A stretch of DNA of 63,704 bases, counting the filler, from a bacterium (lineage in GTDB: Bacteria > JALSQH01): assembly GCA_026985515.1 (NCBI GenBank). It is 13 parts of 13 records of this genome, joined end to end, with 100 filler letters (N's around TTAATTAATTAA, not from the genome) between each part and the next. Parts side by side here need not be neighbours in the genome. Positions count along the whole stretch, not along the records: positions 45,743 to 56,027 come from JALSQH010000163.1; 12 more parts are not named here. One strand, 5' to 3'. Each line of letters starts with the position of its first letter. The stretch's first letter is position 1. The notes beneath the pieces were generated by a model, which worked only from the letters and a program-made list of their open reading frames with translations, ran no database searches and had not been told where the DNA came from. Both the position numbers and the translations under genes were made by a program. Shown one piece after another: positions 1 to 63,704 of this stretch.

Positions 1-117
1 GAGTTCAATTTCATACTGAGGCAATCTGGCTTTTAACTCACCAAGAGTTACCGCGTGAAGATTCCCCGTGATAAGGAAAAGAAAAAAGCCGAGAAAAATT
101 GTTCTTGAAAATCTCAT
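1..117 (-). CDS. Exported protein, N-terminal fragment (runs off window start)
   Basis: Not in ORF track. ATG at 117 with AGGAG RBS (125-129). Reads MRFSRTIFLGFFLFLITGNLHAVTLGELK..., a signal peptide ending LHA. Confidence 0.6.
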   Translation of the reverse strand, partial: MRFSRTIFLGFFLFLITGNLHAVTLGELKARLPQYEIEL

Positions 118-203
118 CCCTGAACTCCTGTTAAGTTCTATATTTTTTATCACTTATCCTGAAAAAAAGCAAATTTCAATTAAGGATCTCACAAATCTTC
201 CAC

Positions 204-233
204 TTGACATCAATGTCAATTTTATTCTATCAT
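204..233 (+). promoter_or_regulatory. Sigma70-type promoter with palindromic operator TTGACAT-CA-ATGTCAA over the -35 box
   Basis: TTGACA 204-209, TATCAT 228-233 (18-bp spacer). Perfect 7-2-7 palindrome at 204-219, repeated at 40983-40998. Confidence 0.65.
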
Positions 234-263
234 AGATAGTGAACCAAAAAAGGAGAAAAGAAA

Positions 264-1124
264 ATGGCTCTGAACAGAGAACTTATTGGAAAAGAATATC
301 CTCCCGGTACCTACAAAGTAACTGAAGATGCAATAATAAAATATGCTCTTGCCACAAATGACGATAATCTCTGGTACACTTATCCCAGAAGAGAGGGAGG
401 AATAATAGCTCCACCAATTTTCGGCGTCGTATGGAACCATTTAGAACTTGGTAAACCTCTATTTGACCCTGACCTCAAGGTTAATCTTCTCATGCTCCTC
501 CATGGAGAACAGGACATGATTTTCAAAAAAGTGGTGAAACCGGGTGATACCATCACCACAGTATCTTCTGTGCATCACATAGAGGATAAGGGAAGTGGAG
601 AAATACTGGTAATAAAATTGTTATCAAAAAATCAGGAGGGCGAGGAAGTCCTCGAAACCTATTCAACCATGTTTATTAGAGGCAGTGGAAGCGGGAAAAA
701 GAAGGATGAAAAAAAAGAGGATACAAAGAAAACCCCAAAACTTGGTGAACCCGTTTTTGTCCAGGAAGTACATGTTAAAAAGTACCAGCCCTATATTTAT
801 GCTGAGGCCAGTGGAGATCACAACCCCATCCATGTGGATCCAAACACTGCAAAAATGGCCGGATTGCCCGGGGTTATCCTTCAGGGTCTGTGCACCATGG
901 CCTTTGCCCAGAATGCTATTGTAAATAACTACCTCGGCGAAGACCCGAGAAAACTCAGGAGATTAAAAGTTAGATTCAGTAAACCGGTTCTTCCCGGTGA
1001 TACTCTCAAGGTAGTTGCATGGGAAACAGAGAGAAATGAAAAAATTGGCAAACTTTTCTTTGAAGTGTACAATCAAAAGTGTGAGAAAGTTATAACTGAC
1101 GGCCTCGCGGAGGCTGAAGTTTAG
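264..1124 (+). CDS. Double hot-dog MaoC/(R)-specific enoyl-CoA hydratase (MFE-2 hydratase-like)
   Basis: N-terminal hot-dog with LLHGEQ; C-terminal hydratase-2 motif YAEASGDHNPIHVD and RFSKPVLPGD; AGGAG RBS. Confidence 0.85.
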   Translation: MALNRELIGKEYPPGTYKVTEDAIIKYALATNDDNLWYTYPRREGGIIAPPIFGVVWNHLELGKPLFDPDLKVNLLMLLHGEQDMIFKKVVKPGDTITTVSSVHHIEDKGSGEILVIKLLSKNQEGEEVLETYSTMFIRGSGSGKKKDEKKEDTKKTPKLGEPVFVQEVHVKKYQPYIYAEASGDHNPIHVDPNTAKMAGLPGVILQGLCTMAFAQNAIVNNYLGEDPRKLRRLKVRFSKPVLPGDTLKVVAWETERNEKIGKLFFEVYNQKCEKVITDGLAEAEV

Positions 1125-1147
1125 CAGCAGAATTGCCATGAAAGGGG

Positions 1148-1708
1148 GTGGTTAAAACAGTATTCCTTGATCAGTTTATAAGCTTAATGTGGGGAAGCAT
1201 CCTTGCACTAACTGCGTATCCATCGATTAAACGAGAAGGGATTTTTACAAAATATTTCTGGCGCGCCTTTCTTTTTCAGCTTCTAATATTTTTCCCCATT
1301 GGTCTGTACCTTTTCCTCACCTGGCCAGACTGGAGCTGGATGTACTGGGTAAATAACTTTACCACGCCTTTATGGGTCAAAATACTTGCCCTCTCAGGCT
1401 ACATAATCTCCTTCCTGATTGGATACCTTCTTTCCGCATATGCAATTAAAAAGGATACCATGTGGGTGGCATATCTACTTGCGGGAATTGGAGCGGCTGG
1501 AATAGTCATAATTTCCGTGGCGGGAATAAAGAGTCTAATCTATGTGGGAACAAGAGAGGAATTTATTAAGGAAGTTGCAATTCCAGCATGGAGAGACCCC
1601 AAATTTACCATTTCCATGATTCTCATTGGTTTATACTTTGGAATTCCCGGTGCTATCCTGATTTACAAAAACTTAAAAGAAAATGATCTGATCCCAGCGA
1701 AACAATGA
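1148..1708 (+). CDS. Hypothetical integral membrane protein (~5 TM)
   Basis: Hydrophobic segments, WPDWSWMY motif; stop overlaps next start (ATGA). Confidence 0.7.
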   Translation: MVKTVFLDQFISLMWGSILALTAYPSIKREGIFTKYFWRAFLFQLLIFFPIGLYLFLTWPDWSWMYWVNNFTTPLWVKILALSGYIISFLIGYLLSAYAIKKDTMWVAYLLAGIGAAGIVIISVAGIKSLIYVGTREEFIKEVAIPAWRDPKFTISMILIGLYFGIPGAILIYKNLKENDLIPAKQ

Positions 1709-3066
1709 GTCTGATAATCAAAGAATTCAAAACAACAATGGATGCAGATTACATCTTTTCGAGGCTTTCCCTCAGAACTACCGGTCTTTTTCTAAAATTC
1801 AACTGGAGAGGCAGAACATATCAGATATATTCACCACTAATAACCTTCAGAAAACTTACAGGAACAAGAAAAACTATAAATTACGAATCTTCCCACATAA
1901 CTTTCAGATACTATTCTGATCTATCCTCTTTCCTTTACCAGGAATATCTGAATCTATCCCTCATAAATGAGGAGTCACTGGCATTTATTCCCATGATTTT
2001 CGGCATAAATAATGAACTCCATTATATTGATTCCAGAGAAGAAAGCTTTCTGTACTTTACCATCGACCCATTTCTTCTATACGAATCATCATCTGAAAGA
2101 TTCTTCGTAATAGCAAGGGCTGATAAGGAGTTTACCACTAAAACCGAACTTGTAAAAGAATTTATGTACTATCTGAGAAAGTTTTTTACAAATGAATCAA
2201 TCTACATAACTCCAGACTTCAGACCTGTCCCTCTTATAATATCTCCGGAAAGGATAAAACTGGCTGCCATCTATGATAAACTGAAGAAGGTCTATAATGG
2301 GAGAATGTTTCCCATTTTTATGAAATTCTTCTTCAGAAACTGGGTTCATCCATGGAAAGTCTTCTTCGAAATAATGCGACTCTATTCCCCCGAAACTTCC
2401 TTTTACCTCTCTCTGGACGGTGAAATATTAATGGGAATAGGATGGGATAAAATTGAGATAGAACCACCAAACAGATCAGGTAATGTGAATGTGCTCACTG
2501 ACTTCAAAATTGAGGAGAATTTTGAATTGCGGATAAGCAATACCCCCGGCAGCGCTGGAGAAAACAGATTCACAGAAAGGGCAAGGTTCTTTATTGACAG
2601 TAAGAAGCTGAAATCATTTAAAATCCAAACAGTAACTGAAAAAAAAGATCTATTTTCTTCGATGAAAATGGTAAAAGGGATCTTTCAGACTCCTCTTAAA
2701 AAGGAAACCCTTCTTAATGCCCTCTTAATGCCCTTCTTTATAAATACCGGCGAAGTGGAAAACAGGGATAATCTCAAGAAACTGGTTTCTTTTACCAGTT
2801 CTGCAGGCTATCCCAAATGGCATATTATAAACATGCTGGGAGTGGGAGGAAAAATTCTGAATTCTTCAACAATAATAAATTTAAAAGCTGACAGAACATA
2901 TCTTAATTTCTTTCTTCCAGCATACACTCTGGGTTTCAACTTTGATGACACCTGGCTTGACCTGGTGAAAGAGGGAAAATCATTTTTCACCTCCATTATG
3001 GGAAGACAGAAACTGTATGGAATATTCACTCAGGATGGAGAGGAAGTCAGGATAAAAAAGAGATAA
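1705..3066 (+). CDS. Highly diverged chorismate-binding (TrpE/PabB-like) protein, catalytic motifs not recognisable
   Basis: 453-aa ORF. HPWKVFFEIMRLYSPETSFYLSLDGEILMG and MVKGIFQTPLKKETLLNALLMP resemble MST-family segments in order and spacing. Confidence 0.4.
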   Translation: MSLIIKEFKTTMDADYIFSRLSLRTTGLFLKFNWRGRTYQIYSPLITFRKLTGTRKTINYESSHITFRYYSDLSSFLYQEYLNLSLINEESLAFIPMIFGINNELHYIDSREESFLYFTIDPFLLYESSSERFFVIARADKEFTTKTELVKEFMYYLRKFFTNESIYITPDFRPVPLIISPERIKLAAIYDKLKKVYNGRMFPIFMKFFFRNWVHPWKVFFEIMRLYSPETSFYLSLDGEILMGIGWDKIEIEPPNRSGNVNVLTDFKIEENFELRISNTPGSAGENRFTERARFFIDSKKLKSFKIQTVTEKKDLFSSMKMVKGIFQTPLKKETLLNALLMPFFINTGEVENRDNLKKLVSFTSSAGYPKWHIINMLGVGGKILNSSTIINLKADRTYLNFFLPAYTLGFNFDDTWLDLVKEGKSFFTSIMGRQKLYGIFTQDGEEVRIKKR

Positions 3067-4335
3067 TCACAGCCCCTTCAGAGCCTGTTCTATATCAGCA
3101 ATAATATCATCTGGATCCTCAATTCCAACTGAGAGGCGAATAAATCCATCTGAAACACCTGCTTTCAATCTCTCCTCTCTGGAAAGCTGCTGATGAGTGG
3201 TACTCGCAGGATGTATAACCAGACTCCTTGCATCACCAATATTTGCAAGATGCTTCAACAACTTTACTCTTCTGATAAACTCTTTCCCGGCTTCGTAACC
3301 TCCCTTTAACTCGAAACCAACCAGTCCACTCTGACCCCTGGGGAGATACTTCCTGGCAAGGTCATAGTACCTGCTGCTTTTTAAACCGGGATAATTAACT
3401 TCCTTAACTGCCGGATGTGACTCCAGAAATTCTGCCACCTTCAGGGCATTGGAGCTGTGTCTATCCATCCTCAGGGAAAGTGTTTCCAGCCCAAGCAGTA
3501 TCAGAAAAGCGTTGAAGGGGCTCATACACCCACCAATATCTCTGAGTATCTGGAGCCGGGTTCTCTCTATAAAAGCTGCTTTCCCGAACTTCTCTGTAAA
3601 AACAATCCCATGATATCCGGGATCAGGTGTGGTAAACTGGGTAAATCCACCCTCTTCCCAGGGAAAGTTACCACTATCAACTATCAATCCTCCAATTGAG
3701 GTGGCATGCCCGCTGATGTATTTTGTAAGGGAGTAAACAGCAATATCCACTCCCCAGTCAAAGGGCCTGAAAAGGTAAGGTGTCGCCACAGTGTTATCAA
3801 GGATAACAGGTACAGGTACAGAATGTGCTATTTTCACTATTTCCTCAAAATCGGGAATATTCAGCTTGGGGTTACCCACTGTTTCAAGGTATACTGCTCT
3901 GGTTTTTTCAGTTATTGCCCTTTTAAAATTTTCCGGATCATCTGGATCAACAAATTTAAAGTTTATACCAAGTCTGGAAAGGGTGATTTTAAAAAGTGTC
4001 ACTGTACCTCCATAAAGGGTGGTGGCAGCAACAACTTCGTCTCCCTCCCTAAGGAGAGACAGCATGGTCATTGCAATGGCAGCCATTCCGGAAGATGTTG
4101 CAACGGCTCCCACACCCCCTTCCAGCAGAGCTACTCTTTTTTCAAGTACATCAACAGTTGGGTTATTTATTCTGGTATAAATGAATCCTTCCTCTTCAAG
4201 ATTGAAAACTCTCGCCGCATGGTCAGGGTCTCTGAAGATAAAGGAAGTGCTTTGATAAATGGGCGGAAGGGAAGCACCCTTTTCATCACTCTCAAAACCT
4301 CCATGAATGGCAATTGTGTCAAATTTCCAGTCCAT
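3067..4335 (-). CDS. metY: O-acetylhomoserine aminocarboxypropyltransferase (sulfhydrylase)
   Basis: [25 protein letters not shown] (PLP lysine), [31 protein letters not shown]. Confidence 0.9.
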
Positions 4336-4999
4336 TTTTCAACTCCTTTATTTCATAAAAGGGCAGGTATTCAATTGTTACTCCGAAAACAGATGACAGT
4401 ATTCCTGTCCATCTCTGGACAATCTCTTCCCTGTCTGGAACAGATTTCAGAAAATCTCTCATCGAAGCAATACCCCTTTTCAAGCCACAGGGTACAATAC
4501 ATTTAAACAACTCTTTGTTTGTATTCACATACAGAGCCACTCCATCCGTGACCACCCCTCCCTTTAAACTCATTCCAACCGCTGCTATTTTACCCTTATC
4601 TGTCCATACACCCGGAAACTTCTCTTCCAGTCTCACACCTATTCCATAACTCTCAAGGAGATAACACACAGTTAATTCAAGTTTCTTTACAAATCTTTCC
4701 ACCCTCTTTCCATACTCATATTTTATCAATGGATAAAAATTTATCTGTCCCTCATCATGAAGCGTTACGTCACCACCCCTATCAACATAAAAAACTGGAA
4801 TTCTTCTGCAGTCTTCGTTATCAAGAAGAAGATGCTCTCTCTTACCTCTTTTACCAACTGTTATCACTGGTGGATGACTTGTGAAAAGGAGGAGGGGTTT
4901 AACCTCACCTGCAGGTAATTTCATCCGAAAAAAATTCTTAATACTTAACCACTCTGAGTAATTAAGAAGCGGGACGTAAGTTGCGCGGAAGGGGGTCAT
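4319..4999 (-). CDS. lipB: Lipoyl(octanoyl) transferase
   Basis: [32 protein letters not shown] motifs. Confidence 0.85.
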
Positions 5000-5397
5000 C
5001 TTTTCAATATACCTTTTTCCTTGAGAACCTTTCTTACAAGGTCAAGCAACTGGTTGTGGCGAATGGGTTTGGTAAGAAAGTAATCGCACCCGGCCCTTAA
5101 ACTTCTCTCTCTGTCCTCCTTTCCCCCTTTTGCGGTAACCATTATAATGGTGGTATCCTTCAGGTCAGGATTGCTTTTAACAAATTTGCAGACAACATCC
5201 CCATTCATCTGAGGCATTATGAGATCAAGAACAGCCACAACAGGTCTCTCTTCCTGAATAATCTTCAGTGCCTCCGTTCCATCCTTTGCCTTCACAACCT
5301 CACAGCCTGTTCTCTTTAAAAGTATCTCCTCAAGTTTCAGGACCATCTCAATATCATCGGCTATCAAGATCTTTGGTTTGCCGTGTGCCTCACGCAT
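4996..5397 (-). CDS. Single-domain response regulator (receiver domain)
   Basis: ILIADD, LDLIMPQMNG, IIMVTA, FLTKP. Confidence 0.9.
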   Translation of the reverse strand: MREAHGKPKILIADDIEMVLKLEEILLKRTGCEVVKAKDGTEALKIIQEERPVVAVLDLIMPQMNGDVVCKFVKSNPDLKDTTIIMVTAKGGKEDRERSLRAGCDYFLTKPIRHNQLLDLVRKVLKEKGILKR

Positions 5398-5419
5398 TCA
5401 AACCCCCTTTCCTTCTTTT

Positions 5420-6265
5420 CTACATTTTAAACGGGACGGGAATAAAAGTCAATATGAAAATCACCAGTGCTAACAGGAAAATAACCTTTGTTCTCGAATC
5501 AGGTTCCTCTTCAAAGAAAGGGGAAGGGGGATGTTTTACTCCGATGATATAAATAAGGAGTGCCCATATGATCCACCCTCCCCATCCCCAGATTCCAAGA
5601 ATGAGAAGCACAAACACAACAAGCAGGGAAACATATCTGTGCAAAGTATCAAAAACCGCATAAAAGATATGCCCCCCATCGAGCTGACTTGCGGGAAGAA
5701 GATTCAGGGAAGTCACAAAGAAACCTATCCATCCGGCAAAGGCTACAGGATGAAGAACAATAGTCTTTCCATCAATATTTCCAAAGTAAAAAAGATAAAA
5801 AAGCTTCATTATGAGAGGATCACCAAGCTCAATCATGCCCCTGGTACTGGTGATAACCTCTGTCTTTGAAAAGTTGAGACCAATTGCTGTGACAAAGATG
5901 GATGCAAGGAATCCCCACAGTGGTCCATTAAAAGCCACAGAGGCAAGTTGGCGCCTTGAGTAAACGGGGGACTTCATCTTTATAAAGGCACCAAAGGTCC
6001 CCAGAAGCGTGGGGGCTGGAATAAAATATGGTAATGTTACCCTCACACCATATCTTCTCGCTGTAACATAGTGACCCATCTCATGAATTCCCAGAACAAA
6101 CATTATGGCAACTGAAAATGGAAGGCCCTTTTCAATTACCTCAAAAATACCAGTCTTATGTATGTCAACACCCAGCTGCAGGGCACCTGCAATGGAAGTG
6201 GTAAAAAAGGTTATTATCAAAAGAATGAGATTCAGCCAGGGAAATTTTTCCATTCTTCCATCCAT
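5420..6265 (-). CDS. Site-2 protease (peptidase M50)
   Basis: HEMGH zinc motif, NLLPASQLDGGH, multiple TM segments. Confidence 0.9.
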   Translation of the reverse strand: MDGRMEKFPWLNLILLIITFFTTSIAGALQLGVDIHKTGIFEVIEKGLPFSVAIMFVLGIHEMGHYVTARRYGVRVTLPYFIPAPTLLGTFGAFIKMKSPVYSRRQLASVAFNGPLWGFLASIFVTAIGLNFSKTEVITSTRGMIELGDPLIMKLFYLFYFGNIDGKTIVLHPVAFAGWIGFFVTSLNLLPASQLDGGHIFYAVFDTLHRYVSLLVVFVLLILGIWGWGGWIIWALLIYIIGVKHPPSPFFEEEPDSRTKVIFLLALVIFILTFIPVPFKM

Positions 6266-7281
6266 TTCCAGGGATCCATGCCTGAGGGTTTCTTTTTAAA
6301 AAAATCAATTATTTTCTTGATATTGGTGGAATGGTTAAGTGCCTTCCACATGCTGGAAATTCTCTGATAGTAGATCAAATACTGAAGTAACCTTGCATTG
6401 TTGGGAGGTAGAAGTGAAAAACTGCTGAAGAGATCAGTTTTAAAAGCAATTTTCTCAAATTCATTCTGTTTTTTCTCAAGAAAAGATTTTCTCTCTTCCA
6501 GTTTAGAGGATGGATCAACCTTCTCTGCAAAAGTTGAGTCAAGTCCCTTTTTAACCTCATCAAGAAAAGAGGAAAAAAGAAGGGTATCACTCCACTTATT
6601 TTTGAGGAATTTATATTCATCTGAATCGGGGCCCCATCTGATTCTGGCAAACCTTATTCCCCCAATATTTTCCACATATACGGCTATATGCTCATCAAAC
6701 TGGGTCTCACCGGAAAAGTAAATCGTTGCATGTGTGGATTCATGCAGAATCAACTCAGCAAGAAGTGGAGCAGGTCTCTCAAGCATAACAGGAGTTACAG
6801 GATCAGGAAGAAACCCCAGTGTGCTGAAGGCAGTTGCTTCACCAATATCGGTGTCGTAGCCTTCATCCTGTAACTTTTCTGCATAACTCTCTGCGTCCTT
6901 CAAAGAGGGAAATCCAAGATACGGAATTCTCCCCACAATGGGGAACCACCAGGTTTTGACATCCCAGGAAAGGGATTTTACTGCTGTTAAAACATAAGCG
7001 GCACTTCTAAGTTTTACATCTGAATAATACTCATAACTTCTCCCCGGCGTTAATCCCTGCTGCTGTGCAAATCTTTTCACTTCAAGAACAAGCGACAATT
7101 TCTCCCTCAGATCACCGGGGAGATCACCGCGCTGAATTAGTTCAGAAATTTTCTTCTCATGTGAAAGAAGAAGAATTTCATATTTTGCACCTTTAACAAG
7201 ATAAAGCAAGTTACTGCATGAAGTTAGAAAAACAGGAAAAAAGGTGATAATAAAAAGTCTCAAGAATGTCTCTCTATCCAT
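6232..7281 (-). CDS. Putative zinc aminopeptidase lipoprotein (DUF2265 type)
   Basis: Lipobox LTSC; WWFPIVGRIPYLGF, AFSTLG..DP, ELILHESTH. Confidence 0.8.
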   Translation of the reverse strand: MDRETFLRLFIITFFPVFLTSCSNLLYLVKGAKYEILLLSHEKKISELIQRGDLPGDLREKLSLVLEVKRFAQQQGLTPGRSYEYYSDVKLRSAAYVLTAVKSLSWDVKTWWFPIVGRIPYLGFPSLKDAESYAEKLQDEGYDTDIGEATAFSTLGFLPDPVTPVMLERPAPLLAELILHESTHATIYFSGETQFDEHIAVYVENIGGIRFARIRWGPDSDEYKFLKNKWSDTLLFSSFLDEVKKGLDSTFAEKVDPSSKLEERKSFLEKKQNEFEKIAFKTDLFSSFSLLPPNNARLLQYLIYYQRISSMWKALNHSTNIKKIIDFFKKKPSGMDPWKWMEEWKNFPG

Positions 7282-8684
7282 TCTGCAAGTTTCTCCTTCA
7301 GTCCTCCAAAGGAACCATTTGACATTATTAGAAAAATGTCACCCGGCTTTGCGTTCCTATCGATAAGTTCCACAATATGATCTACACCTTCACCAACATA
7401 TGCTTCCCTCTTCCAGTGATTTTTTACATCTGCAACCACTTTCTCAACATCAAGAAATTCAGACTCAGGTACTGAGCCTTTTTCAAGTATTCTTGATACA
7501 ACCACCACATCAGCCTCTGCAAATGCAGGAGGAAACTGTAACTGGAATACATTCCTTCTTGAGGTGTTACTGCGGGGCTCAAAAATGGCCCATATTCTTT
7601 TTAAGGGAAACCTCATCCTCACAGACCTGATGGTCTCCCTTACAGCAGTGGGATGGTGGGCAAAATCATCAATAAGAACAAAAGCATCCGTTTTCCTAAC
7701 AACTTCCTGCCTTCTCCTGACCCCGGTAAATGACTCAATTCCCTCCTTTATTTTTTCAGGTTTCACCCCTGCTCTGTAAGCAATAGCTGTTGCAAGTATG
7801 ATGTTCCGCAGATTATGATCACCAAAAATTTTTGCATCTGCTTCAACAATAAGCTCATCCCCTTTAAAAATTTTGACACGCTGAAAATCTTCCTTCACCA
7901 GGTCTATCTCTCCCCGCCAGTTTCCGCCTTCCAGAGCAAAAGATTCACGATGGGTGACTGGTGCTTTTTCAACCACATCAACAACATTGCTATCCTCACC
8001 ATTGTAGATAAGAATACTTTCTGGTTTCATTGAGAGAAAATAGATTTTGAAGAATTCCTTAATATGTTCAACCGATGGGAAAATATCTGCATGATCATAC
8101 TCAATGGCAGTGATTCCCAGAATGTCCGGAATGTAATGGAGAAATTTGGGCGACTTGTCAAAAAAAGCAGAATCATATTCATCACCCTCAATAACGAACC
8201 ATTCTCCTCTCCCCAACCTGAAAGAACTGTTAAAATCGCGGGAAATACCTCCAGCAAAATATGAAGGATCAAGCCCCCCTTTGTAAAGGAGCCAGGCTGT
8301 TAGCGTTGTTGTGGTTGTCTTTCCATGTGTCCCGGCAATAACTATCACCTTCTTATCTTTCAAAAAAAACTCCTTTATTGCCTCTGGCATCGAAATGTAA
8401 TGGACCCCTTTCATCGTGTAGAGCATTTTTAACTCGGGGTTACCGTCAGAAATAACATTTCCCACAATTATCAGGTCAGGTGCAAAATCTATTATGTTTG
8501 ACGGATCATATCCGTTGTAAACTTTTATTTTCCTTTCCTCAAGAAACTCCTTCATCGGGGAATAGATGTTCCTGTCCGAACCACCAACCTCGTAACCTGA
8601 CTCTTTCAGCATGGCTGCCAGAGTCCCCATTCCAACTCCACCAATGCCCATCAGATAAATTCTTCTCAAATTCTCCTTAAACAT
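7260..8684 (-). CDS. mpl: Murein peptide ligase (Mpl/MurC family)
   Basis: GIGGVGMG, AGTHGKTTTT, EGDEYDSAFFDK, DDFAHHPTA, FEPRSNT. Start moved to ATG 8684 (GGAGG RBS). Confidence 0.88.
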   Translation of the reverse strand: MFKENLRRIYLMGIGGVGMGTLAAMLKESGYEVGGSDRNIYSPMKEFLEERKIKVYNGYDPSNIIDFAPDLIIVGNVISDGNPELKMLYTMKGVHYISMPEAIKEFFLKDKKVIVIAGTHGKTTTTTLTAWLLYKGGLDPSYFAGGISRDFNSSFRLGRGEWFVIEGDEYDSAFFDKSPKFLHYIPDILGITAIEYDHADIFPSVEHIKEFFKIYFLSMKPESILIYNGEDSNVVDVVEKAPVTHRESFALEGGNWRGEIDLVKEDFQRVKIFKGDELIVEADAKIFGDHNLRNIILATAIAYRAGVKPEKIKEGIESFTGVRRRQEVVRKTDAFVLIDDFAHHPTAVRETIRSVRMRFPLKRIWAIFEPRSNTSRRNVFQLQFPPAFAEADVVVVSRILEKGSVPESEFLDVEKVVADVKNHWKREAYVGEGVDHIVELIDRNAKPGDIFLIMSNGSFGGLKEKLAEWIERHS

Positions 8685-9717
8685 TTTCCACCTCCGATTG
8701 TAAGACATCCTCAATTATCTCCTCAAGCATGGAAGATTTTCCAATGACTATTAACACATCTCCTGGATGTAAAACCTCATCCGCACTTGGATTGAAGACA
8801 TAATTTCCTTCACCTCTCTTTATTGCAACCACTATTGCACCATATTTTTCCCGTATTCCAGAATCTCTCAACCTTTTATTGGCAAAGGGTGTCTTATCAG
8901 ATATCTTCACCTCCTCCATTCTCACATCAAAACCCTCCATGGCAAGCTCGATAAACTCTATTGCTTCAGGTCGGATAAGAGCGTTTGCCATTCTCAGTCC
9001 CCCAAGTCTGTAAGGACTTATAACTTTATTTGCTCCAGCTCTGTACATCTTCTTCTCAACCCTTGCATCTGTTGACCTCGCAACAATGTAGAGATCTTTG
9101 TTCAGCTCCCTCGCTGTTATGGTCAGATAAAGATTTTCAGCATCTTCAGGGAGGGTGGCAACAAGAGCTTTCGCCTTCCTGATATTTGCCTTTAAAAGAA
9201 CATCCTCCTCTGTGGCATCTCCCTGAATGAAAATGTAACCTTCATCTCTCAGTTTTTCAGCAATCTCCTTCTCCTTTTCAATTACAACTACTTTCAACTT
9301 TCTCTTTCTTAACTCATCAGTTACAATCTGACCCATTCTCCCAAAACCACAAACAATGTAATGATTTTTCAGTAAAGATATTTTCTTCTCCAATCTTCTC
9401 CTCCCGAAAATGTTTCTCAACTCTCCTTCAATGAGATGCTGTCCAAAATAATGAACAGAATATGCAAGAATGCTCATACCACCAAGTATCAACATGATGG
9501 TAAAAATTCTGCCCCGGCTATCCAGTGGATGAACTTCTCCATACCCAACGGTGGTTATTGAGATTATTGTCATGTAGAGCGAATCAAGCAAATTCCATCC
9601 TTCAAGCAAAGAGTAACCGGCAGTCCCTGCAATTAAAATAACAGCAATGCTGATAATGATTATCCGCAATTCCTTCGACATGAAGGAGAACCAGCGCAAT
9701 TTCCTGTTCTTTCTCAT
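8677..9717 (-). CDS. Potassium channel with TrkA-N/TrkA-C (RCK) domains
   Basis: TTVGYG selectivity filter, CGFGRMG Rossmann motif, C-terminal RCK-C. Confidence 0.9.
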   Translation of the reverse strand: MRKNRKLRWFSFMSKELRIIIISIAVILIAGTAGYSLLEGWNLLDSLYMTIISITTVGYGEVHPLDSRGRIFTIMLILGGMSILAYSVHYFGQHLIEGELRNIFGRRRLEKKISLLKNHYIVCGFGRMGQIVTDELRKRKLKVVVIEKEKEIAEKLRDEGYIFIQGDATEEDVLLKANIRKAKALVATLPEDAENLYLTITARELNKDLYIVARSTDARVEKKMYRAGANKVISPYRLGGLRMANALIRPEAIEFIELAMEGFDVRMEEVKISDKTPFANKRLRDSGIREKYGAIVVAIKRGEGNYVFNPSADEVLHPGDVLIVIGKSSMLEEIIEDVLQSEVENV

Positions 9718-9721
9718 CTGT

Positions 9722-10935
9722 CTACCAGCTGATCTCCGTTATCTCATCCCCAACACTCACCTGCTCCAGCATTCTCAACGGATTGAGGGAAGGGTCAAAA
9801 ATTCCAGCAATGTAATCTCCCTGTGGCAATTGAAGAACAAGAGGTGAAGAGGAGACATTTGCTGAAAAAACAGGATTTCCATCAGAATCAGATACAATAA
9901 CCACAGGATGCAAAGAAAGTAAATCAGCCGAAATAGTTATAATCACCTCGCTGCCCCCTTCACTGTAAATCCCCGATACGGGGAGCTGATCCTTCACCAC
10001 AGTATCATACAGTAATCCGTGCTTTTCGACCCCTTTAAATCCAAGCCAACCCACCTCAACTCTTTCATATTCATCAGGTAAGACAAGTGATGTTACACTT
10101 CCCGGGAAAATCAATCTTCTGCTTCTCTTACCGTCATCCAGAATAATTAACTGAAGATCAACTGGCGGTGGCAACCACTGGATTTCCATTCCACCTTCTA
10201 CCCGGTAAAAGAACTTTGGAACAACTGCTTCTTCAAAGTGAACTACATCCTCCCCCCCTTTTTTCTCCACAATCCCTTCCCTGACCGGGAGTGGCATCAA
10301 CTCATTATTTGCAACATTTACCGGAACAAACCACCTGCAACCGGGATAGTGAGGATCAGGGTAGTAACCGGCACCTCTCACTGGAAGAAAAAGATCCCCC
10401 AGCTTTTCAAAGATTCCCCACATATAGGGAGCATCATTCCTGAGCCACGGCAGGCATGGGGAAAGATCAATTTCCACTCTGCCATTCTTCCACCTGTAAG
10501 TATAGGTGAAAGTTTTTTTCTTTTCCTCCTTCACAGGTATGGTAAATGAGACAGGGTAGTCCAGAGAATCGCCAAAAATATCCTTTACCCCCTTTTTCAG
10601 GTTGATCTTAACAAAGGGCTCAGGGAGAGCCTCTTCAAAGAAAACTATTACAACGCCATTATCCACCCTTCCATAATCATCAGGAATTTGAAGGAGACGA
10701 AAATCATAAAGATTTCCCCATTTATCAGTAACAGTCAGGTTTTCTCTTACAGAATTAAAGTCCACCGGATTATTGAAGAAAAGCCAGATGAAATTTTTAA
10801 AATCTGACTGAGGGAAATACCCTTTAAATTTTAGGGGATCCTTTTCCTTTTTTTCATCCTTTACAAAATAATCAAAAGTCAACAATTCGGGAGGGACGAC
10901 AACCCCCTCTGCAGTGACAATATCTCCAATAATAA
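9722..10935 (-). CDS. Hypothetical exported protein with Ig-like (Big_5-like) domain, 5' truncated by contig end
   Basis: Frame open to the gap. FNNPVDFNSV...KKGVKDIFGDSL...SFT resembles a bacterial Ig-like domain. Confidence 0.55.
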
Positions 10936-11035
10936 NNNNNNNNNNNNNNNNNNNNNNNNNNNNNNNNNNNNNNNNNNNNTTAATTAATTAANNNNNNNNN
11001 NNNNNNNNNNNNNNNNNNNNNNNNNNNNNNNNNNN
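10936..11035. other. Artificial contig spacer. Identical spacers at 13495-13594, 24424-24523, 27175-27274, 29863-29962, 33111-33210, 40394-40493, 43020-43119, 45643-45742, 56028-56127, 58603-58702, 61156-61255
   Basis: N44-TTAATTAATTAA-N44, stop codons in all six frames, 12 identical copies. Confidence 0.98.
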
Positions 11036-11105
11036 TCATCCCAGGATCACGAAATGACCTGATTTTCGCCGTTATTTTTTCGGCTATGATTTCTTCATTT
11101 TCCAT
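11036..11105 (-). CDS. Hypothetical protein, N-terminal fragment
   Basis: ATG 2 nt after the upstream stop; MENEEIIAEKITAKIRSFRDPGM runs into the gap. Confidence 0.4.
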
Positions 11106-11106
11106 C

Positions 11107-12396
11107 TTAACCACCTGGCAGGGATGAAAGTGTTACAACCCTGAATTCTGAAAATGGTGGTGGGTTTATGATTATGCCCATAAACGGTATTACCTTGCCG
11201 GGAGGTACTGATTCATTAATAAAGGTTTCTCCAAATTTGTTGTTCTGCCTGTCCTCAATTTGCTCGGGGGAAAGCAGTTTTAATTCTTCTTCTGAAAATG
11301 TGTTGCCAGCATAGAAGTCTTTAACAATGACAGGTTTTTTATCAGGATTAAGTAGGTAGATTCGTAACTTGATGTAGCTTATTTTCTGTCTTGAACGGTT
11401 CTGTACTCTTCCGTAGAATATCAGGAGCCTGTCTCCCCTTGCATTAATCATTCTTTTTATCTTGACAGCCAGGATTCTGGTTGAAGGATCAAGATCATGG
11501 TACTGATCTGGTTTCTGAGGTGGCTGGAAAAGGGAGTTAATGTAATTTCTAACCGGAAGTTCGTCAGGAAAATAACGGTAGGCAATGTATATACCTGCCA
11601 CCACCACAAGAAGGAGAAAAAGTAAAGCTGTTACCCATTTTGGGCTCTTTTTTGCTTCTTTTTCTTCAGAGGTTCTTACAATTGCCTCTTCCAGGAAACT
11701 TTCAGCTTCTTCTTCATCTATGAGTGGTTTTAATTCGTCCTCCTCCTCTTCTTTAGATTCTTCAATATGGAGAGTATTCTCATTTACAGGTGGTGCAGCT
11801 TTCTCATTTGTTTTCCCCTCCGATTCTGGTTTTCTCTCAGAGGCTTTTCTCTCTTCTTCATCCTCCCAGTCAAAGTCCGGGAAATCTTCCTCATCGCTTA
11901 TCTTTTCTTCTCCGTAGAGGCCTTTTATTTCACTATCTGAATGAGAAAATAGTTCCTCATCTCCGAAAATATTTTCCTCCAAATTTTCCTCTTTTTCAGG
12001 CTGCTGCACAGGAGCAAAGTCACCAATATCTTCAGGGGGAGGTATATCCCCGAAGAGTTCTTCATCTGTTGATGAAAATGTTTCTTCAGATGGTTCTTCA
12101 CTGAAAAGGGATGATTCCCCGGCTCCACCGAAAAGATTCTCTTCGTTAAATGAGGGTTCTTCAAATCCAGGATTCTCAATTGATGGGAATTCTGTTTCCT
12201 CTTTTCCAAAAAGATCGTTATTTGCCGTTGTGGAGTTTTTATCCGGAATCTCCTTTTCTTCTTTTGATTCTTTCTTTTTTATTTTTATCAGTAGAATTTT
12301 CCCGCAACCTGGACATTTTACCTTTTTTTTCCCCTCTTCAAATTCATTTTCATCAACGAAGAAAACTGTTCCACACTGGGGACACTTTATTTTCAT
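11107..12396 (-). CDS. MJ0042-type zinc-ribbon / acidic linker / TM / DUF3426-like protein
   Basis: CPQC...CPGC N-terminus, long E/D-rich linker, one TM helix, periplasmic beta domain (GRVQNRS...VPPGKVIPF). Confidence 0.75.
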   Translation of the reverse strand: MKIKCPQCGTVFFVDENEFEEGKKKVKCPGCGKILLIKIKKKESKEEKEIPDKNSTTANNDLFGKEETEFPSIENPGFEEPSFNEENLFGGAGESSLFSEEPSEETFSSTDEELFGDIPPPEDIGDFAPVQQPEKEENLEENIFGDEELFSHSDSEIKGLYGEEKISDEEDFPDFDWEDEEERKASERKPESEGKTNEKAAPPVNENTLHIEESKEEEEDELKPLIDEEEAESFLEEAIVRTSEEKEAKKSPKWVTALLFLLLVVVAGIYIAYRYFPDELPVRNYINSLFQPPQKPDQYHDLDPSTRILAVKIKRMINARGDRLLIFYGRVQNRSRQKISYIKLRIYLLNPDKKPVIVKDFYAGNTFSEEELKLLSPEQIEDRQNNKFGETFINESVPPGKVIPFMGIIINPPPFSEFRVVTLSSLPGG

Positions 12397-12484
12397 ATTA
12401 CTCCTCTCTCTTTAATTATATTTAATTTTTCGGTGAAACACAATCGATTATGGAGGCTTATTCGGCTGAAAAAATAAGGAAAAT

Positions 12485-13102
12485 GTGGTAAAGTATTGTG
12501 AAATGGAAAAGATATTTCCGGGTAGAAGACTGGAGAGAAGTTTTTTTGAAAGAGATTCCGTTGCTGTTGCTCGTGACATAGTGGGTAAAATTCTTGTCAC
12601 CTGCATCAATGGAACTGTCACATCAGGAAGGATTGTGGAAGCAGAGGCATACAGAGGAGTTGTTGATAGAGCCTCCCATGTGTATGGAGGAAAATTTTCG
12701 GGGAGGAGGAAATTCCTCCTTAGTCCACCGGGGCATATTTATGTTTACAGAATTTACGGGAATAACCTCTGTTTCAACATAACAACTGGTGGAGAAAAAG
12801 GATCATCTGTTTTTATCAGGTCACTTGAACCGTTGACCGGTGTAGATGTTATGATCAGAAGGAGGGGAGGAAGGAAGGGAAAGTGTATAACCAGGGGACC
12901 TTCAAATCTTGCAAAGGCTCTCGGGATAGGTATTGAAATGAATGGCATGGATATTGTTACAGGTGAAATCATCTGCGTTGTAGAAGGTGATGAAGTTGAA
13001 GTTGTGAGTGGGAGAAGGATAAATATTGATTATGCAGGAGAAGACAGGGATCGCAGATGGAGATTTTACATGAAAAATAATCCATGTGTAACCAGGAGGT
13101 AG
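12485..13102 (+). CDS. mpg: DNA-3-methyladenine glycosylase (MPG/AAG family)
   Basis: VARDIVGKILV, GRIVEAEAY, YVYRIYG, GPSNLAKALGI, WRFY. Confidence 0.88.
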   Translation: MVKYCEMEKIFPGRRLERSFFERDSVAVARDIVGKILVTCINGTVTSGRIVEAEAYRGVVDRASHVYGGKFSGRRKFLLSPPGHIYVYRIYGNNLCFNITTGGEKGSSVFIRSLEPLTGVDVMIRRRGGRKGKCITRGPSNLAKALGIGIEMNGMDIVTGEIICVVEGDEVEVVSGRRINIDYAGEDRDRRWRFYMKNNPCVTRR

Positions 13103-13104
13103 TG

Positions 13105-13494
13105 ATGGGACTTCTTGAGGGTAAAAAGATTGCTGTTACTGCCGGGAGCAAAGGTATTGGTGCAGCAATTGTGAGGAGGGCAAGGGAAGAAGGGGCAGAG
13201 GTGTTTTTCTGCAGCAGGAATCCGGCTGCATTCGGAATGGAGGAAAGTGGTATTTATGGAGAAATCTGTGACCTGACTGTTGAGTCTGATGTTGTAAGGT
13301 GGAGTGAGTCTGTGCTCGAAAAGGGAATTCCCGATGCTCTTGTGATAAATTATGGTGGTCCACCATCTGGAAATTTTGATGATTTGGCCATTGCTGATTG
13401 GGATGAAAGTTACAGATTATTGATAAGAAGTACAGTTATTCTCTTGAAGAATTTTTTGCCTGAGATGAGAAGGAGAAAAAGTGGAAGTGTGGTT
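13105..13494 (+). CDS. Short-chain dehydrogenase/reductase, N-terminal half (continues at 43120)
   Basis: TAGSKGIG, NYGGPPSG. Last 31 nt are identical to 43120-43150. Confidence 0.85.
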
Positions 13495-13606
13495 NNNNNN
13501 NNNNNNNNNNNNNNNNNNNNNNNNNNNNNNNNNNNNNNTTAATTAATTAANNNNNNNNNNNNNNNNNNNNNNNNNNNNNNNNNNNNNNNNNNNNATGAGA
13601 AAAATA

Positions 13607-15541
13607 CTAACTAATTTTACTGCCCGGTTCAATTTCTCCCTCAACTGTTAGAAGTTTTAACTTTCCATTTCTCGAGGCGGCTAACAGCATTCCCTGCGAT
13701 TCAATACCCATGAGTTTTGCTGGCTTGAGGTTTGCAACCACAATTATTAACTTCCCTGGCAACTCCTCGGGAGAGTAGTGTTTTGCAATTCCCGCGACTA
13801 TTGTTCTTCTGCCAAGTTCCCCCACATCAATTTCAAGTTTGATGAGTTTGTTTGATTTTGGTACTTTCTCTGCCTTTATTATTTTTGCCACCCTGAGATC
13901 AACCTTTGCAAACTGGGTAATATCAATTATATTTTCCATGCTTTCTTCCTTTTTCTCTTCCTCTCTTTCTGGGGCTGGCATGATCTTCTCAAGATCTGCC
14001 AGCGCCTTTTTCTCATCTATCCTTTCAAAAAGATTGGCAGGTTTATTGAGTTTCCTGCCAGCTTCAATTCTGCCAAAGGAGACTTCCTCATAGGTATGGT
14101 TTTCTATTTTATCAGTGTAGCCTATCTGCTCCCAGATTCTCTGGGATGTTTCTGGCATAAAGGGATAGATACCCAGAGCAACTATTCTTATCGTTTCAAT
14201 AAGGTCAAAAATCACTCTTGAAAGTTTTTCAATTTTATTTTCCTTCTTAAGATTCCATGGTGCAGATCTGTCGATGTAAACATTGGCGAGACTGATTATA
14301 TCCCAGAGACTCACCAGTGCCTTGTGGTAGGCAACATTTTCAATATTTTTCTGAAATTCATTAAATTTTTCCAGTACATTTTCCCTGTATTCTTTCTCTT
14401 CTGGATCTGGGCTGCCAGAATAATCAGGTACAATTCCACTGAAATACTTAAATGCCATACTTAGAGATCTTTTTATCAGGTTTCCAAGGTCATTTACGAG
14501 ATCAGAATTAAACCTGTGGATAAACGCCCTGTGTGAAAAATCTCCATCGAGACCAAAGGGAACCTCTCTGAGTATAAAGTATCTGAAGGGGTCCACACCA
14601 TATTTTTCAATGAGGAAGTTGGGATCTACGACATTTCTCAAAGACTTGCTCATTTTTTTGCCTTCCACAGTCCACCACCCATGAGCAAATACTTTTCTGG
14701 GAGGTTCAAAGCCAGCTGCCATAAGAAATGCAGGCCAGTAAATAGCATGAAATCTCAATATGTCCTTTCCTATGAGATGAAGATCAGCAGGCCAGAATGT
14801 CCTGAATTTTTCTTCATCTGAAAGATAGCCGGCTCCAGTTATATAGTTAAAGAGGGCATCAAACCATACATAAATAACGTGTTTTGGATTTGTTGGTACT
14901 GGTATTCCCCATGAGAAGGTTGTTCTCGAGATGCTTATATCTTTTAGCCCTTGTTTGACAAAACTTACAACTTCGTTCATCCTGTTTGGCGGTTGAACAA
15001 AGTCTGGGTGTTTCTCGTAGAATTCAAGCAACTTATCCTGATATGCAGAAAGCCTGAAAAAGTAGCTTTCTTCTTTTAGTTTCTGGACCTCTCTTCCACA
15101 GTCTGGGCATTTGCCATCAACTAATTGTGATTCAGGCCAGAATGTTTCACAGTGAATGCAATACCATCCTTCATATTCTCCAAGATAAATGTCACCCTTT
15201 TCTTCCAGTTTTTTCCAGATTTCCTGAACAACTTTTTCATGCCTTTCCTGAGTTGTTCTGATAAAATCGTCGTTAGAAATATTCAATTTTTTCCAGAGAT
15301 CTATAAATCTCACCACCACCTTGTCGGCCAGTTGCTGAGGAGTCAGTCCCTTTTCTTTTGCAGCTTTTTCAACTTTCTGACCATGCTCATCTGTTCCTGT
15401 TAAAAAGAAAACCCTGTAACCTTTTGTCCTGTAGTATCTTGCTATGACATCTGCGGCCACCGTTGTGTATGCATGGCCAAGATGTGGTACATCATTTACA
15501 TAGTAGATGGGAGTGGTAACATAAAATTTTTTATTCTCCAT
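13607..15541 (-). CDS. metG: Methionine--tRNA ligase with C-terminal tRNA-binding domain
   Basis: YVTTPIYYVN, HLGH, KMSKS, zinc knuckle, C-terminal Trbp111-like domain. Start at ATG 15541 (GGAGG RBS). Confidence 0.97.
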   Translation of the reverse strand: MENKKFYVTTPIYYVNDVPHLGHAYTTVAADVIARYYRTKGYRVFFLTGTDEHGQKVEKAAKEKGLTPQQLADKVVVRFIDLWKKLNISNDDFIRTTQERHEKVVQEIWKKLEEKGDIYLGEYEGWYCIHCETFWPESQLVDGKCPDCGREVQKLKEESYFFRLSAYQDKLLEFYEKHPDFVQPPNRMNEVVSFVKQGLKDISISRTTFSWGIPVPTNPKHVIYVWFDALFNYITGAGYLSDEEKFRTFWPADLHLIGKDILRFHAIYWPAFLMAAGFEPPRKVFAHGWWTVEGKKMSKSLRNVVDPNFLIEKYGVDPFRYFILREVPFGLDGDFSHRAFIHRFNSDLVNDLGNLIKRSLSMAFKYFSGIVPDYSGSPDPEEKEYRENVLEKFNEFQKNIENVAYHKALVSLWDIISLANVYIDRSAPWNLKKENKIEKLSRVIFDLIETIRIVALGIYPFMPETSQRIWEQIGYTDKIENHTYEEVSFGRIEAGRKLNKPANLFERIDEKKALADLEKIMPAPEREEEKKEESMENIIDITQFAKVDLRVAKIIKAEKVPKSNKLIKLEIDVGELGRRTIVAGIAKHYSPEELPGKLIIVVANLKPAKLMGIESQGMLLAASRNGKLKLLTVEGEIEPGSKIS

Positions 15542-16385
15542 TCTCCTCCTCCAGATTTTCACTGTTTTTTTCCTGATAATTTTCTTCCCTGAAAAGTCTT
15601 TCATATTCCAGTTCTGATGCGTTGACTTTTAAAATCTGATCACCGGATTTCACATATACAAGTCTTTTCAAAACGTTAACATCAGTGACTTCAACATTTT
15701 CTCCCATATATTTTACAATCTGTCCCTCAACCGGCAGATCTTTTCTTGCTTCAATATACATCTCATATTCAAATGCGAGACAGCACATTAATCTTCCGCA
15801 TACTCCTGACACTTTTGCTGGATTAAGTGGAAGATTCTGAACCTTTGCCATTTTAACTGAAATGGGCTTGAACTCCCTGAGAAATGTTGTGCAGCAGAGT
15901 TCCCTTCCACATGGGCCAATTCCACCAAGCAGTTTTGCTTCGTCTCTAACCCCAATTTGCCTAAGTTCAATTCTCGTCCTGTACTTGGGAGCCAGGTCTT
16001 TTTTCACCAGTTCTCTGAAATCAACTCTCCCATCCGCAGTAAAGTAAAAGATGATTTTGCTACCGTCGAAGAACCATTTAACCTTTCTTAATTTCATGTC
16101 AAGTTTTCTGGCGTCAGATCTCTCCTGACAGTATCTCAATGCTTCCGCTTCTTTTTTAGCAAGTCCTTTTAACCACTTCCTTTCTTCCTCATTTAATCTT
16201 CTCCCTTTTTTGATATTTTCTGGTAGTTTTTCCACTTTTACAGGAGTCCAGAGCACCTTCGCAACGGTTTTCTTGTCTTCATAGGGCACAAGAATATACT
16301 CACCCTTTTTAATGTCTGGTTCTTCTACCTCAAATTCATCAATAATTTCGTAATCTCTGAGGAAAGCTCTGACTACATACGGCAT
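15531..16385 (-). CDS. ricT: PSP1/RicT (YaaT) family protein
   Basis: FYFTADGRVDFREL, IELRQIGVRDEA, CGRELCC, SGVCGRLMCCL; tmk-holB-yaaT-metG synteny. Confidence 0.9.
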   Translation of the reverse strand: MPYVVRAFLRDYEIIDEFEVEEPDIKKGEYILVPYEDKKTVAKVLWTPVKVEKLPENIKKGRRLNEEERKWLKGLAKKEAEALRYCQERSDARKLDMKLRKVKWFFDGSKIIFYFTADGRVDFRELVKKDLAPKYRTRIELRQIGVRDEAKLLGGIGPCGRELCCTTFLREFKPISVKMAKVQNLPLNPAKVSGVCGRLMCCLAFEYEMYIEARKDLPVEGQIVKYMGENVEVTDVNVLKRLVYVKSGDQILKVNASELEYERLFREENYQEKNSENLEEENGE

Positions 16386-17284
16386 TTTTCTCTCCAGATC
16401 TTCGCGTTTAATTCATCCAGAAGCATCCGTATATCTGGATTGAAGGAAATTTCTCTTTCATAGTTGCTAATAATTTCATAGAGATCGATTATCATTTCTT
16501 CGGTCCATTGTTGAATTATTTTCCCATATTTTTTCAGTGATGTCCATTTTTGAGGTTCCACCCCCTTTTTCATTCTCAGAACTTCCGCGAGAAAGGTGTA
16601 AAAGAGTCTGAGAATTTTCTCAATTTCCTGAATATCTTTTTTACCTTGAATTAAGGTTGTTAATCTGTAGGGGTCTGTGAAGAAAAATTCTTCGATGGTG
16701 GTGAGTAATTCTCTCAATTCTTCGTCGCTTACTGTATTGATTATACCGATCTGACCGGGAAAGAGGATTGAAGAGAGATTATCAATTTTTTCATCCATCA
16801 CAGGGAAAAATTTTATTTCAATACTCCTTGATCTGATGGTTTTTAAGATTTTTTCCGGAGCAGAAGTTATGAGAAAGAAGAGCATGTATTCAGGGGGCTC
16901 CTCAAATGTTTTTAAAAGTGCATTTGCACTGTGTGGATTGAACCTGTGTGCGTCATCTATTATCACCACTTTTTTTATCCCCTCGAGGGGTGGATGTAGA
17001 GTGAACTCCTTTATCTCCCTTGCTTTTTCCACTGGAATACTTTTTTCCGTTGATGTTACTTCCATAAAATCTGGATGTATTTCAAGGGGCTTTTTGTCTC
17101 CCAGGAGGGCTTCTGCTATTTTGGTTGCAAATATTTTTTTGCCTATACCATCTGGTCCTGTAAAAAGATATGTGGTGTGGAATCTGTTTTCCTCAACTAT
17201 CCTGAGGAATATTTCCTTTTGAAACTGATGACCCTTTATTTCCTCGAACTTTTTTCTCAGAATCTTTTCAAGATTTCTTTCCAT
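16373..17284 (-). CDS. holB: DNA polymerase III delta' subunit
   Basis: YLFTGPDGIGK, HPDF, ANALLKTFEEPP, TIRSR; follows tmk. Confidence 0.88.
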   Translation of the reverse strand: MERNLEKILRKKFEEIKGHQFQKEIFLRIVEENRFHTTYLFTGPDGIGKKIFATKIAEALLGDKKPLEIHPDFMEVTSTEKSIPVEKAREIKEFTLHPPLEGIKKVVIIDDAHRFNPHSANALLKTFEEPPEYMLFFLITSAPEKILKTIRSRSIEIKFFPVMDEKIDNLSSILFPGQIGIINTVSDEELRELLTTIEEFFFTDPYRLTTLIQGKKDIQEIEKILRLFYTFLAEVLRMKKGVEPQKWTSLKKYGKIIQQWTEEMIIDLYEIISNYEREISFNPDIRMLLDELNAKIWREKCRM

Positions 17285-17859
17285 ATTAATTCCTGAATTT
17301 CTTCAATCTCTTTTTCTCCATCTATGACAATAAAATTTTTTTCATGTTTCGCTATTTCAAGGTAAGCATTTCTGACATTGTTAAGAAACTTAATTCCCTC
17401 CATCTCCATTCGGTCAGGTTTTCCTTTTCTTCTCATGGCCGTTGAAGGAGATATGTCAATGAGAAAAACAATATCAGGTTCGATTCCATCTGTTGCTATT
17501 GAGTTTAGAGTTTCAATAAGATTTTTGTCCACCCCCTTTCCTCCATGCTGGTAAGCCATTGTGGAATAGAAGAATCTGTCTGATATAACCCATGTCCCTG
17601 ATTCAATTGCAGGTTTTATCATCCTTTTCACATGCTGGATTCTGTCTGCTTCAAAGAGAAAGGTCTCTGCAAGTGGATCTATTTCCATGGTAGTATCAAG
17701 AATGATTTCTCTGATTTTTTCTCCCACATGGGTTGCTCCCGGTTCATGGGTAAGGATGACAGGTACTCCTTTTCTCTTCAGAGACTCGCAGAGTAATTTT
17801 GCCTGCGTGCTTTTCCCGGAACGATCAATACCTTCAAATGCAATAAATTTACCTTTCAA
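17257..17859 (-). CDS. tmk: Thymidylate kinase
   Basis: FEGIDRSGKSTQ, HEPG, SDRFFYSTMAYQ. Confidence 0.95.
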   Translation of the reverse strand: MKGKFIAFEGIDRSGKSTQAKLLCESLKRKGVPVILTHEPGATHVGEKIREIILDTTMEIDPLAETFLFEADRIQHVKRMIKPAIESGTWVISDRFFYSTMAYQHGGKGVDKNLIETLNSIATDGIEPDIVFLIDISPSTAMRRKGKPDRMEMEGIKFLNNVRNAYLEIAKHEKNFIVIDGEKEIEEIQELIWKEILKRF

Positions 17860-18865
17860 TTATTTCCTCCTTTACTCTGGTGAAAACCTGTTCCGGTGTG
17901 ATCATTTTCAGGCAGAGAAGATCTCCTCTTTTGCATCTTTTCTCGCCATGCATTGAACATGGTCTGCAGGGTAAATCTGTTTCCAAAATTATATCTTTCT
18001 TACCGAGAGGATAAAAGCCAAAATCTGGAACGGTTGGACCAAAGATCGCTATGACCGGTATTCCTGCAAGCATGCCAAAGTGCAGATGAGCGGAATCATT
18101 GGTTATTAATCCTTTTCCATATGAGAGGAGAAGAATGGTTTTCCTTGGAGGTATTCCGGTGAAGTCATATCCCCCCACCGTCTTGAGAATTTCCTTAGCA
18201 AGATGGGAGTCTTCGGTTCCTCCGACTATGCCGACTGTTATCCCTTCATTGCTGAGCAGTTCTGCAAGCTTCCTGTAATATTCAGGAGGCCATCTTTTTG
18301 TTTCCCATCTGGCCCCCGGTGCCAAAAAGATGATGTTCTTCCCCGGGTAAATATTTTTTAGCTTCAATTCCTCCCACAATTCTTCAACTTCTTCCTCAAA
18401 AAAGGGCATAACAAGATTTCTCTTTGCTTCCTCCCACAATTCTTCCACACTACCGGCAAATTTAATTGCAGTTAAGTATCTGTAGATTGTGTGATGGAGA
18501 GGAAAAATCCTCCGTTTAAAAAAGAGCAGGGAGTAACGCTGAATAGATTCTTTATGATAGGTGATAACTTTTGAAGATGTCCTGAGAAAAGAAGTTAATA
18601 AAATAGTTCTTGGTTGTAAGTGTAAGTCGCAAATATAACTATACTTTTCACGCATAAGTTCATAAATTAATTTAGGAGGCGAATAATCTTCATAAATCCA
18701 TATCCTTTCCACTCTGGGATCACCAAGGTAAATGTTTGCAGGAAGCCTCCTTGTCAGCAGATGAATTTTGTAATTCCTTGAATGGAGAATCGCTATTACT
18801 GGTGAAAGAAGAGCAACATCACCAAGGGAGCTTAATCTGATCAGCAGGACTTTCTTTTCATCCAT
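17849..18865 (-). CDS. GT9 LPS heptosyltransferase
   Basis: IRLSSLGDV, PGARWETKRWP, NDSAHLH, IFGPT, CRPCSMHG. Confidence 0.9.
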   Translation of the reverse strand: MDEKKVLLIRLSSLGDVALLSPVIAILHSRNYKIHLLTRRLPANIYLGDPRVERIWIYEDYSPPKLIYELMREKYSYICDLHLQPRTILLTSFLRTSSKVITYHKESIQRYSLLFFKRRIFPLHHTIYRYLTAIKFAGSVEELWEEAKRNLVMPFFEEEVEELWEELKLKNIYPGKNIIFLAPGARWETKRWPPEYYRKLAELLSNEGITVGIVGGTEDSHLAKEILKTVGGYDFTGIPPRKTILLLSYGKGLITNDSAHLHFGMLAGIPVIAIFGPTVPDFGFYPLGKKDIILETDLPCRPCSMHGEKRCKRGDLLCLKMITPEQVFTRVKEEIIER

Positions 18866-19848
18866 AAAAACTTCTCCCAGACCATTTCTGGAATTACAGA
18901 AAACTGACAGGAAAGATCACCCCTGGGGCAGTGGCGGGGACCATGGGAGCTGCATGGTCTGCATTTTACACCATTTGCAAATACTGGTACCTGGTGATCT
19001 TTCCATCTGAATATATTATGTGGAGTTGGACCGAATATGGTGATAACTTTTTTGTTCATGATTCTCATAACATGGACAGGTCCCGTATCATTCCCGATAA
19101 TTATTTCAGCGTGGTACATTATGAGGAGCATTTCTTTAAGTGTAACATTAAGAATTTTTATGCAACCTTTTGATTTTTCAGTAAGTTCTTCAAGTAAATT
19201 TCTCTCTGATGAGCTTCCTCCAGCATATACCCTGTATCCATTTTCACATATCCATTGTGCAAGAATCGCATAGTATCCTGCAGGCCATCTTTTTGTTGCC
19301 CATTCTGAGCCGGGCACGAGAAAAATAAAGGGTGACGTGAATAAGTCTCTGTATTTTTCCTTTACACTCACGATCATTTCTAAAGAGGGAAGGATTTCAC
19401 GAAAATCCTTTTCCTCCAGTTTTTCTCCAATTGCATTCAGCAATGCGCCTGATCTTTCTTCCACAGCGAGATCCTTCCTGTATGGAACGCACTTATTGAA
19501 AAAACTTTTGCAAAAGGGGGTTTTATAAGAGATTTTTTCTTCTGCCTGAATGAATTTTGTAAGCAACTTTGTTGATGGGAAGCGATGGGGTGCAAAGAGA
19601 ATATCAAAATTTTTTTTCTCCAAAGTCCGTTTTACTTCATAAAATGAAGAAATTTTCTTTTCCCTTTTGTTGAAAATAATTATTTCATCAATCAATGAAG
19701 GAAAAATCCATGCCAGTTGTGCAGGAGCGGGGGTGGTAATAAGTGTTGTTTGAGAATCGGGAAAGATTCTTTTAATAGCTTTGAAAAATGGTAGAAGAAA
19801 AGCAAGGTCTCCAATATATGATGTTTCAATGACTGCTATCTTTTTCAC
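18841..19848 (-). CDS. GT9 LPS heptosyltransferase (WaaF-like)
   Basis: SYIGD, PGSEWATKRWP, NDTGPVH, IFGPT, CRPCSSHG. Likely GTG start at 19848. Confidence 0.88.
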   Translation of the reverse strand: MKKIAVIETSYIGDLAFLLPFFKAIKRIFPDSQTTLITTPAPAQLAWIFPSLIDEIIIFNKREKKISSFYEVKRTLEKKNFDILFAPHRFPSTKLLTKFIQAEEKISYKTPFCKSFFNKCVPYRKDLAVEERSGALLNAIGEKLEEKDFREILPSLEMIVSVKEKYRDLFTSPFIFLVPGSEWATKRWPAGYYAILAQWICENGYRVYAGGSSSERNLLEELTEKSKGCIKILNVTLKEMLLIMYHAEIIIGNDTGPVHVMRIMNKKVITIFGPTPHNIFRWKDHQVPVFANGVKCRPCSSHGPRHCPRGDLSCQFSVIPEMVWEKFLWMKRKSC

Positions 19849-20023
19849 TTTCTTCAGATGGTAATTTTGTGGCAGCTTCTGGTCTGAGATCCGGTATTCC
19901 ATCAATTACCGGGTAGTAGATTCTGCAATTTTTGCAGATAAAAATGTTTCTGTGGGGATTATAAATCAGATGGGTTTTACACACGGGGCAGACCAGAATC
20001 TTCATTATATCAGATGGAAGCAT
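19826..20023 (-). CDS. Trm112/YcaR family protein
   Basis: ILVCPVCK...CKNC..YPVIDGIP. Confidence 0.85.
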   Translation of the reverse strand: MLPSDIMKILVCPVCKTHLIYNPHRNIFICKNCRIYYPVIDGIPDLRPEAATKLPSEESEKDSSH

Positions 20024-20025
20024 TT

Positions 20026-20973
20026 TTATTCCTCTGTGAGTTTTAGATCTTCTTCCAGGTTATCAATTCCATTTATACCAACTTTTACCGTTTTTCCAAA
20101 TTTGTTAATTATGAACCATGTTGGTAACCGGTTGACTCTGAATTTTTTTAGTAGATTCAATCCACTATCTATACCAAGTTTGAGGTTTCCGCCATATTTT
20201 TCCCAAATGGTAAAGCCTGTTTCTCTGTCTTTTTCATTTTTTACAGCAAGAACAGCTATAATGTTAATATCGGGATGTTTTCTGGCAAAATTGTTGAGAA
20301 TTTTTAACCCATTGAGACAATTTTTATCATTTATTTTCCAGAAGTAGAGAATGAGATACTTCCCTAAGTTTTGGTTGAGGGTGAAACTTTCACCATTGTA
20401 AAGAGGAATGGTAAAATCTTTCATCAGCACTCCTTCGAAAGCCATTGCGGGAAGATTGGAGAAACCGTGGAGTGTGCAAACTTTTTTCCCCATATCTATT
20501 TTCAAAAGCATTTCAAACACATTTGACCCGTTGTTAAGTTTTGATAAGAATGTGTCAGTGTTGTATATTATAGGAGAGAGATCTCTGGCAACAACAACCA
20601 CTGATGGTACAGTTTTCACTCCGTAAGAGGAAGCGAGTCGGTATCTGTAGTCAAGAATAATGGGGAGGGTTATGTTCAATCTTCTCAATTTGTTGAGCAT
20701 TACTTTTGTTAAATCTTTCTTCTGTGGTTTGGTCACTCCATAAATCTTTATGTTTTTCAAAACCTTCTGCACTTTCTGGGCATCTTCAAGTATTTTTAGA
20801 GAAGAATCAATTCCTGGAAGAAAAAAGACAAACACGGTTGCATATTTTCCTGTGAGGTCTTCTGTGACAATTTTCTTCTGGTGCCATTTTCCATTAGAGA
20901 GTTGGATAACTGTAAAATTATAAGAGTAAAGTGGAAATGCAAGAAAAAATAGTGGCAGGATGAATTTCTTCAT
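20026..20973 (-). CDS. Exported tandem thioredoxin-fold (TlpA/AhpC-TSA-like) protein lacking CxxC
   Basis: Signal peptide; two redoxin-like repeats (YGVKTVPSVVVV; FRVNRLPTWFIINKFG). Confidence 0.65.
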   Translation of the reverse strand: MKKFILPLFFLAFPLYSYNFTVIQLSNGKWHQKKIVTEDLTGKYATVFVFFLPGIDSSLKILEDAQKVQKVLKNIKIYGVTKPQKKDLTKVMLNKLRRLNITLPIILDYRYRLASSYGVKTVPSVVVVARDLSPIIYNTDTFLSKLNNGSNVFEMLLKIDMGKKVCTLHGFSNLPAMAFEGVLMKDFTIPLYNGESFTLNQNLGKYLILYFWKINDKNCLNGLKILNNFARKHPDINIIAVLAVKNEKDRETGFTIWEKYGGNLKLGIDSGLNLLKKFRVNRLPTWFIINKFGKTVKVGINGIDNLEEDLKLTEE

Positions 20974-21072
20974 AATTTTCTCCTTTCATTTCGCATGTTA
21001 AAAGTATATCAATCAAATTTTAAATTGCAATTGTGTTGATACTATGTCTCATTGCTGGTAAAATTTTTATGT

Positions 21073-22047
21073 ATGAAGAAGGACAGAGACGGGATCGAGA
21101 GAGTCTGGGTAAGAAGCGGTCTTCACTCCACCAGGGAGTGGGTGGAAATTGGTGTCATAACTCCACCTGAGATGGTTGAGGCAATCTGTGACTTCATGAT
21201 GGAAAATGGCTCTGTGGGAGTTTTGGTTGAAAGTGAAGATGCAAGATACCCTGATCACAGGTATTTTAACTGGACACTCGTAAAAGCCTTTTTCAAGTAT
21301 GATAAAGTTAAGGAAGTTGAAAGCAAATTTGATGAGTATTTAAAAAAACTCAAGGAATTGTTCCCATCCAGTGAGCCGCCTGTAGTAAGAAAGGGTCTTG
21401 TTGATAATGAATACTGGAATTTCAGATGGAAACGTTATTTTGAACCAGTCGAAATTTATGAAGATTTCGTAATTGCACCTGCCTGGTACGACAAGAAAAA
21501 TTTTAAAAGAAAAAATAAAACTGTTGTTCTGATTGATCCGGGGATGACATTTGGTACAGGGGTTCACCCCACTACAAAACTTGCCATAAAAGGCATAAGA
21601 AATGTATATGAACTGCTTGATAAAAGAAGGGTGATGAGAAAAAAGCTTCTTGATGTTGGTACAGGGTCAGGGGTTCTGGCAATATCTGCATCAAAATTTG
21701 GTTTTTATGAGGTGCTTGGCATTGATATTGATCCTGAAGCTGTAAAAGTATCGAGAAAGAATGTAGAGGTGAACAACTGTCAGCATAATACTTTCATTCT
21801 CCGTAGGGAAGTATCAGTAATAGATGAAGAGTTTGACTGTGTTGTGGCAAATATTGATACGAAGACTCTGATTTCAATGAAAAGGGAACTTTCCCGTGTC
21901 GTTAACAGGGGTGGGTATCTCGTTCTCTCCGGAATAAGATGGAACGAAGCTGCGGATATTAAGAGCGAATTTGTCACCCAGAGATTTGAGTTTTTGCAGG
22001 TTGAGTATGAACAGGGGTGGAGCGGGATGATCTTCCACAAAAGATAA
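21073..22047 (+). CDS. prmA: Ribosomal protein L11 methyltransferase
   Basis: IDPGMTFGTGVHPTT, LDVGTGSGVL, VANI, LSGI; adjacent to rsmE. Start uncertain. Confidence 0.9.
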   Translation: MKKDRDGIERVWVRSGLHSTREWVEIGVITPPEMVEAICDFMMENGSVGVLVESEDARYPDHRYFNWTLVKAFFKYDKVKEVESKFDEYLKKLKELFPSSEPPVVRKGLVDNEYWNFRWKRYFEPVEIYEDFVIAPAWYDKKNFKRKNKTVVLIDPGMTFGTGVHPTTKLAIKGIRNVYELLDKRRVMRKKLLDVGTGSGVLAISASKFGFYEVLGIDIDPEAVKVSRKNVEVNNCQHNTFILRREVSVIDEEFDCVVANIDTKTLISMKRELSRVVNRGGYLVLSGIRWNEAADIKSEFVTQRFEFLQVEYEQGWSGMIFHKR

Positions 22048-22757
22048 TGGCAAACTTCTATTTTGCTTCCCGATTGGAAAATGGAACTGCAATAATTCAG
22101 GATGATCTTCACCATATTGTAAGAGTAGCCCGCCACAGAGTGGGTGAAGAGATAGGTGTTCTTTTTCCCCCTGGAAGAGGAAGAGGGAAAATTATTTCCG
22201 TGGACTCAGCGTCTGTTGTGGTGAAATTATCTTTTTGGGAAGAATTTTCTTTTTCTCCTGTTAAGATTACCGTTGCTGTTCCACTTATAAAGGAAGAACC
22301 TTTGAAAGAGGTTGTGAGACACTCTGTGGAATTAGGTGTCTTTAAAATTCTTCTCCTTGAAACAGAAAGGTCAAGAAGGATTAAACATGTAAAAGTGGAA
22401 AAACTCAAAAAAATTGTTAAAGAAGCTGCAAAACAATCTGGCAATCCTCTTTTACCAGACATAGAAACGGCGGATTTGACCGGAGTATGTTTAAGGGGAA
22501 TTTTTATGGATCAGGGTGGAATGGATTTTTCAGAATACACTCCAGTGGAAGGTGAAAACTGCATTGTTGTTGGACCTGAGGGAGGATTGACGGAAATGGA
22601 AAAGGAATTGCTTGTTAAAAGAGGCTTTGTGGGAGTGAAATTTGGTGATATGATATTAAAGAGCGAAACTGCAGTGCTGGCAGGAGTAACTCTGGGAAAA
22701 TATTTATGGAAGAGCCATCATGAAAAAGTGTCCATACTGTGGTTTCAACAATCCTGA
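22047..22757 (+). CDS. rsmE: 16S rRNA m3U1498 methyltransferase
   Basis: HHIVRVAR, VELGV, EAAKQS, VGPEGGL, ILKSETA. TAATG coupling to prmA. Confidence 0.9.
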   Translation: MANFYFASRLENGTAIIQDDLHHIVRVARHRVGEEIGVLFPPGRGRGKIISVDSASVVVKLSFWEEFSFSPVKITVAVPLIKEEPLKEVVRHSVELGVFKILLLETERSRRIKHVKVEKLKKIVKEAAKQSGNPLLPDIETADLTGVCLRGIFMDQGGMDFSEYTPVEGENCIVVGPEGGLTEMEKELLVKRGFVGVKFGDMILKSETAVLAGVTLGKYLWKSHHEKVSILWFQQS

Positions 22758-23184
22758 TTCTGCCCTTGTGTGCCTGAATTGTGGAAGAAGTCTGGCAGGA
22801 GTAAAGGAGGATGATTTTGTTATATCCCCGGATGAAGATACAAGTTATATTCTTGGCAAGAGGGAGGAACTGATAAAAATTTCAAAGAGATCAAAATTGC
22901 CCTTTTTTGTGGATTTTTTTATGCTGCTTTTAATTTGGCTTTTTGTTTTTGGCATTTTGCTATTTCTCTCTTTTACCACATTACTTGCAATGGTTATTGC
23001 AGGTGTTTTTACGACACTCTTTTTTCTATTTGTGGAGTTTGTTCTTCTGTTCTCGGGGGAAGGAACATTTGGAGAAATTCTCGTTAAAAAAGAAGTAGGT
23101 GACAGGAAAAAAATAATTCTTTTTCTTATGCTTACTGGTTTTATACCTCTATTTGTTGCCGCCGTTATTCTCTTTTTAAAGTAA
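22720..23184 (+). CDS. Zinc-ribbon membrane protein
   Basis: CPYC...CLNCG followed by about 3 TM helices. Confidence 0.7.
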   Translation: MKKCPYCGFNNPDSALVCLNCGRSLAGVKEDDFVISPDEDTSYILGKREELIKISKRSKLPFFVDFFMLLLIWLFVFGILLFLSFTTLLAMVIAGVFTTLFFLFVEFVLLFSGEGTFGEILVKKEVGDRKKIILFLMLTGFIPLFVAAVILFLK

Positions 23185-24108
23185 GTTTTTTAAACTCTCC
23201 CTCAGAATTTTCCATGAAGGACCGTTAAACCCTTCTATCAGGGCCATGGTTAAAAAGACCCCTGCACCTGCCAGGAACTGTGCAAGAATGGCATAAAGAA
23301 TAAGGATCCAGTACCTGCGCAAACTTTTTTTTCTTTTCTGGTAGTGGAGAAAGAAGAGAGCGTAAAAGAAAACTGCATAGAACCACGATACAAAATTTAT
23401 AATGGGTACCCCCATGAATTGTAGTTCATTTTTCAAAAGATGATTCCACTGCCAGAACTGAATATGGGGGGAACTTGCAACAGGATCAATGCTCATATCC
23501 CAGAAGAGAGCTATTAAAGAGATTGTAAAAGCACCACCAGTAAGAGTTTTAAAGGGGGCAAAATTGATTTTCCTTATTTTTTCAAACATGAAGTAGGATG
23601 TGTAAAAAACTGCGCTCCATCCAATCATAGTTACAAGGGGAGCTCTCAGTGGAGGAATATAAATGTGGAAATTTTTCTCGAAGAAGAAGTTTAAAATTAT
23701 GCCACTGTTTTCAAGGGAAAAACCATACAGAAGTGTAATGATGAAGAATTCGATTACACCTTCTTTTCCGTAGAATTTAAAAGCATGTATGAAAAGAAGA
23801 ATCCAGAAGATAAAGTTACTTATTTCGTAAATCCATTTTATTTCTGATATTGTGAGGGGAAGGGGAGGAACCAGTTTCTCTATTAATCCCCAGATGATCA
23901 GAGCAATCAGGATGTTTATCAGGGGATAATACTTGTCGTTTCTATCTTTACCCTCTTTCATAATATAGAGGACAAAAAATGCAAGGGGGAAGATGAAAAG
24001 GGCACTGGAATATTCGTTTTCCGGGATCCTTGTCTTTGCATAGAATTGGAAAAAATAGAATGAAATCACATAAAACCAAACGGGAAAATTTTTCCAGATG
24101 TTACCCAT
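23176..24108 (-). CDS. Carotenoid biosynthesis (CruF/DUF422-like) membrane protein with extra N-terminal TM helices
   Basis: ENSG, APLVTMIGW, WDMSIDP, FWQW, GVPIINFVSW motifs; AAGGAG RBS before ATG 24108. Confidence 0.65.
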   Translation of the reverse strand: MGNIWKNFPVWFYVISFYFFQFYAKTRIPENEYSSALFIFPLAFFVLYIMKEGKDRNDKYYPLINILIALIIWGLIEKLVPPLPLTISEIKWIYEISNFIFWILLFIHAFKFYGKEGVIEFFIITLLYGFSLENSGIILNFFFEKNFHIYIPPLRAPLVTMIGWSAVFYTSYFMFEKIRKINFAPFKTLTGGAFTISLIALFWDMSIDPVASSPHIQFWQWNHLLKNELQFMGVPIINFVSWFYAVFFYALFFLHYQKRKKSLRRYWILILYAILAQFLAGAGVFLTMALIEGFNGPSWKILRESLKNLL

Positions 24109-24250
24109 TGTTTGCTCCTTTTTGAAGGTTAATTTTAGCATAAACCGGGACAGAATTCAGGGAAACCTGAATTAAAATTCATGAAGGGGAGGAATACCCC
24201 CTTTCGGAAAGGTGACGAATTGACGTCCTGTGGGTTTGTTCATTTCCTAT

Positions 24251-24423
24251 CCCCCCTTCCGACCTTCTGTCCCTCCGTTAAGTGTGACTCCGTGGGGTAG
24301 TTTCACTTGAATAAACCGCTTTCACAGCCGACCCGATGGGAGGCTCCGCAAGAAGGATGTCTTCCTCTGCGGGCATTCCACGATTGCTCCGCCTTTACCC
24401 CATCGTGTCTGTCTCCGTCACAA
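24251..24423. repeat. Partial copy of the ~222-bp structured repeat, truncated by contig end
   Basis: 24271-24423 aligns to 40494-40646 with 12 substitutions in 153 nt. Confidence 0.95.
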
Positions 24424-24523
24424 NNNNNNNNNNNNNNNNNNNNNNNNNNNNNNNNNNNNNNNNNNNNTTAATTAATTAANNNNNNNNNNNNNNNNNNNNN
24501 NNNNNNNNNNNNNNNNNNNNNNN

Positions 24524-25819
24524 GATGAGTTTTGAGCCATCAATTCTTATCATTTTCACAACATTTCTGCCAGCAAATTTCTTTATGTTCGTATTGAGGA
24601 AATCCATCAGTTTTTCTTTCATCTTTTCATCTTTAATCGGGAAGTTGATTCTCTCTGTGTAAAATCTTCCAACTTTTTGAAAAAGGTCCTCAATTTGCTC
24701 TTTCAGGGTTTTGCCTCTCCTTGCAACCATTTCCGCCACCAAAAGATCAGCCAGAATCCCATCCTTTTCCGGGATATGTCCTTTAATGCTAAGACCGGCG
24801 CTTTCCTCACCGATGACAGCCACATTCCCCCTCAGGAGAATGTCACCAAGATATTTAAAACCCACTGGGGTTTCGTAAGCTTTCTGTTTGTGAAGTCTTG
24901 CAACTGCGTCCACAATGTGTGAAGTTGCGACTGATCTTGCCACGCCGCCTTTTATGTTTTTCTCTGTGTAAATATAGTCATATACAAGTGCAATAATAAA
25001 ATTTGGCTTTATGTACTCTCCACTCTTATCCAGTATTCCAAACCTGTCTGCGTCTCCATCGGTGGCAAGAGCAAGATCAAATTTCTCCTTTTTGAGAATC
25101 TTAACAGTTTCCCTGAGATTTTCCTCAGATGGATCAGGTGCCCTTCCATCAAAGAGTGGATCCAGGTTACTGTTTATGGTTTTAACTTCAATGTCAAACT
25201 CTTTTAAAAGTGCATCCAGATATTCCCTTCCCGTACCATGCATCGGGTTGTAGAGTATTTTGAGACCGGATTCTTTGATGATTTTGAAGTCGATTATATC
25301 GGCAATATGTTCAAAATACTGGGGTTTTGGGTCAAAAAACTCAACGATACCCGATTTTAAGAGGGAAGAAAGTTCCTGATATTTACATCTTTCCTTGTCA
25401 CTTTTTCTCAATTCCTCAATTCTTGCTTCAATCCATCTTGTTGTTTCTGGAAGTGCAGGCCCACCCCATTCAGGTGAGAATTTGAAACCTGCATATTTTG
25501 GAGGGTTATGGCTTGCAGTGATGTTTATTCCTCCTGCCCTTTTGTTTTTCACAATGTCGTATGCAATCACAGGGGTTGGTGTATCTCTGTTACAGAGGTA
25601 AACTTTTATTCCATTTGCTCCCATCACCGAGGCTACTTCTTTTGCAAAGTCTTCAGCCAGAAACCTTGTATCATATCCCACAATTACTCCCTGATCCTCA
25701 AGATGTTTATCTTTTATGTAGTTTGCCACAGCCTGTGCTACAAGGCGTACATTTTCAAAGGTGAAATTATCAGCAATTATGTCACGCCAGCCAGAAGTAC
25801 CAAATTTAATTTTTTTCAT
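24524..25819 (-). CDS. Phosphoglucomutase/phosphomannomutase, 3' truncated
   Basis: FGTSGWR, ITASHNP, DGDADR, GEESAG, EKDG. Confidence 0.92.
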
Positions 25820-25965
25820 TTTTCCTCTCCAGTTTTTTGATTAATTTTACGATATGAGGCGGGTAAAAGCAATTGAAGATGAAAAAGTTTCCCTCTTTGA
25901 TAACTATTGACAATTCCTGATTTTTCAATCATCATATAGTTGGTAAGTTTGTCTGGGAGGTTAAA

Positions 25966-27174
25966 ATGGGTCTTGCTTTACAAAATTTGATCTCTGTTAA
26001 TTCACGGGTTAATTTTTTATTCAGATTTATTGCCGTCAATTTCAACACGAGACCTTCTTTGAAAAAATGGCTCCGGACAGATTTTGGCTTTCTCAATTTC
26101 TCAGTATCAATCTACTCTGAAGATGGAAAGGTAAGGCAGAGTATTCTATTCAAAGACGGAAAGGTAAAGGTAACAGGGGAGGAGCTTGATAATCCTGATG
26201 TAAAATTCATTGCTATAGATGAGAATGCAGTGTGGGATATGATGATTCTTCCCCCAAATGAGACCCTGAATATGCTTTTAAAGGGGAGGTTAAGAATTGA
26301 GGGAAATCTCACCTATGCAACTCTTTTCAATTTCTTGATTTCACTGGTCCTCTTCAAAAAACAGATAAAGATGATGGAAAGGGAAAAGGAGAAACACAGG
26401 ATAAAAGAGAAGGTATCCCTTTCTGATGAGAGCAAAAATATTGAGAGGAACAGAAAGATAAAACACAGATTGAAGGGAAAGAGGGAGGATGGGGTTAAAT
26501 TTCTTGATGATCCTTTTCTTTCGGAGTATTCAATTGATGATTTCCCACGGTTGAAGAAGTTTCTTGATGTCCATTTCAACACAAAACCAGAAATTTGTCC
26601 GGAAAGGCCTCTGCTGTTAACTCAGTGGTATGTGGAAAATGGATTTGAAAGGGATAGGGATGGGAAGGAATGGGTGCCAGAATTGAGACAGGCCTATGCC
26701 TTCCGGTACCTTATGGAGAATAAAAAGCCCATTATTCATGAGGATTCACTCCTGGGAGGGAGCACCACGACGAAAAAAATCGGTGTGGTGATTTATCCAG
26801 ACGCTCATGGAACCCTGATCTGGGGAGAGCTGAAGACAATACCATACAGAGAGCTGAATCCTTACAATGTGGATGAGGAAACCGTAGAGATTCTCCACAA
26901 TAAAGTCTTTCCGTTCTGGATACACAGAAATTTTAGAGAGTGGGTGAGGGAAAAGTATAACTATCCTCTGTCTCAGAAGATTGATGAGAGGTTTGCAGCA
27001 TATTTTATGTGGAAAACTGTGGCTCTGTCCCATACAATTCCTGATTTCCCATCAGTTTTAAAAAAGGGAATGAGGGGGATCATAGAGGAAATTGAGGAAG
27101 AAATTTCGCATACAGAGGATGAATCAAAGATTAACACTTTGAAGGCGATGCAGATTGCCCTTGAGGGCGTGATT
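25966..27174 (+). CDS. Glycyl radical enzyme (PFL-like family) with N-terminal SCP2-like domain, 3' truncated
   Basis: N-terminus DGKVKV...PDVKF...MLLKGRLRIEGNL (SCP2-like); then PEICPERPLLLT, LRQAYAF, IIHEDSLLGG, SHTIPDFPSVLKKGMRGII (GRE barrel). Confidence 0.75.
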
Positions 27175-27274
27175 NNNNNNNNNNNNNNNNNNNNNNNNNN
27201 NNNNNNNNNNNNNNNNNNTTAATTAATTAANNNNNNNNNNNNNNNNNNNNNNNNNNNNNNNNNNNNNNNNNNNN

Positions 27275-27848
27275 AGGTGCATCCACAGGAGGACCACAGG
27301 CACTTCAGTATCTCATCCCTTCATTGCCCTTCGGTTACCCCTATCCAATTGTAATTATTCAGCACATACCGAGATACTTTTCCAGATCACTTGCAGAGAG
27401 ACTGAACTCATTTTCTAAATTGCATGTCGTTGAGACCTCTGATGGAATGGTACTTCTTAAGGGAAGAGTGTATGTTGCTCAGTCTGGTGTTCATCTTCTC
27501 TTTGGCAGGAAGGACTCCCGCTACTATATTATTCATTCACAGTATCCTGAGGATACTTTTCATAAACCCTCCATTGATGTGACCTTCAGAAGTGCAGTTA
27601 AGATCTTTGGAAAGAAGAGTGTCGGGATTCTTTTAACCGGCATGGGGAAAGATGGAGCTGAGGGATTGAGGGAGATAAGGGAGGCAGGAGGAATAACAGT
27701 GGCGGAATCTTCCGAAACTGCCATAATATATGGAATGCCAAAGGTTGCTGTTGAAATAGATGCTGCAGAGAAGGTTTTGCCTCTCTACGAAATAAAGGAG
27801 TTTTTACTCCATTTACCTGATGAGCACAAAAGAACTTCAGATCAGTGA
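27275..27848 (+). CDS. cheB: Chemotaxis methylesterase, 5' truncated
   Basis: GASTGGPQAL at contig start, IQHIP, HKPSIDV, LTGMGKDGA, YGMPK. Confidence 0.92.
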
Positions 27849-28470
27849 GATTTTTTACTCCATTCAGGGAGAGGGAAAATTCACAGGTTTTCCATCTCAC
27901 TTTGTGAGAGTAAGTGGATGTAATCTCAGGTGTGCCTATTGTGATACAAAATACAGCTGGAGCGGAGGAGAAGTTTATAGTTTTGAGAGGATTTTTAATA
28001 TGTTGAGTGGTTTTCCACCCACTCCCATAATTACCCTCACCGGAGGGGAACCCCTTCTACAGGAAAAATCCATTGAATTCCTCAAAGAATGCGGTGATAG
28101 GTACAGAATCGTGATACTTGAGACAAATGGTTCAATTTCAATAAAAGGGATACCGGAATTTGTTCACATTTCCCTTGATCTGAAACCACCCTCTTCAGGT
28201 TTCTCTCACATGATGGTGTGGGAAAACCTTGATTATCTGAAAGAAAGAGACGAAGTCAGGATCCTGATTGCCAGCAGAGAAGATTTTGACTGGGCGATGG
28301 AGATAAATGAAAGATACGAAATTGGAAAAAAATTCTTTTTTTCTCTCACCCCTGTTTATGGAATTTTATCTCCTCAGGTTCTTGCCCAATGGATTCTGGA
28401 AAGGGGTGGAAAGATTCGCATAAATCTTCAGTTACATAAGATTATCTGGGGAAATTCGAAAGGAAGGTAG
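27820..28470 (+). CDS. queE: 7-carboxy-7-deazaguanine synthase (radical SAM)
   Basis: EIFYSIQGEG, CNLRCAYCDT, TGGEPL, ETNG, QLHKIIW. Confidence 0.92.
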   Translation: MSTKELQISEIFYSIQGEGKFTGFPSHFVRVSGCNLRCAYCDTKYSWSGGEVYSFERIFNMLSGFPPTPIITLTGGEPLLQEKSIEFLKECGDRYRIVILETNGSISIKGIPEFVHISLDLKPPSSGFSHMMVWENLDYLKERDEVRILIASREDFDWAMEINERYEIGKKFFFSLTPVYGILSPQVLAQWILERGGKIRINLQLHKIIWGNSKGR

Positions 28471-28474
28471 AAAA

Positions 28475-29674
28475 TTGAGAGTAAAGATTGAGAAGGTGGT
28501 ATTTCCCGGTGTGGGACTTGTAAAAAGTAACGGTAAAGCTATTTTTGTTGAAGGTGGTGTTGTACCTGGAGACATCGTTAACGTCAGGACAGTCAAAGAA
28601 TCTCGAGATTATTTGAAAACTGCTGTTACAGGTTTTGTGAGGTTTTCAGAGCACCGTGAGAAGTATTTTTGCAGGTATGGAGGAAAATGCGGCGGATGTT
28701 TGTGGATGGGTGTGAATTACGATTTTCAACTTCAGATTAAAAAGAGTATGTTAAAGGATCTTTTTTTAAGAAACGCTGGAATTGAAATTGATGATATTGA
28801 TCTGGTACCGTCCACTCCCCCCTACCCTTACAGGTTAAGGGCAAGATTTAAAATTGAGAATGGAAAAATAGGCTTTTACAAAAGAAATTCCCATGAGCTT
28901 GTTGAGATAAAGAATTGTCCTGTCTGTCTGGATGGAATTAACAGGGGAATAGAATACCTTAGCGGGAAAATAAAACAGTACCGATCCCATTTCCCTTCAT
29001 TCCTGGAGGTGGAAATAAGGTACAGTCCCTTTGAAGATTCCATTCTTTTCAGACCTGCAGGCAAGATTTCGAAAAAGCTGAAAAACATTTTTCTTTATGA
29101 TATAAACAGAGAAAGAGAGTTTCAAAATTTTAAGTTTGGTGATAATACTTACCATCTCTCCATCAATACATTCACCCAGATAAATCCCTTCCAGAATGAA
29201 AAAGTTATTGCAAGAATCAAAGAATTTGTCATGCAAAAGAAGCTTTCAAAGGTTATTGATCTTTACGGCGGATTTGGTAATTTATCTCTCCCACTGGAAG
29301 AGTTTGTTGAGCAGATCACAGTTGTTGAGGAAAACTCATACGCTGTGGAGGATGGCAGATATTTTGTATCAGTTAATGGAATTGAAAGTAAGGTTAAATT
29401 CGTAAACGACAGAGTGGAAAATTTTATGAATGAACCGGAGAGAGGAGATCTTCTTATTCTCGATCCACCCCGAAAAGGTGCTAAGGAAGTTATGAATAAT
29501 ATTGAAAAGATATCTCCCCACTGGATTATCTACCTTTCCTGTAACCCGGCCACCCTCACAAGGGATGTAAAAATTGCCACTAAAAAAGGATATAAAATAT
29601 CCGATATAATTCTTTTTGATTTTTTCCCCTATACCCCTGAAATAGAAACGATGGTTTTTATGGAAAAGGGCTAA
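28475..29674 (+). CDS. rlmD: 23S rRNA m5U methyltransferase (RlmD/TrmA family)
   Basis: TRAM domain, C..CGGC..C cluster, FTQIN, LDPPRKG, YLSCNPATLTRD. Confidence 0.85.
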   Translation: MRVKIEKVVFPGVGLVKSNGKAIFVEGGVVPGDIVNVRTVKESRDYLKTAVTGFVRFSEHREKYFCRYGGKCGGCLWMGVNYDFQLQIKKSMLKDLFLRNAGIEIDDIDLVPSTPPYPYRLRARFKIENGKIGFYKRNSHELVEIKNCPVCLDGINRGIEYLSGKIKQYRSHFPSFLEVEIRYSPFEDSILFRPAGKISKKLKNIFLYDINREREFQNFKFGDNTYHLSINTFTQINPFQNEKVIARIKEFVMQKKLSKVIDLYGGFGNLSLPLEEFVEQITVVEENSYAVEDGRYFVSVNGIESKVKFVNDRVENFMNEPERGDLLILDPPRKGAKEVMNNIEKISPHWIIYLSCNPATLTRDVKIATKKGYKISDIILFDFFPYTPEIETMVFMEKG

Positions 29675-29862
29675 AGTCCTTCCAGGAAGTATTTAATCAT
29701 CATAGATTGTTGCTTAACATCAACAAGAAATGAATCATGACCGTGGTCAGATTGTATTTCACTGAAGGAAACTTCCACTCCAAGAGCCTGAAGCGTTCTT
29801 ACAATTTCTTTTGACTGGTATGTGGGAAAGAGCCAGTCACTGCTGAAGGATATAACAAGAGC
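29671..29862 (-). CDS. metX: Homoserine O-acetyltransferase, C-terminal fragment
   Basis: Not in ORF track. Reads ALVISFSSDWLFPTYQSKEIV...IQSDHGHDSFLV...EGL*, with catalytic Asp and His motifs. Confidence 0.85.
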   Translation of the reverse strand, partial: ALVISFSSDWLFPTYQSKEIVRTLQALGVEVSFSEIQSDHGHDSFLVDVKQQSMMIKYFLEGL

Positions 29863-29964
29863 NNNNNNNNNNNNNNNNNNNNNNNNNNNNNNNNNNNNNN
29901 NNNNNNTTAATTAATTAANNNNNNNNNNNNNNNNNNNNNNNNNNNNNNNNNNNNNNNNNNNNAA

Positions 29965-31071
29965 AAGGAAGTAACAGAAATAATCGCACAGGATGAGGAT
30001 ACAGAAGCAATTCTGGACCAGTTGAGGAGATACAAAAATGGAGAGATTTTGAGGATCGGGATCCATGATATTGGAGGTAAACTGAACATTTTTAAAGTAA
30101 CAGAACAACTCTCTGATCTGGCAGAAGTGATTGTTAAGACAATTCTGAAAATTGTTTATGAAGAATTAAAAGTAAAATATGGAACTCCTGTTGGAGGAAA
30201 TGGTGAAAAATCAAGGCTCTACACAATTGCCATGGGGAAATTGGGAGGAAGGGAGATAAACTACCACTCAGACCTTGACCTCATTTTTGTCTACACCCTC
30301 AACGGCGAGACAACCGGGCCAAAGAAAATATCAAACATAGAATTTTACACAAAAATGATCCAGAAATTCATAACTTATCTCAGTGTTCCCACAAAAGAAG
30401 GGAAACTGTATGAAATAGATATGCGACTTAGACCCAGTGGAAAAGCAGGCCCACTGGTTACCTCCTTTAACTCTTTCAGAGAGTATCATTCACGTGAATC
30501 TGCCATATGGGAAAAGCTTGCTCTCACCCGTGCAAGGGTTCTTGAAAAAGATAATTATGGAATGGAACTGGAGAGGATAATTCAAAAATCCCTTCTGAAG
30601 CAGAAAATTGGACAACCTGAAAGGGAAGAAATAGCACGCATAAGAAAAAGAATGGAAGATGAACTGGTGAAAAACAAATATGAGTTCAAATACTCTCCCG
30701 GTGGACTGGTGGACATTGAGTTTATAACCCAGTACCTGATGCTCGCATACTCAGGTAAACATCCTGATTTGCTGACCCAGAACACATGAGATGCAATTGT
30801 GAAAATTGAAAAACATGGTTTATTGCCATATGGAGATATCTCCATATTAAAAAAAGCCTACATTTTCTACCGAATACTGGAAAACAGGCTCAGGCTCACA
30901 AAGGACCACTCCTCAGATGCTCTGCCAGATTCAAGGGAGGAGATTGAAAAAATAGCAATGAAAATGGGATTTAAAGGAAAAAAAGCTGGACAAAAGATGC
31001 TGATCTTACTGGAAAAATTCACAAAAAATGTTCGAAAAATATATTCAAATCTCATATCAAAAATGGATTAA
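29965..31071 (+). pseudogene. glnE: Glutamine synthetase adenylyltransferase C-terminal part, 5' truncated, with in-frame TGA at 30787-30789
   Basis: MGKLGGREINYHSDLDL, IDMRLRPSG, WEKLALTRAR, GGLVDIEF. Both ORF pieces are in the same frame. Confidence 0.85.
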
Positions 31072-31145
31072 ATCCTGATGTATTGCAATTTTAAAGATTT
31101 TGTGCTAAATATAACTTCAAGGTTTTCCGGGGCAGGAGCAGGAAA

Positions 31146-32681
31146 TTGAGCAGGATTTTGATGAAGGGAGATTTTAAGCATGTCTCCCCCCTTGACCTTT
31201 TTCTTAAAATAAGCGAAGGGAAATTAACCGGGGCACTGAAAATCCAGAGAGATAATGTTAAGAAAGTTGTTTATTTTATTGAAGGTAAACCGGTATCTGT
31301 TCTGTCAAATCTCAAGAAGGAAACGCTTGGTCAGATACTCCTCAAACTTGGCAGAATTTCTCAGCAAGAACTTGATGAAGCATTAAAAGAACACGGAAAG
31401 AAAAACAGAAAACTTGGCTCGATTTTTGTTGAAAAAGGAATTATCTCAGCCTCTGATCTGAGAACGATTCTGAAGAAACAGAATACAATGAAATTGAGGG
31501 AAATATGTCAGTGGGATAGAGGAAAATTCATTTTTCAGGAGCTTCCACAGGATGAAATAAGAAAGCAGGTTACAGTTGTTCCCATCAGTTTATCTCAGGC
31601 TATTATCGCCTCACTTGTAAAAAATTCCTCATCTCAGACGGCAGAAGATCTTTTGCAGAAATTGAAAGATGGCTCACTGAAAATAAAAGGGGACGCCATC
31701 GACGTACTTGAACAGAAGGGAATTGCCACAGAAAGTGTAAAAAAAATAATTATGGAGATAACAGAATCACCTGAGAAAATAAGAAAGCTTTTTGATGAAT
31801 TTGATGAAAAGGTCATACTTGGCTGGATTCTCCTTCTTCAGAAACTTGATCTTCTCGAAGAAATTGAAAAAGCTTCAACTCCACAAACAGAAGAAACGGT
31901 TGATGAAAAGTATGAAAAATTTGGAGAAGAAATTATTGATGACCCGGAATTATACGAAAAGTATCAGGAATTGAAAAAGAAAAATTATTACGAAATTCTC
32001 GGAATTTCGCAGGATGCGTCAAAGGCCGAAATCAAAAGAGCCTACTTTAAACTTGCAAGAGAGATGCATCCAGATAGATTCTTTGATCCCGTAAAAAAAA
32101 GGCCCAAAAGGGAAGCTGAACTTATCTTTGCCCTGATAAATGAGGCTTTTCAAACTCTTTACGATGAAGAAAAAAGAAAAGAGTACGATGAATTTCTGCG
32201 AACAGGAAAGACTCAGGAAGACAGAATTAGAGAAGCAGAAAATGCCATAAAGGCAGAAACAGAATTTGAAAAAGGAAAAATTCTCCTAAGAAACAGAAAT
32301 ATTCAGGGTGCACTGGAGTGCTTCAAAACTGCTTACGAGCTGGTGAAGGACCCGGAATTTGAAGCCTACTACGGCTGGACTCTTTTCCTCGACCGATACA
32401 GAAAGAAAAGCGAAGAATGGAAGGAAGGAGAAAAATTGCTGAGGGACTCAGTGAAAGCAAAACCTGATCTACCCGTTTCTCATCTATTTCTCGCCAAAAT
32501 TCTCAATGCAACAGGAAGAATGAGAGAAGCTTTTGAAGAGTTTAACAGAGTTCTCCAGCTTGATCCAGAAAATATTGAGGCAAAAAGAGAATTGAGTATA
32601 CTCAAAAAGAAAGTGGAAAAGGAAGGTAAGTCCGGAAAAGATAAGGGAGGGATATTTGGAAAACTGTTCAAAAAGGAGTGA
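31146..32681 (+). CDS. DUF4388 (PatA-N-like) / DnaJ / TPR protein
   Basis: KLTGALKI..VYFIEG, LGQILL..GRI; J domain NYYEILGI...HPDRF; C-terminal TPRs. Confidence 0.8.
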   Translation: MSRILMKGDFKHVSPLDLFLKISEGKLTGALKIQRDNVKKVVYFIEGKPVSVLSNLKKETLGQILLKLGRISQQELDEALKEHGKKNRKLGSIFVEKGIISASDLRTILKKQNTMKLREICQWDRGKFIFQELPQDEIRKQVTVVPISLSQAIIASLVKNSSSQTAEDLLQKLKDGSLKIKGDAIDVLEQKGIATESVKKIIMEITESPEKIRKLFDEFDEKVILGWILLLQKLDLLEEIEKASTPQTEETVDEKYEKFGEEIIDDPELYEKYQELKKKNYYEILGISQDASKAEIKRAYFKLAREMHPDRFFDPVKKRPKREAELIFALINEAFQTLYDEEKRKEYDEFLRTGKTQEDRIREAENAIKAETEFEKGKILLRNRNIQGALECFKTAYELVKDPEFEAYYGWTLFLDRYRKKSEEWKEGEKLLRDSVKAKPDLPVSHLFLAKILNATGRMREAFEEFNRVLQLDPENIEAKRELSILKKKVEKEGKSGKDKGGIFGKLFKKE

Positions 32682-32684
32682 AAA

Positions 32685-33702
32685 ATGGCCCAGATCAAAG
32701 GAGAGAAAATCTGGATGGATGGAAAATTAGTGGACTGGGATAAAGCCAATGTTCATATTCTGACCCACACTCTCCATTACGGCCTCGGCGTTTTTGAAGG
32801 TATAAGGCTCTACAAAACAAATTCTGGAAAGCCTGCCATATTCAGAAACTATGATCACATGAAGCGTCTTCTCAATTCAGCCAAGATAATGCAGTTAGAT
32901 GTAAAATACTCCCTCGAAGAACTGATGGAAGCAAACAAAGAAGTGGTAAAAGCAAATCACCTTGAAGAGGGATACATCAGGCCAATCATATTCCTTGGAG
33001 CAGGAAGCATGGGTTTATATCCTGCAGATAACCCCGTCATTACAGCAATAGCAGCATGGGAATGGGGTGCTTACCTTGGAGAGGAGGGGATGAAGAAGGG
33101 AATAAGAGTANNNNNNNNNNNNNNNNNNNNNNNNNNNNNNNNNNNNNNNNNNNNTTAATTAATTAANNNNNNNNNNNNNNNNNNNNNNNNNNNNNNNNNN
33201 NNNNNNNNNNTCATCCTTTACCAGATATCCAGTAAATGTATTCATGACAAAATCCAAGACAAACGGTGCATATGTAAATTCAATACTTGCAAAAAGAGAG
33301 GCTGTGTCTCTCGGGTATGATGAAGCTTTGATGCTTGATCCCGATGGATTTGTAGCTGAGGCATCTGGTGAAAACATCTTTATCGTCAAAGATAATAAGC
33401 TTATTACAACCCCTCCAACTTCCATTCTCCCGGGGATAACAAGGGATACAGTAATAAAAATTGCCAGAGACCTGGGAATCGACGTCAAAGAAGAGAGATT
33501 TACAAGAGATGAACTTTACATTGCAGATGAGGCTTTTTTTACAGGAACAGCTGCAGAAATTACCCCCATCAGAGAGGTGGATGACAGAACAATTGGTGAG
33601 GGAAAACCCGGCCCCATCACCAGACAGCTCCAGCAGATTTTCTTTGACATAGTAAGAGGAAACAACAAAAAGTATATCCACTGGCTTGACTTCGTTGAGT
33701 AG
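32685..33702 (+). CDS. ilvE: Branched-chain amino acid aminotransferase, split by spacer 33111-33210
   Basis: [16 protein letters not shown]; after the gap [35 protein letters not shown]. Confidence 0.95.
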
Positions 33703-33760
33703 CCAGCTTGATAATTTCTGAAGAATCGTTATACTACCATTCTCAAACAAGGAGAATTTT

Positions 33761-34552
33761 ATGGGACTTGATGAAAGGGTTATAACAAGGGCAATTATTG
33801 AAAGGTACCTGAAAAAACTTCTCGAAAATGTTGAAACAGAGGTGGCTCTTGTGGGAGCGGGTCCATCTTCTCTCGTTGCTGCCTATTATCTTGCAAAGGC
33901 AGGGGTAAAAACCACTGTTTTTGAAAAAAAACTCAGCATTGGTGGTGGAATCTGGGGAGGAGGAATGCTTTTCAATGAAATAGTTGTTCAGGAAGCAGGT
34001 AAAAGTATTATAGACGAACTGGGAATAAGAAGTGAAAAATTCATGGAAAACTACTATACAGTGGATGCTATTGAGCTGGCAACAACTCTGGCATCGAAAG
34101 CAATGCAGGCAGGGGCAAAAATTTTCAACGCCATTATGGTGGAAGATGTTCAGGTGAGGAAGATAAATGGTCAATACAGGGTGACAGGACTGGTGATAAA
34201 CTGGACTCCTGTGGAAATTAGCGGTCTCCATGTGGATCCTCTTGTCATAACAAGTAAATTTGTCGTTGATGGTACGGGACATGATGCTGAAGTGGCGAGG
34301 ATTCTTCAGGATAAGATGGGATTTAAATTAAACACTCCCACAGGCAAAATTATGGGAGAAAAATCTATGTGGGCAGAGCCAGCAGAGGAGTCAGTTCCTG
34401 AAAACACAAAGGAAATCTTTCCCGGAGTCTATGCCATAGGAATGGCTGCCAATGCCGTCTTCGGCTCCCATAGAATGGGACCGGTATTTGGAGGCATGCT
34501 CCTCTCAGGTAAAAAAGTGGCAGAGCTGATTTTAAAAGAGCTGGGGAAATAA
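33761..34552 (+). CDS. thi4: Sulfide-dependent thiazole synthase (His-type Thi4)
   Basis: [41 protein letters not shown]. Confidence 0.93.
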
Positions 34553-34554
34553 AC

Positions 34555-35714
34555 TCAATTAAGCCTCTCAATAATAGTCGTGACTCCCTGGCCACCTCCA
34601 CAGCACATGGTGGCAAGTCCAAGGGTTAGATCCTTATCTTCCATTATATGCAGAAGAGTGGTGATGATCCTCGTTCCACTCTCACCAAGAGGATGACCCA
34701 GAGCTATCGCTCCGCCCCGCATATTCACCTTTTCCATATCCATTCCAAGCTCCCTGATAACTGCCAGTGACTGAGAAGCAAAAGCCTCATTCAGTTCTAT
34801 TGCATCAATATCATCAAGGGTCATTCCAGCTCTCTTCAGAGCCTTTCTGGTGGCAGGGATTGGTCCTATACCCATTATCTCAGGTGGCACACCGGCAGCC
34901 GCAATTGAAACAATTCTTGCTCTTGGTTTCAACCCAAGTGAAATTGCCTTTTCCTTCTCCATCAGGAGAATAACTGAAGCTCCATCATTGAGAGGGGAAG
35001 AATTTCCCGCAGTAACAGTACCGTTGGGGTCAAATACAGGTGGAAGAGATGCAAGTTTCTCAAGGGATGTATCGGGACGTGGCCCATCATCCTTTTCGGC
35101 TATTCTGTGAAAATTCCCTTCAGCATCAATAACTTCAATGGGAACAACTTCCCTTTTGAACTCACCATTGTCCCATGCTCTGACCGCCTTTCTGTGACTT
35201 TCCAGAGCAAATTTATCCTGATCTTCACGGCTTATGTTGTACATCTTTGCCACATTTATGGCTGTTTCAATCATAGTGACAAATGCCTGGGGATATTCAC
35301 TCCAGAACCTTGTATTTGGCCGCGGAGACAATCCACCCATTGGAATAAATGTCATACTTTCAACACCACCTACAATGTACGCATCCCCATTCCATTCCAT
35401 ATGGCAAGAGTGGCAAAATGAAGAGCAGTCATGGCTGAGCCACAGAATCTGTTAACCGTTACTCCTCCAACCTCAATGGGTAATCCAGCCATAAAAACAA
35501 GCATCCTTGCAATATTCATTCCCTGCTCCCCTTCGGGAAAGGCAGTTCCCCAGTACAGATCTTCAATCTCATTCCACGGGAACCCATCATATCTCTGCAT
35601 CATCTTTTTGATTAATTGAGCGGAAAGATCATCAGGTCTGATTTCCTTCAGACCACCCTTTCGGGCTTTTCCTATAGGAGTTCTCAAAGCCTCAACGATA
35701 ACTGCTTCTCTCAT
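34555..35714 (-). pseudogene. Acetyl-CoA C-acyltransferase (thiolase) with one frameshift near 35385-35388, probably a sequencing error
   Basis: NRFCGS, GGVESM, NEAFA, GHPLG, MCCGGGQG. Adding one G to a G4 run gives IWNGMGDAYIVGGVESM. Confidence 0.88.
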
Positions 35715-35755
35715 CTTACCCTCCCTGGTTAAGGTTTTATAGAGAAACTAAAATA

Positions 35756-37429
35756 TCACAGATCATCAAAATCCAGTTCATCAAGAAGCTTTTTCAACTC
35801 TTCATCTTCAAGTTCCTCATCGCCTTTTTTCTTTTTTCCCTTTTTCTCCTTCTTCTCCTCTTTTTCCTCTACCTTCTCCTCTCCCTCCTCAACAGTGATT
35901 TCTTTAAATAAAGCATCAACCTCTTCATCCTCATATTCTTTCAACCTATCCTCTCCTCCAGCTCCACTCTCCTCTTCAAACTCGCTGAGTATTGCATCAA
36001 GGTCCTCCTCACCCCCAGATTCCTCTGCTTCTACCTCAAGCTCAGCTTCTCCACCCTCTTCTTCACTCTCAACTTCTATTGCCTCTTCGATTTTCTCCCC
36101 CTCTTCAACACCTAACTCCTCAAGCAACGAATCCACATCCACTTCACCCTCCTCTCCACCCTTTTCTTCTTTTTGCTCACTCATTTCTTCCTCTACCGAT
36201 TCAACTTCAATTTCTCCCGATTCAGTTTCAGTCACTTCAATTTCTTCATCCTCCACCCTCAGCTGATCAAGGAGCTCCTCAATCTCTTCTTCCTCACCAC
36301 CTTCTTCCACTTCAACCTCCTCACCTTTACCTTCATCCTCAGTTGAAACCTCTATTTCCTCCCCTCCCTCTATTTCACCAAATTCTTCAAATGAAACTTC
36401 AGTTTCAATTTCCTCGCCAGTATCTCCGGAGGGGGTCTCTTCCTCTGACTCCTCTTCCACTATTTCCTCAGTAACTTCACCTACTTCCACATTTTCCGAT
36501 TCCTCCATAACCCCTTCCTCCCCTTCAAGTTCTTTCAAAAGTGTTTCAAGCTCCGCACTTGTACCTTCTGCTTCCTCCATTTCCTCCGAAACAGCTTCCA
36601 CTGAGATACCCTCTTCCTGGATCCCCTGTTCTGTAATTTCACTCGCTTCCCCACCTGATGTTGTCTCTTCAATCAGTTCTTCTGAGGATAATCCAGCGGC
36701 TTCTTCCTCCTTTACCTTTTCAGCAACACCGGAAAACTCCATATATGCTATCTCCACTTCTTTCTCTGTGACCTTCCTTAAAGAGGAAAGGTAAGCCTGG
36801 TAGAGTGAGGACCATGCGAGTCTATTAAGGAGATCTATGTCACCATTTGAAAATTCCACTATGGAATCGATGGCTTCTCCAGTAAATATTTCACTGCTCC
36901 CACCAGCGTAATTCAAATAACCCTGAATATACTTTTTCAATTCAGATGCAGGGGGTGGTTCAAGTTCCACCCCATTCTTTCCCTTTACTCTCTCCCTTGT
37001 AATAAGGAGTACAGAAGCTGAAGAAGCGGAAAGCTCTTGCTCAATGTCCCCTTTTTCACTGGCACCTTCAAATCCATCAATGATTACAATGTCAAAAAGA
37101 GAAGCAAGATTGGCCAGTGAACCTTCTGCACCTGCCACCTTATTCAGTCTCCTTACAATCCATTCAACTCCGGCATTGGTCGGGATAGTGATGTAAACAA
37201 CTTTCCTGGAATCAATTGGAATATATTCTATTGCTCTTTTTACCACACTTGTCTTTCCAGTTCCTTTTTTGCCAACCAGAAAAAGCAAACCTTTTTCACC
37301 GTTCAGAAATGAGAGAATTCTTGCCATTACCCTGCTTTGAGTAGAAAAAACATAGAAAAATCCCCCTGCCTCAACAGGAACAAACGGAGCAGTTTTAAAT
37401 CCAAAGAAATTGAGTATATTCATTTTCAA
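35756..37429 (-). CDS. ExeA/GspA-like AAA ATPase with long acidic C-terminal tail
   Basis: FFGFKTAPF, Walker A GKKGTGKT, IVIID; ~320-aa E-rich tail with DxLLxEL-type repeats. Confidence 0.7.
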   Translation of the reverse strand: MKMNILNFFGFKTAPFVPVEAGGFFYVFSTQSRVMARILSFLNGEKGLLFLVGKKGTGKTSVVKRAIEYIPIDSRKVVYITIPTNAGVEWIVRRLNKVAGAEGSLANLASLFDIVIIDGFEGASEKGDIEQELSASSASVLLITRERVKGKNGVELEPPPASELKKYIQGYLNYAGGSSEIFTGEAIDSIVEFSNGDIDLLNRLAWSSLYQAYLSSLRKVTEKEVEIAYMEFSGVAEKVKEEEAAGLSSEELIEETTSGGEASEITEQGIQEEGISVEAVSEEMEEAEGTSAELETLLKELEGEEGVMEESENVEVGEVTEEIVEEESEEETPSGDTGEEIETEVSFEEFGEIEGGEEIEVSTEDEGKGEEVEVEEGGEEEEIEELLDQLRVEDEEIEVTETESGEIEVESVEEEMSEQKEEKGGEEGEVDVDSLLEELGVEEGEKIEEAIEVESEEEGGEAELEVEAEESGGEEDLDAILSEFEEESGAGGEDRLKEYEDEEVDALFKEITVEEGEEKVEEKEEKKEKKGKKKKGDEELEDEELKKLLDELDFDDL

Positions 37430-37436
37430 GCCCCCT

Positions 37437-39719
37437 TTAAGATCTTGATTTTAAGATCTTTTCTTTAATTGCCTTGATCCTTTCTATGATGTCCCTGTAC
37501 TTCTTGTTTTTCTCAAGGACATTCTTGTAAAAGTAAACCGCCCTTTTCAGATCTCCCTTTGCTTCAAAAATTTTCCCGAGTTCATAGTTGAGTTCAAGAT
37601 AAGCTTCCTCACTCAGGTCGGGAGATTTAAGAGCTTTTAAAAACCACTTCATCGCCTCATCAAGATCTCCTTTGTCTCTGTAACAGAGTCCTATCATGGT
37701 TGCTGCCTCAACAAATCTCTCGGGATCCTTCGCAGCAATCCTGAATTCCTCAATGGCATCATCATACAACCCCATTTCTTTGTATGCTATGCCAAGATCA
37801 TAATGGGCAGAACTATCAGCATCCCCAAGTTCTTTCTTTACGCCCTCTTTGAAAGCCTTTATAGTATCTTCCAGGGAGGGAACATCAAAACCTGCACCAC
37901 CCTTCTCCTCCGGCAATTTCTCACCTATCAGCTCCCGAAGATCAATTTTTTCTTCTTCCCCTATTTCCCCGACTTCCTCCACATCTTCAATCACCTCCGC
38001 ATCTTCAATGACTTCTTCAGACGCAGTTGTACCAGGATTACCGGTACCGGTTACAACACTCGACTCAGACTGTGTAACAGTTTCCGCTTTATCAGTAACT
38101 GCCTTTTCTTCCATGTTTTTTTTCAACTTCTCATATTTTTCCCTTACCTCCTCAAGTTCGGGATGTTCTTTCAGGACCTTTTCATAGATATTTATTGCCT
38201 CTTCAAGAAGGCCCTGATCAGCAAAAAATTCCGCATCTGAAAGATCTTCGAGAACAGAAGAAGGAATTTTTTCTTCTCCAGCGGGACCACTTTTTACAAC
38301 CTCTTCATCAAGTCCAATCTCCGTTTCTCCAAGAATCTCTGAATCATCAGCAGGGATAACCATATCGAGAGACTCTTCTTCTTCTCCACCCCAGCTGTAC
38401 TGCTCCACTTTTTCCTGAGCAAGTTTATTTGATGGGTCAATCCGGAGTGCCTCCTCAGCATATTCTCTGGCACTTATCACATCTCCCAGACTATCAGATA
38501 TCTCTGCCAGGGCAATCAAATGTGGAACTGCTCCCTTTGGATTAACACGTTTATAAATTTCTATTAATTTTGCTCTGGCATCTATGTTATGAGGATCCAT
38601 CTTAATGGCTTCTTCAAGAGATTCAATTGCCTTATCAGCAAGTCCATTCTGAAGAAAAACATCAGCTCTCCTCATTAACCCTGATACCTGAGGCTGTGTC
38701 TGATCAAAATTCGTGGTGAAGAAGTGCTCGTTGCCTGAAGTTTCAACTTCGGCAACTATTGCCTCTTCCTCTTCTTCCTCACCAAGCATCTCTTCTTCAC
38801 CAACCAGAACTTCAAGCTCTTCCGCCTTCTCTTCTTTTATACCGAGAAAACTTTTTGCATCTTCATCATCGGGATTTAACTCGAGAATCCTTTCTGCTAT
38901 TACCCTTCCCTTTTCTCTGTCTTTTCTGAATTCGTTAAGAGCCTCTTTGAGAATATGAAGAGCCTTTTCTTTCTTACCAAGCATTTCATATGCTCTGGCG
39001 AGAAGGAGAAAGTGTTTATCTGTGAATTTACCTGCTTCATATATCTGCTTCAATTTGTTTATTGCTTTCCTGGGGTTACCAATCTGAATATAGATATCTG
39101 CCAGATCAGTTAAAATCTCCACATCTCCCGGTTTGTAATTCAGAAGCTTCTCATAGAAAGCAGCGAGATCCACAAGTTTGTGATGCAGCTTGAAGCCCTC
39201 AATCACGGAGGGGATCCTCACCTCAGCCTGATTAGTTTTTCCCGCAGCGAGGAGAGCCTCAACATACTTCGCCTTGATCGTGTAATCCTCGGGATCGAGT
39301 TTTACCATCTTTTCAAGAATGTCCACAGCTTTATCTAACCTTCCCTCAAGCTCATAGAGTTTCACCACATTTTTATAGTGCCTCAGAGCATCCTTAATGA
39401 GACCAGTATTGGCATAAAACTCGGCAAGCTTGTAGTGAAGATCTATCCTTTTGGGATCAAGTTCAAGTGCCTGTTTGTAGGCTGCAGCTGCTTTTGTCTC
39501 AAAACCTTTTTTTCTGTACTCATCTGCAGCTTTGATGTAGTATTTTATGGCCTCATCCTTTTTCCCGCTTTTCTGGTAGAGGTCACCAATTTTTGTGAGT
39601 ATTCGGACATCATTGGGATCGTCCTTTAAAATACCAAGATATTCCTGTATGGCTTTATCATACTGACCCTTTTGAATAAACTTCAGTGCCTTCTCAATGG
39701 CCTTAGCCTTATTCGCCAC
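37437..39719 (-). CDS. Large TPR protein, SgmX-like
   Basis: N-terminal TPR array, acidic linkers, C-terminal FKEGV...HYDLGIAYKEMGL.DAIEEF TPR block. Confidence 0.7.
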   Translation of the reverse strand: MANKAKAIEKALKFIQKGQYDKAIQEYLGILKDDPNDVRILTKIGDLYQKSGKKDEAIKYYIKAADEYRKKGFETKAAAAYKQALELDPKRIDLHYKLAEFYANTGLIKDALRHYKNVVKLYELEGRLDKAVDILEKMVKLDPEDYTIKAKYVEALLAAGKTNQAEVRIPSVIEGFKLHHKLVDLAAFYEKLLNYKPGDVEILTDLADIYIQIGNPRKAINKLKQIYEAGKFTDKHFLLLARAYEMLGKKEKALHILKEALNEFRKDREKGRVIAERILELNPDDEDAKSFLGIKEEKAEELEVLVGEEEMLGEEEEEEAIVAEVETSGNEHFFTTNFDQTQPQVSGLMRRADVFLQNGLADKAIESLEEAIKMDPHNIDARAKLIEIYKRVNPKGAVPHLIALAEISDSLGDVISAREYAEEALRIDPSNKLAQEKVEQYSWGGEEEESLDMVIPADDSEILGETEIGLDEEVVKSGPAGEEKIPSSVLEDLSDAEFFADQGLLEEAINIYEKVLKEHPELEEVREKYEKLKKNMEEKAVTDKAETVTQSESSVVTGTGNPGTTASEEVIEDAEVIEDVEEVGEIGEEEKIDLRELIGEKLPEEKGGAGFDVPSLEDTIKAFKEGVKKELGDADSSAHYDLGIAYKEMGLYDDAIEEFRIAAKDPERFVEAATMIGLCYRDKGDLDEAMKWFLKALKSPDLSEEAYLELNYELGKIFEAKGDLKRAVYFYKNVLEKNKKYRDIIERIKAIKEKILKSRS

Positions 39720-39733
39720 ACTATCCTCTCAAA

Positions 39734-40294
39734 TTAACCTATCCTCTCCACATATTCTCCTGTTCTTGTATCAATTTTAATAATGTCACCCTCATTGATA
39801 AAAAGTGGAACATTAACCACCAGCCCTGTCTCAAGTTTCGCTGGCTTGGAACCTCCAGATACAGTGTCACCCCTTACCCCAGGTTCAGTTTCAACAACTT
39901 TGAGTTCAACAAAATTGGGCAGTTCTATATCAATGGCATTTCCCCTGTAAAATAAGATTTTCACCTGTATGCCCTCCTGGAGATATCCAGCCTTTTCCCC
40001 AAGATTTGCAGCTGGAATGGAAAACTGATCGTATGTCTCAACATCCATGAACCAGTAACCTTCTCCATCAGAGTAGAGATACTGGGCCTCTCTCTCTTCA
40101 AGATCAGGTTTTGGAAACTTATCCCCCGATCTGAAGTTGATGTCAAGAACATTTCCGGTCAGAAGATTTTTCATCCGGGTTTTTACAAAGGCGGCACCTT
40201 TACCCGGTTTTACATGCTGAAAATCAATAATCTCGTACGGCTCACCCTTGTACTCAATTTTCAGTCCTCTTCTGAAATCTGTCGTGCTGTACAT
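39734..40294 (-). CDS. efp: Elongation factor P
   Basis: [37 protein letters not shown]. Confidence 0.97.
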
Positions 40295-40493
40295 TTAGAC
40301 ACCCCACCTCTTTTAGTTTTCAATACCACATTTTAATTTTAGCACAGGCACCTTTATTTATCAATTGTGGTTAATTTTCTGTAACCCGAAGAGNNNNNNN
40401 NNNNNNNNNNNNNNNNNNNNNNNNNNNNNNNNNNNNNTTAATTAATTAANNNNNNNNNNNNNNNNNNNNNNNNNNNNNNNNNNNNNNNNNNNN

Positions 40494-40958
40494 CCCTTCG
40501 TTAAGTGTGACTCCGTGGCAGTGCTTCATTTGAGTAAACCACTTTCACAGCCGACCCGATGGGAGGCTCCGCAAAAAGGATGTCTTCCTCTGCGGGTATT
40601 CCACGATTGCTCCGCCTTTATCCCATCGTGTCTGTCTCCGTCACAAACCACTCCGGGACAGAAGGTCTCCATCCGCCCAGAGGGTGTGTTCACTTTCCCC
40701 CTTTCCGACCTCTGTCCCTTCGTTAAGTGTGACTCCGTGGCAGTGCTTCATTTGAGTAAACCACTTTCACAGCCGACCCGATGGGAGGCTCCGCAAAAAG
40801 GATGTCTTCCTCTGCGGGTATTCCACGATTGCTCTGCCTTTATCCCATCGTGTCTGTCTCCGTCACAAACCACTCCGGGACAGAAGGTCTCCATCCGCCC
40901 AGAGGGTGTGTTCACTTTCCCCCTTTCCAACCTTCTGTCCCTCCGTTAAGTGTGACTC
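40494..40958. repeat. Tandem array of a 222/223-bp GC-rich structured repeat (2 full units plus start of a third; open at the contig start)
   Basis: Unit starts at 40494, 40716 and 40939. Units nearly identical; 122/222 = 55% GC; several internal inverted repeats. Confidence 0.97.
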
Positions 40959-40982
40959 TTGGTGTGGCAAGATGGAAAATAC

Positions 40983-40998
40983 TTGACATCCATGTCAA
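40983..40998 (+). promoter_or_regulatory. Palindromic operator TTGACAT-CC-ATGTCAA over a TTGACA -35 box
   Basis: Same palindrome and flanks (ACTTGACATCnATGTCAATT) as at 202-221. Confidence 0.65.
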
Positions 40999-41030
40999 TT
41001 CTGGTGTATGTTTTAGAAAAAAGGGAGGGT

Positions 41031-41840
41031 ATGATGAAAGATTTAAAAGAAAAACTTGTTTTGATCACAGGTGGGGCGATGGGGATGGGGAGAGCCATGG
41101 CGGAGAGGTTCCTCGATGAAGGGGCAAGGGTGGTTATTACCGATATTAATCAGGAGGCCCTCGACAGAACCGTTAAAAAATTGTCTGAAAAGGGAGAAGT
41201 AAGAGGTTACATATCCAATGTTTCAAAAATTGATGATATGGAAAGATTGAAAGAAAGGGTTCATTCAGAGATGGGGAAGGTTGATGTTTTGGTGAATAAT
41301 GCGGGAATCGTTTTGGGTGGAACTTTCTGGGAGCTAACATATGATCAGATAAAGAAGATTATTGATGTTGACCTCTATGGAGTGGTTTTTATGACCAGAA
41401 TTTTCATAGGTGACTTACTGGAGAAGGGAGAAGGTCACATAGTGAATCTTGCCTCGGCGGCTGGTCTCCTTGGAGTCCCGAGACTTGTACCATACTGCAC
41501 TTCAAAATTTGGAGTTGTTGGATTCAGTGAATCTCTGAGGCTTGAGCTTGAAGCTCTTGGATATGACAAGATAAAAGTTACAGCTGTTTGTCCCAGTTAT
41601 GTTTCCACAGGTATGTTTGAAGGGGCAAAACCTCCTAAATTCACCAGATTTATCAGACCTGAAACAATGGGAAGATTAATTGTTGAGGCTGTGAAAGAAG
41701 ATAAACCGTGTTTGATGGTCCCATATATGGTAAAACTGATTCCATTCCTGAAGTCGATTCTTCCAGTCTCGATGCTTGACAGGTTGAACGAACTTTTAGG
41801 TGTTTCCTCTTCAATGGAGGAGTGGAAGGGAAGAAATTGA
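41031..41840 (+). CDS. Short-chain dehydrogenase/reductase (17beta-HSD11/RDH-like)
   Basis: TGGAMGMG, VNNAGI, YCTSK; GGAGG RBS before ATG 41031/41034. Confidence 0.9.
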   Translation: MMKDLKEKLVLITGGAMGMGRAMAERFLDEGARVVITDINQEALDRTVKKLSEKGEVRGYISNVSKIDDMERLKERVHSEMGKVDVLVNNAGIVLGGTFWELTYDQIKKIIDVDLYGVVFMTRIFIGDLLEKGEGHIVNLASAAGLLGVPRLVPYCTSKFGVVGFSESLRLELEALGYDKIKVTAVCPSYVSTGMFEGAKPPKFTRFIRPETMGRLIVEAVKEDKPCLMVPYMVKLIPFLKSILPVSMLDRLNELLGVSSSMEEWKGRN

Positions 41841-41896
41841 AGTAAGTTTTTACTCATTCTTGAATTTTTTCCCTGAATGAATACACTGAAAATGAG

Positions 41897-42841
41897 ATGT
41901 ACAGGTATATTTTCGGTCCAGTTCCATCCCGCAGACTGGGGTATTCTCTGGGAATTGATCCACTTCCCTCAAAAATATGCAGTTATGATTGTGTCTACTG
42001 TGAGGTTGGCAGAACCATTCAGAAAACCATTGAAAGAAAAGAATATGTACCTGCTGATCTGATACTTGATGAACTTTTCAGGTTTCTTGAGGAGACAAGA
42101 TTCAGAATTGATGTTATAACTTTTTCCGGTTCTGGAGAGCCTACCCTTCATTCAGGACTTGGTTACATGATTTCAAAGATCAAAGAGCGTACAGATATTC
42201 CTGTAGCTGTTCTTACCAATGGCTCACTTCTCTGGCTTGATGAGATAAGACAGGAGTTGAAAGTTGCTGATATTGTAATCCCATCTCTTGATGCTGTTTC
42301 ACCTGAAATATTTATAAAAGTAAATCATCCCCATCTATCCATCACCCCTGATAAAGTTATTGAAGGCGAGGCAAAATTCAGAAAAATTTTTAATGGTAAA
42401 TACTGGCTTGAGGTCCTGATTGTAAAAAATGTGAATGATAAAGAAAGTGAATACAGAAAAATCGCTGAGGCAGTAAAATTAATCAATCCCGATAAAGTCC
42501 AGCTAAATACAGTGGTCAGACCTCCCGGCAGTGGTCGAGCAGAACCAGTTGATGTAAAAGAACTGGAAAAGTTACAGTTGATTATTGGAGAAAAGGCGGA
42601 AATAATACCTCCTTTTGAAGCAAAATCTGAGAAAGGTGGAAACCTCACTCTTCTTGATAATCTCATAAATATGCTGGAAATAAGACCCTGTACTCTTGAT
42701 GAGCTCTCTGCTGTTCTGGGGGTGGAGAAGGAAAGTATTAAAATGGCACTGGAGGGATTGAAGTACAAGAATATTATGATTGAAAAAGAAGTTAATGGAG
42801 AGGTTTTTTATAAAATTAAGAGAAAGGAAGGTGTGGTATGA
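41897..42841 (+). CDS. Radical SAM protein (Tyw1-like Fe-S oxidoreductase)
   Basis: FGPVPSRRLGYSLG, CSYDCVYC, SGSGEPTL, TNGSL. Confidence 0.88.
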   Translation: MYRYIFGPVPSRRLGYSLGIDPLPSKICSYDCVYCEVGRTIQKTIERKEYVPADLILDELFRFLEETRFRIDVITFSGSGEPTLHSGLGYMISKIKERTDIPVAVLTNGSLLWLDEIRQELKVADIVIPSLDAVSPEIFIKVNHPHLSITPDKVIEGEAKFRKIFNGKYWLEVLIVKNVNDKESEYRKIAEAVKLINPDKVQLNTVVRPPGSGRAEPVDVKELEKLQLIIGEKAEIIPPFEAKSEKGGNLTLLDNLINMLEIRPCTLDELSAVLGVEKESIKMALEGLKYKNIMIEKEVNGEVFYKIKRKEGVV

Positions 42842-43019
42842 AAGTCTTAATAGCAGCTCAGGGTCCTGATCTCAGTGCAAAAATTGACAAAAGATTTGGC
42901 CACAGTAAATATTTTATAATTTTTGATACTGAAACAGCCCAGTATAAATCTATTCCAAATGCAGTTGAAGGAGAGGTCAGAGTTGGAATGGATATAATTT
43001 TCTCTGAAGGCATAAATGC
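42838..43019 (+). CDS. NifB/NifX (FeMo-cofactor-binding family) protein, 3' truncated
   Basis: MKVLIAA...IDKRFGHSKYFIIFD. Confidence 0.75.
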
Positions 43020-43119
43020 NNNNNNNNNNNNNNNNNNNNNNNNNNNNNNNNNNNNNNNNNNNNTTAATTAATTAANNNNNNNNNNNNNNNNNNNNNNNNN
43101 NNNNNNNNNNNNNNNNNNN

Positions 43120-43516
43120 GATGAGAAGGAGAAAAAGTGGAAGTGTGGTTTTCATGACTTCTATTTCTGTCGAGAAGCCTCTAAACTCGCTTGTACTTTC
43201 AAATTCATTGAGAATGAGTCTTGTGGGACTGATGAAGAATCTGGTGGTTGAGTATGGTGGTTATGGATTACGCTTCAATATGGTTCTTCCAGGATATACA
43301 AAAACTGAAAGAGTGGTAAATCTTGCAAAAGCTCTCGCTGAAAAGGAGGGGACAAGTGAGGAAAAAATTTACAGTGACTGGGAGTCCATGATTCCTCTCG
43401 CGAGGTTAGCTGAACCGGAGGAAATAGCTGAAGCGGTGACGTTTCTTGTCTCGCAAAGGGCTTCCTACATCAATGGTGCTCTCCTGCCTGTGGATGGTGG
43501 GTTCCTGGTGAAGTAA
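43120..43516 (+). CDS. SDR C-terminal half (continuation of 13105-13494)
   Basis: SNSLR, PGYTKTER, IPLARLAEPEE, YING..LPVDGG; 31-nt exact overlap with 13464-13494. Confidence 0.88.
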
Positions 43517-43534
43517 TTTTTATAAGGAGGGATT

Positions 43535-44155
43535 ATGGGTATTGTGGATTTATTGCTCAAACTGGCTCTTGTTGGTGGAACATGGGTTCTTTATCTTCTT
43601 ATTATTCTCAGTGTCATAGCTGTATGGGTAATGATTGAGAGATGGTTGTATTTCAGAGCAATAGAAAAAAATCTTAACATGGAAGCAATAAAAGAATTTG
43701 AAAAAGTTCTTGCTGGTAGAGATGTTGACAGAATAATAGAGTGGTTGAAAGGTAAGGAAGATCCTGTTTTTTCAAGTTTTTATCTTGGATTTCTCAATTA
43801 TAACAGGGGAGTGGAAAAAATCATTCAAATTGCAGAGGGAGCTTTTCTCCCCCAGAAAGAGAGTCTGGAAAGAGGGTTAACTCTGCTGGGGACTCTCGGG
43901 AACAATGCACCATTTATTGGTTTGCTTGGTACAGTGCTTGGTATTATAAAAGCTTTTGCTGATCTTGCTGTTACTGAACACGCCGGGCCCCAGGTGGTAA
44001 TGGCTGGCATATCTGAGGCTCTTGTATCCACTGCAGTCGGTTTGCTTGTGGCTATTCCATGTGTAATAGCGTATAATATTTTTAACAGGAGGCTGCGGAA
44101 GATTGAAAGGATTTTTGAGCAGGTTTCAAAAATGGTAAGGGGTTATATGGAATGA
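43535..44155 (+). CDS. exbB: MotA/TolQ/ExbB proton channel
   Basis: APFIGLLGTVLGII, GISEALVSTAVGL.VAIP. Confidence 0.88.
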   Translation: MGIVDLLLKLALVGGTWVLYLLIILSVIAVWVMIERWLYFRAIEKNLNMEAIKEFEKVLAGRDVDRIIEWLKGKEDPVFSSFYLGFLNYNRGVEKIIQIAEGAFLPQKESLERGLTLLGTLGNNAPFIGLLGTVLGIIKAFADLAVTEHAGPQVVMAGISEALVSTAVGLLVAIPCVIAYNIFNRRLRKIERIFEQVSKMVRGYME

Positions 44156-44556
44156 AAAATGAGGAAAAAAATGGTGGGATTATCAGTGAAATAAATGTCA
44201 CTCCTCTTGTTGACATAACTCTCGTTCTTTTAATCATCTTTATGACCACGGCAACCCTCATTTTGCGACCTTCAATCAATGTTTCACTTCCCAGGGCAAA
44301 GACAGCGGAGACAACGAAAACTTCTCCATTAGGAATAGTTATTGATAAAAATGACAATATCTACCTGAATGGAAAACCCGTTACTGAGGAGGAATTAAGG
44401 AAGAAAATAAGAGAGATTCTGAAAGAGCAGAAGATACCAGAGGTTATAATTGCAGCAGATAAGGATGTAAAACATGGTTATTTTATCCATGTCCTGGACA
44501 TTGTCAGAGAGGAAGGGGTAACGAAATTTGCCATCAATGTTGAGCCGGTCAGATAA
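44152..44556 (+). CDS. exbD: ExbD/TolR biopolymer transporter
   Basis: EINVTPLVDITLVLLIIFM, AADK. Confidence 0.9.
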   Translation: MKNEEKNGGIISEINVTPLVDITLVLLIIFMTTATLILRPSINVSLPRAKTAETTKTSPLGIVIDKNDNIYLNGKPVTEEELRKKIREILKEQKIPEVIIAADKDVKHGYFIHVLDIVREEGVTKFAINVEPVR

Positions 44557-45328
44557 AAAATTTTCGATTATAGCACTTGTCTCCTCACTTTTCATTCATC
44601 TTCTTTTTTTTCTGATACTGATAGAATTACCTGTAAAGGTTAAGGGAAAGGAGAAACTTGTTTATATGAGGGTTATTGAGGAAAAGGGGAAAATTTTTCA
44701 GGAAAAGACACTTATTAATCAGAAGAAAAGAAATCAATCTGTCAGGAAACTCAGTAAACCTGCGGTGGAGAAGAAGCAAAAGAGGAAGAGCAGGGTCAGG
44801 AAAGAAAAGAGGGTTATAGATCTGAGGAAGATTAAGAAAAAATCTGCACTGCCTCCTTCCTCCTACTCCGGTAACAGGCAGGGAAAGGCAGAAAAAGTCA
44901 AGCCTGTTTTTGGACTCTCCCCAAAATCAGTTGTGGGTAAAGGTGGGGAAAATGGTTTCAGGGTGGGTAATACCCTTTTTAAGGAACCTGAAAAGAAGGT
45001 AACCCCCCCAGAGAAAGTAAAATCTTACAATCAACCTTTAACTCCCCTCTCACTTGTCACAAGTTTACCCCGTTTCAAGCATGTTGTTAAACCTGTTTAT
45101 CCACGGGATTTGAGAAAACTGGGAATTGAAGGTGTGGTTGTCCTTGATGTGGTGGTTTCCAGCACTGGAAGAGTTGTTTCTGTGAGTATTGTTAAAGGTG
45201 ATTATCCGCAGTTTATTTCTGCTGCAGTTGCAGCCATAAAGAAGACCACTTTTTATCCGGCGGAAGTCAATGGGGTTCCTGTTTCAGTAAAAATAAGAAT
45301 TCCCGTTAAATTCAGGCTGGTAGAATAA
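44528..45328 (+). CDS. tonB: Energy transducer TonB
   Basis: N-terminal TM with SxxxH, basic linker, C-terminal PVYP..GIEGVV...IPVKF. Confidence 0.85.
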   Translation: MPSMLSRSDKKFSIIALVSSLFIHLLFFLILIELPVKVKGKEKLVYMRVIEEKGKIFQEKTLINQKKRNQSVRKLSKPAVEKKQKRKSRVRKEKRVIDLRKIKKKSALPPSSYSGNRQGKAEKVKPVFGLSPKSVVGKGGENGFRVGNTLFKEPEKKVTPPEKVKSYNQPLTPLSLVTSLPRFKHVVKPVYPRDLRKLGIEGVVVLDVVVSSTGRVVSVSIVKGDYPQFISAAVAAIKKTTFYPAEVNGVPVSVKIRIPVKFRLVE

Positions 45329-45345
45329 TTTTTCCTTCCCCTGAC

Positions 45346-45374
45346 TTGACATTGTTTTATTTTTCTATTAAAGT
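45346..45374 (+). promoter_or_regulatory. Sigma70-type promoter
   Basis: TTGACA-N17-TAAAGT. Confidence 0.55.
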
Positions 45375-45414
45375 CAAAGAAGAATGGAGAATGTTTACTT
45401 ACAAGGAGGATGAG

Positions 45415-45642
45415 ATGCTTGTATTTAGAGAAAGGGTGAAGGGGTTTTTTGCACTTTTTGTTTTCTTGATTTTGATTTTTGGGACCACTGCCCTCCATGC
45501 AGGTTTCCCCAACCCCTATGATGGTTTGTGGCTTGGAAGCGATATGTCACTCAGTGATGATTACAATGGGATTGCCCATTCTGCCTGGGCAAATCTTGGA
45601 GTGAAGTTAACGGGAAGGTATAGTGGGTCTCCACCTGTAGGG
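45415..45642 (+). CDS. Exported protein, N-terminal fragment
   Basis: AAGGAGG RBS, ATG 45415, signal peptide ending ALHA; truncated by gap. Confidence 0.65.
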
Positions 45643-45742
45643 NNNNNNNNNNNNNNNNNNNNNNNNNNNNNNNNNNNNNNNNNNNNTTAATTAATTAANN
45701 NNNNNNNNNNNNNNNNNNNNNNNNNNNNNNNNNNNNNNNNNN

Positions 45743-47183
45743 AAAAATCATTTATGTGAACAAAAGTGATCTCCCCGATGTAACATCAGATACAGTCAAA
45801 AAAAATGGAAGCTCCTACGAGTACAGGGTGACATTCAAAGATTTACTGGAGATCACAGATACCACAAACATTTCCTTTATTTTCTCAAATTACTGGTACT
45901 ATGTGGGAAGTCATGTATCCACACCCAGTGAGTGTACAAGTGAGAATAAATTTGAGTGTTACTATTTATATGCCATGAGGCATGTGGTGAGTGGTACAGA
46001 TGATTACTATGTGGTTGAAGCGAAAGTGAGTCTCCACTCATGGACAGCTGAGGACACCGCCATTTACAATCCAAGACTTCAGTTCACCTCATCAGAGGGG
46101 ATGATAGTTATGAGCAGCCTTGACAGGATAGAAGATGGTAAAACGGTGAGGCATTTCACACTCCAGAGAATCAACAATGGTGAAATTTCAGATATTCTGA
46201 CACTTAACTCTTCACAGTTATCAGATGTGGGAGAGCTTGATCCAGGTAATTTTAAAGTAATAACCGGTGGCATTTATCAGGGGAACCTTTATTATGCTGT
46301 AAAAGGAAGATTCAATGTTGAGTATGATGGTGACCCAAAACCTTATCCATCCCACTTCAACTTCGTACCTTATGCACATGTTGTGGAACGTGGAAATGTG
46401 AATTATGAAGGAGAAAATGAATACTGCGAAGGCGACTATACTATTTACTCAGATAATACAACCTCAATTACAGGCGTTGAATGCTATTTTGATGAAAACC
46501 ATAACGGAATTTTTGACGACACAGGTGATATTGAATGTACCGATGACGACAATAATGGTCAGTTTGATGCAGGAGAATGTGATTTCGTAAACAGCGGAAG
46601 ATTTTATAAAACTTATCTCTGTTCAACTCCCCTGGATTCATCTGAGAATGGAATCTGTACGAATTCTATTTTTGAATTCATAGATAATTCCAGCAGAAGC
46701 ATAGGATTTATCAACAACTACATCTATGTGGAAGGGGATTCATGGTTTGGTACTCCGTTTCTCTATGATATCAAAAGCGGAGAGCAGTCAAAAACGGGAT
46801 TGGGAATCTTTGATCTGGATTATTTCCCCTATGGAAGTTCAGACGGCATGCCTGCAGGATGGTTTATAACCTACGATTCCAGAGGTATTGCATTTTATGA
46901 TGACGAAAATAACAAATCCCTCTTTGATATCACAGCCATTGAGCCTGATGTTAATGAAAAGGTAAGGGCATATTTTGCAGCATACAATGGAACCATTGGA
47001 ATACTTATTCACAGTTACCCATCAGAAAAAGAATATCCCTACGAGACAACCTACACTGAGGAATACTCATTCTACACACTTCACCCCGATACGATGAAAG
47101 AAGAGTTCAGCAAAACTTCCATTTCAAACGGTCACAGCAAAGCGATTGAGATAGAACTTCTTGAATCAGGATTCTTTGAATAA
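45743..47183 (+). CDS. Hypothetical exported beta-rich protein with DxDxNG calcium-binding-like motifs, 5' truncated
   Basis: Long ORF; DENHNGIFD and DDDNNGQFD motifs; paired cysteines. Confidence 0.6.
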
Positions 47184-47184
47184 G

Positions 47185-47215
47185 AAAAGAGGCAGGTTCC
47201 CCTGCCTCTTTTTTT
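47185..47215. terminator. Bidirectional intrinsic terminator
   Basis: AAAAGAGGCAGG-TTCC-CCTGCCTCTTTT plus T run, between convergent genes. Confidence 0.85.
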
Positions 47216-47241
47216 CTAATTTTTTCACTATCGTTACAACC

Positions 47242-48699
47242 CTACTTCAGCTCCCCTACTACCTTAACTGAATAATTGCCATTATTTTCTTCTATCCTGA
47301 GTACACCATATCTGAATCTTATTACCAATAAGAATACGCACGGTTTTATTTCCACTTTCTCCTTTGCCTTATCTGAATTCACATCACGTGCTACTATCCA
47401 GATGTGTCCATTACCATCTACCCATACCCCGGTATCGCCTCCGTCACAAACCCACGGTGATGGCAATTCAAGTATCTCTGTCTTCAAAGAGGCAAGATCT
47501 AAAATTGCGATTCTCTTTCCCAGTACAGAGATCACCCTTCTATTTTTCCTATCAAAAGCGACAGAATGAAATGGTTCCGACTCGGGGTGAATAAGCAAAG
47601 GAATGTGAAAATAAGATTCCGATGAGTATGTATTGTAAGAAATTTCTTTTGAGAACAGGGTCTTCAAATTTTCAGGATCCAGAACCATAACTTTATCTCT
47701 TACCGGTGCTTCGGAAAGAATATCTTTAGTAAACTCTCTCGTATAAACAACCAGGCCCGTACCTTTAAAATAATCCATACCAATAATTGTCGTGAAGGTT
47801 TCCGGGTTTTCAAATCGTTTGTATCTGACATCAGTAACATTCATTGAATATTTATCAAATTCAACATTTCCAACGAAAAGATAGGAATCAATATTCCTGG
47901 CCAGAGAGGGGTAACGATAAAGATAATCAGGATTAAATGAATCACTTCCCTGAAAATAAATCATGTTTGAATCCTTAATAATTTCTCCCCCCTCAAATAT
48001 AAAAAGTCTGGACAAATCAAGATCTTTATCTCTCAAAAAAATTCTGGGATAATAAACAGAGGTATAAGGATAAGCTTCAAAAAACCCGGGTAATCTACCA
48101 TTTGAAACCTCAATACTATAACTGTCTCTTCCATACTTAATCCAACCATATCTGTTAAGTGGAGCCCAGTAAAAAAGGGATACTATGGAAAAATAGTATC
48201 CTTCATCAAATCTGAAAACAGAGTTGAAAATACCGCCTTTAACTTTTATAAACTTGCCATTCTCATTTAAGAAATAAAAAGTTTCACCGTTCGTAATACT
48301 TTCAGAAAAAAATCTGGCCATAAAAAGAAAGGCATTGGCTGTACCCTCAACAGGATAAATACACAGGCCAGAAAAAGAATCATATACATCTGTAAATGTG
48401 GAGGGATACAGCGAGTAACTTTTTTCAACATGCATCTGTGAAGAATCTACGCTATAAAACCTTAATTCAGCTCTTTCTGTTACAACATCTGAACCCCTAT
48501 AAATATCTTTCACATAAAGAGTTGTAAGTGACAATCCCTCTCTTTCTGGAGAAACAATTATATCCTTTACACCATCAACTAACAAGCCTTCAGGGTGGCA
48601 TCGCCCGCCGCCAAAATCAGGATGGCATGAAAGCAAAATCAACAGCAACAACCACAGAAGAAAAACCTCTGTTTTCCCCTTAAAATTCATTTTGAACAC
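47242..48699 (-). CDS. Hypothetical lipoprotein
   Basis: Lipobox LLSC; aromatic, beta-rich body. Confidence 0.65.
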   Translation of the reverse strand: MFKMNFKGKTEVFLLWLLLLILLSCHPDFGGGRCHPEGLLVDGVKDIIVSPEREGLSLTTLYVKDIYRGSDVVTERAELRFYSVDSSQMHVEKSYSLYPSTFTDVYDSFSGLCIYPVEGTANAFLFMARFFSESITNGETFYFLNENGKFIKVKGGIFNSVFRFDEGYYFSIVSLFYWAPLNRYGWIKYGRDSYSIEVSNGRLPGFFEAYPYTSVYYPRIFLRDKDLDLSRLFIFEGGEIIKDSNMIYFQGSDSFNPDYLYRYPSLARNIDSYLFVGNVEFDKYSMNVTDVRYKRFENPETFTTIIGMDYFKGTGLVVYTREFTKDILSEAPVRDKVMVLDPENLKTLFSKEISYNTYSSESYFHIPLLIHPESEPFHSVAFDRKNRRVISVLGKRIAILDLASLKTEILELPSPWVCDGGDTGVWVDGNGHIWIVARDVNSDKAKEKVEIKPCVFLLVIRFRYGVLRIEENNGNYSVKVVGELK

Positions 48700-48765
48700 C
48701 TCTCATATTCCCTCACCCTTCCATATGCTAACCAAATGAAATAGTTCCTTGTTTCATCATCTATA

Positions 48766-48794
48766 ATTATCATACCGCGAATCAACAGTGTCAA
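48766..48794 (-). promoter_or_regulatory. Sigma70-type promoter for the lipoprotein gene
   Basis: Minus strand TTGACA-N17-GATAAT. Confidence 0.5.
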
Positions 48795-48942
48795 GCACAG
48801 AAACTTTTTCCTCCACAATTACACAGTAGAAGGATTTTAGATTAAATCTGAAACTGACTGAAAGAATAAAAATGGAAAAGAACTTTTTCTAATTTTTCTG
48901 AATAAAATTTACATCACAATTAAAAAGGTTTACTTCCCCCCT

Positions 48943-49362
48943 TCACTCCCCGATTATCTTTATTAACACTCTCTTCCTTCTCCTGCCATCAAATTCACCA
49001 TAGAAAATCTGCTCCCATGGTCCAAAATCAAGTTTACCATCAGTTATGGCAACAACGACTTCTCTCCCCATAATCTGCCTCTTTATGTGGGCATCACCAT
49101 TATCTTCACCTGTGAGATTGTGTCTGTACCTGCTGATGGGTTCGTGAGGGGCAAGCCTTTCAAGAAACTCCTTAAAATCTTCGTGAAGGCCCGGTTCATC
49201 ATCGTTGATGAAAACCGATGCGGTGATATGCATGGCATTCACAAGAACGAGACCCTCTTTGATCCCGCTCTCCCTTACCGCTTCCTCCACCTCTTTCGTA
49301 ATATTGACAAACCCAACCCTTGTGGGTAGATTAAACCAAAGTTCCTTTCTGTAACTCTTCAT
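48943..49362 (-). CDS. yjbQ: YjbQ/UPF0047 protein
   Basis: [36 protein letters not shown]. Confidence 0.9.
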
Positions 49363-50072
49363 CTTCCCTCTCCTCCTTCAGGAAACAGGAAATTTGTTAA
49401 AAATAGATCAAGAAGTTTGTTCAATTCTTCAAATTTTGCAGATTTTCTCATTTCCTCAGGTGTCTGCACATAGAGATCAGGGGGATCAAGATCCTCTGAT
49501 GAATACTTGATGAGATTCTCCATCAGTTCAGGTGTAGTTTCCAGATGGAACTGGAGAGCCACCACCTGATTTCTGCATGTAAAGGCCTGATTATAACACG
49601 CCTCACTTTTTGCAAGATGAATAGAGCCATGGGGCAGTTCAAAGGTGTCACCATGCCAGTGAAATGCAGTAAATCTCTGTGGGAAACCCTTTAAAAGGGG
49701 AGAATGCCTGCCTTCAGGAGTTAGAGTTACATCAAACCAGCCTATTTCCCTGTAACGGTTTCTGTATATCTTTGAGCCAAAAACATCTGCTATCAACTGG
49801 GCACCAAGGCAGATTCCAAGAACCTTTTTCTCCTTTTTAATGGATTTCTCAATAAATTTTTTCTCCTCCTTCAGCCATGGATACTTCTCATATTCATATA
49901 TGTTCATCGGCCCACCCATAACCACCAGAAGATCAAAATCCTTTGAATCTGGTGGAAGTGCATTGCGCTCAAATATCTTCCACTCCTCAAAATCAAATCC
50001 CCTCTTCTTCATCCAGGTCAGGATAGCTCCCGGTTTTTCAAAGGGAACATGCTCCAGAAAAAGTGCCTTCAT
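49359..50072 (-). CDS. Class I glutamine amidotransferase-like protein
   Basis: MGGPM, GICLGAQ, WHGDTF, LQFHLE. Confidence 0.9.
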
Positions 50073-50231
50073 ACTCCAGACTCCGTTTTAAAATTATGTT
50101 AGATTTTACCCATTGTGGGAGAATGAATCAAGGATTTTTAAAAGCAGTCATGGAAATTTTGTGATAAAATATTATTGAATTGAAAGTCGTAACCCGGCAA
50201 ATGTGAAGTCAACCATCTAAGGAGGTACAGG

Positions 50232-50657
50232 ATGGAACACACGAAAGAGGAACTTAAAGAATTTATGATAAAGGAAATAGAAATCATTCAGGATATAATA
50301 AAAAGAATGGCCTTCAACTCCTTCATGATAAAAGGATGGGCCGTAACCCTTGTCGCAGTAACACTCCTTTTGAGAGGTACCAGGTATCAGGTTCTCATAG
50401 CTTTTATCCCATTGATAGTATTCTGGCATCTTGATGCATATTTCCTCTGGCAGGAGAGACTTTACAGGAGACTCTATAACTGGGTGGTAAGCAACAGATT
50501 AAAAACAGAAGATTTTCTCTTTGATATGAATGCTTACAGATTCAAAGATGAGGAACAATCAAAATTGAGGATAATGTTTTCCACCACCCTTTTCTGGTTC
50601 TACGGTTCAATTTTCCTGCTAACACTCATTTATGCCGTCATTGTACTGATCCTGTAA
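50232..50657 (+). CDS. Small membrane protein of a family often encoded beside TIR-domain genes
   Basis: IQDIIKRMAFNSFMIKGW and FWHLDAYFLWQERLYRRLY motifs; AAGGAGG RBS. Confidence 0.6.
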   Translation: MEHTKEELKEFMIKEIEIIQDIIKRMAFNSFMIKGWAVTLVAVTLLLRGTRYQVLIAFIPLIVFWHLDAYFLWQERLYRRLYNWVVSNRLKTEDFLFDMNAYRFKDEEQSKLRIMFSTTLFWFYGSIFLLTLIYAVIVLIL

Positions 50658-50753
50658 GAATTTCACTTTTCCTGGTTACTCTATCTCCACTTTCATAAGG
50701 TTTCTGGCATAGAGAAAGAAATCTATCTATAATATTTCCCAGGAGGTGAGGAG

Positions 50754-51761
50754 ATGAAGAAATATTTCTTGCTCATTCTGGTTGCTCTTATCACAACAGG
50801 CGGCTGTAAAAAACATTCAGGTAAAAAAGTTGTTGTGGTTTATACATCCACAGATCAGGTCTTCTCTGAGCCAGTACTGAAAGCCTTTGAGAAGAAAACG
50901 GGTATTGAGGTAAAGATGGTTTTTGATACTGAAGAATCAAAATCCACAGGCCTTGTTAACAGATTAATTGCAGAGAAAAACTCACCCCAGTGCGATGTAT
51001 TCTGGTCAAATGACCCGCTGAGAGTGGAGATTTTGAAGCAAAAGGGGATTCTCCAGCCATACCACTCTCCATCAGCTGAGGGTATCCCTGAGAAATTTCA
51101 TGACCCACAGTGGTACTGGACAGGTTTTTCGGGGAGGATAAGAGTTATTCTTGTCAACACCTCCCTTGTTAAAAACAATTACCCTGAAAGTGTCACTGAA
51201 TTAATTGATAGAAAATGGTATGGGCAATTTTCCATTGCAAATCCTCTATTCGGCACAACTTCCTTCCATATTGCTTCACTTTTCGTACTCTGGGGTGACA
51301 CAAGGGCAAAGGAGTTTTTAGAAGAGATGAAGAAAAATGGTCTTAAAATGGCCTCTTCAAATGGCGAAGTTGCAAAATGGGTGGCGATGGGAAAAGTAAG
51401 ATGGGGATTTGTAGACAGCGACGATGCCTTTTCAATGATAAGAGAAGGATACAGTGTAAAAATGATCATCCCTGATCAAAAAGGAATGGGAACCCTCTTA
51501 ATGCCAAATGCAGTTGCCATGATTAAGAACTGCCCCCATCCAGAAACTGCCAGAAAATTGATAGACTTTCTCCTTTCAGAAGAGGCAGAAAAGATGTTAG
51601 CCTACGAAACATGTCACCAGATTCCGCTTCACTCAGGTCTTACTCTACCTCAAGGTGTCCCTGACATTTCAAAAATAAAAACTATGGATGTCAGTTACCC
51701 TGCAGTTGGGAAAAAGATGCTTGAGATCTTACCATATCTCAAAAAATGGGTTTCACATTGA
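50754..51761 (+). CDS. Fe3+-type ABC transporter substrate-binding lipoprotein (AfuA/FbpA family)
   Basis: Lipobox-like GGC, VVYTS, RLIAEK..PQCDVFW. Confidence 0.85.
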   Translation: MKKYFLLILVALITTGGCKKHSGKKVVVVYTSTDQVFSEPVLKAFEKKTGIEVKMVFDTEESKSTGLVNRLIAEKNSPQCDVFWSNDPLRVEILKQKGILQPYHSPSAEGIPEKFHDPQWYWTGFSGRIRVILVNTSLVKNNYPESVTELIDRKWYGQFSIANPLFGTTSFHIASLFVLWGDTRAKEFLEEMKKNGLKMASSNGEVAKWVAMGKVRWGFVDSDDAFSMIREGYSVKMIIPDQKGMGTLLMPNAVAMIKNCPHPETARKLIDFLLSEEAEKMLAYETCHQIPLHSGLTLPQGVPDISKIKTMDVSYPAVGKKMLEILPYLKKWVSH

Positions 51762-53260
51762 TAATCCTGAGGATCCTGATATGGCTTTTTTTCATTTTAA
51801 TCTTCCTCCTCCCACTTATCCCTCTCTTCCTCTCTTTTTCCTCATCATCTCTGATAGAAATAGTGAGAGAGAAAAGTTTCCTAAATGCGTTTCTCAATAG
51901 CCTTTTCATATCCACTTTCTCCACTATAATCTCCCTAATACTGGGTTCACTTACAGGCTTTCTGATCTCAAAGGTTGATTTACCAGGGAGAAAAATCTTC
52001 ACCATTCTCCTTATGATACCCCTTCTCGTTGTCCCATATCAGTTTGCTCTATCATGGTCACTGATACTTCCACCTTCATTAACAAAGTTGCTCTTCACAA
52101 AGTGGGGAGTGGTTTTTATCCTTGCTGAAAGCTACTATCCGGTGATTCTTCTCCTCACCATAGCAGGATTGAATTCCATCTCGAGGGAAGAAGAGGAAAG
52201 CGCGCTCATACTTTCAAAACCTTCCAAAATATTCACCGGGATCTACCTCCGCAGAGTTCTTCCATTTCTTATTGCAGGCTCCCTGATAGTTTTCCTCTTC
52301 TCCTTTTCAGAGGTGGGAGTCGCTACATACCTTGGTGTGGATGTTATCCCTTACGAAATCCTGGTGAAATTTTCTGCCTTTTACGACCTGAAGGGTGCCA
52401 CCATTTATGCTGTACCCATGGGAGTTATGGGATTGCTGCTTTTTATCTTTGAGTATTTTCTCTTCTCAAAATCTATTTCATTCACATGGAGAGGAGGAGC
52501 AGGAGGAGAGGTTGTATATAAAAGCAGGATTCTCAAATATACAGGGTTCTTTTTAACGACAACATTAATCATCATTCTGGTAATAATGCCTCTCTCAGGT
52601 ATGATCATGGGAAGTGTGAGGAGTGAAAATATATTCAGAACTATAGTAACAGGTACAGAGAGCCTTCTCAGAAGCCTCTTCTTCTCTCTAATTGCCGCAT
52701 TTTCAGGAATGATATGGGGTTTTCTGGCAATTTACCTCTGCAAAAGATTTTCAAAATCAATTTTTGGAGCAGTAACTCTTTTGACATTTTTTATTTCTCC
52801 ACCTGTCATAGCAACCGGTATCCTCTACTCATGGGGAAAATTCCTTCCATTCCTCTATGGTACAGCCTTAACCCTCATCGCAGGATGGCTTGCCCGTTTT
52901 TCCTTTCCCGGGATCAAGATTCTTGAATCAGCCTTTGAGAATTTAGACAGAGCATCAGAGGAAGCAGCCATCATAGCTGGAGCGGGAGAAATAAGAAGAG
53001 GAGTAAAAATCATATTCCCGCAGGTGAGAAACTGGTTTTATGCCGGTGTAATTTTGATTTTTGTTTTTTCAATGAATGAACTATCTGCCAGCACAATGCT
53101 CTATCCACCCGGTGGAGAGACTTTAGTGGTCAGACTTTATACACTTACAGTTAACAACTCTCCCGAAGTTCTCTCGGTGCTCTCCCTTCTCAATCTGACA
53201 GGAACACTTCTTTTCTCCACTCTTTTTATGCTGTATGGAGTGAAAAGGAGAAACAAATGA
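51746..53260 (+). CDS. Fe3+-type ABC transporter permease
   Basis: Two BPD_transp_1 halves with EESA/EEAA loops. Confidence 0.85.
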   Translation: MGFTLIILRILIWLFFILIFLLPLIPLFLSFSSSSLIEIVREKSFLNAFLNSLFISTFSTIISLILGSLTGFLISKVDLPGRKIFTILLMIPLLVVPYQFALSWSLILPPSLTKLLFTKWGVVFILAESYYPVILLLTIAGLNSISREEEESALILSKPSKIFTGIYLRRVLPFLIAGSLIVFLFSFSEVGVATYLGVDVIPYEILVKFSAFYDLKGATIYAVPMGVMGLLLFIFEYFLFSKSISFTWRGGAGGEVVYKSRILKYTGFFLTTTLIIILVIMPLSGMIMGSVRSENIFRTIVTGTESLLRSLFFSLIAAFSGMIWGFLAIYLCKRFSKSIFGAVTLLTFFISPPVIATGILYSWGKFLPFLYGTALTLIAGWLARFSFPGIKILESAFENLDRASEEAAIIAGAGEIRRGVKIIFPQVRNWFYAGVILIFVFSMNELSASTMLYPPGGETLVVRLYTLTVNNSPEVLSVLSLLNLTGTLLFSTLFMLYGVKRRNK

Positions 53261-53961
53261 TCCCTGTTGAGCTGGTAGAAGTATGGAAGAATTTTCAGGG
53301 AGAGGATGTCCTGAGAGGTATTAATCTAAAAGTGGAAAATGGTGAGATTCTGGCAATAATAGGTATATCCGGTGCGGGTAAAACAACCATTTTGCGAATA
53401 ATAGCGGGGCTGGAAACTCCAGACAGAGGAGAGGTCCTGATAGAAGGCAAGACGGCTTCAAAAGATGGCAGGATTATAACACCTCCATATCAGAGAAAGG
53501 TGGGGTTCATCTTTCAGAATCTGGGATTATGGGAACATATGAGCGTGGAAAATCATCTCAGATTTGTATGCAAGAACAAGGAAAAGATTGAAAAAACACT
53601 CGATTTCTTTGCTCTAAAGGATCACAGAAAGAAAAAGCCCTACCAGTTATCGGGGGGACAGAAACAGAGACTTGCAATTGCAAGGACCTTTATAACTGAG
53701 CCAGATATCATTCTCCTTGACGAACCATTTGCCAACCTTGACCTCCCTGCCAAAAGGAAACTGAGGGAGGAGATTTTAAAAATAAAAAGGGAGAGAAACA
53801 CAACATTTATCTATGTAACCCATGATCCCACAGATCTGAAACTGATGGCTGACAGAATCGCGGTGTTAGTTGATGGAAGAATTATTCAGATAGGGAGTTA
53901 CAAAGAAATCCTTGAGAAACCTGTGGATAAAAAGGTTACGGAACTTCTTGTAATTGAATAA
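53257..53961 (+). CDS. ABC transporter ATP-binding protein
   Basis: GISGAGKT, LSGGQ, LLDEP, VTHD. Confidence 0.92.
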   Translation: MIPVELVEVWKNFQGEDVLRGINLKVENGEILAIIGISGAGKTTILRIIAGLETPDRGEVLIEGKTASKDGRIITPPYQRKVGFIFQNLGLWEHMSVENHLRFVCKNKEKIEKTLDFFALKDHRKKKPYQLSGGQKQRLAIARTFITEPDIILLDEPFANLDLPAKRKLREEILKIKRERNTTFIYVTHDPTDLKLMADRIAVLVDGRIIQIGSYKEILEKPVDKKVTELLVIE

Positions 53962-54022
53962 AATTTCAAAAAGCAAAAATTCCCCTTGAAAATTATAATT
54001 CCACGCTTAGAATAGCAATCTC

Positions 54023-54751
54023 ATGCTGTTGCTATTCCTTATCTCACTATTTGCCGCATTTATCTTTTCCCTCGGTGGTGTGGGTGCCGCCATTGTTCTA
54101 ATACCCATAATGGTTTCAATGGGAATCCCTGTGAACATTGCAAAACCTGTGGGACTTTTTTACAACACAATCAGTCTTTCAGGAGCTACATATAGCAATA
54201 TCAAAAATAAAAGGCTGGATGTCAGGCTGGGAATACCCATAATCGTTTCCTCATTCTTCTTTGCAGTTATTGGTGCATACATTTCAAAATTCATACCTGC
54301 TAAAGTGATCCTGATTCTCTTCATTATTTTTCTCATCTTCTCAAGTTTTATCTTTTTTATCAGCAAAAAGGGTAAGGATAGGTACAGAGAGGATGTGCCA
54401 TATCTTGCATTGGGCGGAGTTGGAGCACTTGCAGGTCTCCTCTCCGGACTCCTCGGCATAGGCGGGGGAGGAATAATCTCTCCACTTATGCTTATGCTCG
54501 GTTTCAATCCCAAGAAAATAACAACTGTAACTGCCTTTGCTGTCCCCTTCTCCTCTTTCTCAGGCTTCCTCACCTACTGGGCAATGGGGAGTGTAAACTG
54601 GAAGTTGATGCTGATTGTCTCACTGGGCGGCCTGATAGGTGCCTCAATCGGAACAAATCTCATGCATGAAAGATTCCATCCCCAGACAGTCAAAAAAGTC
54701 CTCGCAGTAATTCTGCTCATCCTGGCAGTAAAGCTGATGTTTAAGGTGTAG
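54023..54751 (+). CDS. Sulfite exporter TauE/SafE family protein
   Basis: LGGVGAAIVLIP and SGLLGIGGG repeats; about 8 TM helices. Confidence 0.85.
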   Translation: MLLLFLISLFAAFIFSLGGVGAAIVLIPIMVSMGIPVNIAKPVGLFYNTISLSGATYSNIKNKRLDVRLGIPIIVSSFFFAVIGAYISKFIPAKVILILFIIFLIFSSFIFFISKKGKDRYREDVPYLALGGVGALAGLLSGLLGIGGGGIISPLMLMLGFNPKKITTVTAFAVPFSSFSGFLTYWAMGSVNWKLMLIVSLGGLIGASIGTNLMHERFHPQTVKKVLAVILLILAVKLMFKV

Positions 54752-54765
54752 TGCAAGGCACGGGG

Positions 54766-54794
54766 TTGAGTCAGGGGGAGAGTTGGGGTATAAT
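54766..54794 (+). promoter_or_regulatory. Sigma70 promoter of the integrase, embedded in G-tracts
   Basis: TTGAGT-N17-TATAAT, ending 20 nt before the ATG. Confidence 0.7.
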
Positions 54795-54814
54795 GGGGGA
54801 AGGGGGAAAGTTAA

Positions 54815-55927
54815 ATGTTTGGTAGTGAAAGATTAAAATATGAGAAAGAGGGAAATGAATTTTTATTATTCATCAGAGAAGACACACAGAGAATAAGAGT
54901 TATCAAAGGAGATAAAAACAAAGTTGTCGTTTTTATACCCTATGATCCAGGCTTAATAGATAAGATTAAAACAATTAATGGCAGGAGGTGGAATCCAGAG
55001 AAAAAATACTGGGAGTTACCATTCAGAGAAGACTTAATATCAAAACTTAAAATCCTTTTTCCAGAAAACCTTTCTATTGATCCAGAGCTATATCTTTTTC
55101 CTTTGGAAAAAGAGCTTACAATTAGAAAATACTCAAAGAGAACAGTCAGATCCTATGTTAGTATAAATAGAAACTTCCTCAACTGGATTGGTAAGGAACC
55201 TGAAAATGTGAATAATCAGGATATAAAAAAGTACCTGTATTACTTAGTAGAACAAAAGGAAAGGTCAACCTCAACAATTAATATTGTAATAAACGCTTTA
55301 AAATTCTATTATGGAGAAATTCTAAAGAAAAAGTTTATTTATGATATCAGGCGACCCAAAAAAGATAAAAAGTTGCCTGTCGTTTTGAGTAGAGAAGAAG
55401 TTTTAAAAATTATTTCTGCCATAAACAACATAAAACACAAGGCAATTATATCACTCGTTTATTCCTCTGGATTGAGAGTGGGAGAAGTTGTTAAACTAAC
55501 AATAGAGGACATAGATACTGAAAGTAAACTCATTCATATTAAAGAAAGTAAGGGAAGGAAAGATAGGTACACCCTGCTTTCAGAACATGCTCTGCAAATC
55601 TTGAAAGATTACCTTAAAAAATACAGACCTTCAAAGTGGTTATTTGAAGGATCTCAAAAGGGAAACCATATATCCACCAGAACAGTTCAGGCAATTTTCA
55701 AACAGGCATGTGAAAAAGCGGGAATTAAAAAGCCTGTAAGTGTCCATTCCTTGAGACACAGCTTTGCCACTCATCTATTAGAAAGTGGAGTGGATCTGAG
55801 GTATATTCAGGAGATCCTGGGGCATAAGAGCAGCAAAACAACGGAAATTTATACCCATGTGAGTAAGGCGAACATTGCTAAAATTAAAAGTCCGTTTGAT
55901 GGAATTATGGAGGAGCAAAAGGAATGA
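54815..55927 (+). CDS. Integron-like tyrosine recombinase (HARP-like + SAM_4-like + catalytic domain), no I2 insertion
   Basis: YSKRTVRSY, LPVVLSREEV, YSSGLRVGE, KGRKDR, HSLRHSFATHLLE, LGH, TTEIYTHV. AT-richer than neighbouring genes. Confidence 0.88.
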   Translation: MFGSERLKYEKEGNEFLLFIREDTQRIRVIKGDKNKVVVFIPYDPGLIDKIKTINGRRWNPEKKYWELPFREDLISKLKILFPENLSIDPELYLFPLEKELTIRKYSKRTVRSYVSINRNFLNWIGKEPENVNNQDIKKYLYYLVEQKERSTSTINIVINALKFYYGEILKKKFIYDIRRPKKDKKLPVVLSREEVLKIISAINNIKHKAIISLVYSSGLRVGEVVKLTIEDIDTESKLIHIKESKGRKDRYTLLSEHALQILKDYLKKYRPSKWLFEGSQKGNHISTRTVQAIFKQACEKAGIKKPVSVHSLRHSFATHLLESGVDLRYIQEILGHKSSKTTEIYTHVSKANIAKIKSPFDGIMEEQKE

Positions 55928-55948
55928 ATACTGTTTCGAAAGTAAGGC

Positions 55949-56024
55949 ATATCCGCAATACTGCGTATACACTTCTATATTGGGAAAATATACGCAATGC
56001 GGGTATAACTGAGTTGTGCGCAAT
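55949..56024 (+). mobile_element. Putative attI-like recombination site
   Basis: Three direct repeats ending CGCAAT, an interleaved inverted repeat, and TAAC-tga-GTT just before the contig break. Confidence 0.55.
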
Positions 56025-56127
56025 CAGNNNNNNNNNNNNNNNNNNNNNNNNNNNNNNNNNNNNNNNNNNNNTTAATTAATTAANNNNNNNNNNNNNNNNN
56101 NNNNNNNNNNNNNNNNNNNNNNNNNNN

Positions 56128-56605
56128 GATTTACAAACTTGGACCAACGAAAAACGCACTTATGTTACAGGCTGGAGAACAGGTTTCGTCGGAAGATGTG
56201 GCGAAGGAGCTCGGTGTTTCTGCCAGAGATGTGGAGGAGATGGAAAACAGATTATTCACACCTGATCTTTCCCTTGATGCAGATGTGGATGAGGAAGGGA
56301 GAACAAAATATGAAGATCTTTTTGTGGCTGACAGGGGGGAGCAGGAAGAAAAGGTGATTGAGACAGAGGAAAAGGAAAAATTGCAAAGAGCCCTTGAAAT
56401 TGCCAGAAATCGTCTTAATGAAAGAGAAAAAATTATCCTTGAAAAAAGGTTGTTAACTGATAATCCCCTGACTCTTCAGGAACTTGCAGATAATTTTGGT
56501 GTCTCACGAGAAAGAGTGAGGCAGATTGAGAAGAAGACGCTGGAGAAACTGAAAAAGATAATAGGAGAGATGGAAAATGAAGGGAGAAATTCAGGAGATC
56601 AATGA
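56128..56605 (+). CDS. RpoH/sigma32-like sigma factor, C-terminal part (regions 3-4)
   Basis: VAKELGV, DLSLDA, LTLQELADNFGVSRERVRQIE. Confidence 0.8.
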
Positions 56606-57566
56606 GAAGGTTCAGGAAAAAGGATATGTGCTGGAAGATATTTTAAAAGAAATTGGCAAAGTCATTGTTGGACAGAAGTACATGGTTGAGAGAGTTCTGA
56701 TAGGTCTTTTTTCAAGGGGCCACATTCTGGTTGAAGGAGTGCCTGGACTGGCAAAAACTTTAACTGTTAAAACCCTGGCTGATATCCTTGATATAAAATT
56801 TCAGAGGATTCAGTTTACTCCTGACCTTCTTCCCGCAGATATAATAGGAACTCTCATTTATGATCAGTCCACGGGAACTTTTAAAGTTCAGAAAGGGCCC
56901 ATTTTCGCAAATTTAATTCTTGCAGATGAGATCAACAGGGCTCCTGCAAAGGTACAATCTGCTCTTCTCCAGGCTATGGAGGAAAAAGAAGTTTCAATAG
57001 GTAAAGAAACCTACAAACTTGAAGAACCGTTTCTGGTAATGGCTACGCAGAACCCCATTGAACAGGAGGGAACTTATCCACTTCCCGAGGCACAGGTGGA
57101 CAGGTTCCTCATGAAATTGAATATTGATTACCCCTCAAAGGAAGAGGAGCTTGAAATTTTGAACAGAATGAGCGGAAAAGAGCCACCAAAGGTAAACAAG
57201 ATTCTATCACCAGCTGATATCCTTGAGATTCAGGATCTCGTTGATACCATCTATATTGATGAGAAGCTTCGTGAATACATAGTTGACCTGATATTTGCAA
57301 CGAGAGAACCTTCAGCGTATGGTCTCGAAGAACTTGAGGATCAGATTGATTTTGGTGCATCTCCAAGAGGTACCATTGGATTGACAAGAGCCGCCAGAGC
57401 ACATGCTTTTCTGAGGAGGAGAGGGTATGTTATCCCTGAAGACATAAAGGCAGTTGCCTATGATGTATTGAGACACAGAATTATTTTGAGTTACGAAGCT
57501 GAGGCTATGGGAGTAACCACTGAGGATGTGATAAGAAGGATCCTTGATGTCGTGGAAGTGCCATAA
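56577..57566 (+). CDS. moxR: MoxR family AAA+ ATPase
   Basis: EGVPGLAKT, RIQFTPDLLP, DEINRA, ATQNPIEQEGTYPLPEAQ.DRF. Confidence 0.93.
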   Translation: MKGEIQEINEKVQEKGYVLEDILKEIGKVIVGQKYMVERVLIGLFSRGHILVEGVPGLAKTLTVKTLADILDIKFQRIQFTPDLLPADIIGTLIYDQSTGTFKVQKGPIFANLILADEINRAPAKVQSALLQAMEEKEVSIGKETYKLEEPFLVMATQNPIEQEGTYPLPEAQVDRFLMKLNIDYPSKEEELEILNRMSGKEPPKVNKILSPADILEIQDLVDTIYIDEKLREYIVDLIFATREPSAYGLEELEDQIDFGASPRGTIGLTRAARAHAFLRRRGYVIPEDIKAVAYDVLRHRIILSYEAEAMGVTTEDVIRRILDVVEVP

Positions 57567-57568
57567 TC

Positions 57569-58450
57569 ATGCTGAGAGAAGAATTAAAGAAGAAGTTGAG
57601 AAGAATAGAGTTTCATGCTACCCGCCTTGTGGAAGAGCATCTTGCAGGAAGTTATCACAGTGTATTTAAGGGAAAGGGAATCGAATTTTCCGAGGTGAGG
57701 GAATACCAGATTGGTGATGAGGTGAGATTTATTGACTGGAATGTGACTGCCCGTAAAGGTGTACCTCATACAAAGGTATTTGTGGAGGAGAGGGAGCTGA
57801 CTGTTCATGTGCTGGTTGATGTAAGTGGTTCGCTTTTATCTGGATCTACCAATGCCAAGAGGGAGTTTGCTGCAGAGATTGCAGCTGTTCTTGCATTTTC
57901 AGCGGCTCTCAATCAGGATAAAGTGGGTGCATTGCTATTTTCGGATAAAATTGAAAAGTATGTGCCTCCCAGGAAGGGGAGAAAACAGGTTATGAGAATT
58001 ATCACAGATATTCTCTCCTTTGAACCATCCAGTGCAGGTACGAACATTGAGAAGGCTCTGGAGTATTTTCTCCAGATATATCCGAAGAGAGGAATTGCAT
58101 TTCTCATCAGTGATTTTACTGTGAGAGAACCAGAAAAACTTCGTGAACCCCTTTCAATTGTTCGAAAGAAACATGATCTGATTGGAATTTTTTTGAGAGA
58201 TAGCGTGGAGGAGAACCTTCCTGAAGGTAAATACAGATTTTATGATCTGGAGTCTGGAGAGGAAATTATGGTTGATCTAACGGGATACAACTATCAGCTT
58301 TATCATGATTGGGTGAAGAGAAGAATTAAAAGTGTTAAAGATGTGACTCTGAAAAGTAAAGTTGATGTGGTTGATATTTTTATGGGAACAGATTTTTTAC
58401 CACCTCTGATGAGATTTTTCCAGGAGAGAAAAAAGAGACTCAGAAGATGA
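57569..58450 (+). CDS. DUF58 protein
   Basis: G.EFSEVREY..GD..R.IDWNVTAR, DVSGS, ISDF. Confidence 0.9.
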   Translation: MLREELKKKLRRIEFHATRLVEEHLAGSYHSVFKGKGIEFSEVREYQIGDEVRFIDWNVTARKGVPHTKVFVEERELTVHVLVDVSGSLLSGSTNAKREFAAEIAAVLAFSAALNQDKVGALLFSDKIEKYVPPRKGRKQVMRIITDILSFEPSSAGTNIEKALEYFLQIYPKRGIAFLISDFTVREPEKLREPLSIVRKKHDLIGIFLRDSVEENLPEGKYRFYDLESGEEIMVDLTGYNYQLYHDWVKRRIKSVKDVTLKSKVDVVDIFMGTDFLPPLMRFFQERKKRLRR

Positions 58451-58602
58451 GCATCCTGCAACTACTATCCCTTTTCCTGATTTCTGGACTTCAGTGGCAC
58501 TTCAAAACCTATCCAACCACTGTGTCCATTGGTACAGAGATCCATTCCATCATCTGGGTTAATCCAGTTTCTCAGGGTACAGTGGGGTATTATTACAATG
58601 TT
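58447..58602 (+). CDS. Exported BatD-like protein, N-terminal fragment
   Basis: Signal-like N-terminus; position after moxR-DUF58. Confidence 0.4.
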
Positions 58603-58702
58603 NNNNNNNNNNNNNNNNNNNNNNNNNNNNNNNNNNNNNNNNNNNNTTAATTAATTAANNNNNNNNNNNNNNNNNNNNNNNNNNNNNNNNNNNNNNNNNN
58701 NN

Positions 58703-59240
58703 AGTGGGAAAGGAGGAGGACTGGAAGAGGATTCTCTATCTCTACCTTGATAGAATTTTTTCCAAGGATGATTACTCACCCCTTCCCCCTTCCAGGAAGT
58801 ATCTGCCTTTTGATCTCTATGCACCTTCTCTGAGAAGCGAGGATTTAACTGGACGGATTGTTATAGCAGTTGATACATCTGGCTCGATGAGTGCAAGAGA
58901 GATTGGCAGGATTCTTGGTGAAATAGATTTTATACGCTATTTTGTGGAAGATATTTTTCTCATTTTTCATGACTATGTTATTCAGGAAGTTATAAGACCC
59001 ACTTCTCTCAAGCAATACATGGAGGGAAACTCTATCAAGGTGAGGGGAAGGGGAGGTACAAGTCATGAGGATGTTTTCAGATATATCGAAGAGAAGGACC
59101 TCAGGCCCGATCTGTTTATTGGATTTACCGATGGCTACTCCATTTTTCCAAAGATGGAACCTCCATATCCTGTACTGTGGGTGCTGACAAAGGATCACGA
59201 AAAACCTCCCTGGGGGACCGTAATTTATGACGGGATCTAA
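58703..59240 (+). CDS. DUF2201-type VWA-like domain (metallopeptidase-VWA protein), 5' truncated
   Basis: PSRK..PSL, VDTSGSM, GRGGT, FTDG, PVLWV..PPWG. Confidence 0.8.
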
Positions 59241-60601
59241 ATCTTCCAGAGTACAACCCGTGCATTGAGGGCTTTTATTCCTTTCTCATGACGGGCAATG
59301 TTGAGATCCTCCGCATCTTTGTAAGGTATAACCACCATTGTGTTAAGGTTTTTCTTCGCCCATTGGGCAAGTTTGGTGTTTACCCGCCATATTCCATCTG
59401 TGATTGCAATAACATTTCTCAATTTCCTCTCCCTTGCATCTTTTATCACTTCTTCAAAATCTGTACCACCTGTCGTTCTGAGTTTAAGTGATTTAATTTC
59501 AGAGAGGGAATTTCTTCTATGGTGGTTGAAAAAGTGAAGTAAGGTGGTGATATATGCTGACTGAGTTTCAACATCAGGAAGTATATATCTCCATAAAATT
59601 CCTCCATACTACCTGAGAGATCTATGTAGATCCCTGTATCTTTGAATTCGATTGAAGGAAGTACCTCTTCATTTTCATAGAAAAGGGGATAGCCACCCCT
59701 TGCGATGGATATCAGATCCCTTCTCCCCGGCCTTGGAATTACCCCGTGGAGTTTTATCTTTGAAGGAATTCTGTATTTAATGGTGCCCTCATCTCTGAAA
59801 AGTTTCATTATCTCCGATATCAGTTCTGATATCCCCTTTGCCCTGACTATTCCTGATACTCTGCTCTCTGTCAGTTCATCGGCGAGGGAAAAGGATCTTA
59901 CATCGTTTGAGTATCTTTCTTCTCTTGCATCTAATTTTATTTTAATTGCTTCTGAAAGTTCTTCTTTTATTTTCCTTGAAGCAGGGAGACTGGATACGAT
60001 GGGCAGATCAATGTAGGCGAAGTTCAACTCTCTTCCAAAGATCCTTATCAGGTGTGTCTTTATTGTTGTGGCTCCGGGTTGTTTATCTCCATAGGTGTTT
60101 TCCCAGAGGCTTAAAAGTTGCATCTGAAGATGTGGTTTTCCAGGAAGTGTTTTCTCGGCAAGTTTTTTCTTCCTTTCTGGTCTTATCCCGTAGGGGGATC
60201 TGAGGAGAAAGTATGGAATTTTGACTCTGTAGAATCTCTCGAAGAAATCTGAAAGGGAAAAATGCCTTGAAATGTAACTGTTTATCCACATATCCTGTGC
60301 AAAATTGTCAAGGTGGGATCTTCTTGAAAGTGAATTTTCCGAAAAGGAGATCTGGTGGAGCAGTTCATGGGTTAACACGGCAATGGCATCTCTATAGCTG
60401 AGAATATGTTTTTCCCAGAATTTTTTCCCTATCAGAATTTCCGCTTCTCCGCTCAGTTTGATTGCAGCAGTGGGAATTTTTTCATCCTCCACAAATCTAA
60501 CAGTAACATTTGCAAGAAGATAATCCATATATTTCACCAAGAGTGGTGTCAATTTTCCTTGCTTTTTCAATGACTTTATAAATCTTAATTTCTGTTTTCA
60601 T
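59237..60601 (-). pseudogene. HExxH metallopeptidase-VWA protein with two compensating homopolymer frameshifts
   Basis: ATG 60601 with GAGG RBS; IPTAA, HELLH, N.AQD..IN, DLSGSM, then TGGT and ITDG in the next frame. Confidence 0.7.
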
Positions 60602-60603
60602 CT

Positions 60604-61155
60604 TTACCTCAGATCCATTTTTGTCAGAAGGAGAGGCTCTGTAACCTTCTTGTTGTTTATTGTTAACCTCTTTCCCGGATAGTAGATTTCACCATTGGAT
60701 GAGCGTGGTAGCTCCTCTGCTTTTATATGTCTGAGATTGCTTCTCTGAACTGGAAGATACCATGGAAAGATTATAAAGGGCCTGTCCGGGAAATCTTCTT
60801 TTGAATCTTTTTCTGGTATGACCATATACTCAGCCCTGAAAAGGCTGTATGTCAGGGGGTCGTAATTAAAAATTATCACATTTCTGGGGGAAAAACTTTT
60901 TTCCCATCGGTGGGATATGGAGGTTTCACCATTTAAATAATTCAGGTAGAGAGTTTCATCTGGATGGGAGTGGAAAGACCTCCTTCTTCCGAAATGATGA
61001 AGAAATTCGTTTCCCTCTGTGTTGATGTTTGTAACGAAATCAAAGGCATAGTTTTTCCTGTCCACTTTTCCCAGTGCGTATATAAGTTCCTGGTTGAAGA
61101 TATCATATGTTAGAGCGGGAAGATCCAGATTCAATTTTTTTCTATCCTCCTGTAT
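60604..61155 (-). CDS. Hypothetical protein, 5' truncated
   Basis: Open frame to contig end; closely coupled to the downstream gene. Confidence 0.55.
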   Translation of the reverse strand: MQEDRKKLNLDLPALTYDIFNQELIYALGKVDRKNYAFDFVTNINTEGNEFLHHFGRRRSFHSHPDETLYLNYLNGETSISHRWEKSFSPRNVIIFNYDPLTYSLFRAEYMVIPEKDSKEDFPDRPFIIFPWYLPVQRSNLRHIKAEELPRSSNGEIYYPGKRLTINNKKVTEPLLLTKMDLR

Positions 61156-61255
61156 NNNNNNNNNNNNNNNNNNNNNNNNNNNNNNNNNNNNNNNNNNNNT
61201 TAATTAATTAANNNNNNNNNNNNNNNNNNNNNNNNNNNNNNNNNNNNNNNNNNNN

Positions 61256-62447
61256 TGATTATATAGATTATAGAAGTGGAGAATCTCTCTATTTTGGTTT
61301 GTTTGATGAAATCCTTTTCCCAAGGGTTGTAACAAATTTTGCTGAAGAAAAAATCAATTATGTAGGTAGGGAACATTTTGCAATGGGGTCAGTAATATGT
61401 CACCTTATAAATGGAGTAATATCGTGCGCGGTTCATGCTGAGGGATTGGGTTTCAGAAATAATGTGAATTTTTATGGTAAATTTTCAGATTTTTATGAAT
61501 ATGTGTGGTTACCAGAGATGTACAGTGAAGAAGGGTTAGTCAATATACTTGGTATAAGTTCAAATAGGGAGCTTTTTGCTTATCGGTGGAAATTTAATGA
61601 AAGTGGTTACATGGAGTATATATACTCAGATAAGATTTCAGATGTTGTGATATATTATCCTGGCCGATATTTCTTTTTAACCCCAAAAGGTAGCAAAGTG
61701 ATTGGAACAGATGGGAAATTACCTCCTTACTATTTATTCATTACTGGTTCCACCGCTTATTATGCCAATTTTATTAGTGGTTTTGTGGATGGATTTCAAA
61801 ATTTACGGAAAAGGAAACTTGAGAATTACAGTAATAGAGATAAGTTGCTGGAAGTAGTTGGTGCAGATGTGGAATCATTTAAAGATGTGTGTTTCCTGAC
61901 TCCGGAAAATGTGGTGAAATGTCCATTTCTTGGAGTAAATATCCAGATACCTGATCTCAGAGATAGGGATAGTATTTGTGTATATCATTCTTTGGCTGAC
62001 AGGGAGAGTTACGCTATTGAGTATATAAATGTGAATAACAGCCTTGTGTACAGGAGATTTAGAGCTGGTGAGGATCATGGATTAATATTCAGGATAGTCC
62101 CTGAGGATAATGAGCTTGCAGGATTTAAGAAAAAACTCTGTGGTGTGCCGAGGGCTCTTTTGAATAGCGGAGGAGTAATGGATGGAATTCTTGTAAACAG
62201 TAAGAATCTTTTATTTGAAGAAAATCTGTTTGATGATTTCAGTGCACCTTTGAAGAGGGAGTATGAGTGTAAAGCGGGAATTGGGGAAGGACCGGATTCA
62301 CTCAATTATAGAGTTTTTGGTCTTGATTGTACTGATACAGTAAACAGGGATGGTTTTTTCACTGCCCTGATCGGGAATGTACCTTTCCCTGTTGTAGAGG
62401 GAGTACCCGGGACAGTGAAGTTTAATGTAAAAATTGAAGAATGGTAA
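61256..62447 (+). CDS. Hypothetical protein, probably 5' truncated
   Basis: ORF of more than 380 aa, AT-rich, no recognised motif. Confidence 0.6.
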
Positions 62448-62469
62448 ACACCTTACCCGGAGGTCAGCC

Positions 62470-63704
62470 ATGAAGAAACTTGTACTATTTTTGATCCCTC
62501 TTATCTTGTTTCTTGCCTCCTGCCATAAGAAAGAACCTGAAAAGAGGAATCCAACCCGGCAGGAACTTTGCAAAAAGACAGTAGAACATTTTCCTATTAC
62601 CATTACGGGAATTACAGATGCGAGAGTATACTGCGTTGATGTTGAGTTTAAAGATAGTGAGCTTGAACTAAGAAGGAATGAGTATCTCTTTGTTGGTGAT
62701 GTTTACAATGCTCTTAAATCAATGAACAACCTTGTTGGTGCTTTGAATCTTCAGGGAAGCTCATCTTCTCCCTTTGAGGAGAGTGTTGATCTTTCTTCCA
62801 GTGGTATTAAGGCTTCTCTCAGTGGAGCTGTAAATGATGCTCTTGGTTACATTGAGGATCTTTTCAGCAGAATAAAAGTTATAACTTCATATTCTGAGAA
62901 TGAGATAACCATGGATGTTTCTGGTGTAAGTGTGAGGTTAAGTGGTGCAGGTAAACTCTTTCCCGGAAGCAGTACTTCAGTCGCAGTGGTGAGTTTGGAT
63001 GGAGTGTGGGGATTGGCAGAGGTGGATTTCTGGGGAGCTATATTTTCAGGTTTTTACGGGTTGTGGGATGTGGTAATTTCCCAGTATCTTGGAATTTCGG
63101 GAAACTGGATTTCCATATTCAATGATTACAGGAGAATGGTGGGAAATGAAAATTTACTTTCCAGCAGTGTTGGACCACATTTTATAGCCCATGTTCTTGG
63201 TAATTACAGGGATCTGTTTACCTGGGATAGTGATGGGAAGAAATTTTACATGAAGAGCCGGATCTATTTTGATGGAATGCTGAGTTATCTTTTTGGAAGG
63301 GATGATTCCCTTACTTTTCCTGATACATCCACCTTTGTTGCACCGGCAGGTAAGGGATTGATTGAACTACTAAAGGACAGAGTAGTTCCTGATGGAAAGG
63401 AGTCTCCCTACTACATCTCAGTTATTGATAAAGATAGTGATGGAGAAATATCAGCTGGTGATTATATCTCAATAAAAGGGATAAGAAGCGTTTACAGGGC
63501 GGAAGGTAACGAAGATGTGGAGGGTTACATTTTGAATCCCTTTACACCTTCTCTCCTGTCAGAGTTTGAGAGTATGGGAAAGAAAATAATGGGTCAGCTT
63601 GAGAGTTATGAAAGTTCTACTGATGGTATTGAGGTGGGTAAATTTTTATCTGATTTAATGTTGAGTCTGGCAAAACTTGACAATTATTCCGGGCAGATTA
63701 CAGA
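62470..63704 (+). CDS. Hypothetical lipoprotein with EF-hand-like DxDxDG motif, runs off window end
   Basis: Not in ORF track. GGAGG RBS; MKKLVLFLIPLILFLASC lipobox; frame open to the end; DKDSDGEISAGD. Confidence 0.75.
   Translation, partial: MKKLVLFLIPLILFLASCHKKEPEKRNPTRQELCKKTVEHFPITITGITDARVYCVDVEFKDSELELRRNEYLFVGDVYNALKSMNNLVGALNLQGSSSSPFEESVDLSSSGIKASLSGAVNDALGYIEDLFSRIKVITSYSENEITMDVSGVSVRLSGAGKLFPGSSTSVAVVSLDGVWGLAEVDFWGAIFSGFYGLWDVVISQYLGISGNWISIFNDYRRMVGNENLLSSSVGPHFIAHVLGNYRDLFTWDSDGKKFYMKSRIYFDGMLSYLFGRDDSLTFPDTSTFVAPAGKGLIELLKDRVVPDGKESPYYISVIDKDSDGEISAGDYISIKGIRSVYRAEGNEDVEGYILNPFTPSLLSEFESMGKKIMGQLESYESSTDGIEVGKFLSDLMLSLAKLDNYSGQIT

Follow-up and report, generated by a model that had tools for sequence, protein, structure and literature searches.

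Positions 40494–40958 of the window (the whole 63,704-nt stretch of DNA that was analysed) are occupied by a head-to-tail tandem array of a 222-nt unit, followed by the promoter region of a short-chain dehydrogenase gene (Table 1). An earlier note on this DNA had proposed such an array, and it is borne out both by Tandem Repeats Finder (period 222, 2.1 copies, 98% matches, score 902) and by reading of the sequence. The unit is also GC-rich, as had been claimed, at 55.0% GC against 41.1% for the genome. That genome (G000) is a draft of 2.36 Mb in 268 contigs, with a completeness of 97.6%, and its phylum is represented by only two genomes in the reference set. The window itself is made of at least 13 contigs chained by runs of N around the word ttaattaattaa (e.g., 24424–24523 and 40394–40493), so that a feature spanning one of these runs is no evidence of adjacency. 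The 16S rRNA gene is absent from the assembly. The organism looks thermophilic, since its 44 tRNA genes average 64.7% GC against 41% for the genome and since sequencing run X1, which is possibly the source sample, is labelled a hydrothermal vent metagenome. Two runs from a second study, X2 and X3, contain the host species.

Table 1. Repeat features and adjoining promoter-like site, in window positions.
Feature	Position	Strand	Remarks
Degenerate first linker ("leader") of C155 array	24196–24260	+	Contig end
Left arm plus 0.7 unit of C155 array	24261–24423	+	Cut by contig end
Unit 1	40494–40715	+	Tandem Repeats Finder; BLAST 100%, reference copy
Core within 6-bp stem TGTGAC/GTCACA	40506–40645	+	
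Right 13-nt arm GGGACAGAAGGTC	40655–40667	+	
C-rich linker between units	40668–40706	+	With hairpin P3, among the two most variable parts
Left arm of unit 2, GACCTCTGTCCC	40707–40718	+	One T fewer than family consensus
Unit 2	40716–40938	+	98–99% identical to unit 1
Terminal partial unit	40939–40958	+	Array end near ...GTGTGACTC
Promoter-like site TTGACA-18-TATGTT of downstream short-chain dehydrogenase gene	40983–41012	+	Gene start at 41031

All of the complementary arms that had been listed for the unit were found in place on reading the sequence. TGTGAC (40506–40511) faces GTCACA (40640–40645), GTGG (40515) faces CCAC (40539–40542), GACCCGATGGGA (40553–40564) faces TCCCATCGTGTC (40621–40632), CCGCA (40569) faces TGCGG (40591–40595), and GGGACAGAAGGTC (40655–40667) faces GACCTCTGTCCC (40707–40718). 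With the phase of the unit fixed by the array ends, a unit runs from a left arm, GACCTTCTGTCCC, through the 6-bp stem to the right arm, GGGACAGAAGGTC, and then into a C-rich linker some 45 nt long. Enclosed by the 6-bp stem are a variable hairpin termed P3 (40515–40548), the 12-bp stem 40553–40564/40621–40632, and two apical hairpins (40569–40595 and 40596–40612). The right arm has two potential partners, namely the left arm of its own unit, in which case the pairing encloses the core, or the next left arm at 40707–40718, in which case it encloses the linker. Contig C161, to which the array belongs, starts inside the repeat, and the left arm of unit 1 is thereby cut.

A second, more diverged copy had been noticed near 24 kb of the window, on contig C155. 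This copy (24271–24423) is real, but it differs from unit 1 by 11 changes, including two indels, and not by 12; likewise, the differences do cluster in one hairpin, with seven of them (and not eight) falling within 40519–40541. Its nearest relative is the second unit of the array on contig C141 (96.7%). Both stretches stop at contig ends, as had been stated. The gene upstream of the 24-kb copy, a 321-aa ORF at 23176–24141 on the minus strand, had been called CruF-like, a label that finds no backing in any Pfam or NCBIfam match.

The repeat is clearly not confined to a single locus, as had been supposed. BLAST of the genome reveals a family of 12 sites on 11 contigs with about 13 assembled units, the units at different sites being 88–95% alike. 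Unit matches occur on C13, C45, C68, C71, C141, C155, C161, C204, C205, and C243, and short solo remnants of roughly 55–80 nt lie at C205:4485–4535 and C222:17910–17979. Four arrays are contained fully within contigs (two units on C13, one on C45, about 1.5 on C71, and about 1.4 in the array C205a). C68, C141, and C155 break off within the upstream side of an array, and C161, C204, and C243 start within the downstream side of one. If these six contig ends were paired up, about nine loci would result. The join of 24423 to 40494, i.e., of C155 to C161, is only one option among three possible pairings, and nothing specifically links these two contigs. Units per locus vary from none (solo remnants) through one, 1.4–1.7, and two to more than two (unassembled).

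Unitig depth suggests that the roughly 13 assembled units fall short of the true number, perhaps several-fold. Depth summed over the repeat was 49–338 in X1 against 7.75 for the flank, 0–81 in X2 against about 1–9, and 10–89 in X3 against 0–7, where a summed unitig depth is a rough hint only and is not a copy number. Of course, tandem copies could also arise by mis-assembly of a dispersed, single-copy repeat, and the near-identity (98–99%) of the window's two units at a contig start, together with the contact of six family sites with contig ends, would be in line with such an artefact. Against this, the two units of C13, 8% different from each other, are flanked left and right by unique DNA within a contig of 5460 nt; neighbouring units in C141, C71, and C205a differ by 5–13%; and overlapping X1 unitigs pass from one unit via the linker into the next, although X1 may be the source sample. 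(Record 9 of X2, with just 19 letters to the left of the unit border, was not counted as bridging.) Given the C13 units between their unique flanks and the unit-to-unit unitigs of X1, the tandem layout is taken to be genuine, and mis-assembly is scarcely credible as its source. The family nevertheless breaks the assembly at six contig ends, and resolving its arrays would improve the genome.

Consistent with the non-coding character originally ascribed to the unit, no reading frame is open across all eight arrays tested. A protein-coding repeat was considered and rejected, as the window's 144-aa frame is broken in other arrays, where periods are 224–227. The unit had also been described as strongly self-complementary with multiple stems, and predicted folding agrees. 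For a 190-nt module, the predicted folding energy is −75.5 kcal/mol (plus strand) and −80.7 kcal/mol (minus strand), with z-scores of −5.46 and −5.24, respectively (about −5 on both strands); none of 200 shuffles was equally stable, and the module fold stays well below the shuffles at 75–85 °C. Each unit contains six plus-strand copies of the word CTCCG and none on the minus strand, against a genome mean of 0.11 per 222 nt, and six per unit was reached by none of 5000 shuffles. Four of the six words make up two symmetric 3 × 3 internal loops at the ends of helices (GGA/GGA when read on the minus strand); the remaining two flank the 6-bp stem at the junction. The spacing of the words (15, 57, 43, 26, and 16 nt) tracks the helix ends of the fold and not the helical repeat of DNA.

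Whether selection acts on this folding, as had been proposed, is a separate matter, and the proposal was not borne out. Across 11 units, covariation was at the level of the shuffled control on both strands (minus, 0.051 against 0.049, with 166 of 500 shuffles as high; plus, 0.040 against 0.042, with 500 of 500 as high), in a test that is weak because the copies are 92% alike. RNAalifold placed two-sided changes at none of 46 pairs on the plus strand and at one of 55 on the minus strand. Over the whole unit, G.U evidence favours neither strand, much as had been held, and G.U and A.C changes fall on both. There are weaker signs of constraint on the fold, which come from the variability of stems and loops, the CTCCG words, hairpin P3, and a stem of one degenerate copy. 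Paired columns vary less than unpaired ones (15/108 versus 24/81, p 0.011), also with P3 removed (10/94 versus 14/57, p 0.037), in comparisons that are biased by the derivation of the structure from the same sequences. In the degenerate copy, C71b, one apical stem is kept via three two-sided changes while the other stems decay. The variable hairpin P3 is predicted to be stable solely on the minus strand, where z is at or below −1.6 in 13 of 14 copies, compared with 1 of 14 on the plus strand. Read by eye on the minus strand, P3 has a 4-nt loop (GCAA, UCAA, or UAAA) with a closing pair of C-G, U.G, or U-A, and a CU-to-GC change appears to re-register the helix without breaking it. Elsewhere on the minus strand, pair 55/113 is A-U six times, G.U four times, and G-C once; in four copies, the inner apical stem has A.C mismatches on this strand, which are G.U on the plus strand.

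Beyond its fold, the family shows many of the irregularities of repeated DNA. Downstream ends are ragged at four sites, lying mid-unit on C71 and C205a and in the linker on C45 and C243, while the ending ...CCGTGGTAG is found at two other sites, C204 and C222. Copy C71b is strongly degenerate, at 75 bits compared with about 235. The C205a array begins exactly where a PF09820 ATPase gene, cut at this point, shares the 17-nt CCGTCCCYGCAGGTTTG with the linker, and this start is a microhomology recombination junction. First-unit bodies are 92% alike at five loci; before the first unit, identity at seven loci falls to 57% over the nearest 30 nt and to 39% over the next 55 nt. Tandem arrays that recombination keeps homogeneous are expected to decay at their edges in just this way. 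Unit type U1 (C68, C71a, C141a, and C205a; 92.6–95.1% alike) is followed by type U2 in C141, C71, and C205a, and the same order at different loci indicates that arrays were copied, or converted, as arrays. At C13 and at C205b, one of the solo sites, both array flanks are about 90% alike, while the downstream paralogous ORFs are merely 67% alike.

Some of the DNA around these sites is itself repeated. The same array-end junction, together with a 220-nt promoter block, is present at C13:2454–2675 and C205:4485–4710 (90% alike), and this block looks to have been exchanged or recently copied; the paralogous ORFs that follow it have no Pfam or NCBIfam match. There are also eight matches in the genome to PF09820 AAA-ATPase-like paralogues (including C205:3371–3552, C13:4767–5460, C204:6535–7290, and C89:1–340), three of them on contigs with an array, and the paralogues share 77–96% identity in their 5′ parts and promoters.

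All sites of the family lie outside intact genes, and their neighbours are housekeeping genes with no relation to one another. They include genes for a dehydrogenase, a radical SAM protein, RNase G, a NUDIX protein, arginine decarboxylase, and an oxidase, along with a CsgG/lectin protein, a ParE pair, a response regulator, a PBP, and unknowns. Divergent genes border about four of the sites, and genes of the same direction border four or five, in which case the array has the orientation of those genes; none lies in an interval between convergent genes. A rule that the downstream gene is always co-oriented was set aside, as it is uninformative at divergent sites and just four or five sites count. 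No promoter-like site was seen inside units. The promoter-like site of the dehydrogenase gene belongs to the neighbour and is outside the repeat, and since such sites follow the array at C161 and C13, the arrays there are upstream of those promoters. At 40983–41019, the promoter-like −35 box is part of an operator-like palindrome of 16 nt, TTGACATCCATGTCAA. In the window's linker variant, each of the two units has one terminator-like hit on the plus strand, a number within shuffle expectation. In the sister genome G001, considered as a source of orthologous empty sites, the 321-aa ORF has no match and the best match to the dehydrogenase is just 39% identical. A link with the replication strand was also discarded, for GC skew follows the coding strand (r 0.74) and the direction of replication is therefore not readable from it.

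Searches for known classes agreed with the exclusions made in the earlier note. The whole window had no Rfam match at gathering score (Rfam 15, 4227 families), and the best E values for 40494–41000, at 0.18–6.4, were all far below gathering scores. ARAGORN found no tRNA or tmRNA gene in 40494–41000. A CRISPR array does not fit either, as the whole 222-nt period is kept at 88–99% and no part is unique to one unit. Several other candidates were tried and rejected. Self-cleaving ribozyme repeats were dismissed because no ribozyme family matched at E values of up to 10, and a CsrA sponge of the CsrB/RsmZ type because PF02599 had no match in the genome (the control was found in 3 of 14 genomes). 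An integron attC site, judged by eye against the generally known motif, was represented by just a GTTAAGT word with no inverse partner.

The search for mobilising partners was similarly unproductive. In the G000 draft, there were no matches to the Y1/RAYT transposase PF01797 (control found in 6 of 14 genomes), to TnpB PF07282 (control matches found), or to the reverse transcriptase PF00078, which led to the rejection of a retron, group II intron, or other RT-linked RNA, and no IS110 transposase was found. The sole transposase seen is an IS256-type (Transposase_mut) gene at C79:2637–3785 on the minus strand, and its ends are unrelated to the repeat. The element as a whole has no terminal inverted repeats, no target duplications were present at the flanks read, and the 13-nt arms are confined to the arrays, with no other loci carrying them.

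Relatives outside G000 did not come to light. BLAST gave no match in 40 other genomes, and covariance model R1 gave none in 100 genomes (at most 25 candidates scored per genome) or in the only other genome of the phylum, which is 80% complete. No match was found in phages and plasmids or, by word scans, in viral contigs. Of 11 stretches returned by a 20-mer scan of metagenome contigs, nine belong to this assembly itself. The matches of the remaining two, like those of two hits in 185,579 species genomes, extend over 20–26 nt only, in exact-word scans of a kind that miss diverged relatives. The literature search found no report of such a repeat.

Among known systems, the closest likeness is to the REP, REPIN, and BIME-2 elements. 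According to PMC3333891, BIME-2 arrays are tandem arrangements of inverted palindromes with linkers, whose number varies per locus, and the present family likewise has tandem inverted arms with linkers in locus-variable number. Going by PMC3333891 and PMC3733652, the two groups are also alike in being extragenic and non-coding, in having imperfect palindromic arms that alternate and are joined by linkers, in their dispersal over the chromosome, and in their ability to fold as single strands. Still, the unit is longer than REP elements, as had been pointed out: it is 222 nt, with arms of about 33 nt and a conserved 125-nt three-hairpin core, whereas REPs are 20–40 nt in those same sources. There are about nine loci, versus hundreds for REPs. 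A conserved GTAG or CGTC tag, as at the REP palindrome foot, is absent, the usual internal form being GTGGCAG; GTGGTAG occurs only in C243 and at two array ends, and CGTC lies inside the 6-bp stem. A RAYT gene was not found in the G000 draft, and the sites are upstream of genes or between divergent ones, whereas REPs are mostly downstream of genes and between convergent ones. The family is thus not a member of the REP/BIME group, failing on unit size, tag, RAYT gene, and copy number.

Other comparisons are looser. Like MITEs, the family consists of short, non-coding, dispersed repeats with inverted arms (13 nt) that fold into a long stem, but here the arms are inside a tandem unit and not at element ends, target duplications are lacking, and the search revealed no parent element that has these arms, the IS256-type gene having unrelated ends. 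In the mosaic intergenic arrays of Neisseria, short inverted repeats (dRS3) alternate with longer repeat blocks. The present arrays resemble these in the alternation of inverted repeats with longer blocks, but they differ in lineage, have no sequence likeness to them, and contain one conserved structured core instead of a block mosaic. ToxI-type repeats of type III toxin–antitoxin systems are tandem, about 34–45 nt long, and precede one toxin family. The shared features are a tandem structured repeat upstream of a gene and in the same direction; however, a unit here measures 222 nt and the genes that follow have no relation to one another (dehydrogenase, NUDIX, CsgG/lectin protein, PBP, and unknowns). 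Finally, the size, the GC enrichment, and the branched fold closed by a long helix recall the large structured RNAs of Rfam, although no family matches and tandem arrays with a fixed linker would be unusual for such RNAs.

With all of this in mind, the family is best viewed, tentatively and with slightly less than even confidence, as an orphan, BIME/REPIN-like family of non-coding, structured, interspersed tandem repeats. An array consists of a degenerate first linker, n units of 222–227 nt, and a terminal partial unit. Each unit comprises two imperfect inverted arms of about 33 nt, which form a 13-bp stem and a 6-bp stem whose loops are flanked by CTCCG, a three-hairpin core of about 125 nt between these arms, and a C-rich linker of about 45 nt. 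Because the arms alternate in orientation along the array, an arm may pair with either its left or its right partner. Whole arrays would be copied to new intergenic sites and would then grow and shrink via unequal recombination. Inner units would be held at about 92% likeness by exchange between copies, perhaps together with selection, while the edges decay. The hairpins would act in single-stranded nucleic acid, either as replicating DNA or as RNA read through from neighbours, and the likely effect would be on local transcripts or DNA structure rather than by way of a free-standing RNA.

Several features of the sequence would point to such repeat DNA, though short of making the case probable: the dispersal, the ragged ends, the solo remnants, the decayed C71b, the fusion with a gene, the edge decay, and the order of the units. 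The lack of a favoured strand, covariation at the level of the control, and the want of promoter-like sites in the units tend in the same direction. What weighs against repeat DNA is that no mobilising enzyme was found in a draft of 97.6% completeness, albeit an assembly of a kind in which repeats commonly go missing, and that there are no terminal inverted repeats, target duplications, or longer element bearing the arms. Moreover, the core is a branched multi-hairpin fold and no simple palindrome, changes avoid paired columns (in the biased comparison), and the sites are unlike those of REPs, with none between convergent genes and with co-orientation at the same-direction sites. The P3 hairpin confined to the minus strand, the kept stem of C71b, and the placement of CTCCG at helix ends fit a selected RNA better than they fit junk. 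Such an RNA would be a new structured non-coding RNA made from minus-strand arrays, its precursor cut near the 13-bp helix into modules of about 190 nt, each of which would expose CGGAG loops, rich in purines, to a protein or a second RNA. This reading, the main rival, is less likely than not, and the BIME/REPIN-like reading, for all its tentativeness, is ranked above it; the two are not exclusive, since REP-type repeats also act as RNA once transcribed (PMC3733652, PMC3333891). The RNA would explain a branched fold with a 13-bp closing helix and a z-score of about −5 that exceeds shuffles at 75–85 °C, as well as 55% GC in a 41% genome whose 44 tRNAs average 64.7%. It also draws on minus-strand detail: P3 with its loops, closing pairs, and re-registered helix (13/14 copies against 1/14), the A-U, G.U, and G-C states of pair 55/113 (6, 4, and 1), 55 pairs against 46 on the plus strand, and the two symmetric GGA/GGA loops at helix ends. 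Stems that vary less than loops and the three two-sided changes in C71b add to this. Yet covariation is no higher than in controls, the inner apical stem has A.C mismatches on the minus strand in four copies (G.U pairs when read on the plus strand), and reading by eye at four sites revealed no promoter-like site past the downstream (plus-strand) array end. Truncated copies, solos, and a gene fusion would be odd for a needed RNA, and no homologue was found outside G000 in genomes, the phylum relative, or word scans. In its fullest form, the RNA would be a new, large, tandem-modular class in a thermophilic orphan phylum, transcribed from the minus strand, processed at the 13-bp helix, and binding a partner through paired CGGAG loops, with arrays serving as multi-copy genes kept alike by selection; this version is more doubtful still.

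Two further explanations carry much less weight. It is improbable that the arrays are a cis-acting element of their neighbours, such as an insulator, a protein-binding platform upstream of promoters, or a stabiliser of transcript ends. Every site does lie in intergenic DNA that has the promoter side of a gene, with none between convergent genes, arrays are directly upstream of promoter-like sites at C161 and C13, and each unit has six CTCCG words on the same strand; the neighbouring genes are nonetheless unrelated, copy number and truncation vary from site to site, and the CTCCG spacing follows the helix ends of the fold and not the DNA helical repeat. Just as hard to credit, or slightly harder, is an origin as the remains of an HUH-type single-strand transposon or its guide RNA (e.g., IS200/IS605 ends, REPIN-like doublets, or a TnpB-type RNA scaffold) whose enzyme gene was lost or is unassembled. 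Hairpin-rich ends that lack terminal inverted repeats or target duplications, a roughly constant upstream boundary, the ending ...CCGTGGTAG common to two sites, and co-orientation with genes at the four or five same-direction sites would suit such an element. However, PF01797 and PF07282 were not found in the genome while the controls were positive, the flanking ORFs are unrelated, and no conserved GTAG adjoins a hairpin foot inside the units. The flank at the upstream boundary is partly conserved and offers no variable guide, and the unit far exceeds the 20–40 nt given for REPs in PMC3733652 and PMC3333891.

The host phylum is barely sampled, with two reference genomes, and its non-coding content is unexplored. 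If the family is selfish DNA, it would combine a REP/BIME-like way of life with a branched unit some tenfold larger and no known transposase, and the manner in which such arrays spread would call for an explanation. Were it RNA instead, a thermophile would possess a new, large, structured RNA whose genes are arranged in tandem, an unusual layout.

Other repeats also occur in this genome. The IS256-type gene on C79 adjoins a segment that is repeated at five or six contig ends (C45:1–444; the ends of C50, C132, and C216; and C168:6467–6909), and one copy of this segment lies about 45–60 nt past the truncated end of the C45 array. A second repeat family is built on a perfect 121-nt inverted repeat (C46:1–121 and 4534–4654) around a 1373-aa DUF7948/SBBP/PKD gene, and a shared stretch of 110–200 nt recurs at the ends of C233, C37, C220, C178, C168, and C191 with 81–100% identity. 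Lastly, a GC-rich hairpin word, GGAGCGGGCC, followed by TGTATT, is found before the C205b solo (C205:4420–4460) and after the C222 solo (C222:17980–18010) and may be a shared terminator-like repeat.

Follow-up and report, generated by a model that had tools for sequence, protein, structure and literature searches.

The window analyzed here, 63,704 nucleotides in all, consists of 13 contigs of one bacterial genome joined end to end, with 12 joints and linkers of the form N44-TTAATTAATTAA-N44. One of these contigs (45743-56027), whose 10285 bp agree with the longest contig recorded for the identical protein P0001, carries near its 3' end an intact gene on the plus strand (54815..55927) that encodes an integrase of 370 amino acids. 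The stop codon lies 100 bp from the end of the contig, which is followed by an artificial joint (56028..56127, no strand; N44, TTAATTAATTAA, N44). Because the window is a concatenation of contigs, gene order over the joints has no meaning, and since the contig stops at 56027, the sigma-factor, MoxR and DUF58-like genes later in the window are not true neighbors of the integrase. The genes upstream on the same contig are ordinary chromosomal ones that code for a glutamine amidotransferase, an ABC transporter in three parts and a membrane protein with a weak match (NF007909, E 9.5e-11; the model is named 'hypothetical protein'). The 63-bp gap 5' of the integrase gene holds a sigma-70-like promoter (TTGAGT, 17 nt, TATAAT; 54766..54794, plus strand), which is a consensus match only (10 of 12 positions) in a region where 5 such sites were found and 4.0 were expected from shuffles. 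Elsewhere in the window, the start of one contig (40494-40933) holds a tandem unit of ~220 nt with copies that are 99% identical, and a 66% copy of this unit is found at another contig's end (24271-24488). This repeat is probably what broke the assembly.

The integrase carries a SAM-like core-binding domain at residues 98-173 (55106..55333, plus strand; PF13495, Phage_int_SAM_4, E 6.5e-17) and a catalytic domain at residues 191-351 (55385..55867, plus strand; PF00589, Phage_integrase, E 1.1e-48). All IntI-like motifs that an earlier, sequence-only reading of this DNA had quoted are found in the translation of the ORF. We read R221, K246, H311, R314, H337 and Y346 as the likely catalytic set; in the alignment of the integrase family, R221, K246, R314 and Y346 are invariant columns and H311 and H337 are kept in at least 90% of the rows. 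The expectation that IntI-specific profiles would miss this enzyme was borne out, as the integron integrase model TIGR02249 scores 225.5 bits against a cut-off of 265 and matches in two separate stretches. NF011946 reaches 168.6 bits with a cut-off of 435. The best curated model is NF040815 (recomb_XerA_Arch) with 261.4 bits, above its cut-off of 220, and its NCBI name is 'site-specific tyrosine recombinase/integron integrase'. Among the PDB sequences, XerA 5hxy (155.7 bits) and the Vibrio IntI4 2a3v (155.6 bits) are effectively tied.

What sets the enzyme apart from canonical integron integrases is the absence of the IntI-specific insertion, I2. A phmmer comparison with Vibrio IntI4 (2a3v) aligns query residues 94-267 with IntI4 residues 6-181 and query residues 282-361 with IntI4 residues 238-317. 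The place of the missing insertion, as judged from phmmer and from motif spacing, is thus query 267-282, corresponding to IntI4 181-238 (55613..55660, plus strand), and in the alignment the I2 region has 15 amino acids in the query and 57 in IntI4. The distance from the KDR motif to the HxLRH motif is 59 amino acids in the query compared to 100 in IntI1 and four other canonical IntIs. We gathered 80 homologous loci solely by integrase similarity, and a spacing of 58-62 amino acids recurs in 71 of them (both motifs readable). In relatives the TIGR02249 match is likewise split at about 180/234, with model positions ~181-233 unmatched. The proposal that this is an IntI-like enzyme without I2 therefore stands.

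Compared with the two-domain XerA-type architecture, the protein has ~96 extra N-terminal residues, which fold as a HARP-like domain (residues ~25-96; 54887..55102, plus strand; from Pfam, profile and structure comparisons). Residues ~25-96 are conserved throughout the integrase family. The Pfam HARP model (PF07443) matches the query with E 0.003 and 17.5 bits, below the cut-off of 25, and among homologues it exceeds this cut-off in P0002 (27.4 bits) and P0114 (27.0 bits) and stays below it in P0023 (24.7), P0064 (20.7) and P0053 (18.8 bits). A profile built from 51 N-domains finds 5384 representative proteins at E<=0.001, many of them with 2-4 tandem copies. Domain content was scanned in 10 of the 150 matches listed: two are multi-module integrases, three are SNF2 helicases of SMARCAL1-type architecture, one protein of 2835 amino acids combines SNF2, methylase and HARP matches, and P0215, with Secretin_N repeats, looks spurious. 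The SNF2 and Helicase_C proteins P0214, P0223 and P0230 match the N-domain profile at E 1e-22 to 1e-23; Pfam HARP scores 27.6 bits in P0230 and 24.0 bits, below the cut-off of 25, in P0223, and gives no match at E<=0.001 in P0214.

The AlphaFold model of the domain has block-mean pLDDT values of 91-94 for residues 31-90. In structure comparison, the model comes closest to the T4 UvsW N-domain (Z 7.6; rmsd 1.7 A across 61 amino acids), and XPB damage-recognition domains follow with Z 4.3-4.7. Foldseek of the N-domain against the PDB returned nothing at E<=0.001; the SMARCAL1 HARP domain (4o66) ranks second with E 0.053 and probability 0.85, and Z is 3.9. The claim of a HARP-related N-terminus is upheld by Pfam HARP in P0002 and P0114, by the SNF2-HARP matches of the profile and by the UvsW N-domain fold. 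Judging from these comparisons we take the N-terminal domain to be a HARP homologue, for which the fold evidence with its middling Z-scores would not be enough alone. Like the HARP domains of SMARCAL1-type proteins and the UvsW N-domain, to which it is related by profile and fold, it is a module of ~70 amino acids that occurs in tandem copies in some proteins. Unlike them, it is joined to a recombinase rather than to a motor of the SNF2 or SF2 type. Some homologues (e.g. P0002, P0022 and P0037) carry an excisionase-type HTH_17 in front of the HARP module. Query residues 1-24 align with the HTH_17 of homologues, have low pLDDT and look like a degenerate HTH_17 remnant.

The scores of NF040815 (261 bits vs 220) and of XerA 5hxy, which heads the PDB matches in a tie with IntI4 2a3v, raise the question whether the gene encodes a housekeeping Xer-type (XerA-like) recombinase that serves in chromosome-dimer resolution. 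The genes upstream are ordinary chromosomal ones, and the palindromes that we describe below, similar to classical core sites, would then be a dif-like site. Archaeal XerA (5hxy, 4a8e) supplies the best-scoring curated model as well as the best-scoring PDB chain and shares the core-binding and catalytic domains with the query. However, solved XerA has no HARP domain and its alignment starts at query residue 93, and we know of no cassette array associated with archaeal XerA. The phylogeny also speaks against a Xer enzyme. Our tree contained the query, 27 hand-picked members of the 80 loci, 5 canonical IntIs and 7 Xer proteins from the same genomes, with archaeal XerA left out. In it, canonical IntI clusters with the I2-less family, apart from these Xer proteins, in a clade with support of 100/100, and canonical IntI is monophyletic within this clade (100/99). 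The I2-less side is weakly held together (89/75), and the query falls into a clade of 12 rows (96/96) in which bacteria and archaea are mixed. By this protein phylogeny we show that the enzyme belongs to the IntI lineage. Furthermore, genomes carrying the family possess separate Xer-like genes, the distribution is patchy for a housekeeping gene, with close homologues (E<=1e-55) in 69 of 201 sampled genomes from the phylum of G005 and 24 of 201 from the phylum of G001, and relatives head cassette arrays. A housekeeping Xer role is hence extremely improbable.

Two further observations were made during this survey. In the sample from the phylum of G005, 67 of 201 genomes exceed the TIGR02249 cut-off with a full-length match and so possess an IntI of canonical type, insertion included; where places were compared, it lies at other loci than the I2-less family, and some genomes have both. 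A single in-frame stop occurs in many family matches elsewhere (e.g. L018, G016 and G163), which may reflect pseudogenes or read-through at match ends.

The DNA between the stop codon and the contig end (55928-56027) can be aligned to post-stop DNA from 11 relatives that have 53-69% protein identity and come from several bacterial and archaeal phyla. The relatives share a common layout of a palindrome, a spacer, a second palindrome, about 5 bases and a GTTRRRY box. A column-by-column alignment with these 11 relatives places the two imperfect palindromes of the window at 55949..55969 and 55988..56007 and, by the same comparison with relatives, the GTTRRRY-type box GTTGTGC, a putative crossover point for cassette insertion, at 56013..56019 (all plus strand). 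The post-stop region looks like an attI site on the strength of this alignment. A co-oriented att-like site downstream of the gene had been noted before, and it is present at 55949-56019. A CCAAAT-like motif is common to the loops of the short attC sites and the spacer that separates the two attI palindromes in close relatives; the motif is weaker in the window's own spacer (55970-55987).

The way in which contigs end at these loci is uneven. In four relatives the contig stops within the GTTRRRY box. Over the 80 loci, a contig end lies at most 500 bp downstream in 27 and at most 500 bp upstream in 11, and the loci with a single short side comprise 24 downstream and 8 upstream cases (p 0.007). 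Such a downstream excess is what variable cassettes at the insertion point would cause in metagenome assembly. In four public runs, the best of which is labelled hydrothermal vent metagenome, contigs break inside the integrase gene into pieces of 50-730 nt and come in several variants that are 90-95% alike; positions 56005-56027 lie outside all of these contigs. The conserved C-terminal part of the gene (55555-55870) also draws several variants that are 90-95% alike in runs X1-X4, which suggests that the communities of these runs contain several related integrases.

In complete genomes, attC-looking repeats are found downstream of the integrase. A crude script detector, the thresholds of which were relaxed after inspecting L026 because a stricter first version found nothing, identified 36 downstream sites on the integrase strand and 1 on the opposite strand, and upstream 2 and 1 on the two strands. 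The consensus fold derived from 16 short sites comprises 19 pairs, and compensatory changes are seen in 14 of these, a covariation that would also fit an RNA-level hairpin such as a terminator. The consensus site consists of an R''/R' stem, in which the AAC...GTT core is invariant, a loop that is asymmetric (1-2 nt vs 5 nt) and a bulge-free L stem of 12 bp. A covariance model (R1), built on sites from the same locus set and therefore to be read with rough E-values, gave 80 hits at E<=1 over 941 kb; all lie on the integrase strand, 79 are downstream, and 64 of the 80 lie beyond the training set. R1 hits at E<=0.01 occur in 22 of the 38 loci that extend 1.5 kb or more downstream and in 8 of 8 relatives with 53-69% identity and at least 1.9 kb downstream (L002, L004, L005, L006, L007, L008, L017 and L037). 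Of the 25 loci that extend 5 kb or more downstream, eight lack R1 hits even at E<=1; in three of these eight (L031, L044 and L046), sites are present by the script detector. In L007 and L005 the cassettes consist of one or two co-oriented ORFs. No Rfam family matched the L005, L007 and L026 arrays or the contig that carries the integrase in the window, and R1 gave no credible hit in the class 1 integron L111 (the one tested) or in the region around tet(X3) (L099). Of 5 array-bearing genomes, none has a match that exceeds the TIGR02249 cut-off, and the best match in each of the five is the gene adjacent to the array. The idea of a cassette-capturing platform is carried by the relatives, which head co-oriented hairpin attC arrays; the window itself shows no cassette. 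Here cassettes cannot be visible because the contig stops 8 nt past the putative crossover box.

Since the gene sits at a contig end, it might also mark the edge of a larger mobile element such as an island, a prophage or a transposon, the contig break being the junction of element and chromosome. Relatives are found on plasmids, a truncated copy lies beside an IS91-like element on Acinetobacter plasmids, and many homologues sit on contigs of 1.3-2.5 kb. Against this, clustering of 795 flanking ORFs from the 80 loci revealed no conserved mobile-element gene, and the largest clusters comprise 7 loci each. Neither a conserved neighbor gene nor an IS91 transposase was seen in these flanks, the two outcomes that the sequence-only reading had named as speaking against cassette capture. 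The upstream genes encode the amidotransferase, ABC transporter and membrane protein named above, the family is single-copy in complete genomes, and the feature that recurs downstream is the cassette array. A position at the edge of a mobile element is therefore very unlikely. We had also considered an IS-like multicopy element, an idea that came from the many short contigs; it was ruled out by the finding that the integrase family is single-copy in 5 genomes.

Two plasmid loci deserve mention in their own right. On an Acinetobacter indicus plasmid (L099, 5049-7070), tet(X3) is immediately preceded by a truncated integrase of the family that points in the same direction. This integrase aligns with query residues 130-362 at 51.7% identity, and many Acinetobacter plasmids show the same match. 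Between the integrase and tet(X3) there are a palindrome and a GTTRRRY-type box ~15 nt 5' of the tet(X3) start, which would put tet(X3) at the position of a first cassette. With R1, no attC hit was found past tet(X3), and an IS91-like element is nearby. On a Chryseobacterium plasmid (L100, 7968-12214), small co-oriented genes that have weak R1 hits come after a full-length family member, and farther along this gene run there are an IS110 transposase and a group II intron.

Neither the script detector nor R1 found an attC site in any of the window's 13 contigs, and the copy in the window could for this reason be an empty platform. It might then be a relic, composed of an integrase and attI without cassettes ('In0'), or a platform that is inactive in this organism. 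Among relatives, L018, which has no R1 hit, carries an in-frame TGA inside the integrase match, and in L025 and L037 the frame stops before the match end; L025 is R1-negative, though L037 has four hits. In the window, by contrast, the ORF is intact with all residues that we read as catalytic, a promoter-like site lies upstream, and the attI architecture is conserved. Moreover, the contig stops just past the crossover box, which is also the case in relatives with known variable arrays, and the window is part of the genome only. We therefore regard a relic or inactive platform as unlikely.

Our preferred reading is that the gene encodes the integrase of a non-canonical, integron-like gene-capture platform, to which we assign a probability of roughly 0.8. 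In such a platform, cassettes would be inserted by recombination of attI with attC and excised by recombination between two attC sites, and strands would be exchanged at the GTT in the GTTRRRY box. The attC site would be recognized as a folded single strand in the fashion of classical IntI, but without the I2 helix. The array of this genome may lie beyond the contig end, and differences in cassette content within the population are probably what broke the assembly at this point. The HARP domain probably contributes structure-specific DNA binding, be it at the hairpin base, at the 5-nt bulge or at a replication fork, and thus may act at folded sites or forks. It had been suggested that HARP replaces I2. 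As a general rule this does not hold, because L071 and L061 (both Ignavibacteriota) lack I2 as well as a HARP module and yet head arrays, as judged from 6 sites of the script detector in L071 and 2 R1 hits at E<=0.01 in L061. Given these two loci and a number of HARP modules that varies from 0 to 4 per protein in the integrase family, we infer that HARP is accessory and no obligatory replacement of I2.

Several features of the platform are shared with classical integrons (IntI1, VchIntIA). The enzyme is a tyrosine recombinase of the same lineage, an attI-like site with a GTTRRRY box adjoins the gene, and the cassettes of relatives hold one or two ORFs and end in imperfect palindromes with RYYYAAC...GTTRRRY ends and covarying stems. 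However, here the I2 insertion is missing, an additional HARP domain is present and the integrase is co-oriented with the cassettes. Classical attC sites contain extrahelical bases. In contrast, the attC sites of the relatives described here have an asymmetric loop of 1-2 vs 5 nt and an unbulged L stem.

Co-orientation of integrase and array is known from the 'inverted' integrons of Treponema and other Spirochaetes (PMC4889954, PMC9668308). In the available part of PMC4889954, however, these integrases were identified by the IntI-specific domain profile, and that domain is absent here. Among published descriptions, the closest that we found is the Bacteroidales rAID-1 (Ross et al., 10.1101/471110), at least as far as the accessible portion of that text goes. 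It has a XerD-like recombinase at the 5' end, co-directional genes downstream and intergenic repeats described as 'reminiscent of integrons', and its criteria are a recombinase that is >44% identical to BF9343_RS08045 and low-GC co-directional genes downstream (10.1101/471110). In contrast to the family described here, rAID-1 appears in that portion for Bacteroidales only and as immunity-gene arrays only. The same portion makes no mention of a missing I2, of HARP, of hairpin covariation or of attI (10.1101/471110), and our comparison is one with the description only.

The literature, in the sections of the papers available, defines IntI by the insertion (PMC9668308, PMC9024848, PMC4889954), and recombinases without the insertion near attC 'are not IntI' (PMC4889954). 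One study describes the insertion as 'not fully conserved' in an integron-like subgroup (PMC8138268); the word HARP has 0 occurrences in it. Our literature search, which had supplementary files outside its scope, found no publication on a HARP-fused or I2-less integron integrase. According to the accessible text on IntegronFinder 2.0, integrons are very rare in Firmicutes and Bacteroidetes (PMC9024848).

Beyond the individual locus, we propose that the I2-less and mostly HARP-fused integrases represent a second kind of integron that is ancient and widespread in bacteria and archaea, a proposal that we consider evenly balanced between right and wrong. It would explain arrays in phyla in which integrons are supposedly rare (Bacteroidota, Bacillota, Nitrospirota and several archaeal phyla) as well as some 'orphan' attC clusters (CALINs). 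The I2 helix would then be dispensable for folded attC sites, with HARP or nothing serving sites that have a 5-nt bulge in place of extrahelical bases. The I2-less family may represent the state that preceded the gain of I2.

Papers and software define integron integrases by I2, yet a sister family without I2 heads arrays of textbook appearance. If these enzymes are active, cassette capture would be far wider than surveys say and would span the divide between bacteria and archaea, as the mixed clade of 12 rows indicates. Detection tools would in that case need a new profile, and the accepted account, in which single-strand recombination evolved via the acquisition of I2, would have to be revised. 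The HARP fusion in turn provides a testable handle on the recognition of folded DNA.
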